Assembly: GCA_002269645.1 (NCBI GenBank)
Contig: NIVC01003621.1
Coordinates: 1-64,000 of the forward strand
Length of the DNA stretch: 64,000 nucleotides
Reading direction: 5' to 3'
Origin: Macrostomum lignano
Taxonomy: Eukaryota
Part shown: piece by piece, positions 1 to 64,000 of the stretch
How the letters are laid out: each line of letters starts with the position of its first letter
How positions within the stretch are numbered: the first letter of the stretch is position 1
Position numbers and translations under genes: made by a program
Notes under the pieces: generated by a model
What the model saw: the letters and a program-made list of their open reading frames with translations, nothing else
What the model was told of the DNA's origin: nothing
Database searches by the model: none

Positions 1-3000
1 CTGAGGTTTTGGGGCGATTCTTACTGAGGTTTGGGGCGATTCTTACTGAGGTTTGGGCGATTCTTACTGAGGTTTGGGGCGATTCTTACTGAGGTTTTGG
101 GGCGATTCTTACTGAGGTTTGGGGGCGATTCTTACTGAGGTTTGGGGCGATTCTTACTTGAGGTTTGGGGCGATTCTTACTGAGGTTTGGGGCGATTCTT
201 ACTGAGGTTTGGGGCGATTCTTACTGAGGTTTGGGGCGATTCTTACTGAGGTTTGGGGGCGATTCTTATGAGGTTTGGGGGATTCTTACTGAGGTTTGGG
301 GCGATTCTTACTGAGGTTTGGGGGCGATTCTTACTGAGGTTTTGGGGGCGATTCTTACTGAGGTTTGGGGATTCTTACTGAGGTTTGGGGATTCTTACTG
401 AGGTTTGGGGCGATTCTTACTGAGGTTTTGGGGCGATTCTTACTGAGGTTTGGGGCGATTCTTACTGAGGTTTGGGGGCGATTCTTACTGAGGTTAGGGG
501 CGATTCTTACTGAGGTTTAGGGCGATTCTTACTGAGGTTTGGGGGCGATTCTTACTGAGGTTTGGGGGCGATTCTTATTGAGGTTTGGGGCGATTCTTAC
601 TGAGGTTTGGGGCGATTCTTACTGAGGTTTGGGGGCGATTCTTACTGAGGTTTGGGGCGATTCTTACTGAGGTTTGGGGGCGATTCTTACTGAGGTTTAG
701 GGGCGATTCTTACTGAGGTTATGGGCGATTCTTACTGAGGTTTGGGGGCGATTCTTACTGAGGTTTGGGGGCGATTCTTACTGAGGTTATGGGCGATTCT
801 TACTGAGGTTTGGGGGCGATTCTTACTGAGGTTTGGGGGCGATTCTTACTGAGGTTTTGGGGGCGATTCTTGCTGAGGTTTTGGGGCGATTCTTACTGAG
901 GTTTGGGGCGATTCTTACTGAGGTTTGGGGCGATTCTTACTGAGGTTTGGGGGATTCTTACTGAGGTTTGGGGGGCGATTCTTATTGAGGTTTAGGGGCG
1001 ATTCTTACTGAGGTTTGGGGGCGATTCTTACTGAGGTTTTGGGGCGATTCTTACTGAGGTTTGGGGGCGATTCTTACTGAGGTTTGGGGCGATTCTTACT
1101 GAGGTTTGGGGGGCGATTCTTATGAGGTTTGGGGCGATTCTTACTGAGGTTTGGGGCGATTCTTACTGAGGTTTGGGGGCGATTCTTACTGAGGTTTGGG
1201 GGCGATTCTTATGAGGTTTGGGCGATTCTTACTGAGGTTTGGGGCGATTCTTACTGAGGTTTGGGGCGATTCTTACTGAGGTTAGGGGCGATTCTTACTG
1301 AGGTTATGGGCGATTCTTACTGAGGTTTGGGGCGATTCTAACTGAGGTTTGGGGCGATTCTTACTGAGGTTTGGGGCGATTCTTACTGAGGTTTGGGGGC
1401 GATTCTTACTGAGGTTTGGGGGCGATTCTAACTGAGGTTTGGGGCGATTCTAACTGAGGTTTGGGGCGATTCTTACTGAGGTTTTGGGGCGATTCTTACT
1501 GAGGTTTGGGGCGATTCTTACTGAGGTTTGGGGGCGATTCTTACTGAGGTTTGGGGCGATTCTTACTGAGGTTTGGGGGCGATTCTTACTGAGGTTTGGG
1601 GCGATTCTTACTGAGGTTTGGGGCGATTCTTACTGAGGTTTGGGGCGATTCTTACTGAGGTTTGGGGGCGATTCTTACTGAGGTTTGGGGGCGATTCTTA
1701 CTGAGGTTTGGGGGCGATTTTACTGAGGTTTGGGGCGATTCTTACTGAGGTTTGGGGGCGATTCTTACTGAGGTTTGGGGCGATTCTTACTGAGGTTTGG
1801 GGCGATTCTTACTGAGGTTTGGGGGCGATTCTTACTGAGGTTTGGGCGATTCTTACTGAGGTTGGGGCGATTCTTACTGAGGTTTGGGGGCGATTCTTAC
1901 TGAGGTTTGGGGGCGATTCTTACTGAGGTTTGGGGCGATTCTTACTGAGGTTTGGGGGCGATTCTTACTGAGGTTTGGGGGCGATTCTTACTGAGGTTTG
2001 GGGGCGATTCTTACTGAGGTTTGGGCGATTCTTACTGAGGTTTGGGGCGATTCTTACTGAGGTTTGGGGCGATTCTTACTGAGGTTTGGGGCGATTCTTA
2101 CTGAGGTTTGGGGCGATTCTTACTGAGGTTTGGGGGCGATTCTTACTGAGGTTTGGGGGCGATTCTTACTGAGGTTTGGGGCGATTCTTACTGAGGTTTG
2201 GGGGATTCTTACTGAGGTTTGGGGCGATTCTTACTGAGGTTTGGGGGCGATTCTTACTGAGGTTTGGGGGCGATTCTTACTGAGGTTTGGGGGCGATTCT
2301 TACTGAGGTTTGGGGGCGATTCTTACTGAGGTTTGGGGGCGATTCTTACTGAGGTTTGGGGCGATTCTAACTGAGGTTTGGGGGAGATTCTTACTAGGTT
2401 TGGGGCGATTCTTACTGAGGTTTGGGGCGATTCTTACTGAGGTTTGGGGCGATTCTAACTGAGGTTTGGGGAAGATTCTTACTGAGGTTTCGGGGCGATT
2501 CTTACTGAGGTTTGGGGGCGATTCTTACTGAGGTTTGGGCGATTCTTACTGAGGTTTGGGCGATTCTTACTGAGGTTTGGGGGCGATTCTTACTGAGGTT
2601 TGGGGGCGATTCTTACTGAGGTTTGGGGGCGATTCTTACTGAGGTTTGGGGGCGATTCTTACTGAGGTTTGGGGGCGATTCTTACTGAGGTTTGGGGGCG
2701 ATTCTTACTGAGGTTTGGGGGCGATTCTTATTGAGGTTTGGGGCGATTCTTACTGAGGTTTGGGGCGATTCTTACTGAGGTTTGGGGGCGATTCTTACTG
2801 AGGTTTGGGGGCGATTCTTACTGAGGTTTGGGGGCGATTCTTACTGAGGTTTGGGGGCGATTCTTACTGAGGTTTGGGGGCGATTCTTACTGAGGTTTGG
2901 GGGCGATTCTTACTGAGGTTTGGGCGATTCTTACTGAGGTTTGGGGGCGATTCTTACTGAGGTTTGGGGCGATTCTTACTGAGGTTTGGGGCGATTCTTA

Positions 3001-5220
3001 CTTGAGGTTTGGGGGCGATTCTTACTGAGGTTTGGGGGCGATTCTTACTGAGGTTTGGGGGCGATTCTTACTGAGGTTTGGGGGCGATTCTTACTGAGGT
3101 TTGGGGGCGATTCTTACTGAGGTTTGGGGGCGATTCTTACTGAGGTTTGGGGGCGATTCTTACTGAGGTTTGGGGGCGATTCTTACTGAGGTTTGGGGGC
3201 GATTCTTACTGAGGTTTGGGGCGATTCTAACTGAGGTTTGGGGCGATTCTTACTGAGGTTTGGGGCGATTCTTACTGAGGTTTGGGGGCGATTCTTACTG
3301 AGGTTAGGGGCGATTCTTACTGAGGTTATGGGCGATTCTTACTGAGGTTTGGGGGCGATTCTTACTGAGGTTTGGGGGCGATTCTTACTGAGGTTTGGGG
3401 CGATTCTTACTGAGGTTTGGGGGCGATTCTTACTGAGGTTTGGGGCGATTCTTACTGAGGTTTTGGGCGATTCTTGCTGAGGTTTGGGGGCGATTCTTGC
3501 TGAGGTTTGGGGGCGATTCTTACTGAGGTTTGGGGCGATTCTTACTGAGGTTTGGGGGCGATTCTTACTGAGGTTTGGGGGCGATTCTTACTGAGGTTTA
3601 GGGGCGATTCTTACTGAGGTTTGGGGGCGATTCTTACTGAGGTTTGGGGGCGATTCTTACTGAGGTTTGGGGCGATTCTTACTGAGGTTTGGGGGCGATT
3701 CTTACTGAGGTTTGGGGGCGATTCTTACTGAGGTTTGGGGCGATTCTTACTGAGGTTTGGGGCGATTCTTACTGAGGTTTGGGGCGATTCTTACTGAGGT
3801 TTGGGGGCGATTCTTACTGAGGTTTGGGGGCGATTCTTGCTGAGGTTTAGGGGCGATTCTTACTGAGGTTTGGGGCGATTCTTACTGAGGTTTGGGCGAT
3901 TCTTACTGAGGTTTGGGGCGATTCTTACTGAGGTTTGGGGCGATTCTTACTGAGGTTTGGGGGCGATTCTTACTGAGGTTTGGGGGCGATTCTTACTGAG
4001 GTTTGGGGGCGATTCTTACTGAGGTTTGGGGCGATTCTTATGAGGTTTGGGGCGATTCTTACTGAGGTTAGGGGCGATTCTTACTGAGGTTTGGGGCGAT
4101 TCTTACTGAGGTTTGGGGGCGATTCTTACTGAGGTTTGGGGGCGATTCTTACTGAGGTTTGGGGCGATTCTTACTGAGGTTTGGGGGCGATTCTTACTGA
4201 GGTTTGGGGCGATTCTAACTGAGGTTTGGGGCGATTCTTACTGAGGTTTGGGGGCGATTCTTACTGAGGTTTGGGGCGATTCTTACTGAGGTTTGGGGGC
4301 GATTCTTACTGAGGTTTGGGGGCGATTCTTACTGAGGTTTGGGGGCGATTCTTACTGAGGTTTGGGGGCGATTCTTACTGAGGTTTGGGGGCGATTCTTA
4401 CTGAGGTTTGGGGCGATTCTTACTGAGGTTTGGGGGCGATTCTTACTGAGGTTAGGGCGATTCTTACTGAGGTTTGGGGCGATTCTTACTGAGGTTTGGG
4501 GGCGATTCTTACTGAGGTTTGGGGCGATTCTAACTGAGGTTTGGGGCGATTCTTACTGAGGTTTGGGGGCGATTCTTACTGAGGTTTGGGGGCGATTCTT
4601 ATGAGGTTTGGGGGCGATTCTTACTGAGGTTTGGGGGCGATTCTTACTGAGGTTTGGGGGCGATTCTTACTGAGGTTTGGGCGATTCTAACTGAGGTTTG
4701 GGGGAAATTCTTACTGAGGTTTGGGGCGATTCTAACTGAGGTTTGGGGCGATTCTTACTGATGTTTGGGGGCGATTCTTGCTGAGGTTTGGGGGCGCTTC
4801 TTACTGAGGTTTGGGGGCGATTCTTACTGAGGTTTGGGGCGATTCTAACTGAGGTTTGGGGCGATTTTACTGAGGTTTGGGGCGATTCTTACTGAGGTTT
4901 GGGGCGATTCTTACTGAGGTTTGGGGCGATTCTTACTGAGGTTTGGGGCGATTCTTACTGAGGTTTGGGGGCGATTCTTACTGAGGTTTGGGGCGATTCT
5001 TACTGAGGTTTGGGGGCGATTCTTACTGAGGTTTGGGGGCGATTCTTACTGAGGTTTGGGGGCGATTCTTACTGAGGTTTGGGGGCGATTCTTACTGAGG
5101 TTTGGGGGCGATTCTTACTGAGGTTTGGGGGCGATTCTTACTGAGGATTAGGGCGATTCTTACTGAGGCTTGGGCGATTCTTACTGAGGTTTGGGGGCGA
5201 TTCTTATTGAGGTTTGGAGG
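1..5220. repeat. Tandem array of a ~21-23 bp unit (CTGAGGTTTGGGGCGATTCTTA), >5 kb, truncated by the window start
   Basis: The unit is read directly. Variation is mostly in G/T homopolymer length, as expected from long-read indel noise. Confidence 0.98.
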
Positions 5221-5796
5221 CGATGTTGGAGTTAAGTATTGTAGCGAGTTACTCGTACATTTTTCTTTTTTGTTTTCTGTTTTCTGTTTTCTTTTCTTTG
5301 ATGCTATTTATAGCAACTGGTCCCACCCGCTAAAGCTGGTATCTCCGCCGCTGGCCTGTTATTGCACTGTACCCGCCTTTACGGCAGACTTGTATTTTTG
5401 CATTTAAATTAATAGATCTTCTGCTTCAGGCTTTTTAAAAAAAGTAAAAAAAATATCGGAACTTTTTTATCTGTTGTCCTTTCTTCTCTGGAATATCTTT
5501 GCGACCCTGGATACTGCACTTTTTATCTATATTCGTTAATTAATATTATGGTTGATTATATTGTACGTTCGTTTATCTTTAGATCGGAGCCGCTGCAGAC
5601 TGTGAACTGCAATGCTAAGAAATTTCTGCGCTATAAAATTTAAGTGTTTACTTCTGTTAACCCCCTCTGTTATCCTCAAGTAGTGTCTGCTTTCGGTGAC
5701 TTCCACTCAGAGTGGTTCCAGTTAATCTGCACCTGATTAACCTGTTTGTCTGCTCCCTGTTGGCCTACTTTTGACCTCTATTTGTCTCTGGCCACT

Positions 5797-6390
5797 ACCT
5801 CTACCGCCTATCTACCTCTCTTATCTACTCTGCCCTCTCATCCTACCCGCCTATCTACCTCTCCTATCTACCCTGCCCTCTCATCCTACCCGCCTATCTA
5901 CCTCTCCTATCTACTCTGCCCTCTCATCCTGCCCGCCTATCTACCTCTCCTATCTACTCTGCCCTCTCATCCTACCCGCCTATCTACCTCTCCTATCTAC
6001 CCTGCCCTCTCATCCTACCCGCCTATCTACCTCTCCTGTCTACCCTGCCCTCTCATCCTACCCGCCTATCTACCTCTCCTATCTACCCTGCCCTCTCATC
6101 CTACCCGCCTATCTACCTCTCCTGTCTACCCTGCCCTCTCATCCTACCCGCCTATCTACCTCTCCTGTCTACCCTGCCCTCTCATCCTGCCCGCCTATCT
6201 ACCTCTCCTATCTACTCTGCCCTCTCATCCTACCCGCCTATCTACCTCTCCTATCTACCCTGCCCTCTCATCCTACCCGCCTATCTACCTCTCCTGTCTA
6301 CCCTGCCCTCTCATCCTACCCGCCTATCTACCTCTCCTATCTACCCTGCCCTCTCATCCTACCCGCCTATCTACCTCTCCTATCTACGTC
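5797..6390. repeat. 43-bp pyrimidine-rich minisatellite (CTATCTACCTCTCCTATCTACCCTGCCCTCTCATCCTACCCGC)
   Basis: The direct repeat is visible, and the spurious ORFs over it repeat every 43 aa (three units). Confidence 0.95.
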
Positions 6391-6824
6391 CTGTCTGCTT
6401 TTTCTATCTACCCCTCTCCTGCCTACTTCTTATTCATTCACCCTTATCTTATTTGCCCTTGTTCTATCTACATTTCTTCTGCCTCTCTCTCTACCCTTCT
6501 CGCATCTACCTCTCTACTATTTACCTTCTCTTTCCTATCTGTTTACTCCAGTTCTAAACATTTTTTCATCTCAGCTACATGTACTCTACCGTGTGCGATC
6601 CATTTCTGCTTTTTGTTTCTACTTCCGGCATGTTGGTCCGCGTAAGCCCGACCACAAAAAACTGAGGTCGTGTCCTCAGTCATTAAGCTCTCTTTAAAGC
6701 CCACAATGCTAGCTACCTGTAAAACCAATCTCTGGGTTGTGAATGCATTGTTTAGAGCTGCTTCTTGTATTGCACTGGGATGACCTCTGTTGAGGCCGCT
6801 GTGTCAAAAGTGTGCGGCAACTCC

Positions 6825-7235
6825 TTTATCTACTTCTACTCTACTCTCCTTTATCTACTGTCTACTCTACTACCCTTTATCTACTGTCTACTCTACTACC
6901 CTTTATCTACTGTCTAATCTACTCTCCTTAATCTACTGTCTACTCTACTCTTCCTTATCTACTGTCTTCTCTACTCCCCTTTATCTACTGTCTACTCTAC
7001 TCTTCCTTATCTACTGTCTTCTCTACTCCCCTTTATCTACTGTCTAATCTACTCTCCTTAATCTACTGTCTACTCTACTCTTCCTTATCTACTGTCTATC
7101 TACTCTTCATTATCTACTGTCTACTCTACTCTCCTTTATCTACTGTCTACTCTACTCTTCCTTATCTACTGTCTACTACACTACTCCTCTTTATCCATTG
7201 TCTACTCTACTCTTCCTTATCTACTGTCTACTCTA
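6825..7235. repeat. ~26-bp minisatellite (ATCTACTGTCTACTCTACTCTTCCTT)
   Basis: Direct tandem copies. Confidence 0.9.
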
Positions 7236-7784
7236 CTCACCATTCCTGCATCACTTTCAAAACTCACTGTTAACATCCAGCTCTCATTTGTGCAACAAAT
7301 CTGAGCAGCAAGGTTTATTAAATACAGATGTGATTCAGCATCACGCCTGCTCGCACCCTTCCCTCATCTGGTTCGAGCAGAAAAACTCACTAGCATTTTC
7401 TCCCTGTCTGTCTTGGCCTCAAATCTTTTTTTCCGCGAAAGAAAATTTTAGGCGAAGAAACACTCTGACATAAAAAACGGCTGACGATCACCTGTGCTCA
7501 GGTGTTCTGAGCACCTTCAAATTGCTTCAGTCTGGGATTAATCCCGCCTTTACCGTCTTTTATTCTTCTTTTGCTTCGGTTCGACATCAAAGAGTTGCTT
7601 AGTGCCAGCCTCAGCGCTTTTCATCCCGTTTGCGTGTGTCTGATGCTCCAATCATAACAATGTTCGTTCTTGCTTATGTTGGTCTGCTGACAAGCAACGT
7701 TTTGCTGAATTGGCTTTCTTGCAATTTTTCGTATTCTAAAAATTACTTTTGTGTACTTTTGTCTTCATTTTTGTCTTTGCAGAG

Positions 7785-8915
7785 GTGATTGACATTGCAT
7801 GTTCTTTAGTTTGATTGACCTTGATTGACATCTCAGGTGTTTTGTAGTTTGATTGACCTTGATTGACATCTCAGGTGTTTTGTAGTTTGATTGACCTTGA
7901 TTGACATCTCAGGTGTTTTGTAGTTTGATTGACTTGATCGACATCTCAGGTGTTTTGTAGTTTGATTGACTTGATCGACATCTCAGGTGTTTTGTAGTTT
8001 GATTGACTTGATCGACATCTCAGGTGTTTTGTAGTTTGATTGACTTGATCGACATCTCAGGTGTTTTGTAGTTTGATTGACCTTGATTAACATCTCAGGT
8101 GTTTTGTAGTTTGATTGACCTTGATTAACATCTCAGGTGTTTTGTAGTTTGATTGACTTGATCGACATCTCAGGTGTTTTGTAGTTTGATTGACTTGATC
8201 GACATCTCAGGTGTTTTGTAGTTTGATTGACCTTGATTGACATCTCAGGTGTTTTGTAGTTTGATTGACTTGATCGACATCTCAGGTGTTTTGTAGTTTG
8301 ATTGACTTGATCGACATCTCAGGTGTTTTGTAGTTTGATTGACTTGATCGACATCTCAGGTGTTTTGTAGTTTGATTGACCTTGATTGACATCTCGGGTG
8401 TTTTGTAGTTTGATTGACTTGATCGACATCTCAGGTGTTTTGTAGTTTGATTGACTTGATCGACATCTCAGGTGTTTTGTAGTTTGATTGACTTGATCGA
8501 CATCTCAGGTGTTTTGTAGTTTGATTGACTTGATCGACATCTCAGGTGTTTTGTAGTTTGATTGACCTTGATTGACATCTCAGTTGTTTTGTAGTTTGAT
8601 TGACTTAGATTGACATCTCAGGTGTTTTGTAGTTTGATTGACTTAGATTGACATCTCAGGTGTTTTGTAGTTTGATTGACTTGATCGACATCTCAGGTTT
8701 TTTGTAGTTTGATTGACTTGATCGACATCTCAGGTGTTTTGTAGTTTGATTGACTTGATCGACATCTCAGGTGTTTTGTAGTTTGATTGACTTGATCGAC
8801 ATCTCAGGTGTTTTGTAGTTTGATTGACTTAGATTGACATCTCATGTATTTTAGACTGATTGACCTTGATTGACATCTCAGGTGATTTATAGACTGATTT
8901 ATCTGAGATTGACTG
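7785..8915. repeat. 37-38 bp minisatellite (GACATCTCAGGTGTTTTGTAGTTTGATTGACTTGATC), upstream of the first clear SLC38A10-like exon
   Basis: About 30 near-identical tandem copies. Confidence 0.95.
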
Positions 8916-8992
8916 TTGACCTTTTTAAAAATTTGAGTTTAACGCGCACTTCACATACTACTGAGTTGCTTCATTAATATCCGTTTCCATAG

Positions 8993-11032
8993 CAACATCG
9001 GACTGGCGGTAGCGGCGGAGGCGGCGACCTCACCACAGGCCGGGTGTTCATTCCTGATGGGAAATTTCGCGGCATAACTTTGGCCATTGTGCTGGGCACG
9101 CTTGTTGGAGGTCTGCTAATTCCAAATGGTGTGTTTTTTGTTTTGTGCTGTGCACTGACAGTTCTTAAGGGTCTGCGGTAGTGCCAAATTTGGTCTAGGA
9201 GGGGTAGACAGTGTCTGGGAGGGGTAGACAGTGTCTGGGAGGGGTAGACAGTGTCTGGGAGGGGTAGACAGTGTCTGGGAGGGGTAGACAGGGTCTGGAA
9301 GGGGTTAGACAGGATCTGGGAGGAGTGGACAGGGTCTGGGAGGTGTCTTGGAAGGGTTAGATAGGGTCTGGGAGGAGTTAGATAGTGTCTAAGAGGGGTT
9401 AGATAGGGTCTGGGAGGAGTTAGATAGTGTCTAAGAGGGGTTAGATAGGGTCTGGGAGGAGTTAGATAGTGTCTAAGAGGGGTTAGATGGGGTCTGGGAG
9501 GGGTTAGGTAGGGTCTGGGAGGGGTTAGATAGTGTCTGCGAGGGGTAGACACGGTCTGGGAGGGGTAGACAGGATCTGGGTGGGGTAGACAGGGTCTGGG
9601 TGGGGTAGACAGGATCTGGGTGGGGTAGACAGGGTCTGGGTGGGGTAGACACGGTCTGGGAGGGGTAGACAGGATATGGGTGGGGTAGACAGGCTCTGGG
9701 TGGGGGTAGACAGGGTCTTGGTGGGGGTAGACAGGGTCTAGGTGGGGGTAGACAGGGTCTTGGTGGGGGTAGACAGGGTCTTGGTGGGGGTAGACAGGGT
9801 CTTGGTGGGGGTAGACAGGGTCTTGGTGGGGGTAGACAGGGTCTTGGTGGGGGTAGACAGGGTCTTGGTGGGGGTAGACAGGGTCTTGGTGGGGGTAGAC
9901 AGGGTCTGGGAGGGGTAGACGGTGTCTGTGACTCCTGGTTGGCCAGGACAAGCTCTGCAACTCTGATTGGTCAATCCTTGACCCGCCTACTCCAGTTGAG
10001 TTTATTTTAAGCCTGACTGGCTCAGTGACAGGCTCGGTGATCTGCTATATCCTGCCAGCCGGCATCTACTTAAACACATTCAGTGGAGTCAGGGCGCGCT
10101 GCTGCTCAATTGGCTGCGTGATTAAATGGCTGGGTGTGGCCACGCTGTGCATTGGCACAACGGCTACTCTGTTTGGACCTGGTGGAGGCGGCGAGAGCCA
10201 CGCGCCAGTTCAAAACCAGCCGCCCCCGCAGCTGCCCCATCGCGACAGCTATCCAGCTTCCATCGGATCGACTGTTGCCCGCCTGTCTCACCCCGACTAC
10301 ACTCCCGCTTCTCCGACTGTACTAATCAAGCAGGATCGTAAACTTAGCGGTAAATAAAACTTTTACACTGAAGCGGATTACACTACTTACACTATTCCAT
10401 TCAGTAGGCTAGTTAAGCATTTTATCAATATTTTCTATCGTTATTCGTTGTATCGCAATCCGGCAGACTCCGAAAGTCGTCAGGAGCCTCCGCTGCCTGT
10501 TTTGGCTCGGGAAGTTGTTGGAATCAAGGGACGAAATCCAATGAAGGAAAAACTGCAAAAGAAACTGCTATTCACTAAAACTACTACACTTGAACCAACA
10601 ACTCCTAGTGTGACTTTGAAAACGACAGAAATAGCACCGTCAAAATTGGCACCGACGCACAAATCTTCGACAGTAAAACCGACTACAAAATCGGCATTTA
10701 AGACGGCTACGAACTCGACAGGTTCCATTGAACAACAGACCAGAAAAAGTTCGAATAAGAGCGACCTGGAAGTGCTGGCAAGTCTGCTTCGCGAGCAGCG
10801 TGAGCAGGGTCGTCGAATCGAAGAGCAGCTCAAACGGTTGGAAGCCGCCAATGCTGTTGACCGACATCGGGAGCGTCGGAACTCCGACAAAACCGCCGCT
10901 GGCAACGATACTCAAGCAAGACGACTCGATGCTGTGGTTAATTACACGGCTACTACTAATAGTAGTACTACTAAAACAGTACTGAATGGAACTGCTACCA
11001 AAGTTGCTAAAACTAATCAAACCAAATTATAG
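8993..11032 (+). CDS. SLC38A10: SLC38A10-like amino-acid transporter, 3' exons only
   Basis: Exons 8993-9128, 9996-10349 and 10467-11032 have canonical AG/GT ends and consistent phase (352 codons). The translation FIPDGKFRGITLAIVLGTLVGGLLIPN|VEFILSLTGSVTGSVICYILPAGIY matches SLC38A10 ([43 protein letters not shown]). The tail carries RQEPPLP and a coiled-coil LLREQREQGRRIEEQL like the SLC38A10 C-terminus. Clean 5' exons were not found. Confidence 0.85.
9195..9920. repeat. ~21-bp G-rich minisatellite (GGGGTAGACAGGGTCTTGGTG) filling an SLC38A10 intron
   Basis: Tandem copies lie between exons 9128 and 9996. Confidence 0.93.
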
Positions 11033-11621
11033 AGGCTGTTGTTAATATACACTTTTTCCACTGGTGATTTTTGTTGCAATTTATTGTTTCCCAATTCGAT
11101 GTATTATGTGTGCTGCTATTTTGGCCTCTGGTATGCACGGATCTACTTTACTGGTAGAGCAATTTATATATTAACTCATTATTTCATTAAATGAATTACA
11201 AATATGAGCGCACATCGTGTAGTTGTTCATGGCTTTTGTGGTGCTTGTTAAACTGTGAACATTGAAAACTATTTGAACATTTATTTTTTTATAGTTAGTT
11301 ACTAACTGAGCTGGATTTCATTCCATTGTACTAACACATTTTGAGTTTAAAAAAGGGTGGATGATTGATCTTACTAAGTACTTTTAATGAAACTTTTAGG
11401 GTAACAAAAACAAACAAGATCAAGCTGTTTTGATGGCTAGCAGGTAAAAAATAGTCACACTGAAACCGCAAAATCAACTGTAGTAACAATTTGTAATCAT
11501 TTTTAGCGGAAAAAACATACGAATCAAAACACCTTAAGTACTATTTTTGACAGTAAATTCAACGCACAAAAACGCCTTTCCCGTTGAAATAATCTACTGG
11601 CTCGTAGCTCAGAGCCTATAG

Positions 11622-14470
11622 TTAAAAGTTTTTCTGAAACTGAGACTCGGTCTCTCGTTGGCTTTTCCATTTAATTGTCTGCTCGGGGCCCTCGGTTTGG
11701 CCCACCGACTCGCTGAAGTCTCCGCTGGCGATGCAGATTTTCACTATCACCTCGCGCTTGTTCACCTGTTCGCCGGTTTTCTCAGTTGTGATCAGCTTTC
11801 TTGTTACAATTCGCTTCTTGTTCACGAACTTCTTCGTGCTAGACGTTGTCTGGCTGGTGCTTGACTGGTTGGATGAATCCTGCCTTTGAACCTGCTGCTC
11901 AGCTTGCTGTTGCACCTGCAGCTGTTGCTGCATTTTCTGTTGCTTCTTTTGACGCCGCCGAGCGCTTTTGCTGGATGTTAAAGAGCCTGCAGCAGCGCTT
12001 GTAGTGCTCTCACTAGCGGTGGTCGCCGATATTGTCTCCTCCACCTCCGCCTCCGAGTCCTCCTCGTTAGCATTGTTAGCCTCCTGAACAGCTTGCTCAG
12101 AGGACATTTCAGCAGATGCTTCCACCGTTGACTCAACCGACTGCTCAACCGAAGATGCTTCTACCGTTGACTGCTCAACCGAAGATGCTTCTACCGTTGA
12201 CTGCTCAACCGAAGATGCTTCTACCGTTGACTGCTCAACCGACGATGCTTCTACCGTTGACTGCTCAACCGAAGATGCTTCTACCGTTGACTGCTCAACC
12301 GAAGATGCTTTTACCGTTGACTGCTCAACCGAAGATGCTTCTACCGTTGACTGCTCAACCGAAGATGCTTCTACCGTTGACTGCTCAACCGAAGATGCTT
12401 CTACCGTTGACTGCTCAACGGACGCTTCTTGCTTCTGATCGTCCGCCATTTGCTGCTCAAACGGAACACCTGTGTCGGGGCCAAGCGGCTCTACGTGAAC
12501 GGCTGTCACCTCCTCCTCGATTGGCTGTTGCTCTGCAGTGGCTGCCGCTCCCTCTATCAAACTGAAATTATGGTGTCATTTATTGCTGACGATGAATCAA
12601 TGCATGTTTGTAGCGTGATTACACTGTTTGGAGCGTGGGGAGAGGTTGACTTTAAGTCACTTTGCTCATGGGTCCAAGTGGCGTTTTTTCGCTTATTATA
12701 CATATCGCAAAAACTTGAAAATTTTTCAAAGAGTGACTAGCCACTTGGTATGGGTTGGCCCATTGACTTTATCGGATTGGATCTTGAGTTCTATCCCAGG
12801 AAAAATCAAGTAGTCGAAGCGAAATCAATAAAAATTCAAACCTTTTGTCAGCCTTTTCCTCCTCTCGTTTCTGATCGTCTAGCATTTGCTGTTCGAATGA
12901 GACGCCCGTGTCGGGACCTAACGGTCGCACGTAAGTGGCTGTCACCACTTCCTCAACGGGCAGTTCAACAGGAGTCTCCGAGGCTTCTGCTGTCTTTCCT
13001 TCCATTGAACTGTAGAAATTTTGCAATTGGTGAGATTCTTGTAAGCTAAGTGTGGTCCTGACTCCTTTTGTTTATGGTAGGTTTCACTGAATTTTTACTG
13101 CTGTTCCTATCGAACTCTATTGAAGGGCAGAATATGTACATCTGTGCATGTATATCACAGAAGAATAGTGCTTTACCTGGCGGTCACCTCTTCTCGTTTC
13201 TGATCTTCAAGCAGCTGTTGTTCGAAAGACACACCAGTGTCAGGACCTAGCGGCCGCACGTTGACTGCCGTCACCTCCTCCTCGACGTCTCCGAGCTGCT
13301 CCGGCAGTTCTGCTCCCGACTGTGCCAGCTTCTCCCAATCGGCCAGGTTAGCATCTTCCTCCATCATGGCCAGAAAAGTGGCTTCTTGACCGCTTGTCGG
13401 TTCTTCGGCAGTGCCTTTCGGATGTTCTTGCAGTTGCTTCTCCAGCGACACCTCGGTGCCGGGACCCTCTGGATCCGTGTGCTGCGCCACAATCGGAAGC
13501 TCTAGGCCAGCTGCTGGCTCGGCTTCGTCCATCAGCGACGCCCAGGCTGACACGGAATTCTCATCAATGGCGATGCTAAATCAGTAATAAAACATTTTAA
13601 GATTCAGCGGTTAATCTAGGCAACTTTCAATGCAATTTTTACGGTCTAACCTTGCTACGCCGGCTGTCTCAACGCCTTCCGCTCTGTCTGTCTTGGAGTC
13701 CAGCGTGCGCGATGATGCTACTGCCTGTTTCTCGGCTTGTGTGTGGCTTTGACTGAAATTGTCGGTACACTTTTTACCTCAATAGTAATGAAATTCAAGC
13801 ATACAAACCTTAGAGATTTAGTATATTTAGATTAACTGAGTAGCACGTTATCTGCGTGTACGCTTACGTAAATGAAGCCTCTTCAACCTCGAATTGCTGC
13901 GGCAAACTCTCTTGCTGCGACTCCCAGCTCCAATATTGCTGTTGCTGTTGTGCAAAATCGTTCTGTGGCACCAGCAGTTCCTGCTCCATGCGCTGCTGCT
14001 CCAGCAGTTCCTGCTCCTTGCGCTGCTGCTCCAGCAGTTCCTGCTCCTTGCGCTGCTGCTCCAGCAGTTCCTGCTCCATGCGCTGCTGCTCCAGCAGTTC
14101 CTCCTCCTTGCGCTGCTGCTCCAGCAGTTCCTCCTCCTTGCGCTGCTGCTCCAGCAGTTCCTGCTCATTGCGCTGCTGCTCCAGCAGTTCCTGCTCCATG
14201 CGCTGCTGCTCCAGCAGTTCCTGCTCCTTGCGCTGCTGCTCCAGCAGTTCCTGCTCCATGCGCTGTTGCTCCAGCAGTTCCTGCTCCATGCGCTGCTGCT
14301 CCAGCAGTTCCTGCTCCATGCGCTGTTGCTCCAGCAGTTCCTGCTCCTGCGTCTGATTTATTTCATGCTGCTGTGTCTGCTGCCACTCTTGCTGCCAGCT
14401 TTGCTGCACAACCTCTTGCTGCCAGCTTTGCTGCACAACCTCTTGCTGCCAGCTTTGCTGCGCACCCTCT

Positions 14471-14502
<32 letters not shown>

Positions 14503-16097
14503 TTGTTGTTGCTGCTGTGACTGCTGCCAGTTTTGCTGCACGATCTCTTGCTGCTGCTGTGACTGCTGCCAGTTTTGCTGCACGATCTCTTGCTGCTGCT
14601 GTGACTGCTCGAGCAGCAGCAGATGCCGCACGTACTGCACGGTAGTCTGGCTTTCGCTTGCGCTAGCCAGTTCCACCAAGCCGCGCCCATCTGCGCACCT
14701 GTGAAGTCGGTTGGCCGAAAATTCAATCAGCAGTCGGAGTAGATCTAAGTGGCCTTTCAGAGCGGCCAAAGTTGCGGCTGAATGGCCATTGTCCTGACAG
14801 ACGGCGTTCGGATCGGCTCCTGTGTGATGGTTTGCGTAGGATTTAAAAACGTAGAGCTAAATTCAACTATTAAAGAGAGTACGCCCGTATGTTTTCGCCA
14901 TCAAGCTCAGTAGCTCGTAGCTATCGTTAAAAACTCACCGGCTTCGAGTAGGAGCTGGGCCACCCTGTAGCTGGCATTCTCGATGCACAATATCAAAGCC
15001 GTCTTGCCGTCCCTATTGGTGGCCGCTTTGTTCGCGCCGTGACGCAGAAGCAGCTGCGCCACCTCGAGGCTGTCAACCATGCCGCAGATCATCAGGGCGG
15101 TGAACTGGCCATTGCCGGCGGCGTTCGGGTCGGCTCCGTTGTCTAGCAGCAGAGCGGCAACGGAGTAGGCGTTGTTCTTGGCAGTGATCATCAGCGGCGT
15201 GACGGTGTCTCGGCGTTGCATCGACACGTTGGCCCCTCGCGTCAGCAGGAGGCTGGCCATCTCGGCGTGGTCGTACTGGCAGCACCACATCAGGGCAGTT
15301 TGGCCGTGCTGCTCGTTGCCGACGTCCGGGTTTGCCCTGGCCTCAAGGAGCACCTGTAGATTGTTATTTAAACCTTATTGGATTTTTCTACGAGTGTAAG
15401 ATTCTTCGTATATTTTATAGCGATTATTTTTGCGTCCATTAATTCATACGGCCTTCGTCTCCTTTTTATTGGAGGCAGGGGTCTGTGTGCACTTGGGCGC
15501 ACTTAAAGCGACATTGTTACACAACCGGCAAGAGGCATTGCTGCCCATTCCACCGACTCATTCCGCGGATACGTACGCAGTCATGCGCACAGGCACACAC
15601 CCACGCAGGAGTGTACAGCGGCCCTTACTGTATTTATCGTTAGTCCTCAAGGCCATTAATTGCACGAGAAGAGCCAAGCCGAGATTCCAATTTAGCCCCA
15701 AGTTAATGCGACTGCGCTTGGAATCGAGCCTGGGCCGCTGGCACGTAAGAACGCCGCGCTATAGCACACAAGGCTACGGCTCCCGTCCCCCTCTTACCTG
15801 AGCCACTCCAATCGAGTTGTACTGCGCCGCAATCATCAGGGCCGTACAGCCGAGAGAATCTTCTCGCGCCTCAACTTGAGCGCCCTTCTCCAGCAGCAGC
15901 AGCGCCGCCTCCCAGCGATCCTTGAACGCCGTGGCTATCAACGGCGTCCTACGGAATTCGCTCTCGCGCTCGTTGACATCCGCGCCAGCCGCCAGCATCT
16001 GTCGAAGTTCTTCTAGCCGGCCGAAATAGGCCGCCCAATAGAGGACGTCGGATGTGCTCTCGCCTGGCGTCTGCTCTCTGCTGCCGCCAAGTCCCAT
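11622..16097 (-). CDS. Ankyrin-repeat protein (~1091 aa) with Q/E-rich region, a repeated PLGPDTGVSFEQQ module and an S/E-rich tail
   Basis: Exons 16097-15798, 15353-14939, 14819-13868, 13752-13651, 13575-13177, 13009-12842 and 12561-11622 are all GT-AG and phase-consistent (3276 nt). Several ankyrin motifs are present (RTPLIATA, CTALMIAA, QTALMWCC, VTPLMITA, FTALMICG, KTALILCI; LLxxGAxxN). Confidence 0.85.
12120..12425 (-). repeat. Coding 30-bp minisatellite (EASSVEQSTV)n in the last exon of the ankyrin gene
   Basis: About 10 in-frame tandem copies. Confidence 0.9.
13970..14345 (-). repeat. Coding 30-bp minisatellite (EQQRMEQELL)n in exon 3 of the ankyrin gene
   Basis: About 12 in-frame tandem copies, preceded in the protein by poly-Q and QQSWQQE repeats. 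Confidence 0.9.
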
Positions 16098-16866
16098 GAC
16101 GGATGCGCGCTGTTGGACTGCGATAGGCGCTGAAATGCGTGAACACTGCTCATTATGTTATGATTCTTCTTTTGGTTTTTGAAGACTTACCAACGATCTG
16201 TGCAAGGTTGTTAACCTTGAAATATTGAACTATAATTTTCCGCTCATAGCAGTGGCTTAAACTAACTTACGATTTGTTATGTGATAGACATCTTTATCCA
16301 AAGATTATGTTCATGCACATAAGCCACTTACATTAAGCTTCAATGTTGCCGGTAGTTCAAGCAGTTTCCTTCAAGCCTTAGAATTAAGCATTCGGAACTC
16401 AATGCTTCTCCGACGCAGTCTCTCCCTCCCTGCCCTGAGGCTTGTTTTAAATGCTATTTTTTCGCTTCTTTCTTTTGCAGCCGCCTTCTATGACTGAGCA
16501 ATACTTAATGCTCAGGCTCAGCGAACCAACCCCCCCCCCTCGGGCACGCACCAGACTCGTGTGCGCAATGCCATCGCAATGCGTGCCACAAGCAGCCTAA
16601 AAACTTAGTCAACGACGAGATTGACGATGCATTTTAAAGGCAGAGAGAGAGAGGGGGACGGCAGGGTATATACAATGTGAACATTTCAGCTAGGTAAAGA
16701 GGTTCGGTTTGAGCATGCATAAGAGAGCAGTTCAGCTCAAATCAAATGGTATAAGCAAGAGCTGACTGACTGCCAGCCTGCCGGGGGCAACCAGAGAATA
16801 AAACACAAGGAAACAATGCTGCGAAATTATTGCCAAAAGATTTAACCAGCAGAGGGGGTATATGCG

Positions 16867-16901
<35 letters not shown>

Positions 16902-17927
16902 ACAGGCAATACAAGCGGCTAGACTGGCAAAGTAAAATATGCATGAAAAAAGAGTCTCGTTTTTCTGACAACAAAACCACTTCCAGTGCGGCAAGTTTGT
17001 TTCTTAGTACGTTTTATTTAAGGTACGACGCGAATATTGAAATGAAAAATACGTTGCCTAAGCCACCTTACTCTTAAGGCTTTATCGTCCTATAGTACTA
17101 TGAGTAGACATGATTTTCCCTTAAAATTCTAGAAATCCTTTCAAAAAAATAAGAGTAAAATTGCCGGCATTTCAACAAAAATAACAGCTGCTTGTATCTG
17201 AAGCTCGCTGGAATTCGAGTATAATAAATACGACGAGGATGAATATTTACTTCGATGCTACTACTACCACGATAATAAGTAGCTACATTTGGAATTTAGG
17301 TGATTTCTAAAATCTTTAAATTAAATTACAACATGCATTAAGACAAAAATGAAATGTACATCAATCTCAATTGACTATAGCGTACTATTTCGCTTCCGTA
17401 ATAAAAATACGTAATCTTTACCAAAAGCGTGTAGCAATAAATATTAGCGCAAAAAATGTGTTCTCTAAAAATATGACAGAAGACGCACTTCACCGTCGCT
17501 TGCAGAAAATAAATAAACCACAGGTATAATAATAAATAACTTTAAAAAGCAGATAAAATTACAGCAGAAAATATGATTTTAATGTTTAATTCACACTGAA
17601 AAGTGTGAGCTCACAAAAATGGGGAGTGGTGATTTGGTTCACCGCAAAGAGTGAACTGGTTAATGAACCAGTATCTTAATCCAAAAAGACAGGGCTTGGC
17701 ATACCCCGTCAGCTTTTACTGGCGGAGGGGAATGCCCCCTGTCTCCCGCAAAAATCAAAATATACAAATATGCATCTGTAGGATTTGATAAAGATAAAGC
17801 GTGAAATTCTCGATGAGATACGGTTATTAGCGATTATTTACAAGTTACATGTAAGTCCGTCTCAGAGCTTTGAGTAACCGCGCAGAATCTGTGGTCATCC
17901 AATAACCAACAGTCGCTGGCTCTGAAC

Positions 17928-19755
17928 TCAATTTTTCCCGACGAAAAAGGGAATAAACCGCACAATCAAGTGGAGCGGAGCAGACTTCTTTAACTCGTAC
18001 TGTATCAGACTGTCGCAGTTCGCGCACTGCTTCTTGGCCCTCTCCTGGCACTGCTGATTCGAACTGCTGTCCAACGCCAGTTCCTCGTCCGAGTCGCAGC
18101 TGTATTGCCGGTCTGGAACGTCGCTGAACCGGCACAGGCAGCTGTCGCTCCAGTTCAGCAAACTTGGCAGCGGCGTCAGCTTGATATCAGTCGACAGCTG
18201 CTCAAAGTAGCTGCTCAGCCTGGCTACAGTCAGGTCGGTGATTCGTTCTCCCGACTCGGCGAAGTTTTCCAAGTAGGTCGATATGGCCGCTCTGTTCACC
18301 TGCTTGGACGAGATTGTCTCGCGAAGAATGTTCTCGCTCGGCATGAAGTAGTTCGGAATGAAGCCGTTGGCTGCGCATGTCATGAGCAGCTCGATGGTTG
18401 ATTCGACAAGCTGCAGCAGTGACAGCTGCTCGTGTTCCGATTGCAACAGAAGCCACAGGTAGCAGGTCTTGGCATGGTAGGACTTGAAACCCGCCGGCTT
18501 TAGGTAGCGATGGCAGACCTTCTTCAGCAGAGCGTAGCCGGCTCCGAGCTTTGGCGAGAGCTCTTCAATTAGTCGGCACTCGATTTCGTTGTATGAGTAG
18601 CGCCAGGTATGCGAGTACTGCTTGCTTCGGCCTTTGTACGCACCAATGGGAACTATGTGGATCGGAGCGCTTCCCACTCGCTTGCTGATGCCAAGAGGGC
18701 TGGTGGTCTGTCGGATGACCCACTCTTTCAGCAGCCACGGCCGGTTCCTGCAAACGTATTCATATTTTATGTTTGATGGCTGACAAGCGAGGTACCAAGA
18801 TTACCAAGAGGCTCCAATCCTCGTACATGTATATTTGAATATGGTCAAATCAAGAAATCACTCACTTCAGCGCTATGGTGCAGACAAAGTCAACCTCTCG
18901 GTGTTCCTCGCGTCCACCCACGATGAAGCAGTAGTCATGCGTCACGGCCGGCCCGTGCTCGTGAATTCGCGACCGGGTCCCGGGCTCGAGCTTGCCCTGC
19001 GACAACAGCGCGTTACTATTCGCCAATCGCCAATCGCTAAATTTCTTGCGAAACTTGCCCGGACTGAGTACTTTAGAAGTGGCGCTCGCGTCGGTGAAGC
19101 GACGTCCACGACGGAACAGTTCGGACTTGCCTTTCCGCCTGTAGATTTTGGCTACCATGGATGGCCGCGTCAGCTGACAGAAACCGGGCACAATATTTAT
19201 GACTTCCAGTCCAGCTGGACGCTTCTTAGTCAGCACCAAGTCGATGTCGGACGTGTCCTGGAAGCCCCAAACCTCGCGGACGCTGCCTTGAAAGCGATAG
19301 CCAGAGGGCAACTGGTTGGACCGCATTATCTCGCGACACTCTTCAATAGCCAGCATCTCGTGGTCAACTCGCTCCTCGATGAGTCTGCTGAGTCGATTCA
19401 GCTCGTTTGCACTCGTTCTGGACTGAACTGTGTAGATTGACTGTTTAGCCGCATCTTTCATTGCTTCAGCTCGCGTGAAGTGCACCACAAACAGCTCCCG
19501 TCCATTTGCCGGCATGCATTCCCAATTTTTCAGGCACTCCGGTTCTTTCGGGGATCTTTCGCCGCTTAATTTGTTAGTGGCATCGCTTTGCTGAGTTGGT
19601 TTGCTGCCGCTGGCTGCATTCTGCTTGCCTCTTTGCCTTTTTCCAGAGGGAGCTTTCTCGAGGCTCTTCTGCTGCTGCCAGACCTTTTGCAGGTGCTGAC
19701 GCTGTGGACTGGCCAGATCGGCCAAAAATCCCATTACGGGGCCGAACGCCTGCAT
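17928..19755 (-). CDS. cGAS-like receptor / Mab-21-domain nucleotidyltransferase (~569 aa)
   Basis: Exons are 19755-18866 and 18747-17928 (GTGAGT...TTTGCAG, phase 2). The NTase motif is FQGSVREVWGFQDTSDIDLV (hGS-x11-DhDh) with a third acidic residue in EVDFV. Mab-21 C-lobe motifs are HIVP, WRYSYNEIECRL, YALLKKV and KSYHAKTCYLWL. The start codon is uncertain. Confidence 0.85.
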
Positions 19756-20808
19756 TTCAGAAATCTCTTTAGCCGTCAATGGTGGGTAAGATCATGTCTC
19801 TCTCTATCTCTCTCTCGACTTTCTTAAGTTTGTTACTAAATTTATCGCGTTGAGGCGCTTTGTAGAAATCTATTGACCAATCACCGCTTTACAGCGCTGG
19901 TTTTTACTTTTCAAACGAAGCACACATCAGCACGATAAAGTTTGGTAATATCAATTCATTGGGCGCAGCACGAGCTAATACCAGGCACTCCAGGCCATAG
20001 GATGACTAATGGTGTACGAGCTATTTTTAGTAACAGGTATGGGCTACGGGGTACGAGTTTGCTGGAGTTGGCTCTGGTTCCACTGTCCACCTAGCGTACT
20101 ATTGACTCCACTGCTCTGCAAGAACGGACCGCTATGCACGCTGCGCTTTTACTTGGAAACTCCGAGTTAAAAATGAGACGGCTGAGGCACAGGCGCTAAA
20201 AATAGAATCAGACTTGAAGGAGCGAAAGTACTGCATAAACTAGTATAGGCTGAAAATGTAACTGTCCTATTTTGGTCTCTTTATAAGCTCTACATTATGT
20301 AGCTTAATGTTGACTTACTTGACCTAACTGCAGGGGTCCAGGCATCCTAATACAGCGGGGAGGCGTCGCAGCTGGTGCTGCGGTGTCGCGCAGGGAGATC
20401 CGGTGGTCCAGAAGGTGTTAGCTTTATGTTAGCCACAAGTAATAGAGCGCTGGATTCTCTAAGTAAATATTTATAGAATTCTATTTGAAGCACATCATCC
20501 AGTGTTTCTAAGTCTAGCATCTACTGTAGTTTAGGCAAGTAAACTTAGTATTACGCTGAAAAATTGCAAAAATGTTAATATAACAAACCGGGGGTATTGA
20601 TAGTATTATGGCCTACCTAAACCATGAAAACATAAGTAGGTACACGTAAAATGTGATTTGCGACATCCTGCACCGTAAGAACTACAAAATCTTTGAACTT
20701 GCCAAACCTAGCTATAGCATTCTAACTTTATCTTGTTGCTTATAAAATTGTTGTTCTCAAAAATCAGAACCAAAGTAGATCACTAAGTGTTAAAATAAAA
20801 TATAGTAT

Positions 20809-22114
20809 TGAGGCGGAAGGCCTTTTAGTTCGATAGATGGTATGGCAGCGAAGAGTTTTGTGCTGCATTGCGTGTATATTTATATGTACACAGACTGCGC
20901 GAGATTGAGGGGCCTAGGGAGGTGCGAAAAGGTGGCGTGGCGTGATAGGCTACGCCGACCCCCCCCCCCGGCTTAGCGAGCCGGCTAGCATGGCGCGCAC
21001 CCACCCCACCTGAGCTAGACAGAGGTTTGGGGGCGTTTCCAGTGCGGCTGCACTGGTGCTGCCAGTCGCGTACAGTCTGGCCGCCACACAGCTCCCCCCA
21101 GCACCGAGCTAGGCCCCGAACGTCGGGTGGTAGCCGAGGCCGCGAGAATGCCGAGGAGCGGGCGCCGAAGGCAGCAGGGGCGCGAGGCGGGCACTGAAGG
21201 CGGCAGGGGCGCGAGGCGGGCGCCGAAGGCGGCAGGGGCGCGAGGCGGGCGCCGAAGGCGGCAGAGGCGCCGATGGCAGCAGCAGGGCGCCAGGCGGGCG
21301 CCGAAGGCAGCAGCAGGGCGCCAGGCGGGCGCCGAAGGCAGCAGCAGGGCGCCAGGCGGGCGCCGAAGGCAGCAGCAGGGCGCCAGGCGGGCGCCGAAGG
21401 CAGCAGCAGGGCGCCAGGCGGGCGCCGAAGGCAGCAGCAGGGGTGCGCAGCCGGACCACACCAGAGGCAATCGACAGTCAGTTGCCGCCGTGAGCCGGGT
21501 CGATGCTCCTGCACAGAGGCTGGGGACGTTAGGCTAGCAACAGCGGTGCTAGCCTAGAATGAGCTGCAGCGTGTGGCGCTGGTTGGTCCAACGCGGGGGC
21601 CGAAAGGCGAGACCCCAGGAGCTACCGGGTGGCGGGCTGACTGGGCCGATTCGTGCTGCGGGCCGCGGGGTACTGCTGTAGCTGCTGGGCTGCTGGGCTG
21701 CGGTGCTGCAGGGCTGCTGCTGGGCTGCGGTGCTGCTGTGCTGCCGTTGCAGTCGGCCAAGGCGGTTGGCTGCCAGGACCGCACAGGGCCGACCAGGTAG
21801 GCCCAGCGTTCCGCGCTGGGAGTCGGGCTCACCAATGAGGCGGAAGGCCTTTTAGTTCGATAGATGGTATGGCAGCGAAGAGTTTTGTGCTGCATTGCGT
21901 GTATATTTATATGTACACAGACTGCGCGAGATTGAGGGGCCTAGGGAGGTGCGAAAAGGTGGCGTGGCGTGATAGGCTACGCCGACCCCCCCCCCGGCTT
22001 AGCGAGCCGGCTAGCATGGCGCGCACCCACCCCACCTGAGCTAGACAGAGGTTTGGGGGCGTTTCCAGTGCGGCTGCACTGGTGCTGCCAGTCGCGTACA
22101 GTCTGGCCGCCACA
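20809..22114 (-). mobile_element. Non-autonomous LTR retroelement (TRIM-like), 1306 bp
   Basis: Direct repeats 20809-21088 and 21836-22114 (~280 bp) have TG...CA ends and differ, as far as I can see, only in one poly-C length. A 4-bp target-site duplication GTAT flanks both sides. On the minus strand a PBS (TGGTGAGCCCGAC) follows the 5' LTR and a polypurine tract (GGGGGGAG) precedes the 3' LTR. No gag/pol similarity was recognised in the interior. Confidence 0.9.
21160..21440. repeat. GC-rich 28-31 bp tandem repeat inside the TRIM (CCGAAGGCAGCAGCAGGGCGCCAGGCGGGCG)
   Basis: Direct tandem copies. Confidence 0.85.
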
Positions 22115-23770
22115 GTATAGAAAATTATATTTTCGATATTTGAACTTCTTCATGCGTCATTCAGAATCACGGCAGTTTGAATAGGGAATTTAATGGTGCA
22201 GTGAAATTATATACAGTCCAACATTCTATCTGGAGGCGATAGAAAGATTTAATACCCCTAGGACTGGGACGTGTACAGGCGGCTTTAAAATTTCTGCGCT
22301 CCATCATGTAAGCTTTATACTAAAGTTGTTGGTGCCGCTGCAACCGACGCCGCCACCAACCCCTTTACCGGGGGCTTGGAAAATCATGCTAGCACTGAAA
22401 CGCGTCGTCTAAAAGAACAGAACGAATTTTTTGGGAGAGATTTGCAGCGGTAGAAAGTGAAGTAGACGGACAGAGAGGCACAGAAGCGGAGAGGAAGGGA
22501 GCGGCACACGCACTGACCTTTTGCGTCAATGGATGATTCGGCAAAACTCCTTCGGGCAGAATGTGTGCCTGCACAGCCCCTCATAGCACCGCTGGTGATT
22601 CGGTGTACAATGGTAAAGGTGTATAAATGGATTGATCGCAGCTGCGGCCCCCTCAACTCCCCTACGCATAGATTCGGTGCCCTTAGAGCCTGCAGCTCCA
22701 TCTGATCCTCTGAACCGCGTTCTTGCTGACTGGATCCATCTCTGGAGCTTTCGTCTGAGTTTTTCCGGTATAAACCACAGCATAAAGAAAGTTAACGATA
22801 CTCAATAGTTTAAGTGGAATCACCTTTTCCTTCCTTTCTAAGAAAGAATTGCAATCGTATTTTTATCGGAAAACAGCTGACGTGCCAATTAAAGTTCAGC
22901 CTCAATTAGTTTTCCCCAATTTCGTCTCGACACAAAGAGAACAAAAGAGAGCATTCGATAGGAAAGGACTGTCATGAGTCGTTCAAAAGTTGAAAAGTGA
23001 GTGCTGCATGCGTGAAAAAAAGTATTTTAAAGTTTCTTGGTTTTAAATCAGTTAATCTAGAAAAGTTTACTTAACTTTATAAGGCCTATCATTAAATTGC
23101 GTGTATTTGTACTTTTATATCCGCCACCAAGTTTCCGTTATAACTAGTGCGGAAGCTCATAATGAGATATGCAGGTGAAACCAATTGACAAAGCCAGGGC
23201 AGTGCACTATGCTGTACAGAGGAAGCCTACAGGGCAGCAAAAATCAATGCCGAACCTTCCCTACGCCTACCGCGACCCGCTCCAACTCGGCCGAAAGTGA
23301 AGGAAGTTAGGGGGGGGAGTGAGGGGAAGGAGGAGAATTGGGCAGTAAGACCGAGTACACTGGCTAATGGAATGGAACAGCTCGCAGGTAAGGCAGGCGG
23401 AACCGATGTAGCAGTGGTTCGGTTGTTGGAACATTTGAATTTTTCGCCTGGCCTTCTGCTGCACGGCTCGGTTGGCTCGCGCGGAAGGTTAGAAAGTATA
23501 GAACGAAAGAAATATGGGTTGGAATCCGATGGCTTCAGCTCCCCTAAGTCAGAGGGAAGGGTGAGGGGCCAGATGGCGTGGCTAGTTAACTGCGGACACG
23601 GTCTGGTGGCTAAAAACGAAGAACGTCCAGCGCAGGTTTTTTTAAGGCTAGCAGTTTCTTCGCAACCATTTTTTGTTTCGTCTCTTTTCTGCAGATCCTT
23701 TTCGTTTTTCTGATACTCTTTTTTAAAAATTAATTGTGCTCTACCCGACCGTAGAACTACTGAGATCACG

Positions 23771-26700
23771 ATGAGTTCCGGAGGCGGCAGTAGGAGCTCC
23801 AGGATGGAGTCCAGCACCACAACGCTGTCTCGACAGGTGTACAGGGGACTGTCGCCCAACAGCCAGTCGAGACTGGAGGTAATTCTTGGTGGTACATTTC
23901 CTAACTGTAAAACTCGCAATACTGGTTTTAATGCGTGGGTGACGAATAAACTGACGAATAGAGTAACTAATAGATTGACGAATAGAATAACTAGTAGAGT
24001 GACGGATAGAGTAACTAGTAGAGTGACGAATAGAACAACTAGTAGAGTGACGGATAGAGTAACTAGTAGAGTGACGAATCGAGTAACTAGTAGAGTGACG
24101 GATAGAGTAACTAGTAGAGTGACGAATCGAGTAACTAGTAGAGTGACGGATAGAGTAACTAGTAGAGTGACGAATAGAACAACTAGTAGAGTGACGGATA
24201 GAGTAACTAGTAGAGTGACGAATCGAGTAACTAGTAGAGTGACGAATCGAGTAACTAGTAGAGTGACGAATCGAGTAACTAGTAGAGTGACGAATCGAGT
24301 AACTAGTAGAGTGACGAATCGAGTAACTAGTAGAGTGACGAGTAGAGTAACTAGTAGAGTGACGAATATAGCAACTAGTAGAGTGACGAATATAGCAACT
24401 AGTAGAGTGACAAATAGAACTATTACAGTGACAAAGTCTGTGATCGTTAGGGTACCAACAAGAATAGTAGTGGAGCTAGTGGCGTGCAAAAAGAGTGACC
24501 AGTAGGTCAAAGTGTCAACACCCTTTAGACAAAAGGATTAACTTCTTATTCTGCAAAATTGAACGCCCAACACCGCCACCGCAGACGAGGATCAAGGAGC
24601 TGGAGGATTTGCTCCAATTTGAGCGCGACGCGAGGGTTCGGGTAAGAAACTTCAGAACCGTATTTGTTTTTTGAACCTGATCTGCGAGCAGCATTCAAAG
24701 CTCGTAATATGAATATTATTTTTTTCACCTTTCAGTCCGAGCGAGTGATCAACGAGTACAACTTCCAGCTGGAATCTGCTAACGAACGAATCGAAGAGGC
24801 CGACAACATCGCCTCTCAAGCTCAGGAGGCTGTGCGACGTCGCGAGCTTGATCTGCAAAAAGTTCGCAAAGAACTCGAAGCCGCGAACGCCCAGTTGGAG
24901 TCTCTCGAGGTCAGCATCAAGAAGAAGTACACCGTCAATATTGCCGAGCTCAATGACGAGGTTGACAGTCTGAGAAAATTGAAGACTCGTCTTGAGAAGG
25001 AGAAGACGGCGTTGCTGGGCGAGCTAGACAACCTGGGCGGACAGCTGGACCAGGCTATCAAGGCCAAGGTGAGACTGGATGGACAGGATCGAGGGACGAG
25101 TGGACAGGATGGAGTGACGGTTGGACAGGATGGAGTGACGAGTGGACAGGATGGAGTGACGAGTGGACAGGATGGAGTGACGAGTGGACAGGATGGAGTG
25201 ACGAGTGGACAGGATGGAGTGACGAGTGGATAGGATGGAGTGACGAGTGGACAGGATGGAGTGACGGGTGGACAGGATGGAGTGACGGGAGGACAGGATG
25301 GACAAGATTGGCAGACAAATGGGCATGACAAAGACTTGAATAGACAAGATGGAATATATATGCCAAGATAAGGTTCAGATTAGATGCACGGATGGACGTT
25401 AATGCACATTGGTCAATGACTCATTCAGACAGCCTAATTACCTTCACCCCCAACCCAGAACACCGTGGAATCCAAGCTGGAAGGCTACGATGCTCAACTG
25501 TCTCGGCTTCGTGCTCAAAACGACGAGCTGGCTGGGCAGCTTCGCTCAATGCAAGAGTCCCAGAGCCGGCTGCAGGCCGAGAACAGCCAACTGCAGCGAG
25601 CTGCTCACGACGCCGAGTCGCAGGTGTCCGGACTGTCCAAGGCCAGGTCGTCGCTGCAGGCCCAGCTCGAAGAGATGAAGAAGACGCTGGATGAGGAATC
25701 TCGAGTGAGTTTACCTGGGTTCGATTTCCACACGAATTTGACCATCCCTAGGTACATCTCATCCCTATACTGCTTGACATGACTCCTATCTGGCTGCGGG
25801 TCGACTGACTTGTTTTCTATACTCTATACTTTCTACTTATTAGTAGACGAACTCCGACATTATTCACCGCAAGGTTAAGCTATTTGTCTTCGGTTAGTCT
25901 GCCGCTAAAAACGCTGCTTGCGTCAATTATTCTTTAAGCTTAAGGCATCCTGAGCGAGTAGCTTATTTATAGTGATTTTATTAAAATTCTAGAGACAAAA
26001 TGAAGAACTACTTAGCTCATAGTAAGAATCTCTTCGGCTTGTTACGATTACCACTTTAGTAGTAAACGGAGCCCTACTAAAATTCGATTTCCAGTCGCGA
26101 AGCAACCTGCAAACGCAGTTTATGACGCTGCAGCAGGAGTATTACAATCTGCAGTCCAAATACGACGAAGAAAGTGAAGAGGCCGCTTCGTTGAGGGTGC
26201 AAATCAACAAACTCAACTCCGAGTTGACCACCCTACGTTCAAAGTACGAGAGGGACTTTGTTAGCCGAGTGGAAGAGTTCGAGGAAGTCAAGTGAGTTTG
26301 TTTTCAACTTGTCCAGCTTCCAGTTGTCCTAGACTAGTAGCCCTTCAACTTGACTTTGACTTGAGTGCTACGAAATTTCCCTGCACCTCGCAGACGCAAG
26401 CTGACAGTGAAAGTCACCGAGCTGGAAGACGTCGCCGAGCGCGAGCGCAGCCGGGCGAACAACATGGACAGGTCGCGTCAGCAGCTGCTAGCCGAGCTCA
26501 AGGCCTTGCAGGGAGACACGGACGCGCTACAGGTTAGCTTACGTGGATTATTGAAATCGTTGATGCTCTAAACTGTCACTAAAATTTGTCGATTCTCCAA
26601 AAAACACGCAGGCCGCCAACGCTGAGCTGGCCTCCCAGGTGAAACAGTCGGAGGCCACGGTGAGCCAGTTGACGGTGCGAATCGAGGAGCTCACCTCCGA

Positions 26701-29700
26701 GAGCGCTTCGCTGCAAGCCACTCTGCAGTCTCAACAAGCCGAGCTGGCCAAGCTGCGCAAATCGTTGAAATCGGCAGACGACCGCATCGCCCAGCTGGAG
26801 CGGGACAATGCCCAGCTGGCCGGCAGCCTCAAGGAGGCCAACTCGGCCAATCGCGACCTGACCAGACGCCTGGCCGACTCCGACGCGGCCAGAGCCGAGG
26901 CCGAAGCGGCACGAGACTCGTTCGCCAGCTCTCTGCGCGACGCCGAGGAGGCTGTGCGCGAGCTGACGCAGAAGCAGGCGGCCACCGCCGATGCCCTCGC
27001 CCGCCTGCGCTCGGATCTGGAAACTCGCCTGGCCGAGAAGGAGTCCGAGCTGGAGAGTCTCCGGCGGAGCAGCCAGCGCACTGTTGAGGAGCTGCAGGCG
27101 GCGTTGAACGACTCGGATGCGAAGCACAAATCGGAGGTTAACAGGCTGAGGAAGCACCTGGAATCTACCGTGCTGGACTTGGAGTCCCAGATTGACGTGG
27201 CCAATCGTGCCAACCAGGTTGGTAACTAGCAACAAAATCTTATACGATCAAGCACCTATGATTTCTTCAACACATTGAGTTGATGGGGTTTTAGTCTTGT
27301 GGATAGAGCGTCGGACTCACGACTGAAAGCTTGGAAATTCGATTTTCGACCCACTTAGAACAATTTAAGTCCTTGAGCAAGACACTTAATGCCAGCATTA
27401 GCTGAGGTAATTGAAAGTGGGTGTGGAGACCCACCAGTCCTTGGACTGAACAGCCGTATGCAGCCTTTAGATGCGCCACGCAATAGCTGCGGCTGAGCTG
27501 TCGGTTGAACATTAAAGCAGACGTAATCAATTATTATCATTATTACTTATGTGTTACTTCTTGTTCTGATTTTATTGAAATCTATTATTTTACAAGATAG
27601 CCTAAAAAGGCCAGACACTCTGCTTAGGGAACTCGTGGTTTGGTACATCACGAGGAGCCTCTCGTGTGTTTGATTTGTTAGTTGCGGCGAGGGGATGTTA
27701 AGTTCTACAGGAACTGTGCTGGACGCGTGGTTACCAAGAAACTACTGTGCACTTTACCATTCTCAACACAATCGCAGAACCTGGCCAAGGAGAACAAGAC
27801 CCTGCTGACGCGCATTCAGGAGCTGGAGGCTCTGCTAGAGGATGAGCGACGAGCCAACGAGGTGTCCCAGGGCGCGCTCTCGGCCAGCGAGAAGCGTCGC
27901 TCGGCGCTCCAGTCGGAGCTCAATGAGCTTCGCACAATCTGCGAGACAGCCGAGCGCGGCCGGAAGAAGGCCGAATCCGAACTGCAGGACGTCAGCGTTC
28001 GCATCAGCGAGCTGACCATGCAGCTGCAGACGTCTGGCAACGAGAGGCGCCGGCTGGAAGGCGAGCTGGCCTCGCTCAGGTCCGAGCTGGAGGACGCTCA
28101 GAGCGGCCGGGCTGCCGAACTGGACCGGGCCAACCGGCTCGCTGGAGAGGTGCAACGCCTGGCCGACGAGTTGCGGGCCGAGCAGGAGAACTACCGGGTG
28201 GCCGAGGGGCTGCGGCGCCAGCTGGAGGTGCGCGGAAAATCGTTTGCTTCGAGAAGAAACACAGCTTCTAGAAAAATAGACTGCTTTCAGAAGCAACTCC
28301 GATAAGATTGGCAAAGGATACTCTTCTGATGGAATCCTTTCTATGAATCCCCCTTAGAAGAACCCTCACGGAGTTGCTCACGAAGGGAGCTCTCTTCATT
28401 CTTTTACTCGTAAAAAGCAATGTGTTTCTTTTGGAAGCAGTGATCTGGTTCTTCTAGAAATCAAGTATTGCTTCTTCTGGAAGGGGAAAGGATTTTTTTT
28501 CAAAGGCCGAGTATACTATAGCAGAGTCATCAGGTTCCAATCCGATCCCGCATAAAGCATTTTCATACGCATATCCAACTGGCATCCGTGTATTCGTTTT
28601 TAATGACATATTCTAAAACCGGAAGCAAGCCGGAAGCCAAAAATGGACGAGTGGGTAAAAGGCGGATGTTCGATTTCGTCTAACGACGTTTCTGGAATAT
28701 AATTCAGAAAAACTTCAGAATCCAAGAGTCAATGCGTCATACTCACGAAAACTAACCCCCCTTCCCCTACCAAAAAGATTGAAATTCGAGAAGTGACGGT
28801 CAAACTCGAAGAGTCGGAGTCGCTAGCCTCGCGCGAGAGCAAACGCATCGCCCAGCGACTGCAGGAGCGAGTCCGGGAGCTCGAGGCTGAGCTCGAAGCT
28901 GAACAGCGACGGGCTCGCGAGTTCCAGGCGATCGTTAAGAAAATGGAACGCCAGGTTAAGGAGGCCCTCGCCCAAGCTGAGGAGGAGCGGCTGGTTAACA
29001 TCGAGTTGCACGACCTATTGGGCAAGGCGCAGCTTAAGATCAAGGCTTACAAACGGCAGGTGGAAGAGTCGGTAAGTGCGGGTTGGGCGACTGATTAGCT
29101 CCAGAAAAGAGGGGTATCTGTAGAACTAAAGAAAATAAACAGCATTCGTGCCAGAAAAGCGCCTGTACGACGTAAAAAGCAAGAATAGCGTGTCAATGTC
29201 AGGAATGTTAGCATCAGACGCGGAAGCGTCAGTAAAAACTAACATTAAGCGTCGAAATGAAACGTCAGGAAAGCGCAAAATTGTGTCAGAGGCAGGAAAG
29301 TGCCAACATAAGGTGCCAGGAGTTCCGTGTCAGAGGCAGGAAAGTGCCAACATAAGTGTCAGGAGTTCCGTGTCAGAGGCAGGAAACTGACAACAGGAAG
29401 CGTTGCTTTCAGTTGTCAGGCAGTTCAAGCATGTTCTAGTAAAAGAATATTCAATAGCAAAACCATCCCAACTCGCTGGAATATCCACCTGGAACTCCCA
29501 GGAGGAGGCCTCGGCTGCGGCCATCAGCAAGTACCGCAAAGCGCAGCAGGTGGCCGAAGAGGCCGAGCACCGAGCCGAAGTGGCCGAGCGCACAATGTCG
29601 GTGCGCAGCGGCGGCAGCGGCGGAACCGTCATCAGGTCGATCAGCGTTACCCGCGAGATGAACAGCAGCAGCTCGTCCGGGCACAAGCTGAGCAGCCGGG

Positions 29701-29717
29701 CTTCCAATGCTGTTTGA
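23771..29717 (+). CDS. Prm: Paramyosin (~881 aa)
   Basis: Ten phase-consistent exons: 23771-23878, 24585-24641, 24736-25068, 25459-25704, 26095-26291, 26394-26532, 26612-27217, 27778-28227, 28778-29071, 29502-29717. The sequence is collinear with schistosome paramyosin (SRQVYRGLSPNSQSRLE/TRIKELEDLLQFERDARVR; YDEESEEA; LADELRAEQENY; KYRKAQQVAEEAEHRAEVAERT). Confidence 0.96.
23935..24420. repeat. 24-bp minisatellite (TAGAGTGACGAATCGAGTAACTAG) in paramyosin intron 1
   Basis: Tandem copies. Confidence 0.92.
25078..25305. repeat. 21-bp minisatellite (GGACAGGATGGAGTGACGAGT) in paramyosin intron 3
   Basis: Tandem copies begin about 10 bp after the donor. Confidence 0.92.
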
Positions 29718-31166
29718 GCTTGCTCGTTAAAGCTAAAAACATCACGGTTCGAACTTGGCCCAGATCTTTTGCTGTACCTTTCAAAATTTAATCAACTAAT
29801 TTATTATTTATTATCCTTTTAATTTCTGTCGCGTGCTTCGCGATCCTCTTTTTCATTTTTCTTAACCGATTTTGGTCAAAACTACTACATGTATTATTTA
29901 TTATTAGGATATTAATCCGTTTAACCGCGCTACTAACGAGTAGCGAGAGTTGAAAATTTCGTTTGAAAATTTGCAAATTTCTTCATACAAATGAACATAT
30001 TTTGCAGTACTTTTCGAAGGTCGAACTGTTCTAATTTTATCTATGCTCCTAAATAGCTGTAATTCTATCATCCACCTTTAGCTAATTATTCAAAACGAAA
30101 ATTTTCGCTTGTCCGTTACCTTGTAATTCTGATCCTCTTAATACCGTCGATATAGCAATTCTTTTTATTAAAACTGACAAATTAACCAACGTTTGTGCCC
30201 AATTAATTAATGCTCCCGACGCGCCCGTTTAACTTTGACCGTTTATATTTGCGCTCGCAGTTCAGGATCTCTCGCTCATCTGATATTGGTCGTCTCTCAA
30301 TACAACTGTTTTTATCTTCCTTCTTTTCTATTGGCTGCGAGCTCTTCGTTGCGTCTTTTTACCCTTCTCACCCTCTAGCCAATGAATGTCCACCTAGGGC
30401 CGGAGATAGATTGCTGAATTCTCATTGGCTGGAGAAGGAAGAAGTTGAAGTCATAGCACACTAGGATTTCGCAGCCAATCAAAATGAAGCGTAACGGTTC
30501 AGAAGAGACCTACCTTTGAAGCCTTTGTATTGATCGCTGACCAAGGAGAGACCAAAAACTTTTTAATCAGTTTGCTGCTCTACAAAATGCTCATCTTACA
30601 ATATGCTTTTCACTGCAAACTACGGCTACGCAAAAAGTTTAGCTTATTATATTTTTTAATTTGCTAATTGCTTAAGTTTCCTACCGCTAGTCAATTTTGA
30701 ACTTGCCGTAACCATAGTTACTGAAAAATATTCACTCATCTAAGACACTATAGTCAATTGCTTTTGTATTACACCCTTAGACAGTATTGTACTGGTGTAT
30801 CAATTATAGTAATATACGGGCTTATAACTAACTAACTTTTAGTTATCTAATGTAGCATCAAACAGATAATTTAATAAAAAACAAAATTTACAGCTTCATC
30901 AATTGCCCCTTAGACCCACCCATTCAATTAGATTTTTTTTCTTTTTTAATCCACTTAATCTACATGTAATACCTGCCTTTTAGAAATAAACCAAATTCAT
31001 GCTTAAACGATAATAAAATTACTATCTAGTCTTGTCTTTTCACCGAATTAATCACTTTATCACGTAGTTTGATTTCTTGTGCCATTACATACATAATAGT
31101 TATTGTTTTAGATAGCTTTATTCAGTAGTACGCGTAAGTGAAAAGAGTTGCAGGTGTATGAAGAAG

Positions 31167-32720
31167 ACGATGAGATTATAGAATAAGAGGATGAGATTAT
31201 AGGATAAGAGGATGAGATTATAGAATAGGAGGATGAGATTATAGGATAATAGAATGAGATTATAGAATAGGAGGATGAGATTATAGAATAGGAGGATGAG
31301 ATTATAGAATAGGAGGATGAGATTATAGGATAATATAATGAGATTATAGAATAAGAGGATGAGATTATAGAATAGGAGGATGAGATTATAGGATAATAGA
31401 ATGAGATTATAGAATAGGAGGATGAGATTATAGGATAAGAGGATGAGATTATAGAATAGGAGGATGAGATTATAGAATAGGAGGATGAGATTATAGAATA
31501 AGAGGATGAGATTATAGGATAATAGAATGAGATTATAGAATAAGAGGATGAGATTATAGAATAAGAGGATGAGATTATAGAATAGGAGGATGAGATTATA
31601 GGATAAGAGGATGAGATTATAGAATAGGAGGATGAGATTATAGGATAATAGAATGATATTATAGAATAGGAGGATGAGATTATAGAATAGGAGGATGAGA
31701 TTATAGGATAATATAATGAGATTATAGAATAAGAGGATGAGATTATAGAATAGGAGGATGAGATTATAGGATAATAGAATGAGATTATAGAATAAGAGGA
31801 TGAGATTATAGAATAGGAGGATGAGATTATAGGATAATAGAATGAGATTATAGAATAGGAGGATGAGATTATAGGATAAGAGGATGAGATTATAGAATAG
31901 GAGGATGAGATTATAGAATAGGAGGATGAGATTATAGAATAAGAGGATGAGATTATAGGATAATAGAATGAGATTATAGAATAAGAGGATGAGATTATAG
32001 AATAAGAGGATGAGATTATAGGATAAGAGGATGAGATTATAGGATAAGAGGATGAGATTATAGAATAAGAGGATGAGATTATAGGATAATAGAATGAGAT
32101 TATAGAATAGGAGGATGAGATTATAGGATAAGAGGATGAGATTATAGGATAAGAGGATGAGATTATAGGATAAGAGGATGAGATTATAGGATAAGAGGAT
32201 GAGATTATAGAATAAGAGGATGAGATTATAGGATAAGAGGATGAGATTATAGGATAAGAGGATGAGATTATAGGATAAGAGGATGAGATTATAGAATAAG
32301 AGGATGAGATTATAGGATAATATAATGAGATTATAGAATAAGAGGATGAGATTATAGGATAATATAATGAGATTATAGAATAGGAGGATGAGATTATAGG
32401 ATAAGAGGATGAGAATATAGAATAAGAGGATGAGATTATAGGATAATAGAATGAGATTATAGAATAGGAGGATGAGATTATAGGATAAGAGGATGAGATT
32501 ATAGGATAATAGAATGAGATTATAGAATAGGAGGATGAGATTATAGGATAAGAGGATGAGATTATAGGATAAGAGGATGAGATTATAGGATAATAGAATG
32601 AGATTATAGAATAAGAGGATCAGATTATAGGATAATAGAATGAGATTATAGAATAAGAGGATCAGATTATAGGATAATAGAATGAGATTATAGAATAGGA
32701 GGATGAGATTATAGGATAGA
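31167..32720. repeat. 21-bp purine-rich minisatellite (GGATGAGATTATAGAATAAGA), almost C-free on the + strand
   Basis: About 70 tandem copies. Confidence 0.96.
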
Positions 32721-33227
32721 AGGAGGAGAGTATTGAATAAGAGGATGATATTAACTGTGACTAGCCATCTGCAGGTAAAACAAAACAAATAAGATTAACT
32801 AAAAGAATCATCAAAAGTTGCACTATTGGTTGAGAAGCTTATTAAAACAAAATCAAGGTGTTTTTATTAAATTTGACAAAGTTAGTAGTGCACTAAAGCG
32901 AAAAAAACTTATTCAAACGTTCAGACAACGATACTATACTACTGTATGATACTTTGAAATTGATAAATAGTTTCATAATTCTTAGTATATGGACATAAAA
33001 ATCAAGGGAATACTCGTAGTTAAGAAATTCTTAGTTAAAAATTCTTCTTAAAATTTGCGATGGTAATGAATGTTCTGACAGGATCTCACAGTAGACTTTT
33101 TAAAGCAGCGTTTTTTAAAATGCTTTGTATTAAAGCAAATACTAAAAGTGACTCTTAATCACTGGTTTAATTTAGCAGGATTTGTACTAAAGCTACGGCT
33201 TTAATTTTTGTAGTACAGTAACCGGCA

Positions 33228-36226
33228 ATCTACTGTAACACACTCTGTAACTATCCACTGTAACACATTCTGTAACTATCCACTGTAACACACTCTGTAA
33301 CTATCCACTGTAACACATTCTGTAACTATCCACTGTAACACACTCTGTAACTATCCACTGTAACACATTCTGTAACTATCCACTGTAACATACTCTGTAA
33401 CTATCCACTGTAACACATTCTGTAACTATCCACTGTAACACATTCTGTAACTATCCACTGTAACACATTCTGTAACTATCCACTGTAACACATTCTGTAA
33501 CTATCCACTGTAACATACTCTGTAACTATCCACTGTAACACATTCTGTAACTATCCACTGTAACACATTCTGTAACTATCCACTGTAACACATTCTGTAA
33601 CTATCCACTGTAACATACTCTGTAACTATCCACTGTAACACATTCTGTAACTATCCACTGTAACACATTCTGTAACTATCCACTGTAACACATTCTGTAA
33701 CTATCCACTGTAACATACTCTGTAACTATCCACTGTAACACATTCTGTAACTATCCACTGTAACACATTCTGTAACTATCAACTGTAACACATTCTGTAA
33801 CCATCCACTGTAACACACTCTGTAACTATCCACTGTAACACATTCTGTAACTATCCACTGTAACACATTCTGTAACTATCCACTGTAACACATTCTGTAA
33901 CTATCCACTGTAACATACTCTGTAACTATCCACTGTAACACATTCTGTAACTATCCACTGTAACACATTCTGTAACTAATCCACTGTAACACATTCTGTA
34001 ACTATCCACTGTAACACATTCTGTAACTTTCACTGTAACATACTCTGTAACTATCCACTGTAACACATTCTGTAACTATCCACTGTAACATACTCTGTAA
34101 CTATTCACTGTAACACATTCTGTAACTATCCACTGTAACACATTCTGTAACTATCCACTGTAACACATTCTGTAACTATCCACTGTAACATACTCTGTAA
34201 CTATCCACTGTAACACATTCTGTAACTATCCACTGTAACACATTCTGTAACTATCCACTGTAACACATTCTGTAACTATCCACTGTAACACATTCTGTAA
34301 CTATCCACTGTAACACATTCTGTAACTATCCACTGTAACACATTCTGTAACTATCCACTGTAACACATTCTGTAACTTTCACTGTAACACATTCTGTAAC
34401 TATCCATTGTAACACATTCTGTAACTAATCCACTGTAACACATTCTGTAACTGTCCACTGTAACACATTCTGTAACTTTCCACTGTAACACACTCTGTAA
34501 CTATCCACTGTAACACACTCTGTAACTATCCACTGTAACACATTCTGTAACTATCCACTGTAACACACTCTGTAACTATCCACTGTAACACATTCTGTAA
34601 CTATCTACTGTAACACACTCTGTAACTATCCACTGTAACACATTCTGTAACTATCCACTGTAACACACTCTGTAACTATCCACTGTAACACATTCTGTAA
34701 CTATCCACTGTAACACATTCTGTAACTATCCACTGTAACACACTCTGTAACTATCAACTGTAACACATTCAGTAACTATCCACTGTAACACATTCTGTAA
34801 CTATCCACTGTAACATACTCTGTAACTATCCACTGTAACACATTCTGTAACTATCCACTGTAACACATTCTGTAACTATCCACTGTAACACATTCTGTAA
34901 CTATCCACTGTAACACATTCTGTAACTATCCACTGTAACATACTCTGTAACTATCCACTGTAACACATTCTGTAACTATCCACTGTAACACATTCTGTAA
35001 CTATCCACTGTAACACATTCTGTAACTATCCACTGTAACATACTCTGTAACTATCCACTGTAACACATTCTGTAACTATCCACTGTAACACATTCTGTAA
35101 CTATCCACTGTAACACATTCTGTAACTATCCACTGTAACATACTCTGTAACTATCCACTGTAACACATTCTGTAACTATCCACTGTAACACATTCTGTAA
35201 CTATCAACTGTAACACATTCTGTAACCATCCACTGTAACACACTCTGTAACTATCCACTGTAACACATTCAGTAACTATCCACTGTAACACATTCTGTAA
35301 CTATCCACTGTAACACATTCTGTAACTATCCACTGTAACATACTCTGTAACTATCCACTGTAACACATTCTGTAACTATCCACTGTAACACATTCTGTAA
35401 CTAATCCACTGTAACACATTCTGTAACTATCCACTGTAACACATTCTGTAACTTTCACTGTAACATACTCTGTAACTATCCACTGTAACACATTCTGTAA
35501 CTATCCACTGTAACATACTCTGTAACTATTCACTGTAACACATTCTGTAACTATCCACTGTAACACATTCTGTAACTATCCACTGTAACACATTCTGTAA
35601 CTATCCACTGTAACATACTCTGTAACTATCCACTGTAACACATTCTGTAACTATCCACTGTAACACATTCTGTAACTATCCACTGTAACACATTCTGTAA
35701 CTATCCACTGTAACACATTCTGTAACTATCCACTGTAACACATTCTGTAACTATCCACTGTAACACATTCTGTAACTATCCACTGTAACACATTCTGTAA
35801 CTTTCACTGTAACACATTCTGTAACTATCCATTGTAACACATTCTGTAACTAATCCACTGTAACACATTCTGTAACTGTCCACTGTAACACATTCTGTAA
35901 CTTTCCACTGTAACACACTCTGTAACTATCCACTGTAACACATTCTGTAACTATCCACTGTAACACACTCTGTAACTATCCACTGTAACACACTCTGTAA
36001 CTATCCACTGTAACACACTCTGTAAATATCGACTGTAACACACTCTGTAACTATCCACTGTAACACACTCTGTAACTATCCACTGTAACACACTCTGTAA
36101 CTATCCACTGTAACACACTCTGTAAATATCGACTGTAACACACTCTGTAACTATCCACTGTAACACACTCTGTAAATATCGACTGTATCACATTCTGTAT
36201 TTTTGCACTGTAACACATTTTGTAAC
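33228..36226. repeat. 25-bp minisatellite (CACTGTAACACATTCTGTAACTATC), ~3 kb
   Basis: About 120 tandem copies. Confidence 0.97.
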
Positions 36227-36364
36227 TATTAATCATTTACACAGCATTTTTAGTCGAAATATTTACTGCATGGCTTTAAAACTGCATAGCTTTAATATGA
36301 TCATTATTCGTATTAGAATGCTAGGAACATTCACTTTCAATGCAATACCTGAAAGTCACAAGCT

Positions 36365-39300
36365 TTACTCACAGTCACTATCATCTTCTTCAGTAAGATC
36401 CAACGACATTAATGGTTTCTTGTTGGCGCTGGCGGTGGAATTTTTCCTCGAAGTCGGTAGCAAGTTTCGACGCTTCGGTCGCTGTTTGGTGATCGAGATT
36501 GTGGACTTAGTCGTCATATCGGATTTGTCCACTTGAACTATTGGCGTTGGCGTTGCCAGGCGCCAAGTCTGCGTAATCGCTAACGGAGGTACAGGCAAAT
36601 CCTGAGTGGTGGCTACCGGAGCTTGAGGCTGATTGAAAAGCGAAAGACTCAGTGGGACCTCATGGCTCTCCGAGTCAACTACGTAGCAATTGTTGTTGTT
36701 AGCCAGAAGGCCAACAAGTCTTTCAAACAGGCCCTCGCGATAGTAGCTACGAAAAGCTTCAACGACCAGTTTAGGATCTGCTCCGGTCTCTAGTTGAGCA
36801 ATCAGGCTGTACAGTTTGCCAACGCCCGACTGCAGGACCTCCTGGATGCTGTCCAGTGCACCACTGATGCTGCTAACGTTGACGGATTCGATGTTGGACA
36901 GGATTGAAGCTACGGACAGCGAGGTGGAAAAGGTCTGCAATGGCATTGCAATCACGCACAGTATAGCGCACAGTCACGCACAGGGTGGCACTGAGGTGGC
37001 AGTGGTTTCAGGGGGTGGCACTGAGGTGGTAGGGGTTCAGGAGGTGACACTGAGGTGGTAGGGTTTCAGGAGCTGGCACTAAGATGGTAGGGTTTCAGGA
37101 GCTGGCACTAAGGTGGTAGGGGTTTCAGGAGATGGCACTAAGGTGGTAGGGGTTTCAGGAGATGGCACTAAGGTGGTAGGGGTTTCAGGAGATGGCACTA
37201 AGGTGGTAGGGGTTTCAGGAGATGGCACTAAGGTGGTAGGGGTTTCAGGAGATGGCACTAAGGTGGTAGGGGTTTCAGGAGATGGCACTAAGGTGGTAGG
37301 GGTTTCAGGAGGTGGCAATAAGGTGGTAGGGGGTTCAGGAGGTGACACTGAGGTGGTAGGGTTTCAGGAGCTGGCACTAAGATGGTAGGGTTTCAGGAGC
37401 TGGCACTAAGGTGGTAGGGGTTTCAGGAGATGGCACTAAGGTGGTAGGGGTTTCAGGGGGTGGCACTGAGGTGGTAGGGGTTTCAGGAAATGGCACTAAG
37501 GTGCCAGGTGGTAGGGGTTTCAGGGGTGGCACTAAGGTGGTAGGGGTTTCAGGGGTGGCACTAAGGTGGTAGGGGTTTCAGGGGTGGCACTGAGGTGGCA
37601 GTGGTTTCAGGGGGTGGCACTAAGGTGTTTAGGGGTTTCAGGGGGTGGCACTAAGGTGGTAGGGGTTTCAGGGGGTGGCAATAAGGTGATAGGGGTTTCA
37701 AGGGGTGGCACTAAGGTGGTAGGGGTTTCAGGGGGTGGCACTGAGGTGGCAGTGGTTTCAGGGGGTGGCACTAAGGTGTTAGGGGTTTCAGGGGGTGGCA
37801 CTAAGGTGGCACTAAGGTGTTAGGGGTTTCAGAGGGTGGCACTAAGGTGGTAGGGGTTTCAGGAGGTGGCAATAAGGTGGTAGGGGTTTCAGGGTGGCAC
37901 TAAGGTGATAGGGGTTTCAGGGGGTGGCACTAAGGTGGTAGGGGTTTCAGGGGGTGGCACTAAAATGTTAGGGGTTTCAGGGGGTGGCACTAAGGTGGTA
38001 GGGGTTTCAGGAGGTGGCAATAAAATGTTAGGGGTTTCAGGGGGTGGCACTAAGGTGTTAGGGGTTTCAGGGGGTGGCAATAAAATTTTAGGGGTTTCAG
38101 GGGGTGGCACCAAGGTGATAGGGGTTTCAGGAGGTGGCAATAAAATGTTAGGGGTTTCAGGGGGTGGCACTAAGGTGTTAGGGGTTTCAGGGGGTGGCAA
38201 TAAAATGTTAGGGGTTTCAGGGGGTGGCACTAAGGTGATAGGGGTTTCAGGGGGTGGCACTAAGGTGATAGGGGTTTCAGGAGGTGGCACTAAGGTGGTA
38301 AGGGTTTCAGGGGGTGGCAATAAGGTGGTAGGGGTTTCAGGGGGTGGCACTAAAATGTTAGGGGTTTCAGGGGGTGGCACTAAGGTGGTAGGGGTTTCAG
38401 GGGTGGCACTAAGGTGGTAGGGGTTTCAGGGGGTGGCAATAAGGTGGTAGGGGTTTCAGGGGGTGGCACTAAGGTGGTAGGGGTTTCAGGGGGTGGCAAT
38501 AAGGTGGTAGGGGTTTCAGGGGGTGGCACTAAGGTGGTAAGGGTTTCAGGGGGTGGCACTAAGGTGGTAAGGGTTTCAGGGGGTGGCACTAAGGTGGTAA
38601 GGGTTTCAGGGGGTGGCACTAAGGTGATAGGGGTTTCAGGGGTGGCACTAAGGTGGTAGGGGTTTCAGGGGGTGGCACTAAGGTGGTAGGGGTTTCAGGG
38701 GGTGGCACTAAGGTGGTAGGGGTTTCAGGGGGTGGCACTAAGGTGTTAGGGGTTTCAGGGGGTGGCACTAAGGTGTTAGGGGTTTCAGAGGGTGGCACTA
38801 AGGTGGTAGGGGTTTCAAGAGGTGGCAATAAGGTGGTAGGGGTTTCAGGGGGTGGCACTAAGGTGGTAGGGGTTTCAGGGGTGGCAATAAGGTGATAGGG
38901 GTTTCAGGGGTGGCACTAAGGTGGTAGGGGTTTCAGGAGGTGGCAATAAGGTGGTAGGGGTTTCAGGGGGTGGCACTAAGGTGGTAGGGGTTTCAGGGGG
39001 TGGCAATAAGGTGATAGGGGTTTCAGGGGGTGGCACTAAGGTGGTAGGGGTTTCAGGGGTGGCACTAAGGTGGTAGGGGTTTCAGGGGGTAGCACTAAGG
39101 TGGTAGGGGTTTCAGGGGGTGGCAATAAGGTGGTAGGGGTTTCAGGGGGTGGCACTAAGGTGATAGGGGTTTCAGGAGGTGGCACTGAGGTGGTAGGGGT
39201 TTCAGGAGGTGGCAATAAGGTGGTAGGGGTTTCAGGGGGTGGCACTAAGGTGGTAGGGGTTTCAGGGGGTGGCAATAAGGTGATAGGGGTTTCAGGTGGT

Positions 39301-40249
39301 GGCACTAAGGTGGTAGGGGTTTCAGGGGGTGGCACTAAGGTGGTAGGGGTTTCAGGGGGTGGCACTAAGGTGGTAGGGGTTTCAGGGGGTGGCAATAAGG
39401 TGGTAGGGGTTTCAGGGGGTGGCACTAAGGTGGTAGGGGTTTCAGGGGGTGGCACTAAGGTGGTAGGGGTTTCAGGGGGTGGCAATAAGGTGGTAGGGGT
39501 TTCAGGGGGTGGCACTAAGGTGGTAGGGGTTTCAGGGGGTGGCAATAAGGTGGTAAGGGTTTCAGGGGGTGGCAATAAGGTGATAGGGGTTTCAGGAGGT
39601 GGCACTGAGGTGGCAGGGTGTTTTCGAGGGGAAGCATTGCACTGGAAAGGATTTATAAGGGTGGCACTGACCACTGACTTAGGAGGGTTTGGGGCACTAG
39701 CATAAATCACTACTAAAACAAACAACTACTAAAAACGAATATACGTTGTTTATACAACCTATCTGGATAAATCTGCAATCAGTAAATACTGTGCCACGCC
39801 AACCCCAAGCCACGCATGATTTATGACATTTTAAAAAAAACGAATTAAACGTCAAGGCAACCCAAATGGCCATGCAAGTTTACATTTTAGAGCCTCACTA
39901 AATCATCTGCCGTATTTTTGTTACAACGACTTATGGATCTCGGGCACAAATCAGCTAATTTGCTAATTTATCTGATTCTAATGGTCACATTCATTTGTCT
40001 TCCTGTGTTAGTTTAAAAAACTTGAAAAAGAAAGTATGAAATAAGCGACTGTACCTGGCAGGGTCTAGCGATGGGCGGAGTAGAGGTAGAGCTGCACAGA
40101 ACCGAAGTAGCATTGCAGGCGCAGCATGTCCAGTTAACGTTTCGCAAAACTGTTTGAACCAATTGCGCCGTGTTACAGTTGCTGCATTGCACTATGCTGT
40201 ACACGGGAATCAATATCGATTCTGCAGACGAGTGGCCTTCGTTATTCAT
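36365..40249 (-). CDS. Orphan protein (~254 aa) with N-terminal CxxC-x15-WxCxxC zinc ribbon, basic NLS-like patch and acidic SIM-like C-terminus
   Basis: Exon 40249-40055 (…RPCQ|GTACAG) joins in phase 0 to exon 36934-36365 (TTGCAG|ACC TTT). An in-frame acceptor near 40270 suggests further upstream exons are possible. Confidence 0.6.
36985..39615. repeat. 30-bp G-rich minisatellite (GGCACTAAGGTGGTAGGGGTTTCAGGGGGT), intronic
   Basis: About 88 copies fill most of the predicted intron 36935-40054. Confidence 0.96.
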
Positions 40250-41813
40250 AGGCTTATCAAATATCAATGCCTGTTAATTAATTAGTTATCAGTAATTAAT
40301 ATAATATCCAATTTTAATTGCAGGTACAGATTACCCTATAATCTTAACTTATGAGTCCTTTTGTAACTCTATTAGGGCCTCGGCATGCTAGATGTGCATA
40401 GTAAGTCCGGACCAAGAGAAGGAAAGGAACTAAAAAGGAAGGAAAACCCCAGGATTGGATTTTGGGTTGGGGGTTGGGGGTTGTGGCGGTGTGCGCTTCG
40501 TAGAGGGACATATTGGGGTGGTTGTTTTATTTTTAACCTATAGGAAAATGTGGGGTAGGGTTTAAGACTTTAAGGCCTAGAGTTTTAGGGCGGCTAGGAC
40601 AGAGGGCCGGGCCTGCCTGGCTGGCCGTAAGGGCAAGAGGGATTTTCCTAACCCTCCTCGTTTTATTGCCCCTCAGATCGGAGTGTACACTAGCGATGAC
40701 TCATCCAAATACTTCCTCCAATCAAGTGTCTAGCTTTAAATTCCGATTAAAGTCAAGCCAATTAAAAACTAACGATTTCGATCCACTGAGCAGTAGAAAC
40801 CGAACAACTTTTAATTGACCGTTTAACGGCAATAGCATTCATTCTTCCAACTCCTCAATTCCTAATTTACTAATCAGATCGTTTCAAATTTTGAGTTAAC
40901 GGTATCCGTTCAGCTTTACTATATATTGCGGACGGACGGGCTCAGTAGCGGTATGGACAACTTAATGACTATTATTACGAGTTTGTCCTTGCTCTCTGTA
41001 GAAGCACGTCTGTTGATTTAAAATTAGCTGGATAACTATAATGCACTAATAAATTAGGCAGATAACTCGTATAGAAGTATGTATCAGTTCAAGACAATCC
41101 TTCACAAAAGTACAGAATGTACTTTTTACTTTTTTGCTCGCTATAGGATCTAGAGTCCTGACCGGTTTTCAGATGACCCGAGATATCAGATCCTTCCCAA
41201 TAGACGCGTCTGTGCGCATTACCCACTTTTCATTCCTAATGAAATGAAAGTCACGCCACCTATAGAAGTAACAATAAGTGAGCTTGATAGCAAAATAATT
41301 GGACCACTTGTTCATGCACATTTAACATATTGTGCACCCCATATGAGCAGTGTTAGTGAATGCTTAACATTCGTTCCAATTCGTGTGGATCGCTATATAA
41401 ATGAGGCATGAGTATGACAAGACTGCCCCATCGATCAGGTTTCAGGTCAGGTGACAGCTTCCTAAGCTACGGATTTAGATTACTTGATTGGTAAGCTCAG
41501 CTGATGGACTACATAAAAATGGCAGTTCAAATGCCGTTTAGCAAAGTGTATCTATAAAACTGCATGGGGCAGAGAAAAAGCAAGAGAAGAAGAACAGCAA
41601 TTGTACGTACGCAGAGCGCAAAAAACGCATTGTACAGTAGCGCTACACAGGCAAGGCCGGCCTTATAAAAGCTCTGCAGTTTCAGAACACAGACAGCTTC
41701 GTAGATGGAGTTATAAACAATAGACCCCTAGCTGTGCAGCTCATTATAGCGTGTGACTGAGAACCGCCATTGCTTAAATTTTCGCCCTAGATTCATCTAG
41801 ATCAGAGTAAATC

Positions 41814-44800
41814 ATGCCAGAAGAAACTTCACTGGAACGGGAAGAAGTGACACCGTTAAGTGAACAAGACAGCGAGATTAATTCTGCGAATGAATGCGGC
41901 GTCGCCTACAAAGCCCCTGACGGCGGCTGGGGCTGGGTTGTAGTGTTCAGCAGCTTCTTCATCCACGTACTCATGGACGGCTTCACTTTCTCTTACGGCG
42001 TCATCGCGGCCGAGCTAGCCCTGGACGAGGCGATGGGCGTCTCCAGACAGTTGAATGGTTGGACATCCTCGGTGCTGACGGGCATCAAGCTCGGCGGGTC
42101 GCCTCTAGTCAGTTTAGTTAGTAGACGGTTCGGCAATCGGCCAGTGACAATGGTCGGAGCCTGCGTTGCTGCTGCAGGCCTGGCGCTGTCTTATTTTGCT
42201 GTCAAACCGTGGGTTCTTCTCATCAGCATCGGAGTGATCACGGGCAAGTTGGCTGTGAGAAATTTAACGGGCCTGGTAGTAACCAAGGATTCACTTAAAT
42301 TCGTCTTCGGTAGTAACTTAGCACGTAGCAAGGCTTACAAAGGCCCAAAACCTGCTAGCACGGAGCTAGGAGTCAAAGAGACTTTTTTACGAGGTCCTTG
42401 TAGGTCAGGCCACATGCGGCCCGCCAAGCCTCTATCCGGCCCTCGGGCCTTTTGAAACTTCAGAATAGCAATCCGGCCCGCTCAAGGTATTTTTTCATTT
42501 TCCTCTCTCATTTTCCCTCTCTCCCTCTCGCCTCTTCTCTCTCTTCTCACTCCTCTCCACTCCCTCTCTCCTCTCCTCTCTCCTCGATCCTCTCTCCCCT
42601 TTCAATCCCTCTCTCCTCTTCCCTCCCTCTCTCCTCTCTCATCTCGCTTCTCTCTTCCTCTCTAATCTCCCCTCTTCTCTCTTTGGCTTGCAGTCTTTCG
42701 CTGGATTCTATACCTGGCCCTTAGGTTGAATGCAGAAACCTTTTAGAAAAATGCCGTCTGCAGGACGCGTGAATTAAGTAGCAGTACGTACGTACATGTA
42801 CATGCATGCGCACATAAAGAATAAAACTGCTAACAAATGAATATTACGAGTAACTTATACGAGCCCTTTTAACATTCATTTATTCAATAACAGATTTTCT
42901 TGTAACATACATGAACAGGCATCGGCACTAGCCTGATGTACTTACCATCAATGGTCATTGTTGGCTTATACTTTGACAAGCGTCGCTCTACAGCAATGGG
43001 TATCGCGTTTGGTGGCTCTGGACTTGGTAAGCTAAAGAAGCTATGCATGCACACCAGGGTGTGGGATCAGACAGTCCACTGTACAAAGATGGTTTTAGAG
43101 TAGCTGGTAGTAAACTACTGATGTGTAGTCAGATATTCTGCTGGTTAGTCAACAATGTGATAAGCGACACTTGTCCCTTGAGCGTGCAACTCAAGCAGAG
43201 GTAAAGGGCCGAGAGTGCATAGTGTTTTCAGAGGATCGGAGAGAGTTAAGGGATGGAGGGATCTAGTGGAGAATTCGGGTTGCTCAAACTGACTCGCAAC
43301 ACATATTTAAGGTATGTTTGCACTCGGCCCTCTCATGGAGTACCTAATGGACGTATACTCATGGCGCGGAGCACTGCTTGTCCTAGCTGGCATCATGCTC
43401 AATGGTGTCGTGTTCGCTAGTCTGATGAGACCGCTGCCAAAAAGACCAAGAGCAGCAACAGAAGCAGCATCGTCAGCATCAGCAGAAAATAAATCCTCTT
43501 CAGACCATCTATCGAGGCTGAAGACGCTGCTAAGCGACAGGAATTTCCAACTGTTCCTACTGTCCCAACTGGTGTTCGATTTCGGCTTCGATACGCCATT
43601 TCTGTACGCCCCGGACAGGGCTAGGAAAGCCGGACACTCGGGCCTGTTGGCGGCTCTGCTCATCTCAATCATGGGCGCGTCCAATGTAGCTGGTAGATTT
43701 GGCTTTGGATTTGTGCTAGACCGACTGGCCAGGTGCAAGTGCGCCGTTGACAAGACCGCGATGCAGGGCGTCACGATGCTTGGCGCTGGGCTAGCTGCAC
43801 TGGGAGCCGTGCTGTCCGAGTCCTACGTAGTTATGGTGGCACACGGCGTGGCCTATGGGCTGTTTATTGGTGAGTTTGCAATTCTCATCGAGCTTAGGGT
43901 CTGAGGGCTTGGCTCTGCTCGTGCAGTTAACGGCTTTGAAGGCCACCCCCCCCCCCAAAGGCACAGTGAAGTGTACATGCCTAACGATAAATAAAGTCGG
44001 GGCCGCTGTACACTCTTGTGCGAGTGTGTGCCTGCTTAATTACTCGTATGTACCTGCTCATGGGAGTCGGCAGAATGGGCAGTAATGCCTCTTGCAGGTG
44101 GTGTACGTGACAATGTCGCTTGAATTGCGCCAGGGCGCAGACAGCCCGGGCGCAGACAGCCCCCTGCCTCTAATAATGAAAAATAATAAATTCGTCTTCC
44201 TTGTTAGCTAGTCAGTTAGCGGTCAGCTTTGAGCACTGTCAATACAGTAGTAATGGGTTTTACTTTAGATTGAGGGTCAGAGGGGCAACCCCAAGCTATT
44301 CTGGCTTGAGCCAATAAAAAATTAACATTAACAACAGTTCTCCCGTCGTTTGACTCTTCAGTCAATGGGATCTGAAAGTGATGCCACCAAGGACTTCTAG
44401 ACTAACTAGTCTAGTCTAGTAGTCTACTAGTCTAGAAGTCCTTGGATGCCACTAGAACCAATTGATGTGTACCTGTGTAATAATGCATACATTGTGTACA
44501 TATGCTGCTCATCTCTCTACTTAACCTTACGTGTATAGGTGGATTCATTTCTGTTACACCTGCCGTTTGCGCTCACCTGCTGGGACCGGAGAATCTGAGC
44601 TACTCATACGGCGTTACTCTGCTCTGTCAGTCTGTCGGCGTTGTGCTGGGACCTCCATTAACAGGTGCAACTACATTTAATTGTCTGACCTACAGGCAAT
44701 TTAGATTAGGGTACCAATATCGGTTCACAGAATTTATGCAAACTTGTGTGGGAAGGTGTGTTGCACAGAAACTCATCTATGAGCGCGTCTGCTGTGTGGA

Positions 44801-45166
44801 AATAAAAATATGGATGAGACTAAAAACTTGTGTTCTGTAATATTTTGAGTAGGCCAGGCCAGTGTCGCTACCTTAGGTACCTGGCAAGCGAAGCGAACAA
44901 TAAGATACCCACCGCTAACACCTGTATCAACAGGAGCCATTTTTGATGCCACCCGTTCGTTCGACGCCTCCTACCTGACGGCCGCCGCCTTCATGCTAAT
45001 CGGCAGTTTCATTGTCATGCCGTTGCCATGGCTGGTCAAACAGCAACGCGCCACCGCGGAAGCAGCAACAGCAGCTAAAGCCACAGCCGCCGCCGCCGCA
45101 GCAGCCGTTGATGGAGGCGTCCCTCTGATCGACTCAACCTTAGTTGAGCTGAATACTAGCGCCTGA
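41814..45166 (+). CDS. Monocarboxylate transporter (SLC16/MCT family MFS), ~484 aa
   Basis: Exons 41814-42243 (GC donor), 42919-43026, 43312-43869, 44539-44664 and 44934-45166. Hallmarks are APDGGWGWVVVFSSF, RFGNRPV, YFDKRRSTAMGIAFGGSGLG, YSWRGALLVLAGIMLN and GPPLTGAIFD. The SLC16 subfamily is not resolvable by eye. Confidence 0.92.
44388..44444. mobile_element. 57-bp palindromic MITE, hAT-type
   Basis: Perfect 17-bp terminal inverted repeats (CAAGGACTTCTAGACTA / TAGTCTAGAAGTCCTTG) are flanked by an exact 8-bp duplication GATGCCAC (44380-44387, 44445-44452). Confidence 0.75.
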
Positions 45167-45480
45167 CCGAACCCAGAAAATGTTGACTCAGGATATTTCT
45201 GCCCTAGTAAATCTCGCCATTTATTTTATAAGACCCATATACATATTGATCAAATATTTATAAATGCCTCAACTAGATAGCTGAGCGAAAGCAAAGTTTG
45301 TCGAGCGCTCTTCTATATGTATATGAACTTCTAAACATAGAAATACAATGTTTATAAGATGAGGGGTGCAATTTGCTCACTTAGATTTAGAGGCATCGAC
45401 AGTTAAACCGCTATAGGCATGCTGAAAACTTTTTTCTAAATGCACTTATTAGAATAGATAGGCTCACGTTTTCGTTCAGG

Positions 45481-45569
45481 CTGTCTGTCTGTCTGTCTGT
45501 CTGTCTGTCTGCCTGTCTATCTGTCTGTCTGTATGTTTGTCTGTCTGTCTGTCTGTCTGCGGTCTGTCG

Positions 45570-45625
<56 letters not shown>

Positions 45626-45716
45626 TTCTGCCTGTCTGTCTGTCTGTCTGTCTGTCTGCCTGTCTATCTGTCTGTCTGTATGTTTGCCTGTCCGTCTGTC
45701 TTTCTGCAGTCTGTCG

Positions 45717-45758
<42 letters not shown>

Positions 45759-45766
45759 CTGTCTGC
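45481..45766. repeat. (CTGT)n microsatellite
   Basis: Direct. Confidence 0.97.
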
Positions 45767-46312
45767 TAATTTCTCTAAGTTATCAATAAAGATAAACAAA
45801 TTCGTCATTATCAAACTGTCGTTTTCGTTACATCAGCATAAAAAAGACACAGAATTGCACTACTTACAGTGTCAAAAGTCTATCTATTTCTTGAAAGAAT
45901 AAAACGAATTAATAACCGCAGTCGGTGCACAAATATTGCGACTTCAGTCAAACAGTCCTACTTGTAAGTAGTAAAGTAAGAGCATGTTTTCGGTAGACAA
46001 TAAGAGTAAGAAAAATATTAGAAGAAAAAGCTGAACTGCGTTGAAATTTGCGTCGATGTATTTTACAACTTTAGCTTAAAGCTTTCACAGTGCTAGTAAA
46101 AAATTATATACTATAAAGAGGAATAATAAAAACAACTACACTGACTATAATAAATATGAACACAATATCTATAGATAAGGAAAGAGCAGGAGTTCAAGTT
46201 GACGATTTAAACAAATGACAAGCTGTACACACAGATTCACAGATTCTTTAAAGCTCTTACGGGTGTACCATCAGAATTGAAAGTTGGCGGAGCCGGTTTA
46301 TATCGAGCCTCT

Positions 46313-49170
<2,858 letters not shown>

Positions 49171-49220
49171 AGGCGCATGAATGCGAAGGCAGAGGAAGTG
49201 GAATCCTAATTTACAATGAG

Positions 49221-49690
49221 GGGATTAAGAGATCAAGGATCAGGATAGGGGATTAAGAAATCAGGGATCAGGATAGGGGATTAAGAGATCAGGGATCAGG
49301 ATAGGGGATTAAGAGATCTGGGATCAGGATATGGGATGAGGAGATCAGGGATCAGGATAGGGGATTAAGAGACCAGGGATCAGGATAGGGGATTAAGAGA
49401 TCAGGGATCAGGATATGGGATTAAGAGATCAGGGATCAGGATAGGGGATTAAGAGATCAGGGATCAGGATAGAGGATTAAGAGATCAGGGATCAGGATAG
49501 GGGATTAAGATATCAGGGATCAGGATAGGGGATTAAGAGATCAGGGATCAGGATAGGGGATTAAGAGATCAGGGATCAGGATAGGGGATTAAGAGATCAG
49601 GGATCAGGATATGGGATGAGGAGATCAGGGATCAGGATATGGGATGAGGAGATCAGGGATCAGGATACGGGATTAAGAAATCAGGCATCA
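49221..49690. repeat. 28-bp minisatellite (GGGATTAAGAGATCAGGGATCAGGATAG) just upstream of the TMUB start
   Basis: About 16 tandem copies. Confidence 0.93.
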
Positions 49691-50985
49691 GAACAGAGGA
49701 TGAACTTCTGAGTGTAAAGATGTTAAAGAGCCTGACAAAGGTTACCTGACAGAAATAATCAGGCAAATAAAAGGACGAATAGAAAAAATAATAAATGAAT
49801 ATTATTATTAATTAGATAAAACAGAGTACATACTTGTTGGCCCTTACCCTACAAACAGCAACGCCCACACAGACACACACACAGACACACACACATACGC
49901 GAATAGGCAGCTATCTTTTTTCAAGTCAACTCGGCGAGGTCGCTGCTGTGACTCATTCTCTCAGAGAGAAACTTGTTTAGTAAAAATGGCTGACTCATAG
50001 CGCCTTTTTGATGATACGCCTTAAAAATTCAAGCAATAAAATGAAGTAAAGACAGTCATCAAATCATTACTAAAACTATATATATATATTTCCCTAGATT
50101 TAACAAACCCCCTTCTTGTATGAATAAATATAAAATTGACAAGCTTATACATTTAGAAACTGCTTGAAAAAACAAAGATATTTATATTTGAGCACATTAT
50201 ATACAGTGGCCAATATTCCAAGCAATATTATTTTCTACTAGTAAACAGTATGCATAAACAATTATTAATAAAGTATTTGGCAGGTGACACTTGAGGTCCA
50301 GTTCTGCAAATCAAATAAAACAACAACAAAAACATCGTATTATTAATTATCAAAAATGACTCTGAGAACTTTATTTATCTCATTGGAAACTTGACAAATT
50401 TCAAGTGTAAATATGACATTTTTTAATAACTCATATTTACTTACCAGTGCAGTATATACAGGTACAAAATCAATGAAAAAAATAACACAGAAAATTATAT
50501 AAAAATATATAATGAATTTTTACATACTTATGTAACAACAACAGAAAAAATGACACCGATCTACTACTAATACTAAAAACGACCTAACAACAAACTTTCG
50601 TAATACCTTAATCTACTTTGCAATAGAATTGTAATTCAAGAGACTCTCTGCTCAGAAAAAAATGAGTAAAAAGTCATCCTCACTTCCTTATCATCATTAC
50701 TGATATGATAAAATAGCATTAGTAAACCAGTAACAAGACACAGCTACAGAGAGCCAATGAGAATTAAGTAATTTCAACAGAGAAAAATAATCACAGACTT
50801 GAGTGAGCAGTATTAACTCACAGCTGATGCAGGAACCAAAATTAACATTGACAGACTTACTTGATCTGAATAGAATAGTGCGATTGAGAACTTGAATTTT
50901 ATTAATCATAAATCATTGAGATCGACAGGCAAAATTAAAAACAAAGACCTTCACGAAAAAAGCAGGTAAGTTACTAAGTCATTAA

Positions 50986-51960
50986 AAACTCCTGACCAAT
51001 CAGAGCATAGCAGTTTGTTATCATACAATTCCTGACCAATCAGAGCATAGCAGTTTGTTATCATACAACTCCTGACCAATTAGAGAATAGCAGTTTGTTA
51101 TCATACAACTCCTGACCAATCAGAGCATAGCAGTCTGTTATCATACAACTCCTGACCAATCAGAGCATAGCAGTTTGTTATCATACAACTCCTGACCAAT
51201 CAGAGCATAGCAGTTTGTTATCATACAACTCCTGACCAATCATATCATAGCAGTTTGTTATCATACAACTCCTGACCAATCAGAGCATAGCAGTTTGTTA
51301 TCATACAACTCCTGACCAATCAGAGCATAGCAGTTTGTTATCATACAACTCCTGACCAATCAGAGCATAGCAGTTTGTTATCATACAACTCCTGACCAAT
51401 CAGAGCATAGCAGTTTGTTATCATACAACTCCTGACCAATCAGAGCATAGCAGTGTGCTATCATACAACTCCTGACCAATCAGAGCATAGCAGTTTGTTA
51501 TCATACAACTCCTGACCAATCAGAGCATAGCAGTTTGTTATCATACAACTCCTGACCAATCAGAGCATAGCAGTGTGTTATTATACAACTCCTGACCAAT
51601 TAGAGAATATCAGTTTGTTATCATACAACTCCTGACCAATCAGAGCATAGCAGTCTGTTATCATACAACTCCTGACCAATCAGAGCATAGCAGTTTGTTA
51701 TCATACAACTCCTGACCAATCAGAGCATAGCAGTTTGTTATCATACAACTCCTGACCAATCAGATCATAGCAGTTTGTTATCATACAACTCCTGACCAAT
51801 CAGAGCATAGCAGTTTGTTATCATACAACTCCTGACCAATCAGAGCATAGCAGTGTGTTATCATACAACTCCTGACCAACCAGAGAATAGTAGTTTGTTA
51901 TCATACAACTCCTGACCAATCAGAGCATAGCAGAGTAATCTAACTCCTGACCAATCAGAG
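50986..51960. repeat. 40-bp minisatellite (CTCCTGACCAATCAGAGCATAGCAGTTTGTTATCATACAA) beginning ~65 bp after the MKK4 stop
   Basis: About 24 near-identical copies. Confidence 0.96.
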
Positions 51961-52026
51961 CACAGCAAGCCTATTACTATTAAAACACACTGAGCAAAGA
52001 CAAACTCATACAAGCATCATACAAAG

Positions 52027-55000
52027 CTAAAAGTGCACAGCAGCCAGAAGTTCATTCAGTCGAGCCTCATCGGGCGATCGATCCAGCACGCTGCAGAAGT
52101 AGGCAGCAATGTCCACGGAGTCCTGGGCGCACTGTTCTAGAAACGGCTGCTGCAGTAACTGCCGATATTTTGGTCGCTTTTTAACGTCTTTGCTCAGGCA
52201 GAGGTTGACAAAATTGCGAGCCTCCTCTGAGAAGCGAGCGTCCGTTAGACGGGGAGGCTCGCTTTTAACAACCTGCGGATGGGTTCAGGCCGGTTCTTTG
52301 CACTGTACAGGTGGCCTGAGAGTGATTCTTTGTACTGTACAGGTATATTGAGGGTGATTCTCTGTTCTATACAGGTGGGTTGAGGGGCTGATGCCTTGTA
52401 CTGTACAGGTGGGTTGAGTGGCTGATTCTTTGTACTGTACAGGTGGGTTGAGGGCGATTCTTTGTACTGTACAGGTGGGTTGAGTGGCTGATTCTCTGTA
52501 CTGTACAGGTGGGTTGAGGGGCTGATTCTCTGTACTGTACAGGTGGGTTAAGGGGCTGATCTTTGTACCGTACAGGTGGGTTGAGGGGCTGATTCTCTGT
52601 ACTGTACAGGTGGGTTGAGGGGCTGATCTTTGTACCGTACAGGTGGGTTGAGGGGCTGATCTTTGTACCGTACAGGTGGGTTGATATTTTAATAATAAAC
52701 TTCTATTATATTCAGCAATTCCCAAACGAACTCTCTCACCTGCTCCAGCTGCTCAAACATGGTGCCCCACTGTTTGTAGGGAAACCGGCCGGTACACAGT
52801 TCGTACAACGAGATGCCCAGCGACCAGACGTCGCTACGAACGTCGTAGCCTTCGCCGACGCGTTGATAGTCGATTCGTTCCGGCGCCATGTAGGGCCGGC
52901 AGCCGGCGTCCCGGGTCTTGGCAATGCTGTCCACCAGCTTGCCGGCGATGCCGAAGTCGCACAGCTTCACCCGGCCCGACCGGTCCGCCAGGATGTTGCT
53001 GGGCTTCACGTCTCTGAGGGGGGTGGGTGGTGAAGTCGGGATGGCCACTTGAAGTACCCGCGTCTGGATAGGGATCGGGTATTCGATGGGGAGTTATGGG
53101 GTCGGGAATCAATGAGATCAGGGATTGCTATGGGATCGAAGATCAAAATGGGATCAGGGATTTTAATGAGATCAGGTATTACAATGAGATTGAGGATTAC
53201 AATGAGATTGAGGATTAGAATGGGATGGTGGATAAGAATGGGATGGTGGATTACAATGGGATGGTGGATTAGAATGGGATGGTGGATTACAATGGGATCA
53301 GGGATTACAATGGGATCAGGGATTACAATGGGATCGGGGATTACAATGGGATCAGGGATTGCCATACCGGTAGCATCGGGACCGCACTAGGATCAGAAGA
53401 GACTGGAAATTCCGATTTCCAGTTGCATAAAAAAGACCCCATTCTTCAACACGCCCTCTCACCTGTGCATCATGCCCAATTTCTCCTTGAGATAATTCAA
53501 CGCTTTGACAGTTGCTAAGGAAACCTGGGCAATTACCACCTCGGGTATGACCTCGTTGAGATGATGATAGACAACCCGGTAGAATTTGTCTAGACTGGTG
53601 TCCATCAGCTCCATGCAGATCCAACAGTCGCCCTCTTTGAATAATGCGCCATAGGACCTGGCCAAGCAAACGGTTTAGGGTTCGATGTTCGTTTTGTACA
53701 CTTACAAGCGCTTTCCTAATCTGGCTCCACTTTTACTTCGCAATCTCACCAGTCACTCCCAATCTCACCAGTCACTCCCAATCGCAGTCAGTCACTCGAA
53801 ATCTCACTCAGTCACTCCCAATCTCACTCAGTCACTCCCAATCTCACTCAGTCACTCCCAATCTCACTCAGTCACTCCCAATCTCACTCAGTCACTCCCA
53901 ATCTCACTCAGTCACTCCCAATCTCACTCAGTCACTCCCAATCTCACTCAGTCACTCCCAATCTCACTCAGTCACTCCCAATCTCATTCAGTCACTCCCA
54001 ATCTCACTCAGTCACTCCCAATCTCACCAGTCACTCCAAATCTCACTCAGTCACTCCAAATCTCCCTCAGTCACTCCCAATCTCACCCAGTCACTCCAAA
54101 TCTCACTCAGTCACTCTAATCTCACCCAGTCACTCCAAATCTCACTCAGTCACTCTAATCTCACTCAGTCACTATAAATCTCACTCAGTCACTCCCAATC
54201 TCACCCAGTCACTCCAAATCTCACTCAGTCACTCTAATCTCACCCAGTCACTCCAAATCTCACTCAGTCACTCTAATCTCACTCAGTCACTATAAATCTC
54301 ACTCAGTCACTCCCAATCTCACTCAGTCACTCCCAATGGCAGTCAGTCACTCTAATCTCACTCAGTCACTCCCAATCTCACTCAGTCACTCCCAATCTCA
54401 CTCAGTCACTCCCAATCTCACTCAGTCACTCCCAATCTCACTCAGTCACTCCCAATCTCACTCAGTCACTCCCAATCTCAGTCAGTCACTCTCAAGCTCA
54501 CTCAGTCACTCCCAATCTCAGTCAGTCACTCCCAATCTCACTCAGTCACGCCCAGTCGCAGTCAGTCACTCGAAATCTCACGTCAGTTACTCCCAATCGC
54601 ACTCAGTCACTCCCAATCTCACTCAGTCACTCCCAATCTCACTCAGTCACTCCCAATCTCAGTCAGTCACTCCTAAGCTCACTCAGTCACTCCAAATCTC
54701 ACTCAGTCACTCCCAAACTCACTCAGTCACTCCCAAACTCACCTAGCAATAAACGGACACTCGCAATTGACCACAACATTCAGTTCCAGCAGCATATTCT
54801 TCTGCTGGCGCTGATCGACAGTAGATCGAATTCGTTTCACAGCCAGCACTGATCCTGTGGGCTTGAACCGCATCCTATTCACTGAGCCAAATGCTCCCCG
54901 ACCGATCTCTCCCAGATCTTCCAGATCGTCAACGCTGAACTGTCGTTCCGGTTGATCTGGCAGCTTCAATTGGCCAACAGGCGGCAGACCGGGCAAGCCT

Positions 55001-55131
55001 GGCTGCGTCTGCAGCTGGCCAATAGGAGAGGCCGACTGAGGCGCAGCTCGATTCTGATTGGACGCCGTCAGTGGAAGCACAAATCGAGGCCGAGAAGTGC
55101 CTCCGCTACCAATTCTGTTATTGTCTGACAT
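52027..55131 (-). CDS. MAP2K4: Dual-specificity MAP kinase kinase 4 (MKK4/SEK1), ~367 aa
   Basis: Exons 55131-54743, 53657-53463, 53013-52740 and 52272-52027. Motifs are GEIGRGAFGSV, LAVKRIRSTVD, EGDCWICMELMDTSLDKFY, HR|DVKPSNIL and the activation loop DFGIAGKLVDSIAKTRDAGCRPYMAPERID, which is diagnostic of MKK4. An N-terminal R-x-R-x2-L-x-L docking-like motif is also present. Confidence 0.95.
52300..52682. repeat. ~32-34 bp minisatellite (TGTACTGTACAGGTGGGTTGAGGGGCTGATTCTC) in MKK4 intron 3
   Basis: Tandem copies. Confidence 0.88.
53115..53355. repeat. 18-bp minisatellite (GATTACAATGGGATCAGG) in MKK4 intron 2
   Basis: Tandem copies. Confidence 0.85.
53742..54742. repeat. 20-bp minisatellite (AATCTCACTCAGTCACTCCC) in MKK4 intron 1
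   Basis: About 50 copies run up to the donor site. Confidence 0.93.
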
Positions 55132-56399
55132 TTGATTTCTTTATTTGATGTTTAATTTTGTTTACAATCAAGTGTATTTTTTCAACAGAAAATCACAATA
55201 GCTCTCGAAGAAATGGCTCATATGGCCATGTTGTTTAACTGAATAAACATGAATTCAATTAAAGATTAAAATAGACAAACAATTTAGAATTTTTACATTC
55301 TTTTTATTTATAACAATCGAATGTTGTACATAAATATGGTAATGGTATCAGAATATTAGAACTATTAAGTGTAGAATAGGCCTATAGAATAATTAATATT
55401 TAAAATTAACCACAAAATTATCTATAGCCTATACTAAGTCTATATTGGTGCATTCTACTAATTTCAAGAAGGTTATGGATACCTTTTGGCAACATTGTTC
55501 AACTACATCAGTTCTAAGGCAGTTCTGCCTATCATGTTGACTCCTGAGGTATACATACAATTGTATGGATAATTTAATTAAGTATGCCTTTACACATATC
55601 ATTAGTATATTTATACTTAGTGCTCACATAAAATTAAAAAAATATAAGCACTAAATAGTTAAAAACAAAGAGAGACTTAAATGGCATGCAAATCAATAAA
55701 ATAATAGCAATGTCTTACTTTCCTGCAATAAATTCTTTTGACACCAAATTTTAACAAACTTAACAAGTTAAAGACAAAGTGAACAAAAGCAAACAAAGTT
55801 AACATATATTAGTTTATTAAAACAAGTCTATTAAAGTATAATTGAGCTAAATGCAACTCTTAAAAATAGCATTATGTGGCATTGTAATGGGTTATCTAAT
55901 ATAGGAAACTTTTAAAGCAAGCATTTAGATAGTCACTGCCTGAGGAACTTGCTTAATTGGGGCCAACATTTTCAAGATTTGCATAAATTTCAATTATACT
56001 TCTAATAAACTTGATAAAGTTTTTTGTTAAAAAATTATAGAATTTCTAGCTATAGTTATGTCACTATTATAGAAAGTATAATAGTGATAGTTATAATTGT
56101 AATTGCAATTCCATTATAATTGCCAGGTAAAATTAAGGTTGCATAGGAGCCCAACAACTAGCTTTTACAACCAATGCCTTTTTCTTTTAAATACTAGTTT
56201 CATGAAAAAATTAATTATAATGCATATACAAGGTTATGTGCTGGTGCTCTGTCTACTCTCTATAAAAAATCCCACCACTAAGTCACCAAGCTGTGCTAGT
56301 TCTCTTCCCTGTACACTGAGAATCCCACCGGTTAGCCACCAGCTGTTGTAGGGCTATTTTTTATTCCTATTATTGACTGTTCTAAAGCTGCCACAAAGT

Positions 56400-56802
56400 T
56401 GTTACAGGGGTTATTCCTTCTTGTTAATATTGCTGGTTATTACTTGCCTTTTACTAGTAGCGTATGTACTTCTATTGGTAGTGTATGTACTTCTATTGTA
56501 CTTTTTGGCCTGAGCGATCTTTAGGCACTGTCTATTCTATTTCTATACTCTAAAGATATTATTATCAGTCCTGGGCGTTCCCAGGATCAGAGGGTCACAG
56601 TGCACTTCGCTGGGTATTCTGCCCTAAGGCAGGTTTCTCAGACTCTAAGCCTGGATTTCTCTACCCTGTGGTAGGAATTCTGCCTTTTAAAGGCGGGTTA
56701 CTAGACTCCTAAGTCTAGGATTTCTTGTTCTCTAAGAACGGACTGAACTCCCAATCTTGGGGCGACTCTTTTGTCACTATCCACTACTCGAAATAAGTAA
56801 CA
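56400..56802. mobile_element. Possible solo LTR (~400 bp)
   Basis: The ends TGTTAC...GTAACA are inverted, and the flanks AAAGT/CAAGT are a 4/5 match to a target duplication. The segment is more GC-rich than its surroundings. Confidence 0.3.
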
Positions 56803-59800
56803 CAAGTGATCACAAGCCCAAGGCTGATTTAAAGCTTGATCAATGTTCGAAACAATGGTACAAGAAAAGGTTCACAAGGTTATTTATTTTTGCTCCCAGC
56901 TGACTCCTATTTATAGTAAAATTTTACTAGTATTTAAAACAAAGTATTAATACATAGAATATTCAGAATATTTTGCATATAATACTATACTATTATATAT
57001 AATATAATACTATACTATTATATTATATATAAAAGAAATATTTTTAATATTCGCATGGTATAACAACAGTAGTACATTTTTGAAATGCAACTTTTTCTAA
57101 GAAATCGTTATAAAAACTGGAGGCCTATTATAGTTAGAACCTATAGTATTGATGTAGTACACTTTGTAATTTATATACTTGTATTCCTATATTTTATGAA
57201 ATATCAGTCTATTCTTTCTTAGACATTTGCACATTTTAAAATTTCACCAAGTTTTTGTTTAAATATTGTGTCATTGAAAAATATTCTATTATTATATATT
57301 TTTTAAATTTGTTTAAAATTGTTCCAAAATGCAGGATGAATAGAATGTGAAAAAGGCAGAAGGAATCAACCATTTATGAAATCATATTTTGTTCTTATGT
57401 TCAATACTATGGTTCTTCTATTTTGTGAAGTATTCAAGCTAAATTGCCTTGACAGATTTGAATTGGCTTATTGATTTCTATAGGACTATAAGACCCAAGC
57501 ATTGGGAGAATTTGAAACCATTTAGAAACGAGACAAATCTCAGTAGTCTGGGGTAAATTTCTATAGAGAAGTAAAATTGCCTTAGAATAATGTAAATGCT
57601 TAGAATCTGTAACACTCTGATCCCAAAAATGCCTAGGACTGAGATATATCCCTTTATAGGAATAACTGAAATATAGAAATAGGGTAGACAGTGCCAATAA
57701 CTGCTTAGGCCAAGAAATAGTATAGTAAAAAGTATATATGCTACCAGTGGGTATATTCATGTACTACTAGTAATATCTATCATTAGTAAGAGTACATAAG
57801 TAGTAAGAACATTAAAAACCATTGAAACAGCTTGGTGGCAGTAGAGGCCAAATGAGCAAAGATTTTTGGTCAAGCCAAGTATTGAGTCAAGACTTGGTGC
57901 TTATATCAAGTAGGCCAGTCAAGAAATGTTGAGTGAGTAATCTGCACATTTTATATATAGCACTTTCTATAACTAAACTGTCAATGTCATTTTATACAAA
58001 GATTTATATGAATATATTCTATCATAAACAATTAATATTTAATGTTTTTAATATTTTATTTATTAATAAAAAATATTAAAATTTACTAATTAATGTTTGT
58101 TTATATTGGTCATTCCACGAGAGACTTGAAGACATTTCAGGACGTTTTATACAATGTCAGATCAAAAGGAGAAGAGTATATAAAGACTTAATTATGAACT
58201 TATAAAGAAATGATAAATGAGTTAAAAGTACAATTGTTAAAAATAAATTTAACAATTAATTCTATGAAACAAGGGCTGCAGAGCTGAGTTGTCTAGCTGA
58301 CTGCCAAAATATGACATCCACATCTCCAGGAGTGTCCAGCCATAGTTGCAGCTTGTTAGCCAGCCAAATTCTTGTATGAGGATTTGAAGAAAGGTGATAA
58401 TATTTCTAGTTAGTGTTTCATTCAGTTATTTTTGTATAAAAATACCAAGATTGTGGGCAACAATAAAACTGATCCAACTATTAAAAAAGGGAAATGCCAT
58501 GCTGATATTTCTTTCTTAAGAGGCATATTTACCCTATATTATCTATATACAGACCCATTAAAAATACTCAACTTCTTGAATTAACCAAAGTAAAATTTCT
58601 TGACAGTTGAATAGTTGAAAAAATAGCCTATCACTTGACGTGTCAAGTACTTGTTTGGCTTCTAGGTGGCAGCAATAATAATAAACAGCCTTAATACAAC
58701 TTTGGTAATAGCTTTTAAGGTTATTATATAGACAGAAGACAACTTCTATTATAACTTTGGTGGCATTAGTGAAATTTTAATAAGCCAAGCAAAGTCCTAT
58801 CACAATTTGGTATTAGCATAAGATCATTTTTGGATGGAAGAAGTTAGCCCTACCTTTAGGATAATATAGTTTTTTTTTAAATCTTCTTTGTTACCTTTAT
58901 AATACTAATAGAATAGCAATATAGATTGCTAGTGTAAGCTAATTTTCTTTGATTATATATATTAAAGTATTTTAGGCTTATTAACATTGCATTTTGATGT
59001 ATTTTTTCTAAAAGATTAAATTTCTATAATATTGCCTAGGCTTTTATAATAATTTACCTTACATTAACTTATTGTCTATATAAACTAGCCTAGTTAAATA
59101 AGGTAATCCAGATAAAAATGAAAGGTCCTGAATATTAGGGCCTATTAATATTACCTTTAAATTAAAAGTAAATCAAGTCACAATATAATTCATATAATAA
59201 TAGGCTAATTTAATTTAAAATATAATGTTGTAGGCCTAGTTTTAATATAAAGAAAATGAATGTCAAAATTGGCCCAATTTGCATACACTAAAGCATAATG
59301 GTTTTATAGATAGGCCCCTTTAAATTTTAAATTAGAAAATCTCCATTTGAATAAAAGAAAGAGTAGGGCCTAGGCCTATCTGACTCTGAGTATTTATGAT
59401 TGTTTAAACATACCACTAGGCTTCTTGTTTAATCCAGGCATATATAGATATAGGCCTATCTATGCCACACCCACAGCCACCTATAATTTTATTATAAAAT
59501 TATAAAAAAATAGATAGGGCCTAGTCTGTGACCCTACATTTCAGTTCTGAATTAAAACATTAGCAGATTAGATTGTGATTGCAATGATGCCAATTTATTT
59601 TAAATAAACCATAAAAATGAAGTCAATATTTATGGACTGGAGTTGTACAGAACTTAAGGCCGACTAAAATCGATGAGACTTGTTGATCGTTGCAGGTTAG
59701 TTAGGACTCAGTTAGCCAAGTCAGTCGAGTTCACTTTAAAAATCACCTTTGCCCTTTGCGCTGTTTTAAAGTAGGGCTTAGTAGTAGCTGTACTAAGAGT

Positions 59801-62117
59801 TTTGGCTCCGGCAAATAGCCTGTTTTTAATTCCAATGCCAATGTTTAATTCGAAAAAAAAGATTTATGAGTGATGATAAAATTCCGATGTTTGTAAAAAA
59901 TATAGTTTTTTGAAAGCGCGTCTGATACATACGTCTGAAAGCACATCTTTGGGCGTCGGGACGAAGAATTCTAATATTCTAAAATTCTAAGGATTTTTTA
60001 ATTTTGAAAGTGTGCAAAACAATTTTGTTTTGCTACATGATTTACTTTCTATTCACTAATGGAAAGTAGTACGTAGAAAGTTAAAATAGCAAGTTAATGT
60101 GTGTGAAATGAAATGCGTAGCATTTAAATTTAACATCAAGAAGGACCATGTAGTTGAAGGACTCGGCCCTCACGAAGCACGGAAAAAAAGTTTTTAAGGG
60201 CTGATTTTCAAAGCTTGATGCTGCCTCTTCAGATACAGATATTAAGATGATTATAGCCATCCTTGTTTAAAATGTGGGTGTTTTTAAGCTGTATAGTTGT
60301 CTTACTGCTAAAGGTATTATTTTTTCTGGATAGAGCATTATTAAATTTTGTGTCATCTTACCTTTTCTTCTAGTAACGGCATCTATTAAAGCTAAAATTT
60401 AGTTTATTTGCTTAAACTGCTATAAATACATGTTCATTTTGTATTTATATAGCCTTATATTTTGCTTGATGCATATAAGGATATTAGATCAAGCAACTGC
60501 GTTCAACATCTAATTAACGTCGACCCACAAATAGGTACATGTAGTGTAAACGAGATATGATCGTGTCATTGTAGTCGGGGCATAGAGAGTATTATATTTT
60601 ATTAATACGTTGTATAGGGTTTTATAATACCTGGTATTAGGTAATAAGAAAGTCATACGCATCATGCTAGCCAATCAGCAGCTTTTTCTATTTTGTTTCT
60701 ACTTCAATTCACAGTGGTGCGCAACCATAGGCGTCACCATATCCTGCATGGGGAGGGGGACGAGTGAGAAATTCTCGGTATTACGAGTTGGGCCGAAAGG
60801 AAGACGTACATGTACATCGACAGAATTGGCTGCGCCGACGGAATCGGAGGAGCTGAGCTTGATCGTGTCCGGAGAGTTACTCGTCGAATCTCCCATCTGA
60901 ACAACTCTATCACGCATTTAGCCATCATCAGAGAAGTTTTAACAGACAAAGCGTCGCTTATTTCTACGCTACCGAAGTCGACATGGTTGATCATGGCGGT
61001 GGCGGCCCGTCAACGCGGTCGGCATTTCCTCTCGTGATCATGGACCAGTAATTCGAAATTTGTGTAGGGGACAGATGTTTGTACTCTAGTATTCTACCTT
61101 GCGCGTTGCGCCCTTGTCTATTTATGCGAGTAATATACATCAAACTAATGCACGCGCGTTGCTCTCGGAGCGAACCCTAGCTTAGATCTCAAATATAAGT
61201 ATCTCGATGAATTGCATTCAATGCCGGCCCAAGTGGCGCTAAACTAAAAAAATTCTACTGGCCTTTCGTCGACTACTACAGTTGCTGTTGTCATTAATTA
61301 TTTGTTCAAACGCATGCTCAAACGCAGACTCAAATTTGTAAGTCGTGAAGGATAATAGTAGGGTAGGAACTAGGCGAATTGGGCAAAATAGGATAAAATT
61401 TAATGGCCTACGACAACTTGGTGGCATCTTGGTGACTGATTGACTGACTGACTGACTTAAATTAAGAAATTAAGCTAGAACAACAGAAATGGGCAAATAG
61501 TCAAAGCCTACAATAGTACAAGCAGTGCATGGCAAAGCTCCCATTAATTTCAGACAATATCATGCGAGGCGGCAATTGACTCAGGCGGTTGACAGGCGGA
61601 GACAGCCGGTCGCAGAATTCTAAATGAGCCCGGCGCGGAGGCCGCTCCAGGGGAGGAGCTGCGATCACGTCCGGGACCGACGGCCAACCCCGACCGGCGT
61701 AGCAACGGAGGGGTGGACATGTGAACCGGCCCGCATAAGAGGACTGCAAAGGAGCGCAGAACTACTGAGCTCCCCCCCAGATGCTCTAACTCAACCAGAG
61801 TAAAACCGTTAAGTCTAACCGCCTAACCCTCGCCCCCGTAGTAACGGGCATGTCTAGTGCTTATTTGATTGCATCCGCTGCTGTGTAAACCCTGCCATCG
61901 TTAGGTAAGCTGTATCCCACCTCATCGGCAGCTGGGGGATGAGTTAGACAACTCATTTAATATAACACGATCTTGAAGCCCAAAGAGGCAATGCTTGTTT
62001 TGAGATCTAAAGTGTGACGTCAACGAAAAGCATCTCAGGTTTTGTTGTCTGTTCCACCGCTGTCTGAAGGCAGAAGATAACCGGCGTTTAGAACATCGAA
62101 AACATCGTGTTATATGA

Positions 62118-62402
62118 CTGACTGACTCACTGACTCACTGACTGACTGACTGACTGACTAACTGACTGACTGACTGACTGACTGACTGACTGACTGACTG
62201 ACTGACTGACTGACTCACTGACTGACTGACTGACTGACTGACTGACTGACTGACTGACTAACTGACTGACTGACTGACTGACGGACTAACTGACTGACTG
62301 ACTGACTGACTGACTGACTGACTGACTGACTGACTGACTGACTGACTGACTGACTCACTGACTGACTGACTGACTGACTGACTGACTGACTGACTGACTG
62401 AC
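62118..62402. repeat. (ACTG)n microsatellite
   Basis: Direct. Confidence 0.97.
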
Positions 62403-62669
62403 ACAGACAAATTAGATACATTGCATGGTTAATGCAAAGAGAAAAGAGAAAAGTAAAAAGCTTTTGCTGCCACGGTAGAAATTTGTTTAGTTTATATTTG
62501 GGCATTAAGATAATAACAAATTTTTGAGAGTAGCTTGTTTTAACAAGTTCTTTAAAATTCAAAATAGAATAAATTTATAAATAAACTATTGATTGGAGTA
62601 ATTTTTAAAACAATCGGCCTTTTCTCTTGTTTTAATAGTATCTGAAATCTGATTATTCTCAGAGATTTC

Positions 62670-63387
62670 TCAGAACACCTTGACGAATCTGCTCCAGGCG
62701 GGGTCCTTCTCGATGGCGTCACCAACACTGGAATCCGAGTAGTCCAGCATGCGGCAGAGCCCAGCGTCCGTGTTCACCAGAGCCGCCCGGCACTCCCAGC
62801 GGGAGGCGCACGCGTCCAAACAGGTGAACTGCTCCTCGATCGTGATGTCGGTGTAGCAGTAAGTTGGCGTGATCTCCCCCAGCTGCAGGAACTCGGACCG
62901 CTTAAACACGCCGCTATTCGGGGTCTCGATCGGCTGGCACAGACAGAGCTTCGTCCCGCCAGACGTGGCGTCCATGAGTCCCGACTGCCGAATCGCCAGT
63001 CCGTCGTCGCTATCGTTGATGTCGTCTGGACAGTCGTCCGACCAGTCTTCGTCGCCGAGCACGGGGAACTCGGTGCCGTTGGTCATCAGCCAGCCGGTTC
63101 TGTTGCGGTACCGCTCGACCAGAAAATCGGTGCCGCCCAGCCACAGCAGCCTCGGCCACAGGTGACGAGCAGCCCGCGCCCGCTCGATCCCGAGCGCCAG
63201 CTCTCCGTTGATGCCGTGGCAGAACCTGGCCGCGTCGCACCATGCAGGTCCTCTTGATGTCCGAGAGGTTCCAGAACAGGCAGAATCCATTCAGAGTGGT
63301 GTAGGGCGGCGGGCAAGCGAACAGAGGGTAACTGCAGATTACAGCAAATGCGAAGCTTGCAAAGAGCAGGAGGCCTTTCTTAGCCAT
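62670..63387 (-). pseudogene. Secreted C-type lectin + PAN/Apple-domain protein, intronless, frameshifted by a 4-bp insertion
   Basis: The signal peptide is MAKKGLLLFASFAFAVIC, followed by CPPPYTTLNGFCL. Removing TGCA at 63243-63246 restores KRT-WCDAARFC…WLGGTD…GW (CTLD) followed by FTCLDACASRWECRAALVN…CRML (PAN). The total of 718 nt equals 238 codons + 4. Confidence 0.8.
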
Positions 63388-64000
63388 TGCTTGCAGTTGG
63401 TCCTGTTCGGCGTCAGAGGCATGTCTTGTCGGAATGGGTTCCGACAAACGCTATTTAAGCGCTTCTTCTAGCAACCAGCAGATTTCCCTGAGCAGATAAA
63501 CGATTCAGCAACTTAATCGCGATAAGGATAATGCATGGGACCTAAAGCAAAACCTGGGTTTTGCGATCCAGTCTGATTTTTTGAACAGTTCAATTTCAAT
63601 AGAGACAATGAGGCTGTTTGAAATCATTTTGTCGGCATCGGTAAACAGCAAAGCAGCTTAATTTATAAAATAAAATCCAGCTCGATCGCTTATCTATCTT
63701 GCTCTATAGAATTGGAAAAAATATTCGATTTTAGAGGATTCAATTCCAATAAAATAGTTTTTATATTTCACGTACTGGGAGCAGATTAAATCCAGTTAAA
63801 CACTGCTGAGAATTCGTCAAATGAAATTATTCAGAGATGAATTAGCTTAATGATTAATTAGCTAAAGCATGAATTAGATTAGGGATGAATTAGCTAAGGG
63901 ATGAGTTAGATAGATAGATAAATAGATAGATAATGCGAAATGAAACCACGCACACAGTTGAAGCAAATTCACAATTTCTTTAACTCTAAGAAAAGAACCG

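What the first reader, a model, noticed from the sequence alone, without database searches (positions are those of the whole stretch)
17928..19755. Putatively active cGAS-like receptor (cGLR) in an apparent flatworm genome
Seen: a Mab-21-fold protein with the full catalytic set (GS-x2-E, DID, later D in EVDFV) and a basic N-terminal segment (KAPSGKRQRGKQ). It is too divergent to be the conserved developmental MAB21L protein. Known: cGLRs with these residues make cyclic dinucleotides in response to nucleic acids. My recollection is that cGAS/STING-type genes have been reported as scarce or absent in flatworms, which needs verifying. Inference: this may be part of an undescribed second-messenger immune pathway, with a receptor that may not be STING. 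No STING gene is in this window.
Basis: partly seen in the sequence, partly recalled or inferred. Interest (0 to 1): 0.75.

Follow-up and report, generated by a model that had tools for sequence, protein, structure and literature searches.

The report
Divergent flatworm cGAS-like receptor gene
A two-exon gene of the free-living flatworm Macrostomum lignano encodes a very divergent cGAS-like (Mab-21) enzyme that keeps its catalytic residues; it is real, but already annotated and belongs to a receptor family catalogued in this species in 2023.

Summary
On the minus strand, 19755-17928, two exons split by a 118-nt GT-AG intron encode 569 aa. The product is 100% identical to GenBank PAA50491.1 (BOX15_Mlig007181g3, "hypothetical protein", Macrostomum lignano). 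It passes Pfam Mab-21 and Mab-21_C. Its AlphaFold model matches cGAS structures (Foldseek E 3e-13). A family profile built without it aligns FQ-G157-S158, D170-I-D172 and V-D289-F to the invariant family columns, which correspond to cGAS G212/S213, E225/D227 and D319. It is not MAB21L-like, has no Zn thumb, and its core is basic (pI 9.6-9.9). It is a long orphan branch: in 1.84 billion representative proteins the best foreign match is E 1e-13, among bivalve and MB21D2-like cGLRs.

Flatworms are reported to lack cGAS/STING (Schistosoma, Schmidtea, "most platyhelminthes"). However, Li et al. 2023 already catalogued M. lignano cGLRs and cloned five of them. None of the 15 active enzymes they describe comes from a flatworm. 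This gene is a different, more divergent paralogue.

Activity, ligand and receptor are untested. I could not determine whether M. lignano has STING. Verdict: a new, or possibly already listed, member of a known kind, of modest interest.

The parts
17928..19755 (-). Whole gene, start codon to stop codon: a cGLR-like / Mab-21 domain protein of 569 aa, equal to BOX15_Mlig007181g3 (PAA50491.1).
18866..19755 (-). Exon 1 (codons 1-296 plus 2 nt). It encodes the disordered basic N-terminus, the spine helix, the GS loop, the DID motif and the third catalytic Asp.
   Evidence: splice model; identity to the GenBank protein.
18748..18865 (-). Intron of 118 nt, GT...AG.
   Evidence: It is identical in the g1 copy.
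17928..18747 (-). Exon 2. It encodes the end of the NTase core, the Mab-21_C helix bundle, an acidic Cys-containing C-terminal extension and the stop codon.
19621..19659 (-). Basic segment EKAPSGKRQRGKQ (res 33-45), inside an N-terminal region (res 1-110, pI 9.7) that is predicted to be largely disordered.
19273..19293 (-). FQGSVRE (res 155-161): the h[QT]GS activation-loop motif, with G157 and S158.
   Evidence: HMM alignment and register test. The spacing to D170 is the same as from S213 to E225 in human cGAS. The model has pLDDT below 50 here.
19237..19248 (-). DIDL (res 170-173): the first two metal-binding acids, D170 and D172.
   Evidence: These columns are D/E in 81/81 and 80/81 sequences. 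They align to cGAS E225 and D227.
18883..18897 (-). EVDFV (res 287-291): the third catalytic acid, D289, within a beta strand (res 282-295).
18946..18957 (-). HGPA (res 267-270): a conserved family motif upstream of the third acid.
19048..19161 (-). Very basic patch SMVAKIYRRKGKSELFRRGRRF...GKFR (res 199-236; res 199-232 have pI 11.7) between the DID strand and the third acid. It is a candidate ligand-contact surface (inference only).
   Evidence: pLDDT is low at res 208-226. The spacer length of 114 aa is normal for the family, whose median is 108.
18285..18500 (-). Mab-21_C (HhH/H2TH-like helix bundle), res 380-451.
   Evidence: pLDDT is about 90.

Best explanation
This is an intact, transcribed Macrostomum lignano gene for a highly divergent, lineage-restricted member of the animal cGAS-like receptor (cGLR) branch of the Mab-21/CD-NTase superfamily.

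Shown: the gene structure, the fold, the retention of the Gly-Ser loop and the three metal-binding acids, a basic catalytic core, and the absence of a cGAS Zn thumb.

Inferred: like other cGLRs, it sits inactive in the cytosol until a ligand binds the basic face opposite the active site. Binding would reorder the GS activation loop. D170, D172 and D289, with two Mg2+/Mn2+ ions, would then join two NTPs into a cyclic dinucleotide second messenger. The ligand is most likely a nucleic acid, and dsRNA is more likely than dsDNA, because the core pI is 9.6-9.9 and there is no Zn thumb. The receptor is unknown. STING is the default expectation if M. lignano has one.

My confidence that it belongs to the cGLR/Mab-21 family is about 0.95. 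My confidence that it is a working, ligand-activated nucleotide-messenger synthase is about 0.5. The confidence field gives the figure for the whole statement.
For: The gene model is identical to a GenBank protein derived from an RNA-seq-based annotation. Pfam Mab-21 and Mab-21_C both pass their cut-offs. The best solved-structure sequence match is human MB21D2 (E 1.4e-8), followed by cGAS and a cGLR1. The AF2 model has pLDDT about 83-92 over most of res 231-440 (one 10-residue block at 71-78) and matches cGAS over about 360 columns (E 2.7e-13, TM about 0.6 normalised to the target). A family HMM built without the query scores it at 160 bits and aligns GS157-158, D170, D172, HGPA and D289 to the conserved columns. 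hhalign maps those columns to cGAS G212/S213, E225/D227 and D319 at 99.6% probability (reference sequences verified). pI values come, and Li et al. report pI above 8.5 for nucleic-acid-sensing cGLRs. The cGAS Zn-thumb insert is absent. The ORF is intact in two genomic copies, with no amino-acid change between res 116 and 538.
Against: There is no biochemical evidence. The GS loop is modelled at pLDDT below 50, and MAFFT prefers a register with G152-Y153, which has no Ser. I could not inspect coordinates, so the geometry of the triad is unverified. The closest solved relative, MB21D2, has a full triad but no known ligand or product. Only 15 active enzymes came out of the 140 cGLRs that Li et al. 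screened, and those 15 are described as coming from insects, anemones, molluscs, hydras and corals, not flatworms. The two gene copies differ at only 12 nt (6 synonymous including the stop, 6 non-synonymous), so selection cannot be measured. Some structural family motifs are degenerate: WP..EW is RPWLLKEW here, and the second WP is missing.
Confidence: 0.55

Rival explanations
1. It is a Mab-21-fold protein that has kept the motif but works without making a messenger. It might act as a scaffold or as a nucleotide or ligand binder, as is suspected for MAB21L1/2 and not excluded for MB21D2.
For: MB21D2 is the best solved-structure sequence match, and it has no known activity despite a complete triad. 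Most screened cGLRs were inactive in vitro. The branch is extremely long and some structural motifs are degenerate. The Ser of the GS motif depends on the alignment register.
Against: All three acids, a Gly-Ser with cGAS-like spacing and the HGPA motif are retained despite about 80% sequence divergence. That retention is hard to explain without catalytic constraint. MAB21L1-type substitutions (NR, Q) are absent.
Confidence: 0.3
2. It is an active nucleotidyltransferase with a different chemistry. It might make linear 2'-5' oligonucleotides as OAS does, or a cyclic tri- or oligonucleotide or other non-CDN product, so the downstream logic would not be cGAS-STING-like.
For: The fold and triad are shared by OAS and bacterial CD-NTases, whose products vary (established knowledge). 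Nucleotide-selecting residues cannot be read from a family this divergent. Li et al. found unexpected products such as cUMP-AMP.
Against: The sequence and fold matches are to the Mab-21/cGAS branch. No bacterial CD-NTase model in PADLOC matches. All animal cGLRs characterised so far make cyclic dinucleotides.
Confidence: 0.12
3. It is a decaying or non-functional duplicate in a highly redundant, recently polyploid genome.
For: The assembly has extensive duplicated blocks at 95% identity or more. A third UniProt model (P0002, 509 aa) lacks the HGP...VDF segment. No orthologue is seen in any other species.
Against: A 569-codon ORF with a clean GT-AG intron is intact in both sequenced copies. The gene model derives from assembled transcripts. 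All six amino-acid differences lie outside the catalytic core.
Confidence: 0.05

Closest known systems
Human MB21D2 (C3orf59; PDB 7LT1), an orphan cGLR
   Same: It is the best solved-structure sequence match (E 1.4e-8, 37 bits over res 238-444). Both proteins have a G[GS]VRE activation-loop sequence (SGGVREG versus QGSVREV). Both have a complete triad, no Zn thumb and a long C-terminal extension. The query's best foreign hit, P0005, is itself strongly MB21D2-like (178 bits).
   Different: Identity is only about 25% in the C-terminal half. The query ranks about 98th of 157 sequences for MB21D2. Distances are saturated and no sister relationship has bootstrap support. MB21D2 is extremely conserved in vertebrates, whereas this gene has no detectable orthologue outside M. 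lignano.
Bivalve / lophotrochozoan cGLR radiations (Li et al. 2023, PMC9980059)
   Same: The named top hits are bivalve Mab-21 / 'cGAS' proteins from Sinanodonta and Ruditapes. The GSxxEG...SDxD, HGPA, xDxV and WR.S motifs are shared, and the spacer lengths are similar.
   Different: Identity is at most 28-34% over about 170 residues, with E-values of 1e-13 at best. The N-terminal half is not found by pairwise search.
The five M. lignano cGLRs cloned by Li et al. (#89-93: PAA86972.1, PAA45980.1, PAA57558.1, PAA93208.1, PAA68676.1)
   Same: Same species and same superfamily. They also carry a GS[FY]x[ED]xWG-type loop followed by SD[IV]D.
   Different: Scores against the query are only 6-15 bits, so it is a separate and much more divergent lineage. 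It was not among the cloned set.
Vertebrate cGAS
   Same: The fold matches (Foldseek E about 1e-13). The spacing from GS to the first acid is identical, and the triad is equivalent. The N-terminus is basic and disordered.
   Different: It scores 15.8 bits. It has no H(X5)CC(X6)C Zn thumb. It is not an orthologue.
MAB21L1/2 (developmental Mab-21)
   Same: The superfamily fold is the same (hhalign 99.3%).
   Different: It scores 2 bits by phmmer. MAB21L1 has N-R instead of G-S and Q instead of the third Asp.

Membership tests
cGLR (animal cGAS-like receptor, Mab-21/CD-NTase) | Mab-21 NTase core plus C-terminal helix bundle | tested here: met
   PF03281 scores 32.2 bits and PF20266 28.1 bits, both above the 24.1-bit cut-off. 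The family HMM scores 160 bits.
cGLR (animal cGAS-like receptor, Mab-21/CD-NTase) | Bilobed, caged cGAS-like tertiary fold | tested here: met
   The AF2 model has pTM 0.60 and core pLDDT about 83-92 over most of res 231-440. Foldseek finds cGAS chains at E 2.7e-13, TM about 0.6 and about 360 columns. Confidence is moderate because the N-lobe has pLDDT of only 50-65.
cGLR (animal cGAS-like receptor, Mab-21/CD-NTase) | h[QT]GS activation-loop motif | tested here: met
   F155-Q-G157-S158, followed by an 11-residue spacer as in human cGAS. The alternative MAFFT register (G152-Y153) is disfavoured by 6-9 bits.
cGLR (animal cGAS-like receptor, Mab-21/CD-NTase) | [DE]h[DE]h ... h[DE]h catalytic triad | tested here: met
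   D170, D172 and D289 lie in near-invariant columns that map to cGAS E225, D227 and D319. Their 3-D clustering was not checked because no coordinates were available.
cGLR (animal cGAS-like receptor, Mab-21/CD-NTase) | Ligand-dependent synthesis of a nucleotide second messenger | not testable with these tools
   This needs recombinant protein and a TLC or LC-MS assay.
Nucleic-acid-sensing cGLR subclass | High pI (above 8.5) and a long basic ligand groove | tested here: inconclusive
   Core pI is 9.6-9.9 and a basic patch at res 199-232 has pI 11.7, against the criterion quoted. Surface electrostatics were not mapped.
cGAS orthologue (dsDNA sensor) | Zn-thumb H(X5)CC(X6)C insertion and close sequence kinship | tested here: not met
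   There is no insert opposite cGAS 'HGKSKTCCENKEEKCC', and the score is only 15.8 bits.
MAB21L1/2 developmental proteins | High conservation with MAB21L and a degenerate active site | tested here: not met
   It scores 2 bits and gives no PDB hit at E of 10 or less. The query keeps GS and the third Asp where MAB21L1 has NR and Q.
MB21D2 orthologue | Reciprocal closest relationship and tree support | tested here: inconclusive
   It is the best PDB match and the best foreign hit is MB21D2-like. However, the query ranks about 98th for MB21D2, and the NJ tree is unresolved with 21% bootstrap support at most.
cGLR-STING pathway | A STING (PF15009) receptor in the same genome | tested here: inconclusive
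   There is none in the window. Word-index searches with human and hemichordate STING returned deuterostomes only, and those searches cannot reach a divergent flatworm protein.

The most novel reading that the evidence does not exclude
M. lignano, like the other flatworms examined, has no STING, yet it keeps several catalytically competent cGLR lineages, including this orphan one. If so, its product would signal through a receptor of a kind not yet described in animals.
Probability: 0.1. Interest if true: 0.8.

Novelty: new member of a known kind. Interest (0 to 1): 0.3.

Why it matters
Parasitic flatworms and planarians are reported to have lost cGAS, STING and much other nucleic-acid sensing. 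M. lignano is an early-branching, transgenic-tractable flatworm that retains cGLRs, and also Mx genes. That makes it the natural place to ask what the ancestral flatworm pathway was and what replaced it. This gene adds a second, very divergent cGLR lineage to the five already cloned from the species. It becomes important only if it proves active, or if the species proves to lack STING. As it stands, it is a candidate for the next biochemical screen, not a discovery.

Tried and rejected
1. MAFFT alignments (A1, A2 and local L-INS-i) put the family GS on G152-Y153. I traced this to two relatives with 'LPSGS'. I rejected that register in favour of G157-S158 after the HMM tests, but I keep it as a caveat. 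The AF2 run used the mis-registered alignment, which probably explains the low confidence in res 157-166.

2. I considered that the 114-aa spacer before D289 might be an unusual insertion that would fail the X50-90 motif of Li et al. I rejected this. The family median is 108 aa and 70 of 79 members exceed 90.

3. An NJ tree with bootstrap was tried. Distances are saturated (above 2 substitutions per site) and no placement is supported. Rank correlations of hit scores gave no specific affinity either.

4. dN/dS between the g1 and g3 copies was tried. With only 12 differences, and flanks equally similar, it is uninformative.

5. I tried to settle STING in M. lignano with two word-index searches and literature searches. 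This was inconclusive.

6. I tried to check whether PAA50491.1 or PAA54080.1 is in Li et al. Table S1. The stored file is truncated, and neither accession appears in the held text.

7. PADLOC (bacterial CD-NTase models) gave no match.

8. No paper mentions Mlig007181.

Full report
**Observation.** The minus strand between 19755 and 17928 carries two long ORFs in different frames (305 and 249 aa). They join through a canonical intron, AA|GTGAGT...TTTGCAG|G, at 18865-18748 (118 nt), giving a 1710-nt CDS of 569 codons. The product is 100% identical to GenBank PAA50491.1 (BOX15_Mlig007181g3). It differs at six residues from PAA54080.1 (g1). Both are 'hypothetical protein' of Macrostomum lignano, and UniProt names them 'Mab-21 domain-containing protein'. 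So the window is flatworm DNA and my gene model equals the public one. The GenBank annotation of this assembly was derived from a genome-guided RNA-seq transcriptome (PMC5730564). This is indirect evidence that the gene is transcribed.

**Family and fold.** Pfam Mab-21 (res 226-358, 32.2 bits) and Mab-21_C (res 380-451, 28.1 bits) both pass the 24.1-bit gathering score. Among solved structures the best sequence match is human MB21D2 (7LT1, E 1.4e-8). Porcine cGAS and a cGLR1 follow, and MAB21L1 is not found at all. An AlphaFold2 model built from a 77-sequence alignment has pTM 0.60. Per-block pLDDT is about 83-92 over most of res 231-440, with two weaker blocks of 71-78. Confidence is low in res 1-100, 157-166, 208-226 and after 480. 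Foldseek against the PDB returns cGAS chains first (E 2.7e-13, about 360 aligned columns, TM about 0.6 per target). No bacterial CD-NTase model in PADLOC matches.

**Catalytic motif.**
- An exhaustive HMMER search of 1.84 billion representatives found 262 relatives at E of 1e-3 or better. Only one passed 1e-30, and it is the species' own paralogue model.
- I built a profile from 80 of these relatives without the query. It scores the query at 160 bits and aligns FQ-G157-S158-VR-E161, S169-D170-I-D172, H267-G-P-A and V-D289-F to the family's 'tGSsaEG', 'SDiDim', 'hGPA' and 'evDfV'.
- Those columns are D/E in 80-81 of 81 sequences.
- hhalign maps them to human cGAS G212/S213, E225/D227 and D319 at 99.6% probability.
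- The S158-to-D170 spacing (11 residues) equals that of cGAS. The D172-to-D289 spacer (114 aa) is typical for the family, whose median is 108.
- MAB21L1 has N-R, E-x-E and Q at these positions, so the query does not show the 'inactive Mab-21' pattern.

**Caveat on the Ser.** MAFFT repeatedly puts the family GS on G152-Y153, because two relatives share 'QLPSGS' with the query's 'QLPSGY'. Destroying GS157-158 costs the profile score 6 bits. Destroying G152 costs nothing, and deleting GYRFQ raises the score. I therefore favour G157-S158, but not decisively. The AF2 run used the other register, which probably explains the unconfident loop. I could not inspect coordinates, so the spatial clustering of the triad is unverified.

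**Other features.**
- The catalytic core is basic (pI 9.6-9.9), with a very basic patch at res 199-232 (pI 11.7) and a basic, disordered N-terminus. The C-terminal 104 residues are acidic.
- Li et al. report pI above 8.5 for dsDNA- and dsRNA-sensing cGLRs.
- The cGAS Zn thumb is absent. In the Li et al. screen, dsDNA sensors sit close to cGAS in the tree, whereas dsRNA sensors are scattered. So if the ligand is a nucleic acid, dsRNA is the better guess. This is an inference.

**Relationships.**
- Named top hits are bivalve proteins.
- The best foreign hit, P0005, is a double Mab-21 protein from an unidentified ENA assembly. It is itself strongly MB21D2-like at 178 bits.
- The query scores 37 bits against MB21D2, 15.8 against cGAS, 6-15 against the five M. 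lignano cGLRs of Li et al., and 2 against MAB21L1.
- Distances are saturated and an NJ bootstrap gives no supported sister (21% at most).
- It is best described as an orphan long branch within the MB21D2-like / lophotrochozoan cGLR radiation.
- No orthologue at 50-90% identity exists in the 5.8-billion-cluster collection.

**Copies.** The g1 locus (L001) is collinear with the window. It differs at 12 of 1828 nt in the gene: 6 non-synonymous, all outside res 116-538, and 6 synonymous including the stop codon. The flanks differ by 0.3-1.3%. The copies are too similar to test for selection.

**What is known.**
- Wu et al. 2014 reported loss of both cGAS and STING in the flatworm Schistosoma mansoni.
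- A 2026 study found neither in Schmidtea.
- Li et al. [quoted passage not shown] Their Table S3 nevertheless lists five M. lignano cGLRs cloned for the screen, and further M. lignano accessions appear in their domain table.
- Their 15 active enzymes are described as coming from insects, anemones, molluscs, hydras and corals, not flatworms.
- Our accession is not in the held, truncated supplement text.
- M. lignano also retains at least six Mx proteins, consistent with a richer ancestral immune repertoire than other flatworms have.

**STING.** No STING gene lies in the window. Searches with human and hemichordate STING returned only deuterostomes, and the method cannot reach a divergent flatworm sequence. 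No paper addresses the question. The 'non-STING receptor' idea therefore remains untested. Wu et al. noted that fully sequenced species have either both genes or neither, which argues mildly that a cGLR-rich flatworm keeps STING.

**Verdict.** The gene is a real, intact and probably expressed cGLR-family member with a complete active-site motif. It is divergent enough to be interesting to cGLR specialists as a screening candidate. However, it is already annotated and belongs to a family already catalogued in this species. Novelty: new member of a known kind. Interest 0.3.

Noticed in passing
window 1-5224, 7800-8899, 31160-32753, 33228-36229, 36983-39623, 47929-48685, 50987-51967, 53741-54742 and others: About a quarter of the 64-kb window is minisatellite or microsatellite arrays, for example a 23-bp unit repeated 232 times at 1-5224 and a 25-bp unit repeated 120 times at 33228-36229. 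These arrays generate most of the long spurious 'ORFs' and the strong local GC-skew swings.
   Followed up: partly
window 26639-28305 (+): These look like exons of a myosin-tail / paramyosin-like coiled-coil protein. Pfam Myosin_tail_1 gives E 1.4e-8, below the gathering score for the fragment.
   Followed up: partly
window 41814-43904 (+): These look like exons of a major-facilitator-superfamily transporter. MFS_1 scores 55.7 bits on the second exon.
   Followed up: partly
L001 (NIVC01002973.1) versus window about 8000-24000: The g1 copy of the gene lies in a block collinear with the window, with about 99% substitution identity plus indels. This fits the known redundancy and recent polyploidy of the M. 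lignano assembly. In L001 the next genes are a 1060-aa protein with no Pfam hit and an Aa_trans transporter.
   Followed up: partly
P0002 (UniRef A0A1I8F3Z9, 509 aa): A third M. lignano model of this gene family lacks the HGPAVT...EVDFV segment, which is replaced by 'GPGREFT..STGRP'. That looks like a frameshifted model or a damaged copy. No DNA was available to check.
   Followed up: no
L002 3001-6420 (ENA ERZ21939214 ctg8767l): The query's best foreign hit, P0005, is a single-exon 1139-aa protein with two tandem Mab-21 plus Mab-21_C modules, next to a reverse-transcriptase fragment. The organism is unidentified. It scores 178 bits against human MB21D2.
   Followed up: partly
window 13864-14769 (-): This ORF has an ankyrin-like start (MAALKGHLDLLRLLIEF...) followed by a long Q-rich 'ELLEQQR' repeat encoded by a 30-bp minisatellite. 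It has no Pfam hit.
   Followed up: no
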